DNA of 64,000 nucleotides from an uncultured Rhodospirillaceae bacterium (GTDB lineage Bacteria > Pseudomonadota > Alphaproteobacteria > UBA6615). Location: the NCBI GenBank assembly GCA_964530225.1, contig CAZHBA010000057.1, positions 553-64,552 on the forward strand, written 5' to 3'. Of the stretch, positions 1-64,000 are shown piece after piece. The notes beneath the pieces were generated by a model that was not told the DNA's origin, did no database searches, and saw nothing but the letters and a program-made list of their open reading frames with translations. Numbering within the stretch: the first letter of the stretch is position 1; the number at the start of each line of letters is the position of its first letter. A program made the translations under genes and the position numbers.

Positions 1-1
1 T

Positions 2-1975
2 CCGGACCGCCTGCTGATCATCGCCCAGGCGCTACGGCTCGGTGTCCCGCGCGATGAAGTCCAGCGATTCACCCACTACGATCCCTGGTTCTTGGAGCAG
101 ATCGCCGGCATCGTCGAGACAGAAACCAAAATCCGTACCAATGGACTGCCGGACGACTACGACGGTCTGCTAGCATTAAAGCAAATGGGTTTCTCCGACG
201 CCCGCCTTAGCGAGCTTAGCGGACAGACCGAAGCCGAAGTGGCGGGCCTGAGAAACACTCTATCATTAGCGCCGACATTCAAACGCATCGACACCTGCGC
301 CGCCGAATTTCCCAGCCAAACGCCCTACATGTATTCGGCCTATGAGGGTTGCGCCGACCAACCCGGCGAGTGCGAATCGCGGCCCAGCGAACGTGATAAG
401 ATCATCATTCTCGGCGGTGGGCCCAACCGTATCGGCCAAGGCATTGAGTTCGACTATTGCTGCGTCCATGCCGTGTTTGCGCTGACCGAGGCGGGCTACG
501 AAACCATTATGGTTAACTGCAACCCGGAGACGGTATCGACCGATTACGACACCTCGGACCGGCTTTATTTCGAGCCTTTAACCGCAGAAGACGTGATCGA
601 AATATGCCGTGTGGAACAGCAGGCCGGTACCCTGAAAGGCGTAATCGTGCAATTTGGCGGACAGACCCCGCTCAAGCTGGCGCGCGCGCTGGAAGCCGCC
701 GAAATTCCCATCCTCGGTACCTCGCCCGATGCAATCGACCTGGCCGAAGACCGCAAACGGTTCCAGGAAATGCTGCATGAGTTGAAATTGCGGCAGCCGG
801 AAAACGGTCTCGCCACCAGCGCCGAAGAAGCGCTCGCGGTGGCGGAAACTCTGTCGTTTCCTCTGCTCATTCGGCCGTCCTATGTACTTGGCGGCCGAGC
901 CATGGAAATCGTCCACGATATGGACGGTGTGGTTCGCTACATCACCGAAGCCGTGAAGGTTTCCGGCGATAGCCCCGTATTGCTCGACAGCTTCCTGCAG
1001 GATGCCATCGAAGTCGATGTCGACGCGCTACGCGACACCAGTAACGACATCTACGTTGCCGGCATCATGGAGCATATCGAGGAAGCGGGCATCCATAGCG
1101 GCGATAGCGCCTGTTCGCTACCGCCGTTCTCGTTGTCCAAACAGGTTCTTGAAGAAATCAACCGGCAGGCGGCGGCGTTGGCGCAGGCGCTAAACGTCGT
1201 CGGCCTGATGAACGTGCAATTCGCCGTCAAAGACGACGAGGTCTACATCATCGAGGTCAACCCGCGCGCCAGCCGCACAGTGCCGTTCGTCGCCAAGGCG
1301 ACCGGGGTGCCAATCGCCAAGGTCGCAGCCCGGCTCATGGCCGGCGAACTGCTCGGCAACTTCAAGCTTGGCAAGAAAATATCCGCAGCGCCACCCGAGC
1401 ATGCTCACGTCGCGGTTAAGGAAGCAGTGTTTCCGTTTGCCCGGTTCCCCGGCGTCGATACGATTTTGGGGCCGGAGATGAAATCGACCGGCGAGGTTAT
1501 GGGTATCGATAACGATTTTGGCCATGCCTTCGCTAAGTCTCAGATCGGCGGTGGCACCAAGGTTCCACTCTTGGGTCGCGCATTTATTTCAGTGCGGGAG
1601 CGTGACAAAGCCAACATAATCGACCTTGCCCGGCGCTTGTCGGAGCTCGGTTTCGAGATCGTCGCCACCCGCGGCACGGCGCGCGCACTCAAGGACCAGG
1701 GGGTTCCGGTCAAAACTATTAACAAGGTGCTAGAGGGCCGGCCCCACGTCGTCGACGCCATGGCCAACGATGAGATCGATTTAGTGTTCAATACGACTGA
1801 AGGGGTGCAGTCGATCGCCGACAGCTACAGCCTGCGGCGGACCGCTCTGACCCAGGCAATTCCCTATTATACAACCGTAGCAGGCGCCCGGGCGGCCCTG
1901 ATGGCGATTGAGGCGATGAGCGACGGTGGTCTTGAAGTCGCGCCGCTACAGTCTTATTTTAGCACGTCATTTTAA
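2..1975 (+). CDS. carB: Carbamoyl-phosphate synthase large subunit, 3' portion; the gene starts before the window.
   Basis: The frame is open from nt 2 and reads ...[10 protein letters not shown]... The second ATP-grasp half and the MGS-like C-terminal domain are recognisable. greA follows, which is conserved synteny. Confidence 0.9.
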
Positions 1976-2087
1976 CAATCTTGTGGCATGATGTGGCCTA
2001 TACAGCATAGCTGCATGCATTATTATGCGTGCAATCGTAGATGCTTCCGCTCGAGTTTAGACTAACTTTTAAACACTTATCAGTATC

Positions 2088-2561
2088 ATGGAAAAAACTC
2101 CAATGACCGCCGAGGGTCATGCGACCCTTCAGGACGAACTCCGCAATTTAAAAACCGTGGAGCGTCCCGCCGTTATCAAAGCCATCGCGGCCGCCCGCGA
2201 ACACGGCGATTTGTCCGAAAACGCCGAATACCATGCGGCACGTGAGCGGCAGGGCTTTATCGAGGGCCGCATCGGCGAGTTGGAGGACGCGACAAAACGC
2301 GCCGAAATCATCGATACGTCCAAGTTAAAGGGCAAAACCGTCCGGTTTGGAGCCAAGGTGAAGCTTGCCGACGAAGATTCCGGTGACGAAATCACCTATC
2401 AGCTAGTCGGCGAATTCGAGGCGGATTTAAAGAAAAAGAAAATCTCTATCGCTTCGCCGCTCGGCAAGGCCTTGATCGGCCGTGAGGCCGAAGACAGTGT
2501 CGAGGTACAAACGCCAAAAGGCGTACGCTACTACGAAATCGTCTCCGTCCGATTCAAATAG
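2088..2561 (+). CDS. greA: Transcription elongation factor GreA.
   Basis: 157 aa with an N-terminal coiled-coil (acidic tip around DLSENAEY) and a C-terminal FKBP-like domain. It lies immediately downstream of carB. Confidence 0.9.
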
Positions 2562-2594
2562 AATAGAATTAGCACCGCCCTGGATTGGACGCCT

Positions 2595-3110
2595 CTAGGA
2601 TTTGATGTCGTCCACCGGCACACCCGACTCGTGCTTGGACGTACGAATTACCTGAAATGTCTGCACCGTCGTCACGTGCGCCGCACTGGTCAGCCGGGTC
2701 GTTAGCTCGTTCTCGTGCGCCGTGTTGCGCGCGACCATGCGCAATAGAAAATCACCGCCGCCGCGGATCATGTCGCAGCGCCGCACTTCTGGCCATGCGC
2801 CGATTTCGGCTTCAAATTGGGACAGCACACCGCCGGCCTGGCTATTGAGGCCGACCAAAGCGTGAAAAGACACTTCGTAACCTAAAAGCTCACCGTCCAA
2901 ATCAGCATGGTAACCCGTGATGTATCCGGCTTTCTCCAATGCTCGCACCCGCCGCAGGCAGGGCGGTGCAGAAATTCCAGATAAACGAGCCAACTCAACA
3001 TTGGTCATCCGCCCGTCATCTCGTAAATTTTGCAAGATGCGACGATCGATGGAATCCAATTTGACCCGGCGCTGGGCCAGACTGTCGGTGGGACCGGAAG
3101 ACATCGCCAT
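2595..3110 (-). CDS. Lrp/AsnC-family transcriptional regulator.
   Basis: N-terminal HTH (LDSIDRRILQNLRDDGRMTNVELARLSG) and a C-terminal RAM/AsnC_trans domain. It is divergent from the operon starting at 3279. The start was chosen at an internal Met. Confidence 0.8.
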   Translation of the reverse strand: MAMSSGPTDSLAQRRVKLDSIDRRILQNLRDDGRMTNVELARLSGISAPPCLRRVRALEKAGYITGYHADLDGELLGYEVSFHALVGLNSQAGGVLSQFEAEIGAWPEVRRCDMIRGGGDFLLRMVARNTAHENELTTRLTSAAHVTTVQTFQVIRTSKHESGVPVDDIKS

Positions 3111-3278
3111 GGAAAACATTTCTCCAAAAATCGGTGGACACCGCCGCGCAATAATAGGAATCACCGCGACCGGTCGCCTATATTAACCGTAAATGGGCTG
3201 GCGTCCCGATGTTAGCAAATTGAAATAATATTTCAATCGGCGCTGGGGGGGGGCGGCTTTCAACAGTTCGGGTTTTCC

Positions 3279-4268
3279 GTGGCTAACACATCGACAACTA
3301 GCCCCGTCACTTGGGTCGTCACCGACGGCCGGCTTGGTATGATCAACCAATGCCGTGGTCTTGTGGCAGCTTTGGGCGTAACGGCCGAAGAAAAAAAGAT
3401 CGTACTTTCGGCGCCGTGGTGCTGGCTACCGCCCGCTATAACCCCTGCCTGGCTAAGCGTGCTGTCTGGGTCAGGCGACCAGCTGTCGCCGCCTTGGCCG
3501 GAATTGCTTATCGGCACCGGACGTAAATCGGTGACACCGGCGCTGGCCGTCAAACGGGCCAGCGGTGGACATACTTTTTGCGTGCAGGTGCAGAACCCCG
3601 ATGTGGCCCTGGAAAAGTTTGATTTGGTCATCGCGCCCGACCACGACCAGCTCAGTGGTAGCAACGTTCTGAATACATTGGGCTCACTGCATGGCATTAC
3701 CGCCACCGTCCTCGACGAAGCCAGAGTGCTCTTCGCCGATACCATTGCCGGGCTACCCCGGCCTCTGATCACCGTGTTACTTGGTGGCCACAATGCGGTC
3801 TACCGCATGGATGAGAGCATCGCCGCTCAGCTTGCCGATGATCTGGCGGCACTCGCTAGTGCCAAGGGTTACGGACTTGCCATCACCGCTTCGCCGCGCA
3901 CACCGAGCAAAACGGTCGACCTAATAAACCAGCGTCTTGCTACTGAACTGGTGAGCTCGAAAGCGGTATTTTGGGACGGCAATGGCGCCAACCCCTATCT
4001 GGGTTATTTGGCGCATGCCGACGCAATCATCGTAACTGGCGACTCGGTGAACATGGTCAGCGAAGCGGCGGCTACGGGAAAGCCCGTCCATGTCATCGAT
4101 TTGCCTGGCGGGTCCGATAAGTTTCGCCGCTTTCATACCGCTATGGCCAAGGCGGGAATTACCCGTCCCTTTAGCGGCGCCATAGAGTACTGGTCCTATA
4201 CCGCACCCAACGATACGAATCGTGTCGCGACGGAAATCCACCGCTGCATGAGCCAACGCGGCATCTGA
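3279..4268 (+). CDS. ELM1 / DUF1022 family protein, a predicted nucleotide-sugar-dependent transferase-like protein.
   Basis: About 330 aa. The N-terminal motif VTDGRLGMINQCRGLVAALG resembles the bacterial ELM1-family signature (xLTDGKxGHENQ). It is the first gene of a tightly spaced four-gene operon. Confidence 0.6.
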   Translation: MANTSTTSPVTWVVTDGRLGMINQCRGLVAALGVTAEEKKIVLSAPWCWLPPAITPAWLSVLSGSGDQLSPPWPELLIGTGRKSVTPALAVKRASGGHTFCVQVQNPDVALEKFDLVIAPDHDQLSGSNVLNTLGSLHGITATVLDEARVLFADTIAGLPRPLITVLLGGHNAVYRMDESIAAQLADDLAALASAKGYGLAITASPRTPSKTVDLINQRLATELVSSKAVFWDGNGANPYLGYLAHADAIIVTGDSVNMVSEAAATGKPVHVIDLPGGSDKFRRFHTAMAKAGITRPFSGAIEYWSYTAPNDTNRVATEIHRCMSQRGI

Positions 4269-4315
4269 GGCATTATGCCCTTTGCAATCCCCCGATCCGG
4301 GGTCTAAGACTCCCC

Positions 4316-4933
4316 ATGGCTGCGCTTAATCTAGCCGCAATCGATTCAGCGATGCCGAGCTATGATCCGTTCGAACACGTGATCGTGCCCGGTGTGTTAT
4401 CGGGCGATGTCTTGTCGGCGATCCACGAAGATTTCCCAAGGATCGATAAACCCGGCAGTCATCCGCTGTCGCAAATTTCCTATGGGCCTCGCTTCAACAC
4501 GCTGCTCGATGAACTGCGGTCGCATGAGTTCGCCGAACGGGTTGGCGCCAAGCTTGGCATCGATCTAGCTAACCGGCCAACGATGATCACGGTACGCGGC
4601 CAGTGCCGGACCACGGACGGCAAGATACACACCGATTCCGTGGGCAAACTGGTGACCGTCCTGATATATCTCAATCCCTCGTGGGAGGTACCAGGCGGGC
4701 AGTTGCGCTTGCTGCGCAACTGCCACGATCTGGATGATTATGTGGTCGAGGTACCGCCCGAGGAGGGCACGTTAGTGGCGTTCACCTGCAGCCCCAACGC
4801 CTGGCATGGGCATCACCCCTTCGAGGGTCAACGGCGGACAATCCAGCTAAACTGGGTCCACAGCCGAGGTTACAAATTGCGCGAACACGTGCGCCACACC
4901 ATATCGGCCAGCTTTAAGAAATTATCCGGTTAG
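4316..4933 (+). CDS. 2OG-Fe(II) oxygenase superfamily protein (prolyl-4-hydroxylase-like).
   Basis: An H-x-D...H iron-binding pattern (HTDSVGK ... WHGHH) sits in a double-stranded beta-helix-sized core. It begins 47 nt after the ELM1-like gene. Confidence 0.65.
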   Translation: MAALNLAAIDSAMPSYDPFEHVIVPGVLSGDVLSAIHEDFPRIDKPGSHPLSQISYGPRFNTLLDELRSHEFAERVGAKLGIDLANRPTMITVRGQCRTTDGKIHTDSVGKLVTVLIYLNPSWEVPGGQLRLLRNCHDLDDYVVEVPPEEGTLVAFTCSPNAWHGHHPFEGQRRTIQLNWVHSRGYKLREHVRHTISASFKKLSG

Positions 4934-4954
4934 GCCGGCGCAGAATTCATCGCC

Positions 4955-6955
4955 ATGGCCCTGAACATCGACACCTTTTCCAACATCAAGGGCGGCTTTC
5001 CGTTTTTCAAGGCGATGGACCATCCCGCGGTCGCGCCGAAAGCGCGCACTCTACTCACCCGCCTAGCCGATAACGGACCGCTGGCGATCTATGACCCGAC
5101 GGGCTTCGCCACGGCATTTTCCGAAATCTATCCGCTGACCGGCCTCGATATCGCCCATGTATATGTGCAGGATTTGTCCGCCCTGGGACAGCAAGTATTC
5201 GGCCACACGACCCAGCCGGTTACCGATTTGGCTTCTGACGATGTTACTTCGCTTCTGGTCGTCGCTTTCGATGCCGACAAGATTTTGCGCGACATCGCGC
5301 TTCTGGTGCCGCCAGCCACCGAAGTTTTCACCCTCGACGAGTTGCGCCTCGACGAGAGCCGACTGACCAACAAAAAACTTTATCTGGACCCGTTCAACTT
5401 TGCGACCAATTTCGCCTGGTTCCGCGACGCGCCAGATGGCCGCGGTGGCCACCTGCACAGCCGCGTGGCAACCGCCAACTATTGGCACCGCTATGGTGCC
5501 CGCGATGTGACCCTGTGGCTAACGCTACTCGATGAAACCGGGGAGACGATCGCCGAGTGGGACCAACCGTTACCCGACGCGCCCGCAGGCATCATCATCG
5601 ACAGCGCCGAGGTACGGGAACGCTTCGGTCTCAGCGACTTTACCGGTCAGCTGTTCTTGCACGCCATCGGCATCGCCGGCCACGATATCGTCAAATATGC
5701 GTTGGATACTTTCGGCGACGATCCCAAAGATCTGTCGTGCACCCATGACGCCAACGCCTGGCCGGCCGATTTTTATGCCGGACTGCCGGCACCGAAGGCC
5801 GACGAACGCGTGGTGCTATGGATCCAAAATAGCCACCCCTGCCCGATCCCCACCAACGCCATCGGCCTCAACCTCATGGGCGACGATGCGGACGCAGTGT
5901 GGCTGGACGAGGAAATTCCACCTTTTGCCACCTACGCGCTTGATGTCGCCCAGCTGCTGCCCGACATTGAGTGGCCGCAGCAGTTGGAAGTGCGCGCCGG
6001 CAAGCATTTCGTGCGGCCGCGTTACGAAATCGAGTGCACCTCTAACGGACAAATCAACCGGCGACGAATGGCGCACACCAATGTCGAGCGCACCGACCTA
6101 GAGCCCAACCCGCAGATCGCCGAGATCAGCAATTTGATGGGCAAGGGTTTCCTGCTTCCAGCACCAGTCTTGCCGCCGGAACGTTACCGCTCAATTATGT
6201 TGCCGACGCCAATGACGCGGACCCAAGAGATCCTGCCGGTCGCCGTCTTGATTTACGACGCAAAGGGCCGCGAGGTCGCCCGCCACAACTTCGGCGAACT
6301 CGCCCGCACCGAATGTGCCGCCATCAATGCCGACGAATTGGGTGATGGCCAGCTCAACGATACACTCGACGGCGAGGCCGGCCACATGGAATTGGTCTAC
6401 GACTTCCCCGCCGCGACGCGCGATGTCGACGGCTGGCTGCATGCGCTGTTCCGCTACGAAGACAAGGCGACCGGCCACGCGGCGGAATCGAGCTTCGGCG
6501 CACACATCTTCAATACGGTGCTGACCTGGAAGGACGAACCCCAGTCCTACACCGACAATCCACCGGGCCTGTCGACGCGGCTGTTTCTGCGCACTGCCCC
6601 GGGTATGGCCGTACCAGGGTTGGCGACGGATGGCGACGGCGCCAACAGTTTCTGCCAACTCATCTATCCCGCTTCAACGCCGTGGCACGGCGCCTCGCAG
6701 ACCGATCTTACGCTTCACGCCGGCGATGGCAGCGTGGTGGCAACACAGACGGTGAATATTCCTTGTGGCGGCTCGCTCTACTGGCTCCTCTCGGACATGT
6801 TTGACGAAAGCCAGCGCGCCCGCGCTGCCGAAGCTGGCCCAGCCGGCGGCGGTTATGTGATGATCCGCGATACCACCTGCCGGTTATTCGGTTATCATGG
6901 CCTGATCGCCGCCGACGGCGCAGCATTCAGCCTGGACCATATGTTCGGATTCTAA
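4955..6955 (+). CDS. Large hypothetical protein (666 aa): an N-terminal ~130-aa domain followed by three roughly 150-aa internal repeats.
   Basis: Long high-GC ORF with coding-like composition and no recognisable catalytic motif. It begins 21 nt after the oxygenase gene, and the next gene starts 22 nt after it. Confidence 0.7.
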   Translation: MALNIDTFSNIKGGFPFFKAMDHPAVAPKARTLLTRLADNGPLAIYDPTGFATAFSEIYPLTGLDIAHVYVQDLSALGQQVFGHTTQPVTDLASDDVTSLLVVAFDADKILRDIALLVPPATEVFTLDELRLDESRLTNKKLYLDPFNFATNFAWFRDAPDGRGGHLHSRVATANYWHRYGARDVTLWLTLLDETGETIAEWDQPLPDAPAGIIIDSAEVRERFGLSDFTGQLFLHAIGIAGHDIVKYALDTFGDDPKDLSCTHDANAWPADFYAGLPAPKADERVVLWIQNSHPCPIPTNAIGLNLMGDDADAVWLDEEIPPFATYALDVAQLLPDIEWPQQLEVRAGKHFVRPRYEIECTSNGQINRRRMAHTNVERTDLEPNPQIAEISNLMGKGFLLPAPVLPPERYRSIMLPTPMTRTQEILPVAVLIYDAKGREVARHNFGELARTECAAINADELGDGQLNDTLDGEAGHMELVYDFPAATRDVDGWLHALFRYEDKATGHAAESSFGAHIFNTVLTWKDEPQSYTDNPPGLSTRLFLRTAPGMAVPGLATDGDGANSFCQLIYPASTPWHGASQTDLTLHAGDGSVVATQTVNIPCGGSLYWLLSDMFDESQRARAAEAGPAGGGYVMIRDTTCRLFGYHGLIAADGAAFSLDHMFGF

Positions 6956-6977
6956 GCAGGAATAATAAGGGGAATTC

Positions 6978-7709
6978 ATGGAGGAGAAAGAATCGCGGAT
7001 CACCACCGCGGAAGGCGAGATGTATGCCTTTTCGGCCTGGCCGGAGGACGACGGACCGCACCCGGTGGTGATCATGTACATGGATGCACCGGGCATCCGC
7101 GAAAAACTGCGCAACTTCGCCCACCGCATCGCCGGCCAAGGCTATTACGCGCTGCTACCCGACCTGTATTACCGGCTCGGCGATATCCGCTTCAACCTGG
7201 CCAACCGCAACGACAAAATGGACGAGATGATCTTCGCTGCATGGCATAGCCTGAGCAACGCCGGGGTCGCCAGCGACACCAAGGCAATGCTCGAATTTCT
7301 CGGCAACGACGCGGAGGCCTCCGACGGTCCCATGGGCTGCGTCGGCTATTGTATGAGTGGCGCCTTCGTCGTCACCGTGGCCGGCACGTTCCCCGACCGG
7401 TTCGCAGCTAACGCCTCGCTCTACGGTGTCTGGATCGTCACCGAGCACGACGATTCGCCGCACCGGCTGGCCGATAAAATCGAAGGCGAAATGTATTTTG
7501 CCTTCGCCGAGCACGACCAGTGGGTGCCCGACAACGTCATTCCCGATCTTACCGCCACCCTCGACACACATGGGGTTGCCCACGAGATCGAAACCTATCC
7601 CGGCACCGAGCACGGCTACGCCTTTCCCGAGCGTGCCACGTACGACGAACCCGCCGCCGAGGCAACGTGGACAAAGATATTTGATCTGTATTCGCGCACG
7701 CTAGGATAA
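6978..7709 (+). CDS. Dienelactone hydrolase family protein.
   Basis: alpha/beta hydrolase fold with the nucleophile-elbow-like motif CVGYCMSGA and a DLH-like N-terminus. It is the last gene of the operon. Confidence 0.8.
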   Translation: MEEKESRITTAEGEMYAFSAWPEDDGPHPVVIMYMDAPGIREKLRNFAHRIAGQGYYALLPDLYYRLGDIRFNLANRNDKMDEMIFAAWHSLSNAGVASDTKAMLEFLGNDAEASDGPMGCVGYCMSGAFVVTVAGTFPDRFAANASLYGVWIVTEHDDSPHRLADKIEGEMYFAFAEHDQWVPDNVIPDLTATLDTHGVAHEIETYPGTEHGYAFPERATYDEPAAEATWTKIFDLYSRTLG

Positions 7710-7779
7710 TTGTGCCTTGCGTGTTACCGGCGCGACTGGGACACTTTTGTGAATTAGGCATTTCCTGGGAGACATTTTC

Positions 7780-8889
<1,110 letters not shown>

Positions 8890-9029
8890 GTTATGTACCG
8901 TTTTGTTCGCGCCAGCCTTGCCTCCCACGGGTGGCCCAACTATCTAAATACCAGCAAAATCAACATGGTCTCGTAAACCAACTCCGCTGGGCGGGTCCCG
9001 GCCGCCAGAAATTACTCAGGAACCCCAAC

Positions 9030-10001
9030 ATGCCCAAAACCCATCACTCCAAGGCCCTGATCATCGGCTCTGGCGCTGCCGGCTGTACGGCTGCCGTCTA
9101 TGCCGCACGCGCCAACCTGAAGCCAACGATGATCCACGGTATGCAACCGGGCGGCCAGTTGACGATCACCACCGATGTGGAGAACTTTCCGGGGTTCGCC
9201 GAGGCCATCCAGGGGCCTTGGCTGATGGAGCAGATGGAAGCGCAGGCGGAGAATGTGGGTACTGAAATCGTCAATGACGTGGTCACCGCCATCGACTTCA
9301 GTGCCCGCCCCTTCGCTTGCGAGTGCGATTCCGGCAACATCTATACTGGCGATACCTTGATTATCACCACCGGCGCCTCGGTACGCTGGTTGGGCCTTGA
9401 ATCCGAACAGAAGTATAGCGGCTTCGGGGTTTCTGCGTGCGCAACCTGCGACGGTTTTTTCTACCGCGACAAGCCGGTAATGGTGATCGGTGGCGGCAAC
9501 ACGGCAGTCGAAGAAGCGCTGTTCCTAACCAACTTCGCCAGCAAGGTGACACTAGTCCACCGGCGCAACGAATTGCGCGCCGAAAAGATCATGCAGGACC
9601 GCCTGTTGCACAACGACAAGATCGAAGTGACTTGGAACTCAGTTCTCGAAGAGGTAGCGGGTACCGACAACCCGCCGGGTGTCACCGGTGCACGGGTGCG
9701 TAACATTAAAACTGATGAGATCACCAAAATTGCTGTCGACGGTATTTTCATCGCCATCGGCCACGATCCCAATACGGCGCTGTTCAAGGGCTATCTGGAT
9801 ATGGACGATGAAGGCTACTTGATTACCGCGCCCGACAGTACGGCCACCAATATTCCCGGAATATTCGCCGCCGGCGACGTGAAAGACAAGATATTCCGCC
9901 AAGCGATCACCGCGGCCGGCATGGGCTGCATGGCCGCACTGGAAGCCGAGAAATTCCTCGCCGCGACCGAGGCAGGCAACACCCGCAACGCCACCGAGTA
10001 G
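9030..10001 (+). CDS. trxB: Thioredoxin-disulfide reductase.
   Basis: FAD motif GSGAAG, redox-active CATC and NADPH motif GGGNTA. The start was trimmed to MPKTHHSKALIIG. Confidence 0.85.
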   Translation: MPKTHHSKALIIGSGAAGCTAAVYAARANLKPTMIHGMQPGGQLTITTDVENFPGFAEAIQGPWLMEQMEAQAENVGTEIVNDVVTAIDFSARPFACECDSGNIYTGDTLIITTGASVRWLGLESEQKYSGFGVSACATCDGFFYRDKPVMVIGGGNTAVEEALFLTNFASKVTLVHRRNELRAEKIMQDRLLHNDKIEVTWNSVLEEVAGTDNPPGVTGARVRNIKTDEITKIAVDGIFIAIGHDPNTALFKGYLDMDDEGYLITAPDSTATNIPGIFAAGDVKDKIFRQAITAAGMGCMAALEAEKFLAATEAGNTRNATE

Positions 10002-10043
10002 CCCGTTGTCGATCAACCAACACTTCGACGGAGTATCCCGCTA

Positions 10044-10943
10044 GTGCCGATGGACTGGGATAAGCTGCGGATATTCCATGCGGTGGCGGAAGCCGGTAGC
10101 TTCACCCACGCTGGTGACAGTCTGCATTTGAGCCAGTCGGCGATCAGCCGGCAAATCAGTTCGCTGGAAGAATCGCTTAATTGCCGGCTATTCCACCGCC
10201 ATGCGCGCGGCCTACTGCTCACCGAGCAGGGCGATTTGTTGTACCGTACCGTGCACGAGGTCTTCGCCAAGCTAACCATGGCCGAAGCCCAACTCAATGA
10301 CGCGCAGGAAAGGCCCCAGGGTCCGCTCAAGATCGCGACAACGGTCGGTCTGGGATCGCTGTGGCTGACGCCGCGCATCCGCGAATTCATCGACCTCTAT
10401 CCCGACATCGAAGTCACCCTGATCACCTCGGACGAGGAGCTCGACGTTTCTATGCGCGAAGCCGACTGCGCCATTCGTCTGACGCCGCCGACCCAGCCGG
10501 ATTTAATTCAGCGCCGCATCACCCGCGTCAACACGCACGTTTTTGCGTCACCCGATTACCTACAGCAAAACGGGATGCCCGACCGGATTACCGATCTCGG
10601 CGCTCATAAATTGATCGTCTACAGCGAAGAAGGCACAATGCCAGCTCCAAATCTCAACTGGCTGCTCAATGCCGCGCGCGAAGCCATCGACGGCGAACCG
10701 CAAAAAATCCTCACCCTCAATAACCTTTATGGGATGGTCCGCGCGGTCGAGGCGGGAATTGGTATCGCCGGATTACCCGATTTCTTCGCCCGGGAATCGC
10801 GCAGCCTGGTTCGTGTTTTACCTGAGCTCGAAGGCCCCGGAAACGATGCTTTTTTTGTTTATCCGGAGGAACTGAGAGCATCGCAGCGTATTGGCGTATT
10901 CAGAGATTTCCTCATTAGAAAAGTCGCCGAAACGCGCTTCTAA
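10044..10943 (+). CDS. LysR-family transcriptional regulator.
   Basis: N-terminal HTH (FHAVAEAGSFTHAGDSLHLSQSAISRQISSLE) plus a LysR substrate-binding domain. Confidence 0.85.
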   Translation: MPMDWDKLRIFHAVAEAGSFTHAGDSLHLSQSAISRQISSLEESLNCRLFHRHARGLLLTEQGDLLYRTVHEVFAKLTMAEAQLNDAQERPQGPLKIATTVGLGSLWLTPRIREFIDLYPDIEVTLITSDEELDVSMREADCAIRLTPPTQPDLIQRRITRVNTHVFASPDYLQQNGMPDRITDLGAHKLIVYSEEGTMPAPNLNWLLNAAREAIDGEPQKILTLNNLYGMVRAVEAGIGIAGLPDFFARESRSLVRVLPELEGPGNDAFFVYPEELRASQRIGVFRDFLIRKVAETRF

Positions 10944-10971
10944 GCGTAAAATAGCTTCTAAGCGTAAAATA
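10936..10971. repeat. Perfect tandem duplication of the 18-bp unit gcttctaagcgtaaaata, overlapping the LysR stop codon.
   Basis: Two identical adjacent units are visible directly in the sequence. Confidence 0.8.
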
Positions 10972-11039
10972 TTAGTGCGAAAATAGAATAAGCTTTTGAT
11001 TTAAAATATTATGTTGGGTATTACAAAACTGCATATCTG

Positions 11040-11256
11040 ATTAACCGATTTGGAACAGTGAGATCGCGCACAGACGTTCTATTTTGAACAGTGTAGCGAT
11101 GCTCTTAAAGCACCGACCGCGTATAGCGCGCCTCCCTCCCGGCGCACACGCGAAGGGCACACGCGAGGGGTTGTGCAAGTAGCCCTTACGTCTCCCAAGA
11201 CGTAAAGCCTCCCTGTTCAACTCGGCCGGACCCCCATCGGGTCCGGCCTTGTTTTT
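11040..11256 (+). ncRNA. Candidate small structured RNA ending in an intrinsic terminator.
   Basis: No credible ORF. Contains a 9-bp hairpin (cttacgtct/agacgtaaag), a direct repeat gcacacgcga x2, and a strong terminator ggccggaccc-ccatc-gggtccggcc followed by TTGTTTTT at 11225..11256. The upstream region is AT-rich and promoter-like. Confidence 0.25.
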
Positions 11257-11289
11257 AACGATTGCTTCAGCCGGCACCCAGCAGTTACC

Positions 11290-11940
11290 GGTAGAGCGGC
11301 TCTTTCTTCAGACCAGTATATAAACCAGCCACGAATTCCGCATACCTACTGAATAACTGCGCCGACACACGGTCGCGCTGGCTGCCGCCGAGCAGCCATT
11401 CGCTTGCCTGGCTCCAGCGCCGATGATTGACCTCCGGATTCACGTTGCCCAGAAACCGTATTCGTTTTCCTGCAGCGCCCCCAGAAGGTCTTAGGGCGTT
11501 GATCGGTAAAGCTGATAATCGACTTGAAGCCGTACCTCCACAGCACCGCCATTGCCCATGCTTCGACGCAGCGGCGACGGTGGAGGCGCTCCTCCAACGT
11601 TACCTTTTTCAACAGATTGCCGATGCCGATCTAGAGTTTTTTCTCGACCATACCATCGATTAAAATCTCCCAGAGACGGATATGGAGCCGCTGGACGCTA
11701 CGCGAGATTTTCTTGTGGGAGCAGAACTCGTAGCGGTTGTTAGTTATAGGTGATGGCATCCCACTCAGCGGTGATATCGCGGTCGAGCACGTAGGTCGGA
11801 TTGCGCTTTACCGGATACATGCCCACCGTCGGGCCCTAGCCCTTCGTCACCATCGCCTGGCTGGTCATCAACCTGGAGATAGTTCCGGTGATAATCGGGC
11901 CGGCCGCAATCGTCTTAGCGGTCTGGCGGTGGTTTAAAAG
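11290..11940 (-). pseudogene. Degraded coding remnant or remnants; identity unknown.
   Basis: Protein-like minus-strand translation (MATPEDVLLNHRQTAKTIAAGPIITG...) is interrupted by an in-frame TAG and several frame changes. Short overlapping ORFs occur on both strands. The 1.2-kb gap between genes is otherwise unexplained. Confidence 0.3.
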
Positions 11941-12145
11941 CACATCTTCTGGCGTCGCCATATATTCGGTCAATTTTCAACCGCGTTTGACTTTGACGAG
12001 CATCATTTCTCCATACGCCTAGAGCACACGTTCCGGATACATTGTGCCACTCCTAAAATGTGTAAAGCGTAAACGAAACGCAGCTCACACGTAGTTCAAT
12101 GTTTTTGTCATGAAACAAACCACTTTTTGCAGTGTTAACCCAGTT

Positions 12146-13357
12146 TTACGCCGTTTGTGGCCCCACCAAACGTTCCAGTAGCTGGTCACGGATCGGCCAA
12201 TGGAGCAGCGCCGCGATGATGCCAAGGGCAATCGAGGCATACCACATCGAGGTGTAACTGCCGGTCGCGTCGAACGCGACCCCGCCCAGCCAGGCACCCA
12301 AAAACGACCCGATTTGATGGCTAAAAAAGACAAAGCCGAACAGCATACCTAGATGTTTGGCGCCGAAAATACGCGCTACCACGCCGCCGGTCAGCGGCAC
12401 AGTCGACAGCCAAAACAGGCCGAACAATGCCGCAAAGACATAAATTGTCCATTCCGTTGTCGGCAGAATCATCAAAGCGGCAATTATGGCCGCACGAGCG
12501 AGATATATTAGACTCAACAAGTGTTTTTGGCGATATTTCTTACTCAACTCGCCAGCGATATACGTACCCACAATATTACCAAAGCCGATCACGGTCAGTG
12601 CCACCGCACTGACACCGGCGCTTAAACCTTGGGTGTCAATATATCCAGGCAGATGGGTACCGATGAACGTGACGTGAAAACCGCAGACAAAAAAGCCAGC
12701 GACCAGCAACAGATAGCCCGAATTTTTGCGTGCGGCAGATAGCACCTCGAATAAATTCAGTTCGGGATCATCTGTGATCACATCCTCCGCCGTATTGAAT
12801 AGGCGCGCCAGAGCCGCCATCAACAGGGCGACCACCCCGGCTGCAAGCAAAGCGAAAAACCAACCAGCAACTCCGATAACAGCCTGACTTACGCTCGGCA
12901 GAATCATTGGGCCCAACGCGCCGATGGTGCTAACGAGGGCCACCGCGTAGGTGCGGTTTTCCGGCGTCACCGCCCGCGACACAGCGCTATATACAACGGC
13001 AATACCGGTGCCGCTCATGCCTAGACCGATCAAAACACCGCCAGTGAGAACTAGTTCGGCTGGCGTGATCGCATTCGCCATCCCAAATACACCAATGGCA
13101 TAGAGGATCGCACCGCCGACTATCACCTTGCCCGTCCCGTAGCGGTCGCCGAGACCGCCGACGAGGGGCTGGGCCGCACCCCACAGCAGGTTCTGAACCG
13201 CTATGGCGAGGCCAAAAAGACCCCGGCTCCACTCCAGATCGATGGTCATCGGCACCAGGTAGAGGCCGAATGTCTGGCGCACGCCCAAGCTTATTCCGAG
13301 TACGGCTGCGCCAGCGATGATAATTGAAATCTGCGGGCGCGTCAGTGCGCGGCTCAT
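12146..13357 (-). CDS. MFS transporter.
   Basis: 12-TM-like hydrophobic profile with an MFS signature region (GGLGDRYG). Confidence 0.8.
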   Translation of the reverse strand: MSRALTRPQISIIIAGAAVLGISLGVRQTFGLYLVPMTIDLEWSRGLFGLAIAVQNLLWGAAQPLVGGLGDRYGTGKVIVGGAILYAIGVFGMANAITPAELVLTGGVLIGLGMSGTGIAVVYSAVSRAVTPENRTYAVALVSTIGALGPMILPSVSQAVIGVAGWFFALLAAGVVALLMAALARLFNTAEDVITDDPELNLFEVLSAARKNSGYLLLVAGFFVCGFHVTFIGTHLPGYIDTQGLSAGVSAVALTVIGFGNIVGTYIAGELSKKYRQKHLLSLIYLARAAIIAALMILPTTEWTIYVFAALFGLFWLSTVPLTGGVVARIFGAKHLGMLFGFVFFSHQIGSFLGAWLGGVAFDATGSYTSMWYASIALGIIAALLHWPIRDQLLERLVGPQTA

Positions 13358-13424
13358 TACCTTGTCCAACACTTGATGAGGTTGACTCTACCGGGGTATT
13401 ACATGCGATCCGTTGGTTAATCTG

Positions 13425-13757
13425 TCAACGTTGCCCGAAAATCGCAAGTTGAAGCGAATTACGGCTCAGATTACGGCGTAGCTGTTGGATAATGCCGCGG
13501 GTTCCCGGCAGATGGGGAAGCATACGTACCACCTCGAACACCGAGAGTGAGGATTCGACGATATCGCCGGTATTAAGCTGCCACAAAACGCGTGGCTCGT
13601 CCTCTAATTCCACCGCATCCACCGCGACCGTAACGCCGGTATTCGTCACGTCACCGCGAAATACTGGCCAGTCGGTGGCCGTTGCCGATGGGTTGGCGAA
13701 CAGCCCGGCGCTAAGCGCAATAACGAGCGAATGCGTATAGCTGTAAAATGTTCTCAT
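13425..13757 (-). CDS. Small exported hypothetical protein.
   Basis: N-terminal signal peptide followed by a single PQQ-repeat-like motif (DWPVFRGDVTNTG). Confidence 0.4.
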   Translation of the reverse strand: MRTFYSYTHSLVIALSAGLFANPSATATDWPVFRGDVTNTGVTVAVDAVELEDEPRVLWQLNTGDIVESSLSVFEVVRMLPHLPGTRGIIQQLRRNLSRNSLQLAIFGQR

Positions 13758-13810
13758 GGCTCGATCATCCGCCTACAAACGGTGCCAAGCCAGTCACAGT
13801 TGTGTGTAGC

Positions 13811-15103
13811 TTAGGCGAGTGACTCCGGCTTGGGTCCGCCCGTTGCCCAGTCGAGCAACTCCACCGTATGGACAATCGGCGCGTCGATGTCGTCGGCGAG
13901 CTGAGTCATACAGCCGATATTGCCGGTGGCGACGATGTCCGGTGTGGTCGCCGTGATGTTGGCGGCCTTGCGCTCACGTAGTTGGTCGGCCAACTCACTC
14001 TGCAAAATGTTGTAGGTCCCGGCCGAGCCGCAGCACAGATGGCCCTCGGCCGGCTCGCTAACCATGTATCCGGCGGCCGACAGCAGATCACGCGGCTGAC
14101 GATGCACGCTTTGGCCATGCTGCATGGAACATGCCGACTGATAGGTCACCCGCAGATCGGCCGCGTTGCCGGTGGCCGGCAATACGGCGCCGAGTTCAGT
14201 AACAAATTCGGTCACGTCGCAGGCCAGCTGCGAAATCCGAGTCGCCTTATGGGCGTAGTCCGGATCGTCGCGGAATATGAAGCCATAATCCTTGATCTGG
14301 GTGCCGCAGGCGCTGGAATTGATAATTACGGCATCGAGGCCGCCGGCGTCGATCTCGCGGATCCAGGCATCGACGGTGGCTTTCGCCTGGGCATGCGACT
14401 GATCGACCTTGCCCAGATGATGGACCAGCGATCCACAGCAGCCAGCGCCGTCGGCAACCACCACCTCAACACCCAGCCGCGTCAGCAGGCGTACTGTCGC
14501 CTCGTTGATCTGCGGCGCCAACACGGTTTGCGCGCAGCCGTTGAGCAAGGCGACGCGCTTGCGGCGTTCACCCTCAGCGGCGATCACTTGCGGCTTGTCG
14601 ACCGGCGACGGCTTGGGCATGCGCCGCGGTGCCAGCGCCAGACTAGCGCGAAACCGCTTGGGCAGCAGCCCGGCGAAAGGGCGCGCTATCATCGCCGCGA
14701 TCAGCGTCAGCCGGAATCGCGACGGATAGGGAATGGTCATCGCCAGACCCCAGCGGATTATTCGGTCCATAATCGACCGGCGGTAGGTCTCTTCGACGTG
14801 TTTGCGCCCCTGGTCGATCAAATGCTGGTAGTGCACGCCAGCCGGACAGGTGGCCATACACGACAGGCACGACAAACAGCGGTCGATATGGGTGACCACT
14901 TCGCGGCTGGCCGGCGCCTCGGCCTCCAGCATCTGCTTTATCAGATAGATGCGCCCACGCGGGCTATCGAGCTCGTCGCCGAGCAGTACGTAAGTGGGGC
15001 AGGTCGCGGTGCAGAAACCGCAATGGACGCAGGTGCGCAGAATATCGTTCACCACCGCGGTGTCGGAATCGGCCAGTTGCGCTAGCGAGAAGTGGGTCCG
15101 CAT
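13811..15103 (-). CDS. glcF: Glycolate oxidase iron-sulfur subunit.
   Basis: Two 4Fe-4S ferredoxin CxxCxxCxxxCP motifs plus CCG domains. It is the last gene of the glcDEF operon. Confidence 0.85.
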   Translation of the reverse strand: MRTHFSLAQLADSDTAVVNDILRTCVHCGFCTATCPTYVLLGDELDSPRGRIYLIKQMLEAEAPASREVVTHIDRCLSCLSCMATCPAGVHYQHLIDQGRKHVEETYRRSIMDRIIRWGLAMTIPYPSRFRLTLIAAMIARPFAGLLPKRFRASLALAPRRMPKPSPVDKPQVIAAEGERRKRVALLNGCAQTVLAPQINEATVRLLTRLGVEVVVADGAGCCGSLVHHLGKVDQSHAQAKATVDAWIREIDAGGLDAVIINSSACGTQIKDYGFIFRDDPDYAHKATRISQLACDVTEFVTELGAVLPATGNAADLRVTYQSACSMQHGQSVHRQPRDLLSAAGYMVSEPAEGHLCCGSAGTYNILQSELADQLRERKAANITATTPDIVATGNIGCMTQLADDIDAPIVHTVELLDWATGGPKPESLA

Positions 15104-15106
15104 CGC

Positions 15107-16357
15107 TTAAACCCCACGATACATGCGGCCAGGGTTGAGGATATGCCGAGGATCGAAGCTGTCTTTCACCCGCGCGGACAGGGCGGCCAAACCGGCGGCC
15201 TGGGGTTGGAAGACTTCGACTAGCGCCCGCACTTCGTCGGAGGCCCGCACCAGCGTCGCATGCCCGCCACCGTGCTGGCCGAGCGCCGAGCGCACAGCGG
15301 CGGTGCCGCCATCGTCGCCATCGTCGTCGACGCGGTACCAGATCAATCCGCCGCCCCAGTCGTAAAACGCCGTACCCGGCCGTGCATTGATTATATCGCG
15401 CAACACCGCCGCGCCTTCACTCGCGGTCACTGAAATGCGCCACAGAGGCTGATTGCCGACCTGAAACGGGACAACATCGCGCACTTCCTGCCAGAATATG
15501 GCCGAATTGGCACTGTGCAATTCCTCTAACGCCCCGAACGAGCCCAGCAGCGCACGCAGTGCCTCGGTGCGAGCTGCCACCGATGTATCGAACCCCTCGA
15601 CCCGCAACGCTGTTACCGCCACGCCGGCGCCGTTGACGTAACCGACCGCGGATTGCGCCGCCACCGGAGCAGGCAAGTGCGCAGCACCAGAGACCTCGTG
15701 GCTGGAGTTGAGTGCCACGGTCATCGCCTGCTGCGTCGTCTTATCGTCGAGACCAAATACTAAAACCGTGCGAATTTTTTCCGACGCCGGCAGCACCTTA
15801 ACGGTGATCTCGGTCAGCGCCGCGAGGGTGCCGTAAGACCCGGTCATCAATTTCGACAGATCGTAGCCGGTGACATTTTTAACCACGCGGCCACCGCTTT
15901 TGATCGCCTCGCCGCGTCCGCTCACGCCCGCTACTCCCAGGACGTGATCCCGCGCGGCACCGGCCTTGATACGCCGCGGGCCGGCCAGATTACAGGCGAT
16001 AGCACCGCCCAGGGTGCCGCCGTCATTGCCATACAGACGGGCCATATGCATCGGCTCAAAGGCCAGTTGCTGGCCACTTCCAACAGCCGCGGCCTCGATT
16101 TCGGCGAGCGGCGTGCCGGCACCGGCGGTGAGTACCAGCTCTTCAGGCTCGTACAGCGTGATGCCGCTTAAATGTGACAGGTCGAGGGTGTAGTCAATAA
16201 TGCGATTGCCTTCACCACTATGTTGGCCAAGTATTGGCCGACCAAGACCGCGCTTAGTCGCGGTGCCAGCAACCTCCAGCGGTACCTCCTCACCGACCGC
16301 CCAGGCAACGATCTCGACCACCTGTGCTGCATTCGTCGGCTGTAACAGTTCGGTCAT
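15107..16357 (-). CDS. glcE: Glycolate oxidase FAD-binding subunit.
   Basis: FAD_binding_4 family protein. It overlaps or abuts glcD and glcF. Confidence 0.8.
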   Translation of the reverse strand: MTELLQPTNAAQVVEIVAWAVGEEVPLEVAGTATKRGLGRPILGQHSGEGNRIIDYTLDLSHLSGITLYEPEELVLTAGAGTPLAEIEAAAVGSGQQLAFEPMHMARLYGNDGGTLGGAIACNLAGPRRIKAGAARDHVLGVAGVSGRGEAIKSGGRVVKNVTGYDLSKLMTGSYGTLAALTEITVKVLPASEKIRTVLVFGLDDKTTQQAMTVALNSSHEVSGAAHLPAPVAAQSAVGYVNGAGVAVTALRVEGFDTSVAARTEALRALLGSFGALEELHSANSAIFWQEVRDVVPFQVGNQPLWRISVTASEGAAVLRDIINARPGTAFYDWGGGLIWYRVDDDGDDGGTAAVRSALGQHGGGHATLVRASDEVRALVEVFQPQAAGLAALSARVKDSFDPRHILNPGRMYRGV

Positions 16358-16361
16358 AGCG

Positions 16362-17855
16362 CTAGAATCGCGGCAGGTTGGGAAATGGCATCTGGCCGCG
16401 GTTGATATGCATGCGGCCGAGCTCGGCGCAACGGTACAGGGTGGGAAAAACCTTGCCCGGATTCAGGAGTTGCTTCGGGTCGAAGGCGCATTTGACCCGC
16501 TGCTGCTGGTTTAAGTCTTCTTCGGAGAACATCAACCCCATCAGATCACGTTTCTCTACACCGACACCGTGTTCACCAGTAAGCACACCGCCAACTTCGA
16601 CGCATAACCGCAATATGTCCGAGCCAAAATCTTCGGCCCGTTCCAGTTCACCGGGATTGTTGGCGTCGTACATGATGAGCGGATGCAGGTTACCGTCGCC
16701 GGCGTGAAACACATTGGCAACGCCCAGTCCGTACTTCTCGGACAATTCCGCCGTGCGCGACAGCACTTCCGGTAACCGGTGGCGCGGGATGGAGCCATCC
16801 ATGCAGTAATAATCGGGGGTCAGGCGGCCGATGGCCGAAAAGGCCGCCTTGCGACCCGCCCAAAACTGCTCGCGTTCCTCTTCGCTCTCGCTGATGCGTA
16901 CCGAGACCGAACCTAAATCATCGGCAATCGAGCATACCTGCTCGATCAAATAATCGACTTCGGCAGGCGGCCCATCAAGCTCAACCAACAGCATCGCCTC
17001 AACATCCAGTGGGTAACCCACTTGCACGAAAGCCTCGGCCGCCTTGATCGCCAGCTGGTCCATTATTTCCATGCCGCTGGGGATAATGCCGTCACCGATA
17101 ATATTGGCAACGCATTGGCCGCTGGCCTCGGAACTGTTGAAGCCGATCATCACCGCCCGGGCAGTTGTCGGTTTCGGCAAAATTCGAACCGTGACTTCGG
17201 TGATAACCCCGAGCAGACCTTCCGAGCCGGTCATCAGGCCCAATAGATCGTAACCTTCGCTGTCCATGTGCTTGCCACCCAGGCCAACGATTTCGCCACC
17301 GGGCAGGACCATCTCGATGCCGAGGATATTGTTGGTGGTGAGACCATATTTCAGGCAATGCACGCCGCCGGAATTTTCCGCCACATTGCCGCCGATGGTG
17401 CAGGCAATCTGGCTCGACGGGTCGGGGGCGTAGTAAAATCCTTCGCCATCGACCGCTTGCGAGATGCCCAGATTGGTCACCCCGGGCTGCACCCGCGCAC
17501 AGCGGTTGTCGTAGTCAATTTCGAGCACCCGGTTGAACTTGCCCAACCCCAGGGTGATGCCATCGGCCAGGGGAAGTGCACCGCCAGACAACGACGTGCC
17601 GGCGCCACGCGGCACGATCTTCACATTGTTCTGATGGCAATAGGCCAGCACCTGGCTCACCTGGGCCACGGTTTCCGGCAGGACGACGATCATCGGTAAT
17701 TGGTGGTAAGCGGTTAGCCCATCGGTCTCGTAGACCGCCATCTCCTTCTCGTCGGAAATCACGCACGGGCCCGACACGATGGCGATCATCGCTGCAACAA
17801 TCTCGCCGCGCCGCACCAATACCGATTGATCGGGATCAGGCATTTTCATCGGCAC
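16362..17855 (-). CDS. glcD: Glycolate oxidase subunit GlcD (FAD-linked oxidase).
   Basis: FAD-binding PCMH domain plus FAD-oxidase C-terminal domain. It is the first gene of the minus-strand operon. Confidence 0.85.
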   Translation of the reverse strand: MPMKMPDPDQSVLVRRGEIVAAMIAIVSGPCVISDEKEMAVYETDGLTAYHQLPMIVVLPETVAQVSQVLAYCHQNNVKIVPRGAGTSLSGGALPLADGITLGLGKFNRVLEIDYDNRCARVQPGVTNLGISQAVDGEGFYYAPDPSSQIACTIGGNVAENSGGVHCLKYGLTTNNILGIEMVLPGGEIVGLGGKHMDSEGYDLLGLMTGSEGLLGVITEVTVRILPKPTTARAVMIGFNSSEASGQCVANIIGDGIIPSGMEIMDQLAIKAAEAFVQVGYPLDVEAMLLVELDGPPAEVDYLIEQVCSIADDLGSVSVRISESEEEREQFWAGRKAAFSAIGRLTPDYYCMDGSIPRHRLPEVLSRTAELSEKYGLGVANVFHAGDGNLHPLIMYDANNPGELERAEDFGSDILRLCVEVGGVLTGEHGVGVEKRDLMGLMFSEEDLNQQQRVKCAFDPKQLLNPGKVFPTLYRCAELGRMHINRGQMPFPNLPRF

Positions 17856-17992
17856 AGTCCCTCACCTCACGCCAGCGCAACCATGTGCCAACCATAGGCT
17901 TCTTGCAGACAACAAAACCCTTCGTTTATCTATCGCGCGATTTTAAATTCACGGTTGGAGGGCCGTCTACGCAAGGGCATTAACGCCCAGCA

Positions 17993-18118
17993 TCAGCCTT
18001 GCCGTGCCTTAAATCGCGGGTTGCGTTTGTTGATGACGTAGATACGTCCGCGCCGCTTCACAACCTGGCAGTTGCGATGGCGCTTCTTTAAAGTTCTCAA
18101 CGAACTAGCGACCTTCAT
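17993..18118 (-). CDS. rpmJ: 50S ribosomal protein L36 (bL36), a cysteine-poor paralog type. It is missing from the ORF track.
   Basis: The minus-strand translation [41 protein letters not shown] (41 aa) matches the L36 consensus MKV..S.K......C.....RG...VI.....KQRQG. Confidence 0.75.
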
Positions 18119-18365
18119 GGATCTGGCTTTCGGCTATCATCGGTACCAAAGTTGGCCAACGGCGCGGAACCTACAAAGCCATCCGCAGGCTGTCAACTGT
18201 ACTGCGACCAGGTTAACAAGCGCGCAAAAAGCTGCGCTCAGAGTGTTTGACATCACCCGCCGTCAGAGAGCATGCTGAACGGCAATTAGGGTCCACCAAA
18301 GACCCAATTTTGTGGGCTAAATAGCGTCAAAAAGAAACACCCGACGGCCCTCAGGGGAAAGCGCG

Positions 18366-19394
18366 ATGAGCATACAGCACGAAACGATCGAAGAACTGAC
18401 GGCCAGTGGCGAGGAAATTCCGATCCTCGATCTGGGTCCCTATCTGGTTGGTGAACCCGGCGCGCTCGATGCGTTGGCAGCCGAACTGCGCCACGCCCAG
18501 GAAGACGTTGGCTTCTACTTTTCGATCAATCACGGCGTGCCGCGCGAGTTGATCCAGCGCGCCTACGATCAGCTGCGTAAACTGTTCGCTCTGCCGGAAG
18601 AGGAAAAGCTCAAGCTCAAGGTCGGCAAGGCGGGGCTTGGCTATATCCCGCCGAAGTCGTCGATCTACGTCACCTCGCCAGTCAACCAAAATACTATGCC
18701 CGACCTCAACGAGGTGATTTTGACGGCCCGCGAACGGCCCGCCGACCACCCGTCAATCGTCGCCGGGCGCCGCTTTACCGGCCCCAATAAATGGCCCAAC
18801 GAGACGTTGGTGCCGGGTTATCGCGAGACGTTGCTGGAATACTACGCGGTGATGGAGGCACTCGGTTACAAGATGTTGCCGGTATATGCCCGCGCACTCG
18901 GCCTGCCGGCGGATTATTTTGAACCGTTCTTCACCGACCCCACCTGGACCACGCGCAACGCCCACTACCCGCCGGCGCAGGCAGAGGACAACCAGTTCGG
19001 CATCGCGCCGCACCGCGACCATGGGTTCATTACGCTGTTACCCCTGTCTGAGGAGCCGGGCCTGCAGGTCCAGTCCAGCAGCGGTAAATGGATTTCGGCC
19101 AACATCATTGAGGACGCGATCGCCGTAAACACCGGCGAGTTCCTGAGCCGATGGTCGAACGGTCGTTTCATGGCTACCCCGCACCGGGTCGTGCCGCCCA
19201 AGCGCGACCGCTATTCGCTCGCCTTCTTCTTCAACCCCACTTGGGATGTGGTGTCGGAGCCCTTTCCCACTTGTGTTGGCCCCGACAATCCGCCGCAGTT
19301 CAAGCCAGGAACTTTCCTCGATTACCTGAACTGGTACGTTGACAGTAACTTCTCGAGTGCCGGTGGCGGCAAACGTCAACACGCTTCTGTGTAG
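18366..19394 (+). CDS. 2OG-Fe(II) oxygenase of the isopenicillin-N-synthase-like family.
   Basis: DIOX_N-like N-terminus (IPILDLG...) and a C-terminal HxD...H core (HRDHG...HRV). Confidence 0.75.
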   Translation: MSIQHETIEELTASGEEIPILDLGPYLVGEPGALDALAAELRHAQEDVGFYFSINHGVPRELIQRAYDQLRKLFALPEEEKLKLKVGKAGLGYIPPKSSIYVTSPVNQNTMPDLNEVILTARERPADHPSIVAGRRFTGPNKWPNETLVPGYRETLLEYYAVMEALGYKMLPVYARALGLPADYFEPFFTDPTWTTRNAHYPPAQAEDNQFGIAPHRDHGFITLLPLSEEPGLQVQSSSGKWISANIIEDAIAVNTGEFLSRWSNGRFMATPHRVVPPKRDRYSLAFFFNPTWDVVSEPFPTCVGPDNPPQFKPGTFLDYLNWYVDSNFSSAGGGKRQHASV

Positions 19395-19486
19395 ACCGCA
19401 ACGGCGCATGGTCGGCCAAGGCGTGATATACAGTTAGATAGTCGAATCGGAATTCTCATTATTATGAATGCGCAGAGGTATTTCGC

Positions 19487-20473
19487 GTGAGCGACCCATC
19501 AAACCCACAGTTCTCGAGCATGCGCCTGGGAAGCCATCCCGAGCGCGACGACGTCGCCTTCGATCTTGAGTCGGTTTTGTCGTCGGTCGTATCGCTGCGT
19601 GCGGCCATTCCCGAAGACGCATTCACGGCGCCAATTCTGGGCACCGAGCGCGAAGGCCAAGGCGTGGTCATCGACAACAGCGGCCGGGTGCTAACCATCG
19701 GTTATCTGGTGACAGAAGCCGAAGAAATCTGGCTGGTCGGCAACAACGGTATGGCGCTGCCCGCCCATGTGGTGGCGTACGACCAAGAAACCGGGTTCGG
19801 ATTGGTACAGGCGCTGGGGAATCTCGGCTTACCGGCAGCAGATATCGGCGAATCGTTCTCGGTCGGTGTCGGCGATCCGGTTATCGTCGCCAGTCAAGGC
19901 GGTGCCGAAGAAGCCGTCAACGCTCAGGTCGTCTCGGTGCGCGAGTTCGCTGGATCGTGGGAATATCTGCTCGACGACGCAATATTTACAATCCCGGCGC
20001 ATCCGAAATGGAGCGGCGCCGGCATGTTTAACCAGATTGGTCAACTGATCGGCATCGGATCGCTTTACATCCAACAGGCGATACCCGGCGAAGATCAAAT
20101 CGACGGCAATATGATCGTGCCGATCGATATCCTGAAACCCATTTACGACGACTTGGTCACGCTGGGCCGCTCCGACAAATCACCGCGACCGTGGCTAGGT
20201 ATGACGACAGCGGAAGCCGACGACAGGCTGGTTGTCGCGGGTCTGGCAAATCGTGGTCCCGCCATGCGCGCCGGGGTCGAATTGGGCGATCTGGTGATAG
20301 GCATCGCCGGCGAACCGGTTACCGGCCTATCGACCATGTTCCGCAAGATTTGGTCGCTCGGCAGCGCCAGCGTCGCTGTACCGCTGACGCTACAGCGCGA
20401 TGGCCGCACTCTGTCCGTCACTGTGGACAGCGGCGAACGCGCCGATTATCTGAAAAAACCGAACGTCAACTAG
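19487..20473 (+). CDS. Trypsin-like (S1C) serine peptidase with a C-terminal PDZ domain.
   Basis: Chymotrypsin-fold region followed by a PDZ-like segment (PWLGMTTAEADDRLVVAGLANRGPAMRAGVELGDLV). Confidence 0.7.
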   Translation: MSDPSNPQFSSMRLGSHPERDDVAFDLESVLSSVVSLRAAIPEDAFTAPILGTEREGQGVVIDNSGRVLTIGYLVTEAEEIWLVGNNGMALPAHVVAYDQETGFGLVQALGNLGLPAADIGESFSVGVGDPVIVASQGGAEEAVNAQVVSVREFAGSWEYLLDDAIFTIPAHPKWSGAGMFNQIGQLIGIGSLYIQQAIPGEDQIDGNMIVPIDILKPIYDDLVTLGRSDKSPRPWLGMTTAEADDRLVVAGLANRGPAMRAGVELGDLVIGIAGEPVTGLSTMFRKIWSLGSASVAVPLTLQRDGRTLSVTVDSGERADYLKKPNVN

Positions 20474-20655
20474 ACCCCCGGCGGCCCCTAGCAGACCCTT
20501 TCGGGCGCTGGCGGGAAAGCTACGTCCGGGACACAACACCATTATCCAACTAAAGGCGGTTGTCTGCCGGGGCTTTTAGGGTGCAGTATTACCCCGCGGT
20601 AACAAATTGCGGGCGTCATTCAAGGCGTTCGCGGTCAACAATCAGGGAGTTGATT

Positions 20656-21678
20656 ATGAAATTTACAGCAATCACAAGCGCAGCCGTTGTGGCGGCAGCG
20701 ATGTGGCTCACCGGCGGCGCTCACGCGGCGACGCTCGACGACGTTAAAGCCGCCGGCCAGTTGAAGTGCGGCATCAACACCGGTCTACCCGGATTTGCCT
20801 TCACCGACGACAAGGGCAACTGGACGGGCTTCGATGTAGCCTATTGCCGGGCGCTCGCCGCGGCGGTGCTGGGCGACCCCGGCAAGGTCAAGTACGTCAA
20901 CCTGACCGGCAAAAACCGTTTTCCAGCGCTCGCCTCGGGTGAAATCGACGTACTATCGCGCAACACCACTTGGACCTTCTCGCGCGATGTCGATTTAGGC
21001 TTCACCTTCATTGGCGTCAGCTATTACGACGGCCAGGGTTTTATCGGCCGCACAGCACTGGGCGTTAAAAGCGCCAAGGAACTGGACGGCGCGTCGATCT
21101 GTATCCAGACCGGCACGACAACCGAGTTAAACCTCGCCGACTTCTTTCGCGTTAACAAAATCAAGTACGAGCCGGTGCCGATCGAGACCAACGAGGAAGC
21201 GCGCAAGGGCTATGAAGCTGAGCGTTGCGACGTCTACACCACGGACGCCTCGGGCCTCGCCGCCACCAAGTCGACCTTCTCGGACGCCAGCAAGCACATG
21301 GTGTTCCCGGAAATCATCTCAAAAGAACCGCTGGGACCGTTGGTTCGCCAGGGCGACGACCAGTGGGCCGACATCGCCCGCTGGACCCTCAACGCGCTGA
21401 TCAACGCCGAGGAACTCGGTGTTACCCAGGCCAATGTTACGTCGATGGCGAACAAGGGTAATAATCCCGAAATCAACCGCATGCTCGGTTCCGAGGGGTC
21501 GTTGGGCGAAATGCTCGGTCTGTCCAAGACCTGGGCGGTCGCCGCTATTAAGGCCGGAGGTAACTACGCAGAAATCTTCGAACGTTACCTTGGCAAGAAC
21601 ACCGCGCTCGGTCTCGCGCGCGGCCAGAACGCACTCTACAAGGATGGCGGCATCCTCTACGCCCCGCCAATGCGTTAA
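20656..21678 (+). CDS. aapJ: General L-amino-acid ABC transporter substrate-binding protein.
   Basis: Signal peptide (MKFTAITSAAVVAAAMWLTGGAHA) plus a periplasmic binding fold. It is the first gene of aapJQMP. Confidence 0.85.
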   Translation: MKFTAITSAAVVAAAMWLTGGAHAATLDDVKAAGQLKCGINTGLPGFAFTDDKGNWTGFDVAYCRALAAAVLGDPGKVKYVNLTGKNRFPALASGEIDVLSRNTTWTFSRDVDLGFTFIGVSYYDGQGFIGRTALGVKSAKELDGASICIQTGTTTELNLADFFRVNKIKYEPVPIETNEEARKGYEAERCDVYTTDASGLAATKSTFSDASKHMVFPEIISKEPLGPLVRQGDDQWADIARWTLNALINAEELGVTQANVTSMANKGNNPEINRMLGSEGSLGEMLGLSKTWAVAAIKAGGNYAEIFERYLGKNTALGLARGQNALYKDGGILYAPPMR

Positions 21679-21694
21679 CCGCAAACAAATGAAT

Positions 21695-21730
21695 GGTCCG
21701 CCCCAAGAGGGCGGACCATTTCTTTTGTGT
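21695..21730 (+). terminator. Intrinsic terminator/attenuator between aapJ and aapQ.
   Basis: Hairpin ggtccgcccc-aaga-gggcggacc followed by TTTCTTTTGT. Confidence 0.7.
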
Positions 21731-22947
21731 ACTTAAATTACCTTGAGTTACTTGCCGTGGCGACCACAAGTCTAACCACCGAAACTGAAGGGCTAAAGTT
21801 CCGGTGGTTGTGGACGGATGAACGTTCGCGCGGGGTTATTTTTCAGTTCCTGGTGATCCTCGGTCTGGCGATTTTCATAGCCTTCATCGTGTCGAACACC
21901 ATTACCAATTTACAAAAAGCCGGCCTAGCGTCGGGTTTCGGATTTCTCGACGAACCTGCCTTTTTCGATATCAACCAGCGCATGATTGAGTACACCTCGC
22001 AGTCGACGTTCGGTCGCGCGTTGATCGTCGGATTTTTGAACACCATTCTGGTGTCGGCGCTGGGCATAATCGCAGCAACGCTAATCGGATTCAGCGCCGG
22101 CGTAATGCGGCTGTCGCATAACTGGATTCTCTGCAAGTTGGTGACAACCTATGTCGAATTCACCCGCAACGTACCAGTACTACTGCAAATTATCTTTTGG
22201 TGGGCGATTCTCACCGGTTTGCCGAAAGTTCGCGACAGCCTGTCGTTCGGCAACGCGGTATTTCTCAATAATCGCGGGTTCAGAATGCCGTCACCGGTGC
22301 CCGAAACCGGTTTCGTGTGGGTGTTTGCGGCATTTGTCGCCGGTGTTATCGCGACCGCCATCATCGCCAAATGGGCCCATAAGCGACAGGACAAAACCGG
22401 CCAGACCTTCCCGACCATATGGGTCGGGTTAGCGTTGATCATCGGACTTTCGGTAATCGTCTATTTCATTCTCGGACAACCACTGGCGTGGGACGTGCCC
22501 GAGCGCACGCGGTTTAACTTTCGTGGCGGCATCAACGTTACGCCGGAGTTGATCGCCCTGTGGTTTGCGCTATCGACTTATACCGGCGCGTTTATCTCGG
22601 AAAATGTGCGCGCCGGCATTATGGCGGTCAGCAAAGGGCAAACCGAGGCAGCATTCGCGCTTGGCCTGCGGCGCAATCAGACCATGCGTCTGATCATTAT
22701 TCCACAGGCGCTGCGCGTGATCATTCCGCCGCTGACCAGCCAATACCTCAACCTGACCAAGAATTCGTCGCTGGCCATCGCCATCGGTTATCAGGATCTG
22801 GTGTCGATCGGAGGTACCATCCTCAACCAGAGCGGTCAGGCGCTCGAGGTCGTCGGCATCTGGATGGCGGTCTATCTGGGTCTTAGCCTGCTCACCTCGG
22901 CCTATATGAACTGGTACAATAAACGCATCGCGCTGGTGGAACGATGA
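21727..22947 (+). CDS. aapQ: General L-amino-acid ABC transporter permease.
   Basis: Multi-TM permease carrying the EAA-like loop. The exact start is uncertain. Confidence 0.8.
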   Translation: MYLNYLELLAVATTSLTTETEGLKFRWLWTDERSRGVIFQFLVILGLAIFIAFIVSNTITNLQKAGLASGFGFLDEPAFFDINQRMIEYTSQSTFGRALIVGFLNTILVSALGIIAATLIGFSAGVMRLSHNWILCKLVTTYVEFTRNVPVLLQIIFWWAILTGLPKVRDSLSFGNAVFLNNRGFRMPSPVPETGFVWVFAAFVAGVIATAIIAKWAHKRQDKTGQTFPTIWVGLALIIGLSVIVYFILGQPLAWDVPERTRFNFRGGINVTPELIALWFALSTYTGAFISENVRAGIMAVSKGQTEAAFALGLRRNQTMRLIIIPQALRVIIPPLTSQYLNLTKNSSLAIAIGYQDLVSIGGTILNQSGQALEVVGIWMAVYLGLSLLTSAYMNWYNKRIALVER

Positions 22948-24053
22948 CCGACCAGCCCTTCCATCGCCAACAAGCCGAACTGCTACCGCACCGGTCCGCA
23001 CCGGCGACCACCGTCGGGGTGATTGGGTGGATACGCGCCAACCTGTTCGGCAGTTGGTTCAACAGCCTGGTGACGCTAGTCATCATCTATGTCGTATGGA
23101 TGGTTTTGTCGTCGCTGATCGACTGGGCGTTCATCAGTTCCCACGTTTCGGGCGAAAACCGGTTCGCCTGCACCACAGACGGCGCTTGCTGGGCTTGGCT
23201 CGACCAACGCATCCAGCAGTTCCTCTATGGCTTCTACCCTGCCGGCGAGACCTGGCGGATCAACTTGGCGTTCGTACTGCTGTTTCCGGCACTGGCGCCT
23301 TGGCTGTTCGACAACGTGCCGGGGGCACGTTACCTGCGCTGGTTCTCGATCGCCTATCCGGTGATCGCGACAATCCTGCTGGCCGGCGGCTTAGGCCTGA
23401 CCGTGGTGACCACCGACAAGTTCGGCGGTTTCATGTTGAACCTTACCGTCGGTCTGGCTGGTATCGTGCTGTCGCTGCCGCTCGGCATCGTGCTGGCGCT
23501 GGGCCGGCAATCGCGCCTACCGATTATCCGTATCTTATCGATCATCTTCATCGAAGCGGTGCGCGGCGTGCCTTTGATTACCCTGTTGTTCGTCTCCAAC
23601 ATTATCCTGCCGATCTTCCTGCCGCCCGATATCGCATTGGACAGCGTGATCCGCGTCATCGTCATGGTGACTGCGTTCGCGTCGGCGTATATGGCCGAAG
23701 TCATCCGCGGCGGCCTGCAGGCGATCCCCAAGGGCCAGTACGAGGCTGCCCAGGCGGTGGGGCTAAGTTACTGGAAGATGATGCGGCTGATCATCCTGCC
23801 GCAGGCGCTGAAGATCTCGATCCCTGGTATCGTCAACACCTTCATCGGCCTGTTCAAGGACACCACTTTGGTCATAATCATCGGCCTGTTCGACATCCTC
23901 GGTATCGCCAACGCCATGGTATCGAACCCCGACTGGCTCGGCCTGTCGTCCGAGACCTACGTGGTCGTAGCCCTGTTCTTCTTCACCGTGTGCTTTTCCA
24001 TGTCGCGGTATTCGATCCACCTCGAGCGCAAGCTCGATACAACGAGACGTTGA
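22944..24053 (+). CDS. aapM: General L-amino-acid ABC transporter permease.
   Basis: Second permease; its start overlaps the aapQ stop (ATGA). Confidence 0.8.
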   Translation: MTDQPFHRQQAELLPHRSAPATTVGVIGWIRANLFGSWFNSLVTLVIIYVVWMVLSSLIDWAFISSHVSGENRFACTTDGACWAWLDQRIQQFLYGFYPAGETWRINLAFVLLFPALAPWLFDNVPGARYLRWFSIAYPVIATILLAGGLGLTVVTTDKFGGFMLNLTVGLAGIVLSLPLGIVLALGRQSRLPIIRILSIIFIEAVRGVPLITLLFVSNIILPIFLPPDIALDSVIRVIVMVTAFASAYMAEVIRGGLQAIPKGQYEAAQAVGLSYWKMMRLIILPQALKISIPGIVNTFIGLFKDTTLVIIIGLFDILGIANAMVSNPDWLGLSSETYVVVALFFFTVCFSMSRYSIHLERKLDTTRR

Positions 24054-24065
24054 GGCGAGGCCGAT

Positions 24066-24839
24066 ATGTCAATTGCAGAAACCACTTCAAGCGCCGGCAC
24101 CGGCGAACCAGTAATTGAGATCACCGGTCTAAATAAATGGTTCGGCCCGTTCCACGTGCTGCGCGATATCAACCTGAGCATCGCCCGGCGTGAACGCATC
24201 GTCATTTGCGGCCCCTCGGGCAGCGGTAAATCGACCCTAATCCGCTGCATCAACCGGCTGGAAGAACATCAAGAAGGGCAAATCGTCGTCGACGGCACCG
24301 TGCTGACAAATAACCTTAAGAATATCGACGCCATCCGCCGCGAAGTCGGCATGGTGTTCCAGTCGTTTAACCTGTTTCCTCACCTCACCGTGTTAGAGAA
24401 TTGCACCCTGGCACCGATCTGGGTGCGCAAGACACCAAAAACGGAGGCCGAGAAATTTGCCATGGAACTGCTCGAGCGGGTCAAGATTCCAGAGCAGGCG
24501 GACAAGTATCCCGGCCAGCTATCGGGTGGCCAGCAGCAGCGCGTGGCCATTGCCCGCTCGCTATGCATGCGGCCCAACATAATGCTGTTCGATGAGCCGA
24601 CCTCAGCGCTCGATCCGGAAATGATCAAGGAAGTGCTCGACACCATGGTCGATCTGGCGGAGACCGGCATGACCATGCTGGTAGTCACCCACGAGATGGG
24701 CTTCGCCTCGCAGGTCGCCGACCGGGTGATCTTCATGGACGAGGGGCAGATCGTCGAGCAAAACACGCCGGACGAGTTCTTCAACAACCCGCATTCCGAC
24801 CGCACCAAGCTGTTCCTCAGCCAGATTCTCAGCCACTAA
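24066..24839 (+). CDS. aapP: Amino-acid ABC transporter ATP-binding protein.
   Basis: Walker [10 protein letters not shown], the ABC signature LSGGQQQR and Walker B MLFDE. Confidence 0.9.
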
Positions 24840-24922
24840 GGCTGGATGATTCTAGCCTTGGTCATAGGTTGGCCGTATCCTACCGCCACGTCAGTGCGCG
24901 CTGCTAGAAGCCTCTGGACTAC

Positions 24923-25066
24923 CCCCTCCCCTCCTTGAGGGGGCTGCGGGACGAACCGTCGTGCTGGTTGCACGACGCAAGTCGGACCGCAGAAAAAATG
25001 CTTCGGCTGGCTTACGCCACGCCATTGGCGTGACGGTCCAGCCTCAGCCCCCTCGCTGGGGGAGGG
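24923..25066. repeat. Structured ~145-bp element bounded by 22-25-bp inverted G/C-rich repeats (MITE/REP-like).
   Basis: cccctcccctccttgagggggctg at 24923-24947 and its near reverse complement cagccccctcgctgggggaggg at 25044-25066. Internal hairpins are present (cgtcgtgc...gcacgacg; cacgcc...ggcgtg). Confidence 0.5.
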
Positions 25067-25080
25067 AATTAGATCGCGGC

Positions 25081-26136
25081 CTAGTCGGTTTGCATCTCGC
25101 TGGCGAGACGCTCACTGAGAACTTCGCTGTAGCCGAACAGCGCCGGCGTGCCACCAGTATGTAGGAACACCACCTTCGATCCGGGCGCGACCGCGCCTTC
25201 CTTCGCCAAATGAACCAGTCCGGCAAGGGCGCGGCCGGAATAAACGGTGTCGAGCAGCAGACCTTCGGTACGCGAGCTCAGCAGCACGACGTCGTAGGTG
25301 GCATCGTTCAAGCGGCCATAGCCCGGCGACAGCACATCATCCATCGTGTGAACGTCTTCGCCAGAGACGACGGCAGATATTCCCAAAAGCTCTTCGACAT
25401 TGCGGCAGTTGGCAGCGATACGCTCAGCTTGCGCTGCGGCGTCGCGGCGCACGCAGATGCCAAACACCGGCGCATTTATACCGAGCGCCCGCAGGCCGAC
25501 CAAGAATCCGCCGTGGGTCATGCCGTTACCCGACGGCACAATGAAGGCGTCGACACTGCCCGGGTCATCTAATTGTTCGACCAGTTCCATGGCACCTTTG
25601 ACGTAGCCCAGCGCACCGGTCGGCGGATTTTCCGGCGCAAGGGGAATGACATAGGGATTGAAGCCCTGGTGCCGATCTTCTTCGGCAATCTCACGCAACC
25701 GGGCGTCCGCACCCGCCTCATCCTCGCCTTCGGGATAGGTGTGAACCGTCGCCCCTAAAAGTTTGTCCAACAACACGTTACCGCCGTTGACATAGCTGTC
25801 GTCGTAGAGCGGCACGCGGTCTTCCAACTGCACATGGCATCTCAGGCCCAGCTTGGCGGCAGCCGCCGCAGCGGCGCGAACATAGTTCGACTGGACGGCA
25901 CCGGTGATCAGAATCGTATCGGCATTCTGCGCCAGAGCCTTGCCCAGATAAAATTCAAGCTGCCGGACCTTGTTGCCACCGAAGGCCAGCCCGGTGGCGT
26001 CGTCTCTTTTTATCTGGAGCTTGAGGCCCAACTCATCTCCCAGCCGTGGCGCCGCCTCCAGGGGGGTTGGGTAATGGCCCAGGGGTGCCAACGGGAAAGC
26101 ATCCAGCAGACCGGAAACCTCGCGGGACGTCATCAT
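25081..26136 (-). CDS. D-cysteine desulfhydrase / ACC deaminase-family PLP-dependent enzyme.
   Basis: PLP-lysine motif GGNKVRQLEF in a tryptophan-synthase-beta-like fold. It is the last gene of a four-gene operon. Confidence 0.8.
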   Translation of the reverse strand: MMTSREVSGLLDAFPLAPLGHYPTPLEAAPRLGDELGLKLQIKRDDATGLAFGGNKVRQLEFYLGKALAQNADTILITGAVQSNYVRAAAAAAAKLGLRCHVQLEDRVPLYDDSYVNGGNVLLDKLLGATVHTYPEGEDEAGADARLREIAEEDRHQGFNPYVIPLAPENPPTGALGYVKGAMELVEQLDDPGSVDAFIVPSGNGMTHGGFLVGLRALGINAPVFGICVRRDAAAQAERIAANCRNVEELLGISAVVSGEDVHTMDDVLSPGYGRLNDATYDVVLLSSRTEGLLLDTVYSGRALAGLVHLAKEGAVAPGSKVVFLHTGGTPALFGYSEVLSERLASEMQTD

Positions 26137-26174
26137 GTCATCGCATCCAAATTACCGTTGATGACCGTGCTGGT

Positions 26175-27335
26175 TTAACCCAACGCGTGTTCTAGTTCGG
26201 CGAGTAGATCGCGTGAGTCCTCGACGCCCACCGACAACCGCACCAGACTATCGCTAATGCCTAGCTCCGCGCGGTTCTCCGGCGGGATCGAGGCGTGGGT
26301 CATGATCGCCGGATGCTCGATCAGGCTCTCCACCCCACCCAGACTCTCGGCTAGGGCGAACAGCCGACAACGCTCGAGGAAAGCGACGCTTTCGTCGAGC
26401 CCCCCTTTGAGGATCGCTGTCACCATGCCGCCATAGCCCTCCATCTGCCGGCTCGCCAGCGCGTGTTGCGGATGGCTTGCGAGGCCAGGATAGATCACCC
26501 GGTCGACCGCCTTGTGACCCTCCAAAAACTCGGCGACCAGTTGCGCGTTCTGCGAATGTTGCGCCATGCGCAGGTGCAGGGTCTTCAGCGCCCTCAGCGA
26601 CAAGAAACTGTCGAACGGGCCGGCGATGCCGCCGACCGCGTTCTGCAAATAGGCCAGCTGTTTGGCGAGATCACCGCGCTCGACGACAACAACGCCGCCG
26701 ACCACGTCGGAGTGGCCGTTCAAGTATTTGGTCGCCGAATGCACCACCACGTCGATGCCGTGGTCAAGCGGGCGCTGGATGTAGGGTGAGGCAAAGGTGT
26801 TGTCGCACACCGAGATCAGCCCGCATTCCTTGGCGACCACGGCGACGGCAGATAAATCGACGATGCGCAGCATGGGATTGGTTGGCGTCTCCACCCAGAT
26901 CATCTTGGTGTTGGGTTTGATCGCCGCGGTGATACGCTCGGGCTTGGTCATGTCGATGAAGGTGAAGTCTAGATTGGACGAGCGTCGGCGCACGTTTTCG
27001 AAGATGCGAAAGGTACCGCCATAGAGGTCGTCCATCGAGATCACATGATCGCCGCTGTCGAGCAACTCCAGCACCGTGCCAATCGCCGCCATGCCCGAGG
27101 CGAAGGCGAAGCCATCGCTGCCGTTTTCCAGATCGGCAACGCATGCCTCATACGCGCCGCGCGTCGGGTTCTGGGTGCGGGCGTATTCGTAGCCCTTGTG
27201 CTTGCCCGGGCTCTCCTGAACGAAGGTCGAGGTGGCGTAAATCGGCGTCATGATGGCACCGGTCGGCGGGTCGGGCTGCTGGCCGGCATGGATGGTCCGC
27301 GTCGCGAACCGAGGCCGGTTAGTCTTGTCGCTCAT
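26175..27335 (-). CDS. Cys/Met-metabolism PLP enzyme of the gamma family (cystathionine gamma-lyase / gamma-synthase / beta-lyase-like).
   Basis: N-terminus TRTIHAGQ... plus the Cys_Met_Meta_PP fold; it ends ...SVGVEDSRDLLAELEHALG, typical of the family. Confidence 0.8.
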   Translation of the reverse strand: MSDKTNRPRFATRTIHAGQQPDPPTGAIMTPIYATSTFVQESPGKHKGYEYARTQNPTRGAYEACVADLENGSDGFAFASGMAAIGTVLELLDSGDHVISMDDLYGGTFRIFENVRRRSSNLDFTFIDMTKPERITAAIKPNTKMIWVETPTNPMLRIVDLSAVAVVAKECGLISVCDNTFASPYIQRPLDHGIDVVVHSATKYLNGHSDVVGGVVVVERGDLAKQLAYLQNAVGGIAGPFDSFLSLRALKTLHLRMAQHSQNAQLVAEFLEGHKAVDRVIYPGLASHPQHALASRQMEGYGGMVTAILKGGLDESVAFLERCRLFALAESLGGVESLIEHPAIMTHASIPPENRAELGISDSLVRLSVGVEDSRDLLAELEHALG

Positions 27336-27365
27336 AACGTCGGGATACTCCACAAACAAAACGCG

Positions 27366-27791
27366 TCAATCGATGATCGCGACTGCGTCGATTTCGATTA
27401 GACAGCGTGGGTCAGTCGCCAACTGCACCACCTGCACCGTCGTCGTCGTCGGCTTGTTGTCACCGAAATATTCGCCCCACACGCGGTTGAGCGAATCCTG
27501 GTCGGACAGATCGGTGCAATAGCGGTTGGCGGTGACGATGTCGGCGAACGTCGCGCCCACCGAGTCGAGACCCTTTTTTATGTTCTCCAAAACCACACGC
27601 GCCTGCCCTTCCATGTCCGGCGGGATGTTGTCGAACTCTTCCGGGATATGCGGGTGGCTGTGATAGACGGGTGTGGCCGTACAACCGGCCAAATAGACGG
27701 TAATGCCGCCAGTCACCTTGATCGCTGGGGCATAGGGCATCCACATGTCCGGCGCATCGGGCCAATGAACGTGTTCGATTTGCTTCGCCAT
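27366..27791 (-). CDS. RidA / YjgF / endoribonuclease L-PSP-family protein.
   Basis: 141 aa with a YjgF-like core. It ends 6 nt upstream of the PLP-enzyme gene. Confidence 0.75.
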   Translation of the reverse strand: MAKQIEHVHWPDAPDMWMPYAPAIKVTGGITVYLAGCTATPVYHSHPHIPEEFDNIPPDMEGQARVVLENIKKGLDSVGATFADIVTANRYCTDLSDQDSLNRVWGEYFGDNKPTTTTVQVVQLATDPRCLIEIDAVAIID

Positions 27792-27880
27792 GGTGTTCTT
27801 CCCTCGAAAAAATTTGCGTAATGGCAGTGTAGCGGGGTTTTCGCCCCCGAAACAGCAGCAGCCCTATGTTGAAACGAACA

Positions 27881-28918
27881 TCAGGCGTCGTAAGGCGCGT
27901 GGTGCCCCTGCCCCAACGGGTCGCGGTAAGCATCGTCGCCGCTGAGTAACCCGCGCACCAGAAGGTCCCTAAAGGACTCGATGGTTTGCGCGACGCCAGT
28001 CGACAGGTCAACTCGCGGCCAGTCGCCAACGAGGCCGCGCAATTCGCTATCGTCGAGACCGCTGACGAAGGGCAGTGGGTCGCCGTCTATACGCACTTGC
28101 GCATCCGGCATCGTTTGCTGGATCATCGCGACCACCTCACCGATCGTCGTATCGGCGCCGCACAGATCACATACATGGGCACCCTCCACGTCAGCCCGCG
28201 CCGCGCGGATGCAGGCGTCGGCGACTTCGACCGTGTGCTGCAGCATGATCGGCCCGTCAAAGGGGATGGCGAAGCGCTGCCCTGCGGCAGCGGCCAGCAT
28301 CGCCTTGGTCGGTGCCGCGGTGACGCCCTGGTCGCGCCCGGGGCCGTAGACCGTGTGGGGCCGAATACCGATGCTCGGTACCTGCCAGGTTTTCCAATAA
28401 ACGTCTGCTATCGCTTCGTCGGCCATCTTGAACGCACCGTAGAGGGTGCTGGGCCAGGCTTCGCCGTCGGACGGCAGCGCCGCGACCGAACTGGCGTAAG
28501 CGAAGCCGCGTATACCCAGCGCGCGCGCCGCTTCGAAGACATTGACCTGGCCGACCACGTTGACCTGTGCACCCCGCACGGGATCGGCATTGCAGAACGG
28601 CACTTGCAGCGCCGCCAGATGAACGATCGCCGATATGTTGTGCTCGACCATGACGTCTTTCAGCAGGTCCGGCTCGCGAATATCACCGGCCACCCACGTG
28701 ACCGCGTCGGCCGTCGCCGGTTCCATCATCAGGTGCAGACGCCGCCGGTCCTCGGCGATATCGAACACCACCGGCATATCACCATCGCGCACCAGATTGG
28801 CAACCACCTGAGCGCCGATACAGCCGGCCGCACCAATCACTAGAATCGGTCCCTCGGATGTGGTTATTTTTGCCTCCCTAGTCAGATCGCTAACAGGTGA
28901 ATAATCGCCTGAACACAA
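27881..28918 (-). CDS. NAD-dependent epimerase/dehydratase (extended SDR).
   Basis: Rossmann motif VIGAAGCIGAQV and a YxxxK-type fold. It is the first gene of the operon. Confidence 0.75.
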   Translation of the reverse strand: MCSGDYSPVSDLTREAKITTSEGPILVIGAAGCIGAQVVANLVRDGDMPVVFDIAEDRRRLHLMMEPATADAVTWVAGDIREPDLLKDVMVEHNISAIVHLAALQVPFCNADPVRGAQVNVVGQVNVFEAARALGIRGFAYASSVAALPSDGEAWPSTLYGAFKMADEAIADVYWKTWQVPSIGIRPHTVYGPGRDQGVTAAPTKAMLAAAAGQRFAIPFDGPIMLQHTVEVADACIRAARADVEGAHVCDLCGADTTIGEVVAMIQQTMPDAQVRIDGDPLPFVSGLDDSELRGLVGDWPRVDLSTGVAQTIESFRDLLVRGLLSGDDAYRDPLGQGHHAPYDA

Positions 28919-29048
28919 CAGGTTACCGCTAACTTAAACAATTTGTTTACCCTATTCGTGTTCCAGTCGCGCTTAAATTTCGGCGAACATAAATGCGTCA
29001 TCTCCAACGCAGTTAACGGGCGAAAGACCACCCCCTAACGACCGACCG

Positions 29049-29671
29049 ATGATCAGCCGATTACACCAGAGTACCTCAGACAGCTTCCTCAGCGGTGACT
29101 ACCGCAAGACAGTCGCCAGTTTGGATGACTTGTTAGCGCTTGTTAAGGCCCGTGAAGTTGCACCGCAACAGATCACGCAGCCGCTTTGGACTATTCCGCA
29201 AAACGCCGAACGTGTTCACGACGCAAAAGTTAGGCAAACCACCAATAATAAAGGCACCTTGCACCACCATACACTCGTTGTGCGCATGGGCGGGGAAGTG
29301 GTCAACGAACTGGCTAAGGGTGAAAGTGAATTCTCGGCAGAGCTAATCTGTTTATCGACTGAAATTCACTACCTTATGCGCAACCTCGACAAGGCTATTG
29401 CAGTCCTCAAGGAGAACGAAGAGAAAATCGTTCGGTGCAGCTGCTTGCCGCCTGCTACATGCTAAACAACCAACCTAACGAGGCCAGCCAGAAAATCTAT
29501 TACCGGCCGTCGTTTGAAATTGCCAAGTGGTTGGTACCTCATATGACCGTCGAATCGATGAAAGATTACCATTTCGGCGCTGAAGACCTGTATTTGCGCC
29601 ATGTCTCCGACCACGTCGTCGAGATAATTTTCCACCTCTTCACTGAATTCGCCTCTGGCGAAGGAGCTTAG
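29049..29671 (+). CDS. Hypothetical protein encoded across two frames (138 aa and 78 aa pieces overlapping at 29435-29465) in a low-GC islet.
   Basis: GC is about 45-50% against ~60% in flanking DNA. The two ORFs overlap by 31 nt in different frames, so this is either a frameshifted gene or two small genes. No homology is recognised. Confidence 0.35.
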
Positions 29672-29734
29672 GCTCTGCGGGCCATTACCCGAGCCGATTG
29701 ACATGCCCGGCCAAGGCGGTTAAATCTCCTCTAT

Positions 29735-29795
29735 CGCGCCGATTTGAGTGGCCAGCTTGCGGGCGCGTAATAAATGCAGCTAAATGGGCGATTTG
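29735..29795 (+). promoter_or_regulatory. Candidate SAM-responsive leader (SAM-II-like) upstream of metZ.
   Basis: CGATTTGA...CCAGCTTGC...GCAGCTAAA arrangement, repeated once more at 29790-29815. A stem (ccgcc...ggcgg) plus T7 at 29809-29838 follows. metZ and metA leaders in alphaproteobacteria commonly carry SAM-II. This is pattern recall only. Confidence 0.3.
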
Positions 29796-29995
29796 AACTC
29801 CGCCCAGCTTGGCTACGGCGGTTTTTTTGTTGTTTTAGAGAGTGTTAAGTAATTCCGGACCGATCCCCCGACGGCAGCGCCGCAAACTGGATCCGCGGTA
29901 ATTTGATGGGCAGCTTGCGTCCGCGTCACCAATAGCTAAAGCGCCGTGGGACAAACGTTCCGCGGGCCCGAACAACGGCCTCGGAACCGATTTGT

Positions 29996-31184
29996 AATGA
30001 CCAAAGATACCCCTAAATTCCGTCAGGAAACCGCCCTTGTGCGCGGTGGCCTAGAGCGCTCGCCTTTCCGCGAGACCAGCGAGGCGCTGTTCCTCAATTC
30101 CGGCTACGTGTTCGACAACGCCGCGCAGGCGGAAGCCGCCTTCAAGGGCGAGAACGACAACTACATCTACTCGCGCTACGGCAACCCCACGGTCAACATG
30201 TTCCAGGAACGCCTGGCCGCGCTCGAAGGCGCCGAGGCGTGCTATGGCACCGCGACCGGCATGGCGGCAGTGTTCGCCTCACTGGCCTGCCAGCTTAACA
30301 CCGGCGACCGGGTGGTGTCCTCGCGCGCGGTGTTCGGCTCGTGCCACATCATCGTCGATCAGATCCTGCCACGCTGGGGCATCGAGACGGCATTCGTCGA
30401 CGGCACCAACCTGGACGAATGGGAAGCCGCCCTGTCGCAGCCAACCAACGTGGTGTTCCTGGAAAGCCCGTCGAACCCCATGCTCGACCTGGTCGATATC
30501 GCCGCAGTCAGTGACATGGCGCACGCCGCCGGCGCCTGCGTCATCGTCGATAACGTGTTCGCCACGCCGCTCTACCAGCGCCCGTTCGAGCTGGGCGCCG
30601 ATATCGTCGTCTACTCCGCCACCAAGCATATCGACGGCCAGGGCCGTTGCCTCGCCGGCGCAGTGCTGGCCAGTGCCGAATTCATGACCGAGAAGTTCAT
30701 GCCGTTCTACCGGCACACCGGCCCGTCACTCAGCCCGTTCAACGCCTGGGTCATACTCAAGGCGCTGGAGACCCTATCGGTGCGGGTTGAACGCCAGTCG
30801 GACGCCTCGCTCGACCTGGCGCGCTTTCTGCTAGAGCAACCGAAAATCAAGCAGATCTGCCATCCGGGGTTGGATAGCCATCCCCAGGCCGAGCTGGCAC
30901 AGCGGCAGATGTCGGGTTTTGGCAATCTGGTGACCTTCGAAGTAGACGGTGGCAAGGACGCGGCGTTCCGGCTGACCGATGCGCTGTCGATCATCGATAT
31001 CTCGAACAATCTAGGCGACACCAAGAGCCTGGTCTGCCATCCGGCGACGACCACCCATTCGCGGCTATCGGAAGAGGAGCGCGCCCAGCTTGGCATCTCG
31101 CCCGGCGTGCTGCGCGTTTCGGTGGGTCTGGAACATATCGACGACCTGAAGGAAGACCTGGAACGCGCCCTCGCCGCGGTTTGA
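29996..31184 (+). CDS. metZ: O-succinylhomoserine sulfhydrylase.
   Basis: Gamma-family PLP enzyme with the typical MetZ N-terminus (MTKDTPKFRQETALVRGG) and ~395 aa length. Confidence 0.85.
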
Positions 31185-31350
31185 GGTGCGGCTTTGCCCG
31201 TCCCGCCGATCCGCCTATATAGTTTATTGCACCGTGCAGGAGAAAACCGCTATGAGCTCGGCTTGAGTCCCAGGAAGTGGACACCGGCTCCATCGAGGCC
31301 AATCTGGTCTACGCCGTCGATACTGGCGCGAAACCGCGATCAACGAGACC

Positions 31351-31680
31351 ATGGCCGATGGTGACATGTCGCGCCGCGTCACCGGCACCTATCAGAGCTA
31401 CACTATGGTCATCCGCGACGGGCGGCCGCTACGCAACAAATTTTCGCTTGAGAAGACCGCCTTCGAGTTCATCGACCCCGACACCGCGGTCACCGACTTT
31501 TTCGACACCGACCAGCTAATGTCGGTCTATTACCCGCAAATCGAGACATTGATTAAGGAGCGTACCGGCGCAGCGCTGGCGGTGACCATGGACAACCCGT
31601 TCATCGCAGAGCGCGTGGTCGGGTCTCGCCACCAGGCCGAGCAGGTGGCGGTCGACGAAAGTCGAAAAACGACGAACTAA
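31351..31680 (+). CDS. Small hypothetical protein.
   Basis: 109-aa ORF. An upstream overlapping ORF at 31277 in another frame suggests a possible frameshift. No homology is recognised. Confidence 0.3.
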   Translation: MADGDMSRRVTGTYQSYTMVIRDGRPLRNKFSLEKTAFEFIDPDTAVTDFFDTDQLMSVYYPQIETLIKERTGAALAVTMDNPFIAERVVGSRHQAEQVAVDESRKTTN

Positions 31681-31716
31681 TTGAATAAGATCGGTAGGCG
31701 CAGCTGGGTCGGCGCG

Positions 31717-32763
31717 TCAGCGCACCCGGACGTGAGGCAAGCCGGTTTTTAATTCACCGATCATCGTGGCAAAGCTGTAACCCTGTTCATGGAACAGCGC
31801 GACCACCGCATCCGCCCGGTCAGCCGGACACGACACAAGTAGACCGCCCGAGGTTTGCGGATCCATCAGCATATTCTTGTGCCACTGCTCTATGTCATCA
31901 GGCACAGCGACATGATCGGCAAAACTTGCCCAGTTGCGGTCAGCAGCTCCCGTGTTGTAACCACTCTGGGCATATTTGAGGGCATGCGGGAGGATAGGTA
32001 ACTTGTCCCAATCCAGCATGGCGGCGAGACCCGAACCCTCGCAGATTTCGAACAGATGGCCAACGAGCCCAAAGCCGGTGACGTCGGTGACGGCGTTGAC
32101 CCCGTCAACATCCGCTAGGTCGACGCCAATAGAATTGAGCTTTGTGGTGCTCATGAGCATCTCTTTGTAGGCTTCGGGATCGAGCTCATTCTTGCTCATG
32201 GCAGCGCCGAGGATACCGATGCCCAACCCCTTGCCCAATATCAACACGTCGCCATCCTTGCCGTCGGAATTACGTTTGATCTTGCCGGGGTGCACGAGGC
32301 CAACTACCGCCAGTCCGTAGATGGGTTCGGGCGCATCGATGGTATGGCCGCCACTGACGGGCACGCCCGCATCGGCACAAGCGCTAACGCCACCGGCCAG
32401 TACCTGCTGGATTTGTTCCTGCGGCATCTTATCCACGGGGAAACCGGCAATGGCTAACGCCATGATTGGCTTACCGCCGTTGGCATAGACATCGGATAGG
32501 GCGTTGGTGGCCGCGATACGGCCATAATCGTGCGGATCATCCACGATGGGCGTGAAGAAATCGGTGGTCGCAACCACGGCCTGTTCTTCACTGATCTTGT
32601 AAACGGCCGCATCATCACCCGTCTCAAATCCAACTAACAGCGCCGGATTTACGACCTGGGGCGGCAGTTTCGAAAGTATGTCTTTAAGCACCGACGGTGC
32701 TACTTTGCAGCCTCACCCACCTCCGTGGGACAGCTCGGTCAGTCTCTTGACCTCCGCGTCCAT
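31717..32763 (-). CDS. selD: Selenide, water dikinase (selenophosphate synthetase), a selenocysteine-containing form with an in-frame TGA at 32713-32715.
   Basis: The track ORF starts at VLKDIL. Extending upstream gives [32 protein letters not shown]..., which aligns with E. coli [22 protein letters not shown], putting TGA at the Cys17 position. An 11-nt spacer then a hairpin uagcacc-guc-ggugcua with GU in the loop follows the TGA (SECIS-like). The rest of the protein aligns with SelD along its length. Confidence 0.85.
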
Positions 32764-32943
32764 GGCCGGACTCCTTTACACTGGATCAAACATCGTTGCG
32801 TTAATCTACGAGGATACAGAATGAATCGGCGACAATAATCGCATCAACGCCGATGGTCACAGCGTCATCCACATCGCGACGGCAAGCGGCGTCTTGTAGG
32901 CCTGCGCCGCCGCCCAACTTTCCAGATGCTATCTCACTCGGCT

Positions 32944-34149
32944 TCATGTCGAACCGTGGATCGTCTTGGCAGCCCGTAGCAACAGCGACTTGTTGGCACC
33001 GTCGGAGTGCCAGAAAGCAGCGGCGTCGCGCACCAACTTCTCGATACCGGCCTCGCGCATGTAGCCGTAGCCGCCGTGCAGTTCGAGCGCCTTGGTAACG
33101 ATGTGCCAGGCTGTCTGGGCTGCAAAAACCTTGGGCAGCGCCGTGTAAGTCGGATCCCACGTCAGTTCACCGTCCGCGGCTCGCGCCGCTTGGTAAACAT
33201 AGGCCCGTGCCGCGTCGAGCATCATGCGCATTTCCGCGATATCGACGGCGACCACGCTGTGCTCGATGATAGGCTTGCCGCCCTGCACCCGGTCGCGGGT
33301 CCATTCAATCGCCCGCTCGTAGGCGGTGGCAGCAACGCCGAGCACCAGCGCAGCCGCATGTACGCTGCTGCCGAGGGAAAATAAGGCGCGCGCCTGGTGT
33401 CCGCGGTCGACTTCACCCAAAATATTTTCATCGGGTACAAAACAGTCGGTGAAATTGAGCTCGGCGTTGGTGGTTAGCCGCTCACCCATTTTGTCGTGCA
33501 CGCGCCCGATGGTGAAGCCTGGCGAGTCGCGTTCAATGAGAAAGCAGGTGCTGCCGAGCATCACACCTTCGTTGGGATTGGTTTGGGCGAACAGGAAATA
33601 CAGGCTAGCGACTGGGCCGTTGGAGATGAAATGCTTGCCGCCACTGATCCGCCAACCACCATCGACTCGCTCGGCCTTGGTCTGATACCGCGTATCCGGG
33701 CTGTCGAACGGGATGATGTAGTCTGACGCGCGCACCGGTTCGCTCGAACCGATCGCCATGAGAAAGTGTGGATCGTCGGCAATCTTGGCAAAAAAGCGTT
33801 GTTGCTGCTCTTGCGTGCCTGCTTTCTGGAGAAACCGGATGAGCTTGTAATTTTGCATCAAGGTGGTGGCAACGCCCTGGTCCGCATTGGCCAGCGTCTC
33901 AACAGCCATGGTTGTGGTCAAATTGTCGGCACCAATGCCTCCATATTCTTCTGCCAACGGCATGGTGCGGAGCCCGATCGCGTCGGCGGCCTCGATGATT
34001 TCCCAGGAAAAGCAAGCCATAGGATCGGCTAAACCATCGAGTTCAGCCGTTACCGGTACGATATGTTCTTCCGTAAATCGACGCACCGTTTCGAGAATAG
34101 CGTCACGTTCGGGGTCGGCGGAAACTGGTTCAGAAAGCCGGACAGACAT
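32944..34149 (-). CDS. Acyl-CoA dehydrogenase family protein.
   Basis: ACAD N-terminal, middle and C-terminal domains; 401 aa. Confidence 0.85.
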   Translation of the reverse strand: MSVRLSEPVSADPERDAILETVRRFTEEHIVPVTAELDGLADPMACFSWEIIEAADAIGLRTMPLAEEYGGIGADNLTTTMAVETLANADQGVATTLMQNYKLIRFLQKAGTQEQQQRFFAKIADDPHFLMAIGSSEPVRASDYIIPFDSPDTRYQTKAERVDGGWRISGGKHFISNGPVASLYFLFAQTNPNEGVMLGSTCFLIERDSPGFTIGRVHDKMGERLTTNAELNFTDCFVPDENILGEVDRGHQARALFSLGSSVHAAALVLGVAATAYERAIEWTRDRVQGGKPIIEHSVVAVDIAEMRMMLDAARAYVYQAARAADGELTWDPTYTALPKVFAAQTAWHIVTKALELHGGYGYMREAGIEKLVRDAAAFWHSDGANKSLLLRAAKTIHGST

Positions 34150-34182
34150 GACATCAACTCCTCAGTGGCGATAGCAGCACTC

Positions 34183-34974
34183 TTAGCGCCCGACGAACTT
34201 CGGTTTTCTCTTCTCGACGAAGGATAGGAAGCCTTCCTTGGTGTCCGCCGTATTCTGAATGTCGGTCAAGACTTCCCAGGTCCAGGGGATACCCTTGGTT
34301 GGGCCGCGGTCGATGGCACCCATGATCGCGCGCTTGGTGCCCTGAACCGCTAGCGGCGCTGCGTCTTCGGCGATATGCGTGGCAATCTCCCACGCCTTAT
34401 CCAGCAATTTTTCTTGCGGTAAAACCTCCGATACCAGTCCCCACTGGTAGGCCTGCTGCGCGTTAATCCGAAAGTGCTTTCCCTCCAGCGACATGCGCAT
34501 GACGATGCCGAGCGGCATTTTGTAAGCCAGCCCCGCCGACTCGACGCCGTTGATCAGCCCGATATTGACGTGGGTATCGAAGAACTGGGCGTTTTCCGAG
34601 GCAATCACGATGTCGCTGTCGGCAACCAGGTGCCAGCCGCCACCGACGCAATAGCCGTTGACCGCACAGATGAACGGCTTTTCGATCGACTGCATCATAT
34701 CGGTCCAGGGCTTGAAGATGGTGTAGCCACCGGTCTCGCCGGTCTCGGCTGTCTTCTTTGCCGCTTCGGTGACGTACATGCCGCTGCAGAATGCCTTGTC
34801 GCCCGCGGCGGCGATAATCATCGCCCAAAGTTTGGGGTCGTTCTTATACTCGGTGAACACCTCCAGCATCTCGTTGCCAGTGTCGACGCTTATGGCGTTC
34901 ATTCTCTCCGGACGATTAAGGGTGAGACAGATAATTCGGCCCCTCTTCTCCACAACGATATCATCATAAGCCAT
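34183..34974 (-). CDS. Enoyl-CoA hydratase/isomerase (crotonase) family protein.
   Basis: Crotonase fold with N-terminus MAYDDIVVEKRGRIICLTLNRPERMNA. Confidence 0.85.
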   Translation of the reverse strand: MAYDDIVVEKRGRIICLTLNRPERMNAISVDTGNEMLEVFTEYKNDPKLWAMIIAAAGDKAFCSGMYVTEAAKKTAETGETGGYTIFKPWTDMMQSIEKPFICAVNGYCVGGGWHLVADSDIVIASENAQFFDTHVNIGLINGVESAGLAYKMPLGIVMRMSLEGKHFRINAQQAYQWGLVSEVLPQEKLLDKAWEIATHIAEDAAPLAVQGTKRAIMGAIDRGPTKGIPWTWEVLTDIQNTADTKEGFLSFVEKRKPKFVGR

Positions 34975-35038
34975 TTTTCTTTCCTCTTTGGTGTCAGGCC
35001 TAAATACGGGTGCGGATAGTACTCGCAGAGACGCTACG

Positions 35039-36181
35039 TTACTGCCGCATCAACGCGCGGCCAATGATCAACCGCTGGATTTCCGATGTGCCTTCGTAGA
35101 TGCGGGTAATTCTGGCATCACGATAGAACCGGCCAACGGGATTGCCGCTAATATAGCCGGCACCCCCCTGGAGTTGCATCGCGTTGTCGGCGACCACCGC
35201 CAGACACTCCGAGGCATAGAGCTTGGCCATCGAGACCGTTTCCGGCGTGGCCCCGCCGTTATCGCAATCGATGGCGGCCTTGTAGGTGAGCCAGCGAGCA
35301 GCCTCGGTGCACGTCGCCATGTCGGCCAGCATGAACCGTATGGCTTGGAAATCTCCGATCGGCTTGCCAAACTGCTTGCGGTCCCGCGCCCAATCAGTCG
35401 ATATTTCGAGTAGCCGCTCGCAGGCGCCAACGCAGCGGGCGGCGACCAGCGGGCGCGCATTGTTGAGAATTTGCATGGCCGCGATCCAGCCATCGCCTTC
35501 CGCGCCGAGCAGGTTTTCCTCCGGAACCTCGCAGTCCTCAAACACCAGCTCGGCGATGGGATGACCCTTCGCCCCCATGGTCTCGTAGATCTCGCCAATC
35601 CGGAATCCGGGGAAATCCGGCTCTACCAAGAAGACGCCGAACTGTTTGTCGGCCTCGCCGGAGTTGGTGCGCGCGATCACCGTGATAAGACCCGCCTTCG
35701 AGCCGCCACTAATGTAGCATTTCACACCGTTCAGGTAGTACCGGTTACCCTTCTTACGTGCGTTTGTCCTCATCCCCCCAACATCGGAACCGGCTTCGTG
35801 CTCGGTGATGGCACAGGCCGCCGTGAGCTCCCCGGTCGCCATCCGCGGCAGGTAGCGCTCCTTCTGGCTCTCCGTCCCCAGTTCGACGATACCCTCTGAG
35901 CCAATCCCGGTATGGGACGCGATCGCGCCGGCAAAACCGAAACCGCTGCGTCCGATCATCTGATGAACGAGCGTGCGAGAAAGCCGGCTAAGACCGCTGC
36001 CGCCATAGGCTTCCGGAATGCTCATCCCGAAAAGACCGAGGGCTCCCGCCTCTGATAGGATTTCCGGCGGAATGGCATTGGTTTCCTCAATCTCATTTAT
36101 CCGTGGCTCGACGCGCTCGTCGATGAACGATCGTACCGATTCCATAAGGTCTTTCTGTTCTGTAGAGATTTGAAAATCCAT
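35039..36181 (-). CDS. Acyl-CoA dehydrogenase family protein.
   Basis: 380-aa ACAD fold. Confidence 0.85.
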   Translation of the reverse strand: MDFQISTEQKDLMESVRSFIDERVEPRINEIEETNAIPPEILSEAGALGLFGMSIPEAYGGSGLSRLSRTLVHQMIGRSGFGFAGAIASHTGIGSEGIVELGTESQKERYLPRMATGELTAACAITEHEAGSDVGGMRTNARKKGNRYYLNGVKCYISGGSKAGLITVIARTNSGEADKQFGVFLVEPDFPGFRIGEIYETMGAKGHPIAELVFEDCEVPEENLLGAEGDGWIAAMQILNNARPLVAARCVGACERLLEISTDWARDRKQFGKPIGDFQAIRFMLADMATCTEAARWLTYKAAIDCDNGGATPETVSMAKLYASECLAVVADNAMQLQGGAGYISGNPVGRFYRDARITRIYEGTSEIQRLIIGRALMRQ

Positions 36182-36184
36182 GGG

Positions 36185-37366
36185 TCACACGCCTTCAGCG
36201 ATTGAACAGCCGAGCTCCTGCATTATTTCTTCCCTGTGCTCGTCCAATCCGGGCACACTCAACAGACCCTTGGTACCCGATCCTTGGATCTTGATCGGCA
36301 CCCCCCATGTCGGCACCTCGCGGCCGCCGGCAAGCCGTGCCGTCTGGATCATGTCGCGCGCCACGACCTGTTCATCGCTGATGACGTCGCCCATCGGGCG
36401 CACGTGACTTAACGGAACGCCTGCGTCGAGGCAGAGGCTTTGCCATTCCTTGGCGTCGCGTGTTGCAAGATAGTCCTGCAGCAGCGGCCGCAAATCGTCG
36501 CGATTTGCGACGCGGTCCGGATTGGACGCAAACCTGGGGTCGTCGGCCAGATGGTCCGCCCCCAGAACGTCGCAAAACCGCTGCCACTGGAATTCGTTGC
36601 AGACCTGAACTAGGCAATCTTCCCCGTCGCGGCAAACGAAGGCGCCCATCGGGTACATACCCATAGTTTCGCTGCCCTGTCGTGCCGGTACGGGCAGGTC
36701 CGCCAGCGCGCCCTGGAGATAGGCGTGCATGAACCCGAGTGCGGACTCCATTAGGGAGACTTCGAGCAGAACGCCTTGCCCGGTTTTCGCGGCAGTATAA
36801 ACACCCGATACGATGGCGCTGAAGGCAAGATAGGCTGTCGCGATATCGATCGACGAGCCGCCGCTACGTACCGGCCCGCCGTCACGCTCTCCCGTAACGC
36901 CCATAATTCCGGTGTAGGCCTGCATCATGGAATCGTAGGCGGGCGCAGCGGCGCGCGGGCCTTTGCGGCCATATCCGGTCACGGAAACCCAGACGAGTTT
37001 GGGATGTGTGGTTTTGAGATCGTTCCAGTCGAGCCCCATTTTCGTCAGCGACCCGGGGCGATAGTTTTCGACGACGACGTCGGCCGTCGACAGCAGCTTT
37101 AAAAAGATGTCCTTGTCGCCCGGCGATTTCAAATCGAGCGATATGCTTCGTTTGCCGCGATTGCAGCTGACGAAGTAGACGCTTTCGCCATCGATGAAGG
37201 GCGGCCAGCAGCGCATTTCGTCGCCACCCGGTTGCTCGATCTTGATGACATCCGCACCCATCTCAGCAGCCAGCATCGTCGACACCGGTCCGGCGATATT
37301 CCGGGTGAGGTCGACGATCCTGATGCCGTCGAGAAGGGGAGGAATTGGTTGCGGCGATGCCGTCAT
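36185..37366 (-). CDS. CoA-transferase family III (CaiB/BaiF-like).
   Basis: N-terminus LDGIRIVDLTRNIAGPVSTMLAAEMGADVIKIE is diagnostic of the family. Confidence 0.85.
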   Translation of the reverse strand: MTASPQPIPPLLDGIRIVDLTRNIAGPVSTMLAAEMGADVIKIEQPGGDEMRCWPPFIDGESVYFVSCNRGKRSISLDLKSPGDKDIFLKLLSTADVVVENYRPGSLTKMGLDWNDLKTTHPKLVWVSVTGYGRKGPRAAAPAYDSMMQAYTGIMGVTGERDGGPVRSGGSSIDIATAYLAFSAIVSGVYTAAKTGQGVLLEVSLMESALGFMHAYLQGALADLPVPARQGSETMGMYPMGAFVCRDGEDCLVQVCNEFQWQRFCDVLGADHLADDPRFASNPDRVANRDDLRPLLQDYLATRDAKEWQSLCLDAGVPLSHVRPMGDVISDEQVVARDMIQTARLAGGREVPTWGVPIKIQGSGTKGLLSVPGLDEHREEIMQELGCSIAEGV

Positions 37367-37679
37367 TGACCCAGTTCTCCGCCGTTGGTGAAGGAGAGCA
37401 TTACGGAGTGGAGCATTTTGGATCCAAATTCATCACAGTACTCGCGTTTTGACAGCCGCTATTTTTATTGCCCCAATCTACCGAACAACACACACGGCCA
37501 TTGGGGTGCTAGCAATAACTATTTAAGCCTTCCGGGTACCGGGTGCCACTGACATAGCTCAAGCGAGCGTCGCTCGTTCAGCGCGCTAAGTCTTTGGATA
37601 ATAGTAGGAGCGGCAAGGACCGTACAATTGCGCAAAATAAAGAGACCAATCCCGCCAGGCACAGGTATACAGGGGGAAA

Positions 37680-37754
37680 TGGTGGGCGCGGTAGGGTTTG
37701 AACCTACGACCCCCTCGATGTCACCGAAGTGCTCTTCCGCTGAGCTACGCGCCC
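37680..37754 (-). tRNA. tRNA-Val (anticodon GAC), with the CCA encoded.
   Basis: The reverse complement GGGCGCGTAGCTCAGCGGAAGAGCACTTCGGTGACATCGAGGGGGTCGTAGGTTCAAACCCTACCGCGCCCACCA folds as a cloverleaf with a 7-bp acceptor stem, a TTCAAAC T-loop and an anticodon loop GTGACAT. Confidence 0.85.
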
Positions 37755-37805
37755 CACCGTCGCGGGCTAGTTGCCGGTAATGAGCACCGCAACGCCCGTC
37801 GCGCA

Positions 37806-38047
37806 TCTTACAACGCCCTTGGTTTGAGAGCAAGTCTGCGCCATAGCGCAGCGAGGCTAGCGGATGCCAGGAACCGACAGAGAGGATGTGGTCGACATTG
37901 TCGACCAGTTCGCGCAGATGAAACGGATTCGACAGAATCTTGGTCGCGCCCATTTTCTCGCGCGCGTTCATGGCCACTGCTCTCCAGCGCCCGCGCCAGA
38001 AACTCCCGCACTGATGTATCGTTCTCAGCTAGCAGAATGCGCGTCAT
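37806..38047 (-). pseudogene. Response-regulator receiver-domain remnant with an internal deletion and frameshift.
   Basis: The N-terminus MTRILLAENDTSVREFLARALESSGH (receiver beta1-alpha1) joins directly, in another frame, to AMNAREKMGATKILSNPFHLRELVDNVDHIL (receiver alpha4-beta5 'GADDYLTKPF' region). The ~60 aa carrying the phospho-acceptor Asp are missing. The reading frame then runs into tRNA-Val. Confidence 0.5.
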
Positions 38048-38285
38048 GGCGTAGCAATCCCCTTAACATTTTCTTAACCATGGCGGCCGCTCGTGTCCTC
38101 ACTACAATATAATATTCATACGCTAATCGGCAGTCCTTGCGAAATTACGAAGCCAGAAACAAAGTTGCCAATAATCATACATAAATACCTTTAATCCCAG
38201 GACCAGCGCATAGTAAAGATTGTACTGCCTTTCGGCGTACGGCCGGGGATGACACAGCACGCAGTTTTGGTTAATCAGTAGGGTT

Positions 38286-39170
38286 ATGGATCAGGAAACC
38301 CGCATCGATGCAGATCAAGCGATCGAGATTCTGGCACCGGCGAGACAAACGGCGCCGGTGGTTTTTTCGTCTCCCCATAGCGGACGTCAATATTCGGAAG
38401 ATTTCCTGGCCACGACATGCCTCGACGAGCAGGCGATCCGGCGATCGGAAGACAGTTTCGTCGACGAAATTTTTGCCCGGGCACCCCTTTATGGCGCCCA
38501 ACTGCTGAAAGCCCTGTTTCCGCGTGCTTTCGTCGACCCCAATCGCGAGCCCTACGAGCTCGATCCAACGATGTTCGAGGAGCCGCTACCCGGCTTCATC
38601 AACAAGCGCTCACCACGGGTCGCCGCGGGTCTAGGAACGATCGCGCGGGTCGTCGCGAGCGGCGCCGAAATTTACACCGGCAAATTGAACTTCACCGAAG
38701 CCCGCGAACGAATCGACCGCTATTACCGTCCTTATCACGAGGCGCTGGAAGACCTCGTTGGAACCACCCAGCGCATTTTTAATCACTGTATCCTGATCGA
38801 TTGCCATTCCATGCCATCGGTCGGCGGACCGATGGAAAACGATGCCGGCCGCCAGCGGCAGGTGGATTTCGTGCTTGGCGACGCCCACGGGCGCAGCTGT
38901 TCACGCGCGCTCACCGTAATGGTCGAGGAAACCTTGCGCGGCATGGGCTACACCGTGGTGCGCAATGCGCCCTATTCGGGCGGTTTCATCACCCGCAACT
39001 ACGGCCGCCCGGCCAAGGGTGTGCACGCCCTGCAAATCGAGATCAATCGCGGACTCTACATGCACGAGCCCAGCTATAGCCGCGCGCCCGAAATGGCGAG
39101 GATTGTCGAGGACATGTCCCGGTTAACCGAACGCTTCCTGGGCCTCGAGCCGCAGGCGCTCGCCGCATAA
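38286..39170 (+). CDS. N-formylglutamate amidohydrolase-family protein.
   Basis: The SSPHSGRQY motif and ~290 aa length fit the FGase family. Confidence 0.7.
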   Translation: MDQETRIDADQAIEILAPARQTAPVVFSSPHSGRQYSEDFLATTCLDEQAIRRSEDSFVDEIFARAPLYGAQLLKALFPRAFVDPNREPYELDPTMFEEPLPGFINKRSPRVAAGLGTIARVVASGAEIYTGKLNFTEARERIDRYYRPYHEALEDLVGTTQRIFNHCILIDCHSMPSVGGPMENDAGRQRQVDFVLGDAHGRSCSRALTVMVEETLRGMGYTVVRNAPYSGGFITRNYGRPAKGVHALQIEINRGLYMHEPSYSRAPEMARIVEDMSRLTERFLGLEPQALAA

Positions 39171-39193
39171 CCACCACCAACCAGCTGAACGCC

Positions 39194-39727
39194 TTGCCCG
39201 GCGACAACGTATCAATCCGCGATGCAACCGAAGGCGACCCAGCGTGGATTCAAGCGATCTACGCTCATTATGTGAACCACGGGCTGGCGTCGTTCGGAGA
39301 AATGCCACCCAATATCGCCAAAATTTCTCGTCGGCGCGATACGGCATGTGACCACGATCTGTCCTATCTGGTGGCCGAAAAGGACGGCACGGTGCAAGGT
39401 TTTGCCTATGCCAGTCTGTTCCGTGGCCGACCGGCGTATCGCTACACGATTGAGGATTCGGTCTATATTGCACCCGACGCGCTGGGCGCCAGTGTCGGAT
39501 CAGCCCCGTTGTCGACCCCGATCGAGCAATGTGCAGAGCGCGGTTTCCGGCAGATGATAGTGGTGATCGGCGATAGCGCCAACCAAGCCTCGATCGGTTT
39601 GCATGCCAAGCACGGTTTCGTCAAAGCAGGTTTGACGCCGTCTGTCGGCTTTAAGTTCAGCCACTGGGTCGACAGCTTCAGCACGCAACAGCCCCTGGGC
39701 CTGGGCGATACTACCCCGCCCGAGTAG
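39194..39727 (+). CDS. GNAT-family N-acetyltransferase.
   Basis: Acetyl-CoA-binding motif region (VVIGDSANQASIGLHAKHGF); 177 aa. Confidence 0.7.
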   Translation: MPGDNVSIRDATEGDPAWIQAIYAHYVNHGLASFGEMPPNIAKISRRRDTACDHDLSYLVAEKDGTVQGFAYASLFRGRPAYRYTIEDSVYIAPDALGASVGSAPLSTPIEQCAERGFRQMIVVIGDSANQASIGLHAKHGFVKAGLTPSVGFKFSHWVDSFSTQQPLGLGDTTPPE

Positions 39728-39803
39728 GGCTCGTTCCATTTGGCTGGAGTTAGCCGGCGTAATGCACATTAGGGCCAACAGGTCGCGGTAACGCCTAAAA
39801 AGC

Positions 39804-39832
39804 AAAAAAAGGCCGTGGTTGAAACCACGGCC
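39804..39832 (-). terminator. Intrinsic terminator for a minus-strand transcript.
   Basis: A-run followed by ggccgtggtt-gaaa-ccacggcc on the plus strand, which reads as hairpin plus U-tract on the minus strand. It lies ~600 nt downstream of the epimerase-like gene ending at 40428. Confidence 0.5.
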
Positions 39833-40427
39833 CAAGTAAAGGGGAGGAAACGCTAAATATGCGGTTCCAGCGCAAGGCGGATACCGCAACACAACAGATA
39901 CTTCGCACTTGCAGCATTTTCAAGGCCTCGTATAACTTTCTGAAAATAAGCATTAGTTGGTTATATCCGTGGCCATAAGCGAAATATTATTACGAAGTGA
40001 TATTGCGTTGCACAATATTCGATAGTCTGTTGGTTTAGATAGCCGAAACCGCGCCATCTAGCATAGGATTTGCTCCCTTTTACCCATGCGTAGAATCTCA
40101 CATTATGGGCTCTGACCGCGCTGACGCTGGCGATTTATCTATCGGTATCGGCCGCTAACGCGATAACACCTCTGCCTTTCGCAAAATTCCGCCGAATTTG
40201 CCAACGTGCAACGCGGGATGCCGAAGCCAGCAGCACCCTGCCCAAGGACCTGTTGACCGCAATTTCGCTGGCAAGAACCGTGTTGATCTGGCCTGTCGGG
40301 CCGGGATTATCGGACGCGGTTGCCACCAATAGTGGGCTCTTTCAATCTGAAAACGACCCAAGCTACAACATGCGCGAGGGGCCCTAAGCCACCAAATCGT
40401 CCGTGGGCGGTCAAATGGCAGGCGCTA

Positions 40428-41408
40428 TTAGCCCCATAAAGTGGCGGATGGCGGGGAAACAAGGCTTTCGCGCACTTCCAGAGGAAATTCCCGGTCTATA
40501 GACAGTAGCAAAGGGCCGTCCAAATCGACGATTTTGGCACCTTGAGCCACTAGGTGAGCCGGCGCCATCGCCAGACTGGTGCCCACCATACACCCCACCA
40601 TAATGTCGAGATTCGCCGCCCGCGCCGCCGCCGCAACTGCCAAAGCCTCGGTAAGTCCACCGGCCTTGTCGAGCTTGATATTGACCATGTCGTAGCGGTC
40701 GGCCAACGCGGCTACGCTAGTACTGTCGTGGCATGATTCGTCGGCACAAATCGGCACCGGATGGTCGAGGGTAACCAAGGCAGCATCGTCGCCAGCCGGA
40801 AAAGGTTGTTCGATCATCTCCACGCCGAGGCCCGCCAGTTCCACTGCCAACGCACCAAAGTCTTCCGGCGCCCAAGCCTCGTTAGCGTCAACGATGAGCC
40901 GGGCATCCGGCGCACCCTCGCGCACGGCGCACACCCGGTCGAGGTCACCGGCGCCGGTCAGTTTCAATTTAAGCAAAGGCCGCGTCGCGTTTTCACGGGC
41001 CACCACGGCCATTGCCTCCGGCGTGCCGACGCTCAGCGTGTAGGCAGTCTCGACCAGCCCGGGTTTCGTAAGTCTTGCCAAGGCCCACACCGGCTTACCG
41101 GTTTGCTTGGCTTGCAAATCCCAAAATGCGCAGTCGATGGCGTTACGTGCCGCGCCCGGCGGCATCACCGTTTGCAGGCTCTCGCGGTCGAGCCCTCCGG
41201 AAATGTCTGTCGCCATCACGGCAATCGCATCGGCAACTCCTTCCGGCGTTTCGCCGTAGCGGATATTGGGTCCGCATTCACCACGGCCTTTATGGTCGCC
41301 GTCATTAAGTTCGGCTACGACCACTACGGTCTCGGTCTTGCTGCCGCGCGAGATCGTGAAATGCTGGCGCAGCGGAAAGGTTTCGACCCGCGCTTCGAGG
41401 GTCACCAT
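40428..41408 (-). CDS. Enolase-superfamily dipeptide/N-acyl-amino-acid epimerase (mandelate racemase / muconate-lactonizing-enzyme family); DgcA-like.
   Basis: MR_MLE N- and C-terminal domains; the ...ISRGS... N-terminus is typical of L-Ala-D/L-Glu epimerases. It lies immediately downstream of a DUF1611 gene. Confidence 0.7.
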   Translation of the reverse strand: MVTLEARVETFPLRQHFTISRGSKTETVVVVAELNDGDHKGRGECGPNIRYGETPEGVADAIAVMATDISGGLDRESLQTVMPPGAARNAIDCAFWDLQAKQTGKPVWALARLTKPGLVETAYTLSVGTPEAMAVVARENATRPLLKLKLTGAGDLDRVCAVREGAPDARLIVDANEAWAPEDFGALAVELAGLGVEMIEQPFPAGDDAALVTLDHPVPICADESCHDSTSVAALADRYDMVNIKLDKAGGLTEALAVAAAARAANLDIMVGCMVGTSLAMAPAHLVAQGAKIVDLDGPLLLSIDREFPLEVRESLVSPPSATLWG

Positions 41409-41418
41409 GGCGGAGCCG

Positions 41419-42420
41419 TTAATCCAGTTTCGCGACGAGCGCGGCGACGCCGTCGATCACCGGGTCAACCGCAGGCAAGCCCGTCCGCGCTGCTATATTG
41501 GCCAGGCAACTCCGGCGCTCATCTTCACTGGCCAGGCCCGAGGTATTCACCGCAACGCCGATACATACCGCGTCGGGATTGGTTAGCCGCGCGGCGCCGA
41601 TATGCCCGTCTATGCAGGTCTGGATGTCAGGCAGCGGTTGATGGGGTAATCCGCGCATGTGTGTGCGTGTCGGCTCGTGGCAAACCACCAGCACGTCCGG
41701 CTGCGCGCCATGCACCAGCCCCATGGTGACGCCGGCATATGAGGGATGAAACAACGAGCCCTGGCCCTCGACCAGATCCCAGTGATCGGCGTCGCTGGCC
41801 GGTGTCAGCCATTCGGTGGCACCAGAGATAAAATCCGATACTACCGCGTCCACCGATACGCCTTCACCGGCAATGAAAATTCCGGTCTGGCCAGTGGCGC
41901 GAAAATCGGCCTTCACATTGCGCAACTGCAATTCGTGACCGATAGCCAACGCGGCATACATTTTACCGACCGAACAATCGGTGCCAACGGTGAGTAGACG
42001 CTTGCCCGAGCGTCGCGCACCGGAACCGACGCTGAACGTCTGCGTCGGGTGGCGCACATCGAACAATTGGCGGTTATTGGCTACCACAGCATCGGCGACG
42101 GTCTCGATATCGGCGACCTTCTGATGCAGCCCGGCAGCAATATCCATGCCAGCCTCCAGCGCATCCACCATCGTCGGCACCCAGGATTCGGGGATCACAC
42201 CGCCACGATTGGCCACCCCAATTACCATCGTGCGGCACCCGACGGCAACGGCCTCGGCAATGGTCATATCCGGCAGACTCAGATCGGCGCGACAGCCCGG
42301 TAACCGAAACTGTCCGAGGCACCAATCACGCCGCCAATGGACGATCCCGCTCGCAGTTTTTGCCGCCAGTTGGTCCGGCGCATCACCGAGAAACATCAGA
42401 TAGGGGTATTCTATTTTCAT
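41419..42420 (-). CDS. DUF1611-family protein (DgcN-like putative N-acetyltransferase).
   Basis: 333 aa with a Walker-A-like segment GTDCSVGKM in the C-terminal half and a CoA-binding-like N-terminal half, as described for DUF1611. Paired with the enolase-superfamily epimerase 10 nt downstream. Confidence 0.55.
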   Translation of the reverse strand: MKIEYPYLMFLGDAPDQLAAKTASGIVHWRRDWCLGQFRLPGCRADLSLPDMTIAEAVAVGCRTMVIGVANRGGVIPESWVPTMVDALEAGMDIAAGLHQKVADIETVADAVVANNRQLFDVRHPTQTFSVGSGARRSGKRLLTVGTDCSVGKMYAALAIGHELQLRNVKADFRATGQTGIFIAGEGVSVDAVVSDFISGATEWLTPASDADHWDLVEGQGSLFHPSYAGVTMGLVHGAQPDVLVVCHEPTRTHMRGLPHQPLPDIQTCIDGHIGAARLTNPDAVCIGVAVNTSGLASEDERRSCLANIAARTGLPAVDPVIDGVAALVAKLD

Positions 42421-42495
42421 CGGTCTCCCGTTGCCGCAAGCCCTGTACGGAGGCTAAGTTCGCTCCAGCAATCCGGCCCCCTCGAAAGGCAAGTT

Positions 42496-44307
42496 ATGTT
42501 TACCACACGACCCGAAATTCGTGGCACATTTGGGATGGTCGCGTCGACCCACTATCTGGCCACCATGGCTGGCTGGGCAATGCTGGAAAAAGGCGGCAAC
42601 GCCTTCGATGCCGCCGTCGCCACCGGGTTGGCGCTACAGATCGTCCATCCCTACCAGAACGGCCCCGGCGGCGATCTTCCCATCGTTTTACACAACGCAA
42701 CGACTGGCAAGACCGAAGCTATCTGCGGCCAGGGCGTGTCACCGCAGGCGGCGACTCTCGAGCGGTTCCAACAAATGGGTCTCGATCTCATTCCCGGCAC
42801 CGGATTGCTGGCACCGTGTGTGCCGGGCGCCTTCGGCGCCTGGATGGTGCTGCTGCGCGATTACGGCACCCTGAGCCTGAGCGACGTTATGCAACCCGCC
42901 ATCGATTATGCTCGCGACGGCTATGCCGTGATGCCGATGATGCGCACGATAATCGACAATGTCGCCGAACTGTTCCGTAGCGCCTGGCACACGTCCGCGG
43001 CAACGTATCTGATCAACGGTGAGCCGCCAGAAGTGGGTACACTGCACAGCAATCCGGTCTTAGCCGAAACCTACGCACGCCTATTGCGCGAGGCCGAAGC
43101 CCAGGACGGTAGCCGCGAGAACGTGGTCGAGGCTGGGCGGCGTGTGTTCTACGAGGGTTTTATCGCCGAGGAAATAGACCGCTTCTGCCGCAAAACCGAA
43201 TGGCTCGACAGCTCCGGCGAGGTGCACGGCGGCTTGTTGACCGGCGACGATATGGTGCATTGGCGGCCCACCATCGAGGCGCCGGCGACCTACGACTATC
43301 ACGGCTATACCTTGTGCAAACCCGGTCCGTGGAGCCAGGGCCCGGTGTTCCTGCAGCAATTGGCTCTGCTCAAGGGTTTCGACTTGGCGGCGATGGACCC
43401 GGTAGGGCCGGACTTCATTCACACCCAAGTGGAATGCGCCAAGCTGGCGCTCGCCGACCGGGAAGCCTGGTACGGTGATCCCGACGTGCACGACATTCCG
43501 CTGCAAAGCTTGTTATCGGAAAACTACAACGATGCGCGGCGCGGCCTGATCGAGACCCAAGCGTCCACTGAGTTACGCCCCGGCAGCCCCGACGGCCGCG
43601 ACCCCCATCTCGCCGAATTCGCAACACTCGATCCTGATCAAGACGAAGTTTTACCAGCCGGAGCCGGCGAACCCAATACGGCACGCAGCGTGGCCAACGA
43701 CCATGGGCCTGCCAACGGCGATACGGTGCATCTCGACGCCACCGACCGGTTTGGCAACATGATCACCTGCATGCCGAGCGGCGGCTGGTTACAATCGTCG
43801 CCGGTGATACCGGCGCTGGGGTTCTGTCTGGGCACGCGCGCGCAGATGTTTTGGCTGCAGGAAGGCTTCCCGACGACGCTACAACCGGGTATCCGTCCGC
43901 GAACCACCCTGAGCCCGACGCTAGCACTGCACGACGGCTCACCGGCATTGGCGTTCGGCACGCCCGGCGGTGACGCTCAGGACCAGTGGGGATTAACCCT
44001 ATTCCTGCGCCACATCCATCACGGCATGGACCTGCAAGAAGCCATCGACGCGCCCAACTTCCATACCGATCACCTACCATCGAGCTTCTATCCGCGCACT
44101 TTCCAGCCCGCTGTGGTCAAGGCCGAAGGCCGGCTGCCGCAGGAAACTATCGACGTCTTGCGAAACCGGGGCCATCGTATGGAAATCGTCGACGACTGGG
44201 CGCTCGGCCGCTTGTGCGCGGTCGGTCGCGAGAAAACCGATGGTGGCTGGCTTCTCAAGGCCGCTGCCCATCCGCGCTTTCAAGAGGCCTACGCCGTTGG
44301 CCGTTAG
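42496..44307 (+). CDS. ggt: Gamma-glutamyltransferase family protein.
   Basis: GGT fold; 603 aa from MFTTRPEIRG. A Thr nucleophile region is present. The track ORF start (42337) is an upstream over-extension. Confidence 0.85.
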   Translation: MFTTRPEIRGTFGMVASTHYLATMAGWAMLEKGGNAFDAAVATGLALQIVHPYQNGPGGDLPIVLHNATTGKTEAICGQGVSPQAATLERFQQMGLDLIPGTGLLAPCVPGAFGAWMVLLRDYGTLSLSDVMQPAIDYARDGYAVMPMMRTIIDNVAELFRSAWHTSAATYLINGEPPEVGTLHSNPVLAETYARLLREAEAQDGSRENVVEAGRRVFYEGFIAEEIDRFCRKTEWLDSSGEVHGGLLTGDDMVHWRPTIEAPATYDYHGYTLCKPGPWSQGPVFLQQLALLKGFDLAAMDPVGPDFIHTQVECAKLALADREAWYGDPDVHDIPLQSLLSENYNDARRGLIETQASTELRPGSPDGRDPHLAEFATLDPDQDEVLPAGAGEPNTARSVANDHGPANGDTVHLDATDRFGNMITCMPSGGWLQSSPVIPALGFCLGTRAQMFWLQEGFPTTLQPGIRPRTTLSPTLALHDGSPALAFGTPGGDAQDQWGLTLFLRHIHHGMDLQEAIDAPNFHTDHLPSSFYPRTFQPAVVKAEGRLPQETIDVLRNRGHRMEIVDDWALGRLCAVGREKTDGGWLLKAAAHPRFQEAYAVGR

Positions 44308-44325
44308 CGGTCCCCCGTTGCCAGC

Positions 44326-45687
44326 ATGACCACGACCACAAACAACGCCATCGGCTTGACCGACGGCCTGCGCAACGGCCCCTACCGCCGCATCTGGAAA
44401 CTGTCGTGGCCGACCATCCTATCGAACCTCACAGTGCCGCTGCTCGGCGCCGTCGACACCGCGGTAATGGGGCATTTGCCCGACGCCGCCTATGTGGGTG
44501 CGGTGGCGGTGGGGGCGATGGTTTTCAGCTTCGTCTATTGGGGCTTCGGTTTCCTCAACATGGGTACCGTTGGCTTCGCCGCCCAAGCGAAAGGCAGCGA
44601 CGACACCGACGAGATTAGGGCTGTTCTCGCCCGCGCATTGTTAGTCGGCCTGGGGCTCGCTGCTGTTATTCTTGTACTACAATTTCCAGTGCGGCTGGGC
44701 GCGCTGACGATTATCGATGCGGAACCACAGGTAGAACAATTAGCGAGCGCTTATTTCGACGTTCGTGTGTGGGGAGCACCGGCGACTCTGGCCAATTACG
44801 GGCTACTGGGTTGGCTGTTGGGCATGCAGTATGTGCGCACGGCCCTCATCGTTCAGGTTCTCATCAACGGTCTGAACGTCGTCCTCGATCTATGGTTCGT
44901 CCTCGATCTCGGTTGGGGCGTCGAGGGAGTAGCTCTGGCGACGGCGATTGCCCAATACGCTGGCGCGTTTCTGGGATTGTTCTTCGTGCTGCGTCACCTC
45001 AAGGTCATCGGCGGGCGTTGGCAGTGTGCAAAAATTCTCGAACCGGTAGCGTTGGCCGAGACCTTTCGGGTAAACCGCGACATTTTTTTGCGCACGCTGG
45101 CGATGATCTTCGCCTGGTCGTTACTCACCTGGACCGGTGCGCGATTGGGCACGACGGCATTAGCGGCAAATGCTATTTTGATGAACTTCCAACTGTTTCT
45201 GGCCCACGGGCTGGACGGTTTCGCCCATGCCACTTCGGCATTGGTCGGCGAAGCGGTCGGCGCCCGCGACCATCGGATGCTGCGCCGCTGCGTTGTCGCC
45301 ACCACTGTCATGGCAATCGTTGTGGCAACCGGCTATACGCTGGTCTATGCCAGTGCCGGCCCGGCGATTATCAGGACGTTCACCACCATCGCTGAGCTAC
45401 GCACGTTCTCGTCCAACTATTTGATCTGGATCGTCATCTCGCCGTTGCTGTCAGTATGGGCCTATCAACTCGACGGCATATTTATCGGCGCTACGCGGTC
45501 CGCCGACATGCGCAACGCCATGGTGATATCAGTGGCGATCTACGTCACAGCAATGGCGACGTTGACCGGGACCTTGGGTAATCACGGCCTGTGGCTATCG
45601 GTGATGATCTTCATGGTCGCGCGGGCGCTGACGCTGGCGGTGCATTACCCCAATATCGAGAAAATGGCTGCCGCTAACACTAACTAA
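44326..45687 (+). CDS. MATE-family efflux transporter.
   Basis: 12-TM protein with a MatE-repeat N-terminus (WPTILSNLTVPLLGAVDTAVMGHL). Confidence 0.85.
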   Translation: MTTTTNNAIGLTDGLRNGPYRRIWKLSWPTILSNLTVPLLGAVDTAVMGHLPDAAYVGAVAVGAMVFSFVYWGFGFLNMGTVGFAAQAKGSDDTDEIRAVLARALLVGLGLAAVILVLQFPVRLGALTIIDAEPQVEQLASAYFDVRVWGAPATLANYGLLGWLLGMQYVRTALIVQVLINGLNVVLDLWFVLDLGWGVEGVALATAIAQYAGAFLGLFFVLRHLKVIGGRWQCAKILEPVALAETFRVNRDIFLRTLAMIFAWSLLTWTGARLGTTALAANAILMNFQLFLAHGLDGFAHATSALVGEAVGARDHRMLRRCVVATTVMAIVVATGYTLVYASAGPAIIRTFTTIAELRTFSSNYLIWIVISPLLSVWAYQLDGIFIGATRSADMRNAMVISVAIYVTAMATLTGTLGNHGLWLSVMIFMVARALTLAVHYPNIEKMAAANTN

Positions 45688-45828
45688 ATATGGCACCCGT
45701 TAACGGAATATTGACGCAAACCGTTGAAATCATGGATTGACACGTGAATCGCTCGCAAGCATGTTCTGGCGTTCCGTCGGAACGGTGTTTATGCAACGCC
45801 AACGGTTGAGTTCAGACAAAGGTCGTAG

Positions 45829-47214
45829 ATGGGCCGAGAGTCCAAGTTCGGTTGGCCGTTAAAACCCCGCGCGATGGCAATCGTCGGTGGTTTGGCAATC
45901 GCCGTTCCAGTGTTTGCGTTCGTTGGTGGTTTCTTCGCCGGGCAAAACGCCGCTGGGCCGCCGGGTGAAGTCGACAACCAAGTCGATACACTCACCCACG
46001 TCCAGTCCACCGCCATATGGGAAGCCGAGGCGGACCATCAGCCGCCGGTGCCCATTACCCGCGTCGTCGCGGTCGAAAGCGGCGATAACCTCGTGGGAGT
46101 TTTGTTGCGCGCCGGCGTCGAACGAACCGTGGCTTATGCAGCGATCCAGTCGCTCAAGAGAAGTTACGACCCCAGGCGCGACTTGAGCGTCGGCGACAAG
46201 TTGCAGGTGACTTTCGGTCTCGTCAACACCAGCGAAACTTCGAACGAGCCCGAAGGTTATGTTCTTTCGCGTCTGACCATTCCCGTCTCCTACGACAGGG
46301 AAATCGATGTCAGCCGCGACAACAAAGGTAGGTTCGTCGCCAGCGAGGTCGAACGCCCTCTCGAACGCGAAACCGTGCAGGTGTCGGGCAAAATAGACAC
46401 AAGCCTATCCGTGGCCGCCGGCGCAATCGGCCTGCCGCCACACGTGCTGGCCGAGTTCATCCGCGTCTACAGCTTCGATGTCGATTTCCAACGGGATATC
46501 TGGCAGGGCGACCACTTCGAGCTGATGTATGATCAGTTTCGCGATAAAACCGGCGAAATCGTCCACGAAAGCGACATCCACTACGCCAAATTGACCCTAC
46601 GTAGCACCGAGCTGCCGTTGTACCGTTACACGACGACGAGGGGAAATTTGGATTACTTCACCGCCAAAGGCCAGAGCGTGCGTAAGACGCTTATGCGCAC
46701 ACCGATCGACGGGGCGCGACTATCGTCGCGCTTTGGTCGACGCCAGCATCCGATACTCGGTTACACGCGCATGCACACCGGCACCGATTTCGCCGCGCCG
46801 CGCGGCACACCGATTTACGCCGCCGGCAACGGCACCGTCGTCCAGGTGGGCCGCAACGGCGGCTACGGTAAGTATGTCCGCATCCGCCACAATGGAACCT
46901 TCCAGACCGCTTATGCGCATCTGTCGGGGTACGCTAGAAAGACCCGCAGAGGTGTGCGCGTGAAGCAGGGCCAGATTATTGGCTATGTCGGGTCCACGGG
47001 GCGGTCGACCGGTCCCCACCTGCATTACGAAGTTCTGCGCAATGGCCGCCAGATTAATCCCCGCAGCGTCCGCATTCCCAGCGGCGAGAAGCTAAAAGGC
47101 GCCGAATTGAAGAAATTCATTGCCCTGCGTGATACCAGGGATACGCAGTTCGCGCGGTTGCGTGACGCCGCGGTGCGGCTTGCCGAAAACAAGGCCGGCG
47201 CAATCCAAAAATAA
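45829..47214 (+). CDS. M23-family metallopeptidase.
   Basis: Zn-binding HxxxD (HTGTDFAA) and HxH (HLHYEV) motifs in the C-terminal LytM domain. Confidence 0.8.
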   Translation: MGRESKFGWPLKPRAMAIVGGLAIAVPVFAFVGGFFAGQNAAGPPGEVDNQVDTLTHVQSTAIWEAEADHQPPVPITRVVAVESGDNLVGVLLRAGVERTVAYAAIQSLKRSYDPRRDLSVGDKLQVTFGLVNTSETSNEPEGYVLSRLTIPVSYDREIDVSRDNKGRFVASEVERPLERETVQVSGKIDTSLSVAAGAIGLPPHVLAEFIRVYSFDVDFQRDIWQGDHFELMYDQFRDKTGEIVHESDIHYAKLTLRSTELPLYRYTTTRGNLDYFTAKGQSVRKTLMRTPIDGARLSSRFGRRQHPILGYTRMHTGTDFAAPRGTPIYAAGNGTVVQVGRNGGYGKYVRIRHNGTFQTAYAHLSGYARKTRRGVRVKQGQIIGYVGSTGRSTGPHLHYEVLRNGRQINPRSVRIPSGEKLKGAELKKFIALRDTRDTQFARLRDAAVRLAENKAGAIQK

Positions 47215-47223
47215 GTAAACGCT

Positions 47224-47934
47224 CTAAGGGTTGATTTGATCATAGGTGGTGCGGCCAGACCCCTCGTTGATAAAGTGATCTTTGACCTCGCTTGGTAAGA
47301 AGCTCGCTTTTACGCAGACCTCCAATAGTAAACGCGATGGCTGGAACCTGGTGGTATAGCCCATTGAAATCTCAGAGCGGTCAAAGAAGCCTTGAGCCAC
47401 TCTCTCTATGAGACCCAGCGCTTCAAAGCCTCTCAGAACCGCTATGAAGTTTCTATACGAGACCTCAGAACCAGTGAACTCGCTTGGGCCGAGTGGTTGA
47501 TAAGACAGTGAGGAGAGTTCTCTGCCATGTCCCAGCAATAGGTCAGCTATTACAGCTGCTACAGCGCGCTCAAATTGTTCCCGCTTTTGTCCCCTGCGAC
47601 CCCTTTTGCGCTGAGGGTCTGCTGCCGTGGCCTCAGCTGCGAGCAGTTGGCATAAAGAACGAGCAGTATCCGAAGCAGCCACATGGTCCAAGGCCATGTA
47701 TCTCGCATTCAGAAGCTCTGTGAGCCTGTCCTCGTTGATTCCACGGCGATCACTATGGTCACCGTCACCCATGTCACTATTGTCAGTTGGGGATAGGTAT
47801 AGGTTCGTCACGTTGAGCCTCTTTTGGTCACTTGGTTGGGGAGGGAATAAACACAAGGAATACACACAAGGAATACGCATGGAGACTCTGTTGGAGCCCC
47901 GTGGGATAACTCGTAACGTTATTGAGAAACACAA
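47224..47934 (-). CDS. Hypothetical protein in a low-GC islet.
   Basis: 236-aa ORF in ~50% GC DNA. No homology is recognised. A perfect 13-bp tandem repeat, acacaaggaatac x2, lies at 47851-47876 near its 5' end. Confidence 0.4.
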   Translation of the reverse strand: MCFSITLRVIPRGSNRVSMRIPCVYSLCLFPPQPSDQKRLNVTNLYLSPTDNSDMGDGDHSDRRGINEDRLTELLNARYMALDHVAASDTARSLCQLLAAEATAADPQRKRGRRGQKREQFERAVAAVIADLLLGHGRELSSLSYQPLGPSEFTGSEVSYRNFIAVLRGFEALGLIERVAQGFFDRSEISMGYTTRFQPSRLLLEVCVKASFLPSEVKDHFINEGSGRTTYDQINP

Positions 47935-47936
47935 AG

Positions 47937-48683
47937 CTTAGCTCCCGACGGAGAACGAACCGGACTTCTGCTGTTCCTTGAGTTCTTCGACGAACTCTTC
48001 GGCTGGACCATAGCCAGCCTGGTAGGCCTCGTTGATCCAATAGAGGCCTTCATCTTCGTCTTCTTCAGAGTTGATACCGAACAGCCGTATCATGCCCAGA
48101 GCGAACTGCGAGGGCTCATAGCCCCTTTCGGTAGCATCTGCATAAAGCTCGATCGCTTTCTGATTTTCAGCTTGCTCGATATCGTCGGGCCCTCTTCTGT
48201 ATTGAAAAGCAGTTGGGCTACACGGTACATGGAGCGTGGTTCTCCCGCCTCAGCAGCCTTTAGGAACCAAGTGAGGCCCTCAAAGAGGTCTTGTTCTACT
48301 CCATCGCCCGAGAACAGCATCTCACCGAGGTTGTACTGGGCACTCGCGACATCCTGCTCTGCTGCGTATCGGTATTCCGTAAGCGCTCGCTCTATATCGA
48401 CTTCGTAGCCCCGCTCACCGGAATGGTACCCGGTGGCAACGAAGAAGCTTGCCTCAGGGTTCCCTAGTGACGCAGAGGCCCGGCAGATAAAATTGCCTTT
48501 CTCATTGCAGGCCGTCTCGCCCTTGGCGTAGACCAACAGGGTCAGACCACCGAAGATTAGAGCAATGCGGAAGACGGCCGTTAGCGCCGAGTAGGCGACC
48601 AAGTTATAGAGCGTTCTCACCAGCACCTCCTTGGCGACTCTATGAGGCCCGTAGACGCGCTTTGGGGCCTCGGTGGCCCCCAT
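47937..48683 (-). pseudogene. Sel1-repeat (TPR-like) protein interrupted by a frameshift near 48165-48175.
   Basis: Sel1 motifs (AQYNLGEMLFSGDGVEQD...KAAEAG) in the 48090-48683 frame continue in a second frame as AENQKAIELYADATERGYEPSQFALGMIRLFGINSEEDEDEGLYWINEAYQAGY, ending at a TAA at 47937-47939. Confidence 0.5.
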
Positions 48684-48992
48684 TGTGGGGTCGGGAGAGT
48701 TCAGGGAGTCCTCACGACGCTCCTGAGGCCGTTACAGGTATGGCTGCAACGCTTGCTCAGGTAATGGAAGGAGAGAGCAGTGAGCGAGCGATGACGATTA
48801 GATCATCGTTGTTCAGAAGGGCAGCAGTAAGGCACAAGTTGGGCGATTTTTTGTGAGCGGCCCAAGTTGACGTTCTGCTATAGAGTTTCAGGATCCTCAC
48901 AAACAGATCAGCAGAGGTTTTATTCCCCCAGAATCCAGCCGCCACCGAAAACGCGGCCTCCAGCAGCGGGTTTAGGCGACTTTCAGGGCCAA

Positions 48993-51593
48993 TTATTCAG
49001 CGGCTTTGGCGTGGAACGTCTCGCCATTAATCACCAGGCCATCGACTACGGCGCTCACATTGACCGTATTGCCTTCATTGATGCGACCTTCGAGCAATAG
49101 GCTGGCCAGCTGATTCTGCAGGCCGCGCTGGATCACGCGTTTGAGCGGCCGGGCACCATAAACCAAGTCGTAGCCGGCATCCGCAAGCCACTCGCGCGCG
49201 GCGGTATCAAGTTTCAGCGTCACCTTTCGCTCCGCCAGCAGTTCGCACAGCCGCGCCAGTTGGATATCGACAATGCCGCCCATCTGCGCCCGGTTGAGGC
49301 GGTGGAACAGCAAGGTCTCGTCTAGCCGGTTCAGAAACTCCGGCCGGAATGCACTGCGCACGACTGCCATCACTTGATCGCGAACCGCCTCACTGTCCTC
49401 GCCTTCCGGCTGATTGGCGAAAAATTCGCTACCTAGGTTCGAGGTCATGATAATCAGCGTGTTTTTGAAATCAACCGTTCGGCCGTGACCGTCAGTCAAC
49501 CTGCCGTCATCGAGGACCTGCAAAAGAATATTGAAGGCATCGGGATGTGCTTTCTCGACCTCGTCGAACAGAACAACCTGGTAAGGACGGCGGCGCACCA
49601 CCTCGGTGAGGGCGCCACCCTCCTCATAGCCCACATAGCCCGGCGGGGCGCCAATGAGCCGGGCGACGGCGTGCTTTTCCATATACTCAGACATGTCGAT
49701 GCGCACCATCGCCTGCTCATCATCGAACAGGAATTCGGCCAGCGTCTTGGACAGCTCGGTCTTGCCAACACCGGTGGGGCCGAGGAACAGGAACGAGCCA
49801 ATCGGCCGATCCGGGTCTTGCAAACCGGCCCGCGCCCGGCGCACGGCGTTCGATATGGCGACAATCGCCTCTTCCTGGCCGATGACGCGGGCACCGAGCC
49901 CCGCTTCCATTTGGAGTAACTTTTCGCGCTCGCCCTCAAGCATCTTGTCGACCGGAATGCCTGTCCAGCGCGACACAATAGCGGCGATGTCGTTTTCCTT
50001 GACCTCTTCATCAAGCATGCGCTCGCTGGAAGCCTCTTCGGATTCGCCAAGGCTGCTTTCGAGTTCGGGAATTACGCTGTAGGCGAGCTGTCCAGCCCGT
50101 TCGAGTTGCCCTTCGCGCTGGGCGATTTCCAACTCCTGGCGCGCTTTATCTAGCTCCTCCTTGAGCTTTTGCGCGCCCGCGAGCTTTTCGCGCTCGGCCT
50201 GCCACACCGCGGTCAGATCGGCGGACTTGCCTTCAAGCCCGCTCAGCTCCCGCTCTAGGACCTCCAGCCTGTCCTTAGAGGCGGCATCAGATTCCTTTTT
50301 CAAAGCTTCGCGTTCGATTTTCAGTTGGATGATGCGGCGGTCGAGCTCGTCGACCTCCTCGGGCTTTGAATCGACTTCCATGCGCAAGCGTGAGGCGGCC
50401 TCGTCGACCAGATCGATAGCTTTGTCGGGCAAAAAGCGGTCGGAGATATAGCGGTTCGACATGGTTGCCGCCGCAACCAGCGCGCTGTCGGTAATACGCA
50501 CACCGTGGTGCAGCTCGTATTTTTCCTTCAGCCCGCGCAGGATCGAGACAGTGTCCTCGACCGAGGGTTCGGAGACAAACAATGGCTGGAATCGCCGCGC
50601 CAACGCGGCATCTTTTTCCACATGCTTGCGGTATTCGTCGAGTGTCGTGGCGCCGACACAGTGTAATTCACCGCGTGCCAGCGCCGGTTTCAGCATGTTC
50701 GAGGCATCCATCGAACCCTCCGCCGCACCGACGCCAACGATCGTGTGCATCTCGTCGATGAACAGAACGACTTCGCCTACGGCAGTGTCGATTTCCTCCA
50801 GGACCGCTTTCAGGCGCTCCTCGAATTCGCCGCGAAACTTGGCACCGGCGATAAGCGCGCCCATATCGAGGGACAAAAGACGCTTGTCGCGCAGGCTCTC
50901 CGGCACGTCGCCATTAACAATACGCAGGGCCAAGCCTTCGATGATCGCCGTCTTGCCAACGCCGGGTTCACCGATGAGGACCGGGTTATTCTTGGTACGC
51001 CGCGACAGCACCTGCACGGTACGGCGTATCTCTTCGTCGCGGCCGATTACCGGATCCAACCGGCCTTCGCGGGCCGCTTCCGTCAGGTCGAGGGTATATT
51101 TTTTCAACGCTTCGTAGGCATTTTCTGCCGTCGGTGAATCGGCCGTGCGGCCTTGACGCAACGCCTCGATCGCTCGGTTCAAATTCTGCGGTGTGGCACC
51201 AGCGCCAGCGAGGATTTTCGCCACCCCGCTGCCCGATGTCATCGCCAGAGCAAGCAGCATACGCTCGACGGTGACAAATTCATCACCGGCCTTTTTGGCG
51301 ATATCCTGCGCGCTCTTCAGATTTTTTGCTGCTTCCGACGCGATATAGACACCGCTGGCACCCTCGCCTTCGACCTTTGGCAACTTGTCGAGTGCGGTAT
51401 CGACTGCTGCCTCCGCGGCAACAGGATCTCCACCCGAGTTACGAATGAGGTTGGCGCACAGTCCTTCCTCGTCGTCGAGCAGGACTTTCAGAAGATGTTC
51501 GCTGGTCAGTTGCTGGTGGGACCGCCCGTCAGCCATATCGTGGGCTGCTTGGACAAAGCCCCGGGCGCGCTCGGTAAACGCTTCGAAGTTCAT
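48993..51593 (-). CDS. clpB: ATP-dependent chaperone ClpB.
   Basis: 866 aa with two AAA+ modules (Walker A GEPGVGKT and GPTGVGKT), a middle coiled-coil and a Clp_N domain. Confidence 0.95.
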
Positions 51594-51757
51594 TTTGCCC
51601 CTCTTTCGCCTTCCTCACCCGAGGCAAGGCATTCTGGCGGACCCAATATGCGGCATCCGCCCAAAGGAAACCATAATTTCGCCGGTGATCGAGGGTACCT
51701 GCAGACGATGCTCAAAGGCACCCGCACCTGCCAAAGGGCAGGCTAACCGGCGTCCTT

Positions 51758-51789
51758 AGATATGGTGTGGCTTTGCCGCAACACAAGCC
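51758..51789 (-). promoter_or_regulatory. Candidate sigma-32 (RpoH)-type promoter upstream of clpB.
   Basis: The minus strand reads CTTG-tgttgcggcaaagccaca-CCATATCT, close to the alphaproteobacterial sigma-32 consensus CTTG-N17/18-CYTATNT. It lies ~170 nt upstream of the clpB start. Confidence 0.35.
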
Positions 51790-51891
51790 ATGCATTCGCT
51801 AATTGTGCGACGCGGTAGCTACACAAAACCGAGCTATCCCGTGGTGCGTACAAGCGGTTAATAATCAATTTACCGAAACAAACTGGCCGCG

Positions 51892-52578
51892 CTATGCGCT
51901 GGCGGGATTGGTATCCTCAGCCGCCGGTTCCGTATCATCTTCCGGTGAAGCCGCTTCGTCGCCTTTGTCCGATGCATTCCGGCCATTCCTGGATTCATTC
52001 GACCGGCGGCTTCGGGTGCGGCGCGCGGGCTTGACATTGCCTTCGCTATTGCCGCTTCCGTTTGTCGGCTCAGCCGGCGCCATATTTTTCTGCTCGGCAC
52101 TCCCTTGTTCCACCGCCTCGATCAGTGCAGCTACGCTTTCCGGCGCATGCTCGGAAGTGGTTTCGGGAGCCGGCTGGGCAGCCGCCTCGGTAATCACGAC
52201 AGCCTCGCCAGTTTCGACCGCATCGTCGTTTGGGACAGTGCGGCCGTTCGTAGCCGCGTTGCTATTTTGGGCAACATTGCCGTTCTGATTCCGGTTATCG
52301 CCACGCTGTTGCGAATCTTCCTGCGCGTTGCGGTTGGCGCCAGAAGCTTCCAGCAACCGGTAATAATGCTCGGCGTGCTGGTAAAAATTCTCAGCCGCAA
52401 TCCGGTCGCCGCTGGACGCGGCATCGCGCGCTAGCTGCTGATATTTCTCGTAGATCTGCGATGAATTACCCCTGACGCGCGCGCCTGGGCCATTACTGTC
52501 GAAGACCTGGTTTCTGGAATTTCCCGGCTTTCTGCCGCCACGGCCTCGCGACCGTCTTGAGTTTGAATTTTGTCGCAT
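51892..52578 (-). CDS. DUF4167-domain protein.
   Basis: Arg/Gly-rich N-terminus followed by the conserved YEKYQQLARDAASSGDRIAAENFYQHAEHYYR block. The alphaproteobacterial position beside clpB is conserved. Confidence 0.7.
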   Translation of the reverse strand: MRQNSNSRRSRGRGGRKPGNSRNQVFDSNGPGARVRGNSSQIYEKYQQLARDAASSGDRIAAENFYQHAEHYYRLLEASGANRNAQEDSQQRGDNRNQNGNVAQNSNAATNGRTVPNDDAVETGEAVVITEAAAQPAPETTSEHAPESVAALIEAVEQGSAEQKNMAPAEPTNGSGNSEGNVKPARRTRSRRSNESRNGRNASDKGDEAASPEDDTEPAAEDTNPASA

Positions 52579-52840
52579 TGCTCCAGTAGTCCGGATTGTT
52601 ACCGCTGCCCGATGACCGCCCCCACGACCTATCTACTTCTGTTCGATCCGAAGACCGAACTAAGACCCGCTCACCCCTGCGGTGGATTGGAGTGCGGTTA
52701 TTTTATTCGGGGGGTTCACCCTCAACTCAAATACTTAATAGATAGTGATCACGTAAGCATTTTTTGTCGTATGAACCGCACCCACACTAGGAAAACCGAG
52801 CCTATATTCCAAGCCTTTTTTCAAAAAAAACAAATCTATT

Positions 52841-53728
52841 CTAGGAATAACGCAAAATAGTAACACGCGGTACTCCTGTAATATCTGCCCGAAAACCCGC
52901 GGGTTTAAAGCCCTCGTCGCGTGCCAGTGAGTCTATTTCTTCGTGTTGACCGGCCCCCATCTCGAATAAAGCGAACCCACTGGGTGCGAGAATTTCGAAT
53001 GTGAGGGGCAATAGAGTTCGATACACATCAAGGCCGTCCCTACCTCCATCCAGAGCTCCCCTGGGCTCGTAGCGCGCCACCTCGGGTGCCAGCCCCGCAA
53101 TATCCCCAGTGGGGATGTAGGGCGGATTACTGATGACCACATCAAACCGCCCAGCGAGCGGTGCGGTCCAGTCGCCGATGATAAATTCCGCGCGGGTACC
53201 AAGACCCAATGTATCGGCGTTGCGCCGCGCTAGCGCAATGGCGGACGGGCTGATATCGACGCCAACCCCCCACGCCGCCGGAAATTCATGCAGCAAGGCC
53301 AGTAAAAGGCATCCGGAACCAGTCCCCAGATCGAGGATACGAAATTGTCGGTCCCGCTCGGGCAAATACTCACACGCGGCCTCGATTATCGTTTCGGAAT
53401 CCGGGCGTGGCGTGAGGACGCTGGCGGAGACTTCGAAGTTGAGCGACCAGAATTCGCGCGTGCCGAGGATGTGGGCTATCGGTTCGCGTGCGCAGCGGCG
53501 AACGGCCATGGCTAACAACATCTCGGCCTCTTGCGTCAACAGACGGCGTTTTGAACGAGCGATCAAACCGGCGGTGGTTTCGCCGGTCGCCGCGCTAACG
53601 AGCAGCCTCGCATCGAGGCGGGCGCTATCCACATCTGCCGCCTCCAGACGCTGTACAATGGTGTTCAGGGCGGTGGCCACATCACCACCGATGTTCACAA
53701 TTTCACCAATGTCCGCCGCAGCTGTCAT
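52841..53728 (-). CDS. prmC: Release-factor glutamine N5-methyltransferase.
   Basis: Class I SAM MTase with the NPPY motif (VVISNPPYIP). It lies immediately downstream of prfA. Confidence 0.85.
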   Translation of the reverse strand: MTAAADIGEIVNIGGDVATALNTIVQRLEAADVDSARLDARLLVSAATGETTAGLIARSKRRLLTQEAEMLLAMAVRRCAREPIAHILGTREFWSLNFEVSASVLTPRPDSETIIEAACEYLPERDRQFRILDLGTGSGCLLLALLHEFPAAWGVGVDISPSAIALARRNADTLGLGTRAEFIIGDWTAPLAGRFDVVISNPPYIPTGDIAGLAPEVARYEPRGALDGGRDGLDVYRTLLPLTFEILAPSGFALFEMGAGQHEEIDSLARDEGFKPAGFRADITGVPRVTILRYS

Positions 53729-53733
53729 GCCAG

Positions 53734-54804
53734 TTAGTTGTCCTGCGCCATGCGTGCCGCCTGATCTTCGGTGGTGAGGGCGTCGACAAGTTCGTCCAAT
53801 GCTTCGCCGTTGAGGATTTTTTCTAGCTTGTGCAGCGTCAGTCCGATGCGGTGGTCGGTAACCCGGCCTTGGGGATAATTATAGGTGCGGATGCGTTCGG
53901 AGCGGTCGCCGGAACCAATCTGGCTACGCCGGTCGGCGGCGCGCTCGTCTTGCTGGCGCTGGCGCTCGCACTCGTACAAACGCGCCCGCAGCACCCGCAT
54001 CGCCTTGGCCCGGTTTTTGTGCTGCGACTTCTCGTCCTGTTGGGTAACCACGATACCAGTCGGTAAATGGGTAATCCGCACCGCGCTGTCGGTGGTGTTA
54101 ACCGATTGGCCACCGGGGCCGGACGCGCGGTAAGTATCGACGCGCATTTCGTTCTCGGCAACCTCGATATCCACGTCCTCGGCCTCTGGCAGCACCGCGA
54201 CGGTGGCCGCCGATGTGTGGATGCGGCCGCTGCTCTCAGTCTCGGGAACGCGCTGGACGCGGTGCACCCCAGATTCGAATCTCAACCGCGCGAACACATT
54301 ACGGCCATTAATACTGGCAATGATTTCCTTGTAGCCGCCAATGCCGGTATTACTGGCGTTCATCACTTCCACTTTCCAACCGCGCAGTTCGGCATAGCGC
54401 TGGTACATTCGGAACAAATTTGCGGCGAAGAGCCCCGCCTCGTCCCCACCGGTACCGGCACGAATTTCCAAAATGGCGTTGCGGGCATCGGCGACGTCCT
54501 TGGGCAGCAACATTATTTGCAGCTGTTCCTCGAGTTCGGGTTCGCGCGCCTTCAGTTCTTCGAGTTCGGCCTCGACCATCGACCGCATCTCGTCGTCGCT
54601 GTCGTCGCGTAAAGAAATGAGGTCCTCGGCCTCGCTGTGGAGGTTTCGTAGCGCGGTGATGGTTTCCACCACCGGGGACAAATCTGAATACTCCTTGGAT
54701 AATTTGGCGTAGGCCTGGGAATCCGAGGCATCGGCCTCGTTCAATAGGCGTTCCAACTCCTTGTGCCGATCGACTACTCGATCGAGTTTTCCTTCGAGGC
54801 TCAT
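53734..54804 (-). CDS. prfA: Peptide chain release factor 1.
   Basis: GGQ motif (SGPGGQSVN) and RF1-type sequence; 356 aa. Confidence 0.95.
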
Positions 54805-54902
54805 GGACTCGTTTTCTCTAGCGGGAGGGAATTTATACTGGTTCGTAACGATTCATCGTTAGACCGCGTCATGGCGGCCGGTTAGCCTAGTGTTAATGCC
54901 GG

Positions 54903-56147
54903 CTAACGGTATTCGGCCAAATGGTCTTTCAATTCGGCCAGCGACACATCGGTTTGCGATCCCTCATCGAGGTTTCGCACCGTCGCGCCGTCGCGCGCCA
55001 GTTCATCGTCACCAAGGAAAATCGCCACCAATGCGCCGATCTTATCGGCGCGTCGCAGACCCCGTTTCAAGCCGCCACGATAGTTTAGTTCGATCATGAA
55101 ACCCGATTTCCTGAGATCGTGCGCCACTTTGAGCGCTGCTTTTTCACCGGCCGCGCCGATGCCAATGACCGAAATCGGACGGGAGCTCACAGGCGCCGAG
55201 CCAATCAACATCGACAAACGTTCGATTCCGGCTGCCCATCCGACACCAGGCGTCGGCTGTCCGCCCATCATCTCCATCAGGCCGTCATAGCGCCCGCCCG
55301 CTAGCACCGTTCCTTGGGCACCGAGCTGGTCGGTCGTGAACTCGAATGCGGTGTGACAGTAATAATCGAGGCCGCGCACCAGCCTTGGGTTAATCTGGTA
55401 GGCAATCTCCAGATCTTCAAGGCCACCACGCACCGTATCAAAAAATGCCTGAGCGTCGGGCGTCAAATAATCGGCGAACGACGGCGCGCCGGTGACGATC
55501 GCCTTATCGTCGTTATTCTTGGAATCGAGAATTCGCAAAGGGTTACGCTCGAGGCGCTGCTGGCTGTCCTCCGACAACTGGTCACGAAAACTCTCCAGAT
55601 AGGCCACCAGCGCGTCGCGATAGGCGGCGCGGCTTTCATTGTCGCCAAGGGTGTTCAGCTCGAGCGTCGTCGCCGGCAGGACACCAAGGGCGTCGAGGGT
55701 CGCCGCCGCCAGCGCGATGACTTCAACGTCGCCGACCGGCTCGGCGATACCAATCAGCTCGACGCCGATTTGAGTGAACTGCCGCAGCCGGCCTTTTTGC
55801 GGCCGCTCGTGACGGAACATCGGTCCGGCGTAACACCATTTCAGCGGCATTTCGTTCTGCAATCCGCCCGACATGACCGCCCGCACAATCCCTGCCGTGC
55901 CTTCCGGCCGCAGGGTCAAGCTGTCGCCCCCTTTGTCCTCGAAGGTGTACATCTCCTTGGTAACGATGTCCGAGGTCTCGCCCAGGGTGCGCTGGAAAAC
56001 GTCGGTAAATTCGAACACCGGCGTTTCGATCGGCCCGTAGCCATAGCTTTCAGCAGCCGCACGCGCGGTATCGACAATATGGACGTGGGTACGTGAATCG
56101 TCACCGATCAGGTCGCGTGTTCCACGCACGGGCCGCAATTTAGCCAA
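54903..56147 (-). CDS. hisS: Histidine--tRNA ligase.
   Basis: Class II aaRS motifs and a HisRS N-terminus (RGTRDLIGDD...); 414 aa. Confidence 0.9.
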   Translation of the reverse strand: MAKLRPVRGTRDLIGDDSRTHVHIVDTARAAAESYGYGPIETPVFEFTDVFQRTLGETSDIVTKEMYTFEDKGGDSLTLRPEGTAGIVRAVMSGGLQNEMPLKWCYAGPMFRHERPQKGRLRQFTQIGVELIGIAEPVGDVEVIALAAATLDALGVLPATTLELNTLGDNESRAAYRDALVAYLESFRDQLSEDSQQRLERNPLRILDSKNNDDKAIVTGAPSFADYLTPDAQAFFDTVRGGLEDLEIAYQINPRLVRGLDYYCHTAFEFTTDQLGAQGTVLAGGRYDGLMEMMGGQPTPGVGWAAGIERLSMLIGSAPVSSRPISVIGIGAAGEKAALKVAHDLRKSGFMIELNYRGGLKRGLRRADKIGALVAIFLGDDELARDGATVRNLDEGSQTDVSLAELKDHLAEYR

Positions 56148-56171
56148 GACAGATTTCCCGGAAAGTTTTAA

Positions 56172-57308
56172 TTATTCGGCCGCCGCCGACAGGCGCTCAG
56201 AGGATAAAGCCAAGTCAGCCTCGATCTCCGCCGCCTTTTCCTCAACAAGTTGGACCAGATGATCGACGATATCCACATCCTGCAACCGATGATGCTGCTG
56301 ACCGGCGATATAAACCTGATGTGTACCCCGTCCCCCACCGGTAAATCCAACATCGGTCTGTACAGCCTCGCCAGGCCCATTGACGACGCAGCCGATCACC
56401 GAGACCGTCATCGGCGTGGTGATGTGAGCTAGCCGTTCTTCGAGCACGCACACGGTTTCGATCACGTCGAACTGTTGGCGCGCACAGGATGGGCACGAAA
56501 TCAGATTGACGCCACGGTGGCGTAGCCCCAGCGATTTAAGCAAGTCGAACCCAACTTTTACTTCCTCGACCGGGTCCGCCGAAAGCGAGACACGGATGGT
56601 GTCGCCAATACCCAACCATAGCAGCATGCCCAGCCCGATCGACGACTTAACCGTGCCGGTGCGCAACCCGCCGGCTTCGGTAATGCCTATGTGGAGCGGA
56701 TAGTCACAGGCCTCGGCCAAGCCTTGATAGGCGGCAACCGCCAGAAACACGTCCGACGCCTTCACCGAGATCTTGAACTCGCGAAAATCTTCGTCCTCCA
56801 GTAGCTTGACGGAATTTAACGCGCTCTCGACCAGCGCGTCCGGGCAGAGCTCGCCGTATTTATCCAACAACTCGCGCTCGAGACTGCCAGCGTTAACGCC
56901 GATGCGCATGGAACAATTGTTGTCGCGCGCGGCTTTGACGACTTCGCGCACCTGCTCGCGCGAGCCGATGTTGCCAGGGTTGAGGCGCAGGCAGGCAGCG
57001 CCCGCCTCGGCGGCCTCGATAGCCCGCTTATAATGAAAATGGATATCCGCTACAATCGGCACGGTGACTTCGAGCAGAATTTGTTTAAACGCCACCGTAC
57101 TGTCCTCATCCGGGCATGACACCCGAACGATATCGGCGCCGGCACCCTCTAACTCGTGTATCTGGGCCACCGTCGCCGCCACATCCGAGGTCAGTGTATT
57201 GGTCATCGATTGTACGGTGACTGGCGCATCGCCACCCACGGCCACGCCTCCGACGGAGATTTGGCGGCTTTTACGGCGATGTATGTCCCTATAAGGGCGC
57301 ACGCTCAT
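56172..57308 (-). CDS. ispG: 4-hydroxy-3-methylbut-2-en-1-yl diphosphate synthase.
   Basis: GcpE family with a C-terminal CxxC...C cluster region (ISCPSCAR); 378 aa. Confidence 0.9.
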
Positions 57309-57430
57309 CGTTTTGTCCTAAAACGGAACGACCAGTTGAAAGCGGGAGTGACTCGCACCGTAACATGCGCGCGGGACTGCTAAATATCAAGCCACCGCAG
57401 ATCCGCGAGGCCAAGCTAAAGAATAGGTAG

Positions 57431-58798
57431 CTACTGAATAACGGCTTCGCCGACTCTCAATAATTCCACATCGAGGCGCACATTATGCAAGATCACACCA
57501 TCCAAACCGATCCGCGGGACCGGGGCGCCATCGACAGAAATGATCAATCCACCAGCATTACCCGTCGACATTACCAAATCATTACGGTTGGGAACCAGGT
57601 AACGATCGCCGGGGCGCAACATACGGGTCAACAGGACGTTCTGATTACCATCGAGGACTTGCACCCAACTGTCAGCGCGGGCGCCAATGACGACCCGTGC
57701 TTCCTGATTTATAACCCCATAGGGTCGCCCATCGTCACCCACATTCGCGACACCTTCATCGGCGGGAATACTCGGTAAATCAGCTAGCAGGGTCCCTAGA
57801 TCCGGCGTTGAGGGTTCAGGCGATGGCGGTGTGGCCACGGTCGGTTTGGCGATAGGCTGCGGCGGCTTTGCGGCCGCATTGGCTGCGGCCGGAGTCAACT
57901 CGTTTTCGTCAAGCGCCAGAGGTTCGGCCACCTCGGCAGGTACCTCGACAACTTTGACCGGAGGTTCGACTACCTTAACAGGCGGCTCGACGGCAGCCGG
58001 CACCGGCACTTTGCTCACGATCTCGATCGGTTGCGGTTCGGCTTGGATTTGCTGTGGCTCAGGCTCGGTTACGGCAGGCTCTGTGGTTGCCGGCGCGATG
58101 GCTTGTTCCAGCTGTTGAACCAGTTTCTCGTCTACGCTGGAGACTTGTTCTTCGGTACCCACGGTCGGTGCATCGGTCTCTTTCTTGACCGGCTCGGTAT
58201 TCGCGGCTGCGGTTTGTTCGATGGTTTTAGCGTCAACAGACATAACCGGTTCGGCCACCGCAACCGCTGCACCATTCGTCTGTTGATCCGCCACCTGCGC
58301 GCCTATCGTCGATTCGAAGCCCGGCGGCGATGGAACGGCGGATACATCCACAGAGTTGTCTGTTTGGAGAAAATACCAACCGGCGAAAACAGCTGCTGCA
58401 ACTACGGTGCAGGCTGCAACAACCTTGCTGGTGGGAAACCAACCGTCGGTCGACGGCTCCGGAAAATCGAGATCGGGTTGCTCTTTGGTCCCGCTCGCTT
58501 CAGCCTTGAATTGATCCAGCAGCGCTGCCGTCTCGAGGCCGAGATAGTCAGCGTAGGAACGAACGAACCCACGCGCGTAAACCTGACCCGGCAGGTCTTC
58601 GTAACGGCCGTCTTCGATGGATTGCAGAAATTTCGCACGGATACGCAAGGAACCAGCGACATCGGCAACGCTGCGGCCAGTGATCTCACGTGCCTCACGC
58701 AGGAAAGCGCCAACATTTTCTGTCAGCGATTCGTCTTGTTCCACATCCACGCGGTCGCCTTCGGTTACATGGAAAGGCTCTGGTTTCACTTCGGCCAT
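57431..58798 (-). CDS. RodZ-like protein (XRE HTH plus DUF4115) with a low-complexity Pro/Ala/Val-rich linker.
   Basis: N-terminal HTH (VGAFLREAREITGRSVADVAGSLRIRAKFLQSIE), a predicted TM segment and a C-terminal DUF4115-like domain. The position after ispG is conserved in alphaproteobacteria. Confidence 0.6.
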   Translation of the reverse strand: MAEVKPEPFHVTEGDRVDVEQDESLTENVGAFLREAREITGRSVADVAGSLRIRAKFLQSIEDGRYEDLPGQVYARGFVRSYADYLGLETAALLDQFKAEASGTKEQPDLDFPEPSTDGWFPTSKVVAACTVVAAAVFAGWYFLQTDNSVDVSAVPSPPGFESTIGAQVADQQTNGAAVAVAEPVMSVDAKTIEQTAAANTEPVKKETDAPTVGTEEQVSSVDEKLVQQLEQAIAPATTEPAVTEPEPQQIQAEPQPIEIVSKVPVPAAVEPPVKVVEPPVKVVEVPAEVAEPLALDENELTPAAANAAAKPPQPIAKPTVATPPSPEPSTPDLGTLLADLPSIPADEGVANVGDDGRPYGVINQEARVVIGARADSWVQVLDGNQNVLLTRMLRPGDRYLVPNRNDLVMSTGNAGGLIISVDGAPVPRIGLDGVILHNVRLDVELLRVGEAVIQ

Positions 58799-58976
58799 TT
58801 ATTACGCCAGTATCTGCTCGCCAAACACATCCGGCTGCAGCCAATTACGGCAATTGGTGTTCTGAATTTCATTAACCAAAATATCCTATCTAACAAGTGT
58901 TAAGTAAAAGAAAATAAACCATCTTCGATGGTGGAAGCCGCTATTTTTAACCAAACCAGTATTGGTGACAACAACC

Positions 58977-59264
58977 CTAAATTGTAATGCCTTGATCGTA
59001 GGCAAATAAATTTAGGCGCGAGCGTATACTCGCGGCGGATGAGGGTAATAAAGTATTTAAATAGCCGCTCATTGTGGCCACATCCAAGCTCAATACCATC
59101 GATTTAACCGGTCCAATATTGGCCGGCGACATCAACAATTCGCGAATACCAATCCCGAGTAAGACCATCGCGGCAAGCGGATCGCCGACCATAACATCGT
59201 GTAATCTACGCAACAGTCGGCGGGAGTCCGTCCAAGGCGCTGTTTAAGCTGTCATTTCTGTCTC
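58977..59264 (-). pseudogene. ptsP: 3'-terminal remnant of phosphoenolpyruvate-protein phosphotransferase (PtsP / enzyme I-Ntr).
   Basis: The open frame encodes ...VGDPLAAMVLLGIGIRELLMSPANIGPVKSMVLSLDV..., matching the enzyme I C-terminal 'LLGLG.DELSMS...IP.VK' region. It is bounded upstream by an in-frame TAA only ~70 nt from the lysC stop, so the ~650 upstream codons of ptsP are absent. Confidence 0.55.
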
Positions 59265-59333
59265 AACTCCGCCGCACAGCGGCCGAGAAAATATCCGAAC
59301 TGCGGCTATTCAGGGTGTTGAATTATCGCGCAG

Positions 59334-60569
59334 TCAGGCGGCGTCGAGCCCGTAGGCGCTGTGCAACGCGCGTAGCGCCAGCTCCGTAAATTCTTCAGCG
59401 ATCAATACGCTAATCTTAATTTCCGATGTCGAGATCACTAATATGTTGATGTTGTGCTCGGCGAGCGCCGAAAACATCCGCGTGGCAACTCCGGCGTGGC
59501 TGCGCATGCCGACCCCGACGACGGACACCTTGACCACGTTGGCGTCGGGCACCGATGCCGCAAAGCCCAGTTCAAACTTGCACGCATCGAGCACACTCAT
59601 GGCACGCTCCAAATCGCCGCGCGAAACGGTAAATGTCAGGTCCGTGGCGCTGCCGTCTTCGGACACGTTTTGCACGATCATGTCGACATTGACGTTGGCG
59701 TCGGACAACGGGCCGAAGATCGCCGCCGCCACGCCGGGTCGGTCGGGCACATGCAGCAACGTAATTTTCGCTTCATCGCGGCTATAGGTAACACCGCTTA
59801 CTATTTCCTGCTCCATTATCTCTTCCTCGGCAACGACCAGTGTTCCTGGCAGATCGCTGCCCACCTTACCGTCAAACGAAGACAATACCTGCAAGGGTAC
59901 GCCATGGTTCATCGCCAGTTGCACCGAGCGCGTCTGCAGGACCTTGGCGCCAAGCGACGCCATTTCCAGCATCTCCTCGTAGGTGATTTTATCGAGTTTA
60001 CGCGCGCGCGTCACGATTCTAGGGTCGGACGTATAGACGCCGTCAACATCGGTATAAATATCGCAGCGCTCGGCACCCAACGCGACGGAAAGTGCAACCG
60101 CGGTGGTGTCGGACCCGCCGCGGCCAAACGTCGTGATGCGGTTATCGGGGCCGAGCCCCTGAAAGCCCGCCACCACACAAACTTGATCGTCGGCCAGCCG
60201 CTGCTCTAGTTCTTCCGTCTCGACACCCAAGATGCGTGCTCTGCCGTGGACGTCGTCGGTGCGAATCGGGATTTGCCACCCTTGCCACGAGCGCGCCGAT
60301 ACGCCCATTTGTTGTAGGCTTAAGGCCAGCAATCCACTGGTTACCTGCTCACCGGTAGAGACGACCGCATCGTACTCGCGGGCATCGTGCATCGGGTTGG
60401 CCTCACTGGTTAGCGCAACCAGATCGTCGGTGCCTCCCCCCATCGCCGACACCACGGCGGTGACCTGGTTTCCCCGTTTGACTTCGACCTTAATCTTGGC
60501 CGCGGCCGCACGGATACGATCGAGATCAGCGACGGAAGTTCCGCCAAATTTTGCCACTATCCGGCCCAT
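59334..60569 (-). CDS. lysC: Aspartate kinase.
   Basis: N-terminus MGRIVAKFGGTSV plus tandem C-terminal ACT domains. The start was trimmed from the over-extended track ORF. Confidence 0.9.
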   Translation of the reverse strand: MGRIVAKFGGTSVADLDRIRAAAAKIKVEVKRGNQVTAVVSAMGGGTDDLVALTSEANPMHDAREYDAVVSTGEQVTSGLLALSLQQMGVSARSWQGWQIPIRTDDVHGRARILGVETEELEQRLADDQVCVVAGFQGLGPDNRITTFGRGGSDTTAVALSVALGAERCDIYTDVDGVYTSDPRIVTRARKLDKITYEEMLEMASLGAKVLQTRSVQLAMNHGVPLQVLSSFDGKVGSDLPGTLVVAEEEIMEQEIVSGVTYSRDEAKITLLHVPDRPGVAAAIFGPLSDANVNVDMIVQNVSEDGSATDLTFTVSRGDLERAMSVLDACKFELGFAASVPDANVVKVSVVGVGMRSHAGVATRMFSALAEHNINILVISTSEIKISVLIAEEFTELALRALHSAYGLDAA

Positions 60570-60701
60570 GACATCTCCATTTACCCATTGCCCCACAACG
60601 CGAAAACCACCGTGTAGAAATTCCTGCCAGACGTCGCATCGATTCTCGGCCTTGCCGGGCAGGGGCGGCGTATCCATACTCAGTCGTTGAATCCATGACA
60701 A

Positions 60702-61493
60702 GTGGCGTTGACAGGACCCGTAATGGCAGCCACCGCGGCAAACTCCAACGACACCCCGTCGATCGACCCTGGCGAACTCGATAAATTTCGCGCCATGGCC
60801 GAAGAATGGTGGGATCCGGACGGCAAATTCCGCCCCCTACATAAATTCAACCCGGTCCGTCTGGAATATATCCGCGATGGGGCGTGCGCACACTTCGACC
60901 GCGATACCAGCTCTTTGAAGCCGTTATTCGGTCTGACGATGCTCGATGTCGGCTGCGGTGGCGGTCTGTTATGCGAACCTCTGGCCCGGTTAGGAGCCGA
61001 AGTCACGGGTATCGACGCTGTGTCACGCAATATCGAGATCGCTAGCGTCCACGCCGATACCGCCGCCGTATCGATCGATTACCGCATGGCAACGGTCGAG
61101 GAACTGGTGGCCGAAAAACGCCGGTTCGATATCGTGCTCAACATGGAAGTCATCGAGCATGTTGCCGATGTCGACGCCTTTCTCAGCGCCTGCGGCTTAG
61201 CAGTCAGTGATGGCGGCCTGATGTTTTTTGCCACCCTGAACCGCACCGCCAAGGCCTTCGCACTGGCCATCGTCGGCGGTGAGTATATTTTGCGCTGGCT
61301 GCCCCGCGGCACCCATGACTGGCGCAAGTTCGTGCGACCGTCCGAGCTGACACGGGAATTGGCCAGCGCCGATATCGAAGTAAACGATTTAACCGGGGTA
61401 ACCTATAGCCCGCTGACGGACCAGTGGTCACTCAACCGGCAGGACCTCAACGTCAATTATATGGGGACGGGCGTGAAAGCTGCCCGAACATAA
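60702..61493 (+). CDS. ubiG: Ubiquinone biosynthesis O-methyltransferase.
   Basis: SAM motif LDVGCGGGLL and UbiG-type length. Divergent from lysC, as in many alphaproteobacteria. Confidence 0.85.
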   Translation: MALTGPVMAATAANSNDTPSIDPGELDKFRAMAEEWWDPDGKFRPLHKFNPVRLEYIRDGACAHFDRDTSSLKPLFGLTMLDVGCGGGLLCEPLARLGAEVTGIDAVSRNIEIASVHADTAAVSIDYRMATVEELVAEKRRFDIVLNMEVIEHVADVDAFLSACGLAVSDGGLMFFATLNRTAKAFALAIVGGEYILRWLPRGTHDWRKFVRPSELTRELASADIEVNDLTGVTYSPLTDQWSLNRQDLNVNYMGTGVKAART

Positions 61494-61508
61494 AGCCAAG
61501 TGAAACGC

Positions 61509-61925
61509 CTAGCTGTTGGGGCGCTTGATCCAGGGTACGCGTCCGACCGGCACTCCCTCGTCGGCCAGTTCTTCGGCTTCGTCGTTGGAGGCGTTACCGT
61601 AGATGTCGCGCGCTTCGGTTTCGCCGTAGTATATGCGCCGCGCCTCTTCGGGAAAATCATCGCCTACATCGTCGAAGTTCTTTTCGATATGGTCGCGCAC
61701 CTCGCCCAGCATTTTGCGCAACTCCGCCGCCTTGGATTTGCGCGTTTCCTTGATTTCGCTTTTCGCCGCAACCGCGGGCGCCATGATCGACTTCGACACC
61801 ACTGTGTCGCCACAGGTCGGGCACACTATCTGCTTTTTCTTTACCTGCTTTTCGAAACTCTCCGAATTGAGGAACCATCCCCCGAATTCGTGCCCTTCCG
61901 CACAGGTCATATTAAAGTTAATCAT
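61509..61925 (-). CDS. DUF1178-family protein.
   Basis: Zn-ribbon-like CAEGH...CPTCGD N-terminus; 138 aa. Confidence 0.65.
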   Translation of the reverse strand: MINFNMTCAEGHEFGGWFLNSESFEKQVKKKQIVCPTCGDTVVSKSIMAPAVAAKSEIKETRKSKAAELRKMLGEVRDHIEKNFDDVGDDFPEEARRIYYGETEARDIYGNASNDEAEELADEGVPVGRVPWIKRPNS

Positions 61926-62035
61926 CGCTCCAAGCGCCGGTTACACGTATAACGCCGGTAAGGGTCTATCACTGGCTTCGTCACCCCGTGAATTGGTAAT
62001 TTCACACCGAAAAGCAAGCGGCTTATTTCACTACG

Positions 62036-62602
62036 ATGGCGCCACAACATCAAGATACTGTTGAACTCCTACCTTCGCCCTGGGTTGAGAGGTTCGCCCC
62101 ACTGATTACCGGCGAGGTTCTCGATATTGCCAGCGGCGCCGGACGCCACTCACGTTATTTTCTGTCCCGCGGCCACCGGGTAACGGCGATCGATTGCGAC
62201 CCTAGTCGCATGTTAGATTTGCTGGATTACGCCGAGTTGGAAATGCACGAGCTGGACCTTGAGGCCGGCGCAGGCGACGGCCCGCTGCCGGGCGGACCTT
62301 TTGGCGGCGTCATTGTCACCAACTATTTGTCGCGACCGCTGCTGCCCGCTATAGCCGCCACCGTCGCCGAGGACGGCGTTCTGTTATACGAGACCTTCGC
62401 GGTCGGGAATGAGGTGTATGGCAAACCGAGAAACCCCAACTTCTTGCTGCAGCCAGCAGAGTTACTCGACGCGTTCGGTGGAGAGCTACAGGTGCTCGCC
62501 TACGAACACGGCGTGACTAAGACACCGCGCACCGCCGTTATACAACGGATTTGCGCGGTGCGTGGAAATGCCAGCAATACGCCACTAGAAAAAACGAATT
62601 AG
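62036..62602 (+). CDS. Class I SAM-dependent methyltransferase.
   Basis: Motif I-like segment VLDIASGAGRHSRYF; 188 aa. Confidence 0.55.
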   Translation: MAPQHQDTVELLPSPWVERFAPLITGEVLDIASGAGRHSRYFLSRGHRVTAIDCDPSRMLDLLDYAELEMHELDLEAGAGDGPLPGGPFGGVIVTNYLSRPLLPAIAATVAEDGVLLYETFAVGNEVYGKPRNPNFLLQPAELLDAFGGELQVLAYEHGVTKTPRTAVIQRICAVRGNASNTPLEKTN

Positions 62603-62605
62603 GGG

Positions 62606-62866
62606 CTAACTTAGGCCCAGCTTGGAATCGAGCTTACCAACGGCGTCGAGGGCGTAGAGATCGTCGCAACCGCCTATATGTTCGTCATTGATAAAAATTT
62701 GCGGTACCTGATGGCGGCCCCTGGCACGTTCCATCATCTCGAAGCGCTTGCCCGGCTTCCAGGTGACATCGGTCTCGGTGAGCTGGACTCCTTTTTTCTT
62801 CAGCAATCGTTTAGCGGCGGAGCAGTAACCGCACATCATCCCGGTGTATATTTCGACGTTCGCCAT
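62606..62866 (-). CDS. grxC: Glutaredoxin 3.
   Basis: MANVEIYTGMMCGYC... with active site CGYC and the C-terminal GGCDDL motif. Confidence 0.85.
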   Translation of the reverse strand: MANVEIYTGMMCGYCSAAKRLLKKKGVQLTETDVTWKPGKRFEMMERARGRHQVPQIFINDEHIGGCDDLYALDAVGKLDSKLGLS

Positions 62867-63009
62867 CGTCCGCATGCCTCCAAATATTTCATCGTATCAA
62901 CTATATAGACCGAATCCAGCAGGGGACCAGACTCACGACGGCGCTGGTAGCACGGCAAACCTAAACCGTCGCCCAATACTGCATCAAATTCGCGTGTTAA
63001 CCGCTTTAT

Positions 63010-63889
63010 TCAATACTCACGACGTGGTGCGTCGACCCGGGCCAAGGTCAATACATGGACCGCCGAGGTGCCAGCGGCGCTGAATATGCGGGCGCATTCC
63101 GATACCATAGCGCCGGTGGTAAAGACATCGGCGACCAACAGAAGCCGCCGGCCTTCGAGCTCACCTGTCCGGCGCGGATTGACGGCGATGGCGTGGCGCA
63201 CATTGCAACGGCATTAGGCAACGTTGAGGCCAGGCTAGCTCGGAGTATGGCGGTAGCGCTGCAGTAGGTCGGGCGCGAACTGAAGCTCCTGGCCGGCAGC
63301 GCTGCGCGCATACCGCCGGCACCAGCATGGCCGATTGGTTGAACCGCCACCGCATTAAGTACAACCGGTGCAGTGGCACTGGCACGGCCAGGTCGGCATC
63401 GGCGATCAGTTCAGCGCCGACGCATGCCAGTCAATGGCCAAAAGTCGGTGCGCCATAGGTGCAGTCGCCATGCTTGAACACCATCACCAAACGGCGGCTC
63501 CGATCGTCATAGTGCAACACCGCCAGCGCCCGTTCATACCGGGGATGTTCGCGAACGCATGCCCCGTAAACCGCATTCCCATTAGGGTCGAACGAGTAGG
63601 GCACGTCGCAAATGGTGCATTGCGGTGCGGTTATGAACTTGGCGTCGACCCGGCATTCCAAACACAGGCTGCCGGGAGTCGCGACCAGGGTATCGCAAGC
63701 CAGGCACTGGGGCGGCAACACGGCGTTGACCACCCCGCGCAGGGCATTGTTGCGCCTTGGCGCAGTACACCTGGTGGTGGTAAGGGTTGGCTCCAAACCA
63801 TGTATCAGTATCGCCGCATATCGGCTGCGTGAGTCAAACCCCGGATGCGGCCCAATTGTGGACAAGTCGCCTACTTTGCCCCGCCGCAC
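63010..63889 (-). pseudogene. comF: ComF-family protein disrupted by at least two frameshifts.
   Basis: N-terminal double zinc ribbon (CLACD...CLEC...CTICD) in frame A, 63431-63889. DLAVPVPLHRLYLMRWRFNQSAML (the ComF 'VPVPLH...RGFNQ' block) is in frame B, ~63290-63385. The PRTase motif LLLVADVFTTGAM...VHVLTLARV is in frame C, 63010-63201. Confidence 0.6.
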
Positions 63890-63909
63890 CGGCGTGCCAT
63901 ATAGGCTAC

Positions 63910-64000
63910 ATGGCCGACCGTATCGAAGTGTTCGACCGCCGATTACTGCGCCAGCACCGCGAGCGGGCCGCGGTCACCCTGGCGGCGCACGGTTTTCTAA
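63910..64000 (+). CDS. 5' end of a gene running off the window; possibly the methyltransferase usually divergent from comF.
   Basis: ATG at 63910 followed by open frame MADRIEVFDRRLLRQHRERAAVTLAAHGFL to the window end. Confidence 0.35.
   Translation, partial: MADRIEVFDRRLLRQHRERAAVTLAAHGFL

Follow-up and report, generated by a model that had tools for sequence, protein, structure and literature searches.

A 64,000-nucleotide stretch of DNA from an uncultured Rhodospirillaceae bacterium, referred to here as the window, carries on its minus strand a DUF1611-family gene followed by a gene of the enolase superfamily, with a GGT-like gene and a MATE transporter gene reading away from them. The question raised by this locus was whether the two minus-strand genes encode the DgcN-DgcA route of D-glutamate catabolism, and whether the divergent genes belong to the same system. 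D-Glutamate from peptidoglycan represents a sizeable marine organic nitrogen pool, and DgcN-DgcA is one of the microbial routes for reclaiming it. The positions of the features are listed in Table 1.

Table 1. Features of the dgcN-dgcA locus in the window
Feature	Position	Strand	Basis or remark
dgcN, predicted DUF1611-family D-glutamate N-acetyltransferase, 333 aa	41419..42420	-	Pfam, NCBIfam and similarity to 7XRJ
GTDCSVGK, P-loop/Walker-A-like segment of DgcN (aa 146-153)	41962..41985	-	identical in 7XRJ
dgcN-dgcA spacer, 10 nt, CGGCTCCGCC	41409..41418	-	between dgcN stop TAA and dgcA start ATG
dgcA, predicted N-acetyl-D-glutamate racemase (enolase superfamily, MLE subgroup), 326 aa	40428..41408	-	Pfam, NCBIfam, residues and tree
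dgcN/GGT-like divergent intergenic region, 75 nt	42421..42495	.	bounded by the corrected GGT start; presumed promoter region
Cytoplasmic GGT-family Ntn-hydrolase, 603 aa, candidate nucleophile Thr410	42496..44307	+	PF01019, 364 bits
MATE-family transporter, DinF-like, 453 aa	44326..45687	+	PF01554; TIGR00797, 255 bits
FGase-family (N-formylglutamate-amidohydrolase) gene	38286..39170	+	1.26 kb downstream of the dgcA end

Identity and conservation of the minus-strand pair

The product of the first gene matched both DUF1611_N (PF17396, 80.5 bits, aa 41-125) and DUF1611_C (PF07755, 234 bits, aa 132-329), an architecture combining a Rossmann-like and a P-loop-like domain. It scored 526.4 bits against the NCBIfam equivalog NF041892 (cutoff 480), covering all positions 1-326 of the 326-position profile. 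The DUF1611 assignment and the Walker-A-like GTDCSVGK segment, both proposed in a preliminary description made from the sequence, were confirmed. The protein aligned over its full length with PDB 7XRJ (E = 1.8e-116, 55.2% identity over 326 aa). The GapMind 2026 preprint cites this entry as the D-glutamate acetyltransferase whose structure Yu et al. 2023 solved experimentally. The pattern DCSVGKMY taken from DgcN was conserved enough for scanning and recovered 573 relatives.

The second protein contained MR_MLE_N and MR_MLE_C domains and scored 478.9 bits against the DgcA equivalog NF042940 (cutoff 400; profile positions 2-323 of 323). The residues K147/K149, D174, E200, D223, K245, R21 and D295xD297 were all present, and they were invariant in the 77 dgcN-linked sequences compared. 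The N-succinyl/N-acyl-amino-acid racemases of the OSBS/NSAR type (PDB 1SJA, 1R0M) share with this family the 1,1-proton transfer of the enolase superfamily on an N-acylated amino acid. They were, however, distant from the window protein, with 40-58 bits as compared to 280-324 bits for YcjG and the structure 4GFI. By these scores the predicted DgcA is a dipeptide-epimerase-like protein and not an NSAR.

The same pairing was found well outside the window. Of 80 loci drawn from different species of Alpha- and Gammaproteobacteria, 76 had a dgcA gene directly 3' of dgcN, on the same strand and about 1 kb downstream, a frequency far beyond chance. A class IV D-amino-acid transaminase gene followed dgcA in 26 of the 80 loci, confirming the D-amino-acid context of the pair; the window has no such gene downstream. 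RefSeq names the homologues 'N-acetyltransferase DgcN' and 'N-acetyl-D-Glu racemase DgcA'. The two equivalog matches, the similarity to 7XRJ, the conserved synteny and the RefSeq naming together indicated that the pair was already known. They also gave strong support to the earlier observation of a DgcN/DgcA-like pair in which the enolase-superfamily gene follows 10 nt after the DUF1611 gene.

We therefore consider, with a probability of roughly 0.85, that the two minus-strand genes are a dgcN-dgcA operon encoding the irreversible pathway already known for the racemisation of D-glutamate; the short spacer lies between genes that would be transcribed together. The gene order, the domain architectures and the GTDCSVGK segment are the same as in the described DgcN-DgcA pathway (Yu et al. 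2023, ISME J 17:537). By homology to that characterised system, DgcN (DUF1611 fold) would N-acetylate D-glutamate using acetyl-CoA. DgcA (enolase superfamily) would then invert the alpha-carbon of N-acetyl-D-glutamate by an Mg2+-assisted two-base proton transfer, in which the KxK lysine (147/149) would act from one face and K245 from the opposite face. The metal would be held by D174, E200 and D223, and the glutamate side-chain carboxylate by R21. The product, N-acetyl-L-glutamate, may be deacetylated to L-glutamate or enter arginine biosynthesis. The literature gives the EC numbers of the two enzymes (2.3.1.312 for DgcN and 5.1.1.25 for DgcA) and describes marine isolates that use the pathway (PMC11747546, PMC10845958, PMC12363236).

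The window pair is an unremarkable example of a dgcN-dgcA system that had been described before. As public annotation pipelines already name these genes, the addition of one more uncultured alphaproteobacterial carrier changes little. The window pair differs from the model system in its surroundings, as it stands head to head with a gene for a cytoplasmic GGT-like protein and has no adjacent transcriptional regulator. The model organism reportedly has an adjacent positive regulator, DgcR. The window pair was instead flanked by the GGT-like gene and by a non-coding segment containing a candidate sRNA, and the only regulator-like sequence near it, at a distance of 2.4 kb, was a degraded remnant resembling cpdR. 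No transcription factor was found among the annotated conserved neighbour clusters of the dgcNA loci, and no dedicated regulator, importer or deacetylase linked to dgcNA was found at the window locus.

The divergent GGT-like gene

The preliminary description had placed the pair divergent from ggt and a MATE transporter, and both genes were indeed found on the plus strand with the expected Pfam domains. The longest open reading frame of the GGT-like gene starts at 42337 and overlaps dgcN by 84 nt. Its alignment to PDB 6J3A begins at Met54, so the true start was assigned to the ATG at 42496. A simple sigma-70 consensus scan of the resulting intergenic region gave no match.

The closest homologue of the GGT-like protein was PDB 6J3A/6J3I ('gamma-glutamyltranspeptidase', 617 aa), with 620 bits to 6J3A over the full length. 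Both proteins start with MFTTRP, and the N-terminus MFTTRPEIRG of the window protein aligned to residue 1 of the 6J3A chain with no hydrophobic leader. As the alignment runs from Met1 of that chain, the protein has no leader peptide, which would place it in the same compartment as DgcN and DgcA. The Thr nucleophile region is conserved between the two proteins, and Thr410 (GDT|VHLD) aligned with residue 1 of solved GGT small chains, suggesting an intact nucleophile. The protein fell below both canonical GGT equivalog cutoffs (TIGR00066, 251.8 vs 357.85; PRK09615, 172.7 vs 990). By these scores and the absent leader peptide, it does not fit a canonical periplasmic gamma-glutamyltransferase.

These features raised the possibility that the GGT-like protein, DgcN and DgcA form one gamma-D-glutamyl module, in which the first enzyme would free D-glutamate from imported peptides, such as peptidoglycan stem fragments or poly-gamma-glutamate, and pass it to DgcN and DgcA. 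The genes lie head to head only 75 nt apart, the compartment would be shared and the Thr nucleophile is kept. The divergent arrangement also persists in loci L033 and L052, whose remaining neighbours are all different, and of the 80 GGT-subfamily loci, 15 had an oligopeptide/dipeptide ABC ATPase gene near the GGT gene. The wider distribution of the two genes argued against such a module. The GGT-like gene was divergent to dgcN only in the window and in L001-L006, L033 and L052, that is, in 9 of 81 dgcN loci (the window and 8 of the 80 fetched). In the DgcN tree these loci formed essentially one clade (window, L001-L006, L033) plus L052, indicating at most about two independent events. Viewed from the other gene, dgcN occurred in only 1 of the 80 metagenomic loci of the GGT subfamily, a close relative at 85% identity; when the count is restricted to the 48 loci in which 1.5 kb or more is available upstream, that single case is still the only one. 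Most dgcNA loci carried a D-amino-acid transaminase gene or unrelated genes as neighbours, and a literature search on 6J3A for the function or substrate of the subfamily returned nothing.

We consider the module rather unlikely for these reasons. The same grade applies to a more specific form of it, in which the leaderless Ntn-hydrolase would have been recruited beside dgcNA in this clade for a three-enzyme cytoplasmic salvage, for example from gamma-D-Glu-mDAP to D-glutamate and then to its inversion. If such recruitment were true, it would provide the first physiological substrate class for the widespread 6J3A-like GGT subfamily. What the loci establish is that one lineage sets a cytoplasmic GGT-like hydrolase gene head to head with dgcN. 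The gene is a lineage-specific neighbour with at most a putative functional tie to dgcNA. The earlier proposal of a locus devoted to gamma-glutamyl or D-glutamyl compound turnover is accordingly borne out only weakly: the head-to-head arrangement speaks for it, and the restriction to a clade, the single dgcN in the GGT-subfamily loci and the generic nature of the MATE transporter speak against it.

Closeness of DgcA to dipeptide epimerases

A different alternative concerned DgcA itself. The enzyme could really be, or could also act as, a YcjG-type L-Ala-D/L-Glu epimerase on murein-peptide fragments, with the DUF1611 partner using some related amino acid or peptide as its substrate in place of free D-glutamate. 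YcjG of E. coli (PDB 1JPD) and YkfB of B. subtilis (PDB 1JPM/1TKK) belong to the same MLE subgroup as the window protein, and their KxK, opposite lysine, D/E/D triad, arginine and DxD motif are identical to those of DgcA. In the YkfB and YcjG structures the arginine binds the glutamate side chain, and the DxD motif binds the N-terminal ammonium of the dipeptide. As R21 and D295-L-D297 are kept in all three proteins, they do not discriminate DgcA from YcjG. The window protein was 47% identical to E. coli YcjG, its median identity to the dgcN-linked proteins being 55%, and its score against the YcjG equivalog NF011708 (333.0 bits) fell just short of the cutoff of 343.

The features separating the two groups were few. 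Its score on the DgcA equivalog was 146 bits higher than on the YcjG model. Only 6 of 88 conserved columns differed between the dgcN-linked proteins and YcjG, and the window protein has all six dgcN-linked residues (P144, V162, L279, M281, A282 and P283); the last four correspond to R/I/S/A in YcjG. In a neighbour-joining tree rooted on YkfB, it grouped with the dgcN-linked proteins and E. coli YcjG fell outside in 68 of 100 bootstraps. The phylogeny, on which the preliminary description had left clustering with YcjG as the contrary outcome, therefore favoured the DgcA reading moderately. The genomic contexts differ as well: E. coli ycjG overlaps and pairs with mpaA (murein tripeptide amidase), whereas the partner in the window is the DUF1611 gene, and annotation of the window ORFs from 12 to 57 kb revealed no mpaA-like gene. 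A gene for a peptidoglycan M23 endopeptidase lies 3.4 kb away, which would suit a function in murein-peptide turnover, but its product scored far under the ShyC and MepM cutoffs and the gene is syntenic in the close clade only.

The closest solved structure to the window DgcA was PDB 4GFI, presumably from Agrobacterium tumefaciens (323.6 bits, 52% identity). It shares all six clade-specific residues, and 99 of 100 bootstraps nested it among the dgcN-linked proteins. It was deposited with bound Ala-Glu and classed as a dipeptide epimerase, not as an N-acetyl-glutamate racemase (PMC5368075). The separation of DgcA from YcjG is only shallow, and, with a clade member crystallised with Ala-Glu, the substrate cannot be fixed from sequence alone. 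The small number of residues between the two groups and the ligand in 4GFI bear on the substrate specificity of the whole clade. Weighing the equivalog scores, the six residues and the gene pairing, we regard a YcjG-type function of the window enzyme as unlikely; in a weaker variant, enzymes of the DgcA clade may be bifunctional, acting as both N-acetyl-glutamate racemase and Ala-Glu epimerase.

The MATE transporter and the FGase-family gene

The GGT-like hydrolase, MATE and M23 peptidase genes are syntenic neighbours of this alphaproteobacterial lineage and not conserved parts of the dgcN-dgcA system. The MATE gene begins 18 nt past the stop codon of the GGT-like gene, and its product scored 372 against the DinF model (cutoff 409). 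It is a generic DinF-like exporter whose link to dgcNA is at most putative. N-Acetylation of D-amino acids of the yeast Hpa3 type provides an analogue for a detoxifying role, in which DgcN would acetylate surplus D-glutamate and the MATE transporter would export the N-acetyl-D-amino acid. Of the 80 loci, 10 did have a MATE gene reading away from dgcN, and in L024, L025 and L030 it adjoined dgcN directly, with no GGT gene between. Such a role is nevertheless highly improbable, as dgcA was present in all the MATE-linked loci, making export unnecessary, the transporter was absent from the other 70, the MATE-linked loci clustered in the DgcN tree as expected of inherited synteny, and there is no evidence for a MATE substrate of the N-acetyl-D-amino-acid kind.

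The statement in the preliminary description that no deacetylase is obvious nearby had overlooked the FGase-family gene beyond dgcA. The FGase-family protein was considered as the missing deacetylase and rejected, since it scored 115.8 against the HutG model TIGR02017 (N-formylglutamate deformylase; cutoff 278.75). In all four genomes examined, its orthologues (61-85% identity) were located beside a gene for a cpdR-like regulator, and neither a DUF1611 nor an MR_MLE gene came closer than 10 kb. The gene is thus part of another conserved block, one that also occurs without dgcNA.

Identity of the DgcN and DgcA proteins

The preliminary description had matched a DUF1611 protein and the enolase-superfamily enzyme following it to the DgcN/DgcA pair, and profile analysis indicated that the pair was real and correctly identified, as both proteins passed the NCBIfam equivalog cutoffs. 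The DUF1611 assignment was confirmed by the Pfam domains DUF1611_N and DUF1611_C in the first protein, which aligned end to end with the DgcN equivalog at 526.4 bits against a cutoff of 480. The second protein contained MR_MLE_N and MR_MLE_C and scored 478.9 bits with the DgcA equivalog (cutoff 400). The TAA stop codon of dgcN is separated from the ATG start codon of dgcA by a 10-nt spacer (CGGCTCCGCC), and the GTDCSVGK segment corresponds to residues 146-153 of DgcN. The top PDB match of DgcN was 7XRJ (E = 1.8e-116, 55.2% identity over 326 aa), which was approximately 83% identical to the Rhodobacteraceae DgcN among the retrieved loci and is, according to the GapMind 2026 preprint, an experimentally determined structure of D-glutamate acetyltransferase (Yu et al. 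2023). In the pathway as outlined in three citing papers (PMC10845958, PMC12363236, PMC11747546), D-glutamate is N-acetylated (EC 2.3.1.312) and the N-acetyl-D-glutamate is racemised to N-acetyl-L-glutamate (EC 5.1.1.25).

Features of the window around the dgcN-dgcA pair
Feature	Positions	Strand	Remark
AapJQMP-like polar amino-acid ABC transporter	20560-24839	+	family-3 binding protein, two large permeases, ATPase
Acyl-CoA operon, four genes	32944-37366	-	two acyl-CoA dehydrogenases, enoyl-CoA hydratase, CaiB/family-III CoA-transferase
tRNA-Val(GAC)	37680-37754	-	
cpdR-like single-domain response regulator remnant	37870-38047	-	
FGase-family amidohydrolase	38286-39170	+	
ArsN1/PPT-like (phosphinothricin-acetyltransferase-like) GNAT	39194-39727	+	
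Candidate mmgR/suhB-family alphaproteobacterial sRNA	39796-39869	-	10-bp-stem terminator, 39833-39810
dgcA	40428-41408	-	
dgcN	41419-42420	-	
GGT-like gene	42496-44307	+	start corrected
DinF-like MATE transporter	44326-45687	+	
M23 endopeptidase-like gene	45829-47214	+	
ORF of 236 aa	47224-47934	-	
Sel1-repeat (ExoR-like) protein gene	48090-48683	-	
clpB	48993-51593	-	

The second-ranked NCBIfam model for DgcA was the E. coli-type L-Ala-D/L-Glu epimerase, with 333 bits just below the cutoff of 343. The window DgcA shared 47% identity with YcjG, the E. coli enzyme of this type, 52% with the Agrobacterium tumefaciens dipeptide epimerase 4GFI, and a median of 55% with the dgcN-linked proteins. 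In a neighbor-joining tree rooted with B. subtilis YkfB, another L-Ala-D/L-Glu epimerase, the window enzyme was placed in the dgcN-linked clade; YcjG fell outside the linked proteins in 68 of 100 bootstraps, and 4GFI fell inside them in 99. The full set of catalytic and ligand-binding residues, K147/K149, K245, D174, E200, D223, R21 and D295xD297, was invariant in the 77 linked sequences and identical in YcjG. Of 88 columns conserved in at least 90% of the linked proteins, YcjG differed at only six (P144, V162, L279, M281, A282 and P283 in the linked proteins), and all six linked residues were found in both the window DgcA and 4GFI; in YcjG, R/I/S/A stand in place of L279/M281/A282/P283. Membership of the window enzyme in the DgcA clade is clear, and it is unlikely to be exclusively a YcjG-type epimerase. 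As 4GFI was crystallised with alanine-glutamate and classed as a dipeptide epimerase (PMC5368075), and as few residues separate the two groups, on sequence evidence the DgcA clade may also act on L-Ala-D/L-Glu. This shallow boundary between DgcA and YcjG is the first of two points in which the locus retains value.

Conservation of the pair and its link to a transaminase

Scanning one genome per species gave 573 relatives of DgcN, and the best 80 loci were examined up to 10 kb on either side of the match. These derived from uncultured Alphaproteobacteria, Thalassospira, Sneathiella, Rhodobacterales, Vibrio, Psychromonas and others. In 76 of these best 80 loci, dgcA was the co-directional gene directly downstream of dgcN, and two of the four exceptions were on contigs too short to show dgcA. 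Homologues of DgcN in the protein database number in the thousands, many of them named 'N-acetyltransferase DgcN' by NCBI. The adjacency of dgcA, the abundance of homologues and the routine annotation show the window pair to be an ordinary member of a system that is already known.

Unbiased clustering of the neighbouring ORFs detected a gene for a class IV D-amino-acid transaminase directly 3' of dgcA, on the same strand, in 26 of the best 80 loci, which ties the pair independently to D-amino-acid metabolism. Transaminase-linked pairs occurred in L035, L038, L044, L045, L048, L054-L080 and others, with Vibrio, Psychromonas and Rhodobacterales among them; in the retrieved locus L083, the transaminase gene is at 8991-9848. 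The same order of dgcN, dgcA and D-amino-acid transaminase is annotated in RefSeq plasmid records. The transaminase following dgcA was absent from the lineage of the window.

Homologues of dgcN without an adjacent dgcA were found in L051, L061 (Nitratireductor) and L082, the S. meliloti plasmid pEmeLPU88b, where the lone dgcN lies beside genes for an aminotransferase and a Glu/Leu/Phe/Val dehydrogenase. Such homologues suggest that DUF1611 acetyltransferases are able to work in other contexts.

The FGase block and the deacetylase question

The preliminary description had stated that no deacetylase was obvious near the pair. This held in that no M20/ArgE-type deacetylase was present among the ORFs annotated at 12 to 57 kb of the window, but an FGase-family gene does lie 1.26 kb past the end of dgcA, convergent with it. 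The encoded protein scored 116 bits with the HutG model against a cutoff of 279, and was thus not HutG. The FGase gene together with its GNAT partner was considered as the missing N-acetyl-L-glutamate deacetylase and rejected as a specific partner on account of its tRNA flank, its variable distance from dgcA and its occurrence apart from the pair. Among the best 80 loci, FGase recurred within 10 kb of dgcNA in 14, separated from dgcA by a varying 2.7 to 9 kb that held unrelated genes, and tRNA-Val(GAC) flanked FGase in nine of the ten FGase-carrying loci scanned and in a further locus, L167. In four of four other genomes, FGase orthologues (61-85% identity) adjoined a CpdR-like response regulator of 117-120 aa, and neither a DUF1611 nor an enolase-superfamily gene was found within 10 kb. 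The 85%-identical orthologue is on a contig of 4,333,714 nt, and the 82%-identical DgcN match P0022 is on a contig of equal length; the two probably belong to one genome, with dgcNA at another place. The FGase-GNAT pair was concluded to be part of a conserved block of its own, which in the window simply lies next to dgcA. The block of tRNA-Val, cpdR, FGase, GNAT and mmgR, an sRNA of which a likeness was seen near FGase in the loci scanned, is conserved in Rhodospirillales-like Alphaproteobacteria independently of dgcNA, and the FGase-family protein is widespread.

N-acetyl-L-glutamate is the first intermediate of arginine biosynthesis. Since the product of the pair can feed this pathway, a dedicated deacetylase linked to the locus is not required.

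In the window, the response regulator of the block was represented by a remnant, in which the N-terminal 26 aa and about 33 C-terminal aa in another frame aligned to the intact regulators beside the FGase orthologues, while about 60 central codons, including the region of the phospho-acceptor Asp, were missing; the remnant represents a pseudogene or, alternatively, an artefact of the assembly. The 700-nt gap between GNAT and dgcA contained the candidate mmgR/suhB sRNA, which ended in a strong terminator and scored 38 bits with Rfam RF00519 (E = 6e-5) against a gathering threshold of 41. Homologues above the threshold were located near the FGase-GNAT block in L002 (61.6 bits), L001 (45.1 bits) and L167 (43.5 bits). 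The end of the acyl-CoA operon adjoins tRNA-Val, and similar genes were found near dgcNA at varying positions in L025, L029, L034 and L049.

The GGT-like gene and other neighbours

The gene pair had been described correctly; the start of the divergent GGT gene needed correction. The longest ORF, from 42337, would overlap dgcN by 84 nt, and its Met54 aligned with residue 1 of 6J3A, the closest solved homologue (620 bits), indicating that the gene starts at the ATG at 42496 and specifies a leaderless protein of 603 aa. The corrected start left an intergenic region of 75 nt, in which a sigma-70 consensus scan detected no promoter, the overall matches being at the level of shuffled sequence. The GGT-like protein, an Ntn-hydrolase that retains the nucleophile Thr410, missed both canonical GGT equivalogs and, having no signal peptide, is cytoplasmic.

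From this neighbour and the MATE gene, the locus had been read as one for turnover of gamma-glutamyl or D-glutamyl compounds. Apart from the window, the GGT-like gene was divergent to dgcN only in L001-L006, the closest relatives, and in L033 and L052 among the best 80 of the 573 loci. In the DgcN tree, L033 was placed beside the window clade and L052 elsewhere, pointing to at most about two independent origins of the adjacency. In a reciprocal set of 80 metagenomic loci with the GGT subfamily (55-85% identity), 48 of which had at least 1.5 kb upstream, where dgcN would be, dgcN was found in only one, the 85%-identical locus. Unbiased clustering of the neighbours in these loci gave no consistent partner; they were heterogeneous, the commonest being adenylate cyclase (17 loci), AurF-like (16) and Opp-type ATPase (15). 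A literature search on 6J3A yielded nothing relevant to assigning the subfamily. The restricted adjacency, the single reciprocal case and the mixed neighbours make the gamma-glutamyl reading an unlikely possibility specific to this lineage rather than a property of the system; this extension is weakly supported. The second point of remaining value is the association, particular to this lineage, of dgcN with a gene for a cytoplasmic GGT-like protein. The MATE gene, which accompanied dgcN in 10 of the best 80 loci, these loci being clustered in the DgcN tree, was rejected as a part of the system because patchy synteny was its sole support and no mechanistic link was found.

The AapJQMP-like transporter, preceded by genes for a trypsin-like peptidase and a 2OG-Fe(II) oxygenase, is 16 kb from dgcNA, and its import of (D-)glutamate is pure conjecture. 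The 236-aa ORF, with a low GC3 (0.52) and no match in Pfam or NCBIfam, is possibly not a real gene; the Sel1-repeat gene adjoins it. The M23 gene was syntenic only in L001-L006, and clpB in four of these loci (L001 and L003-L005).
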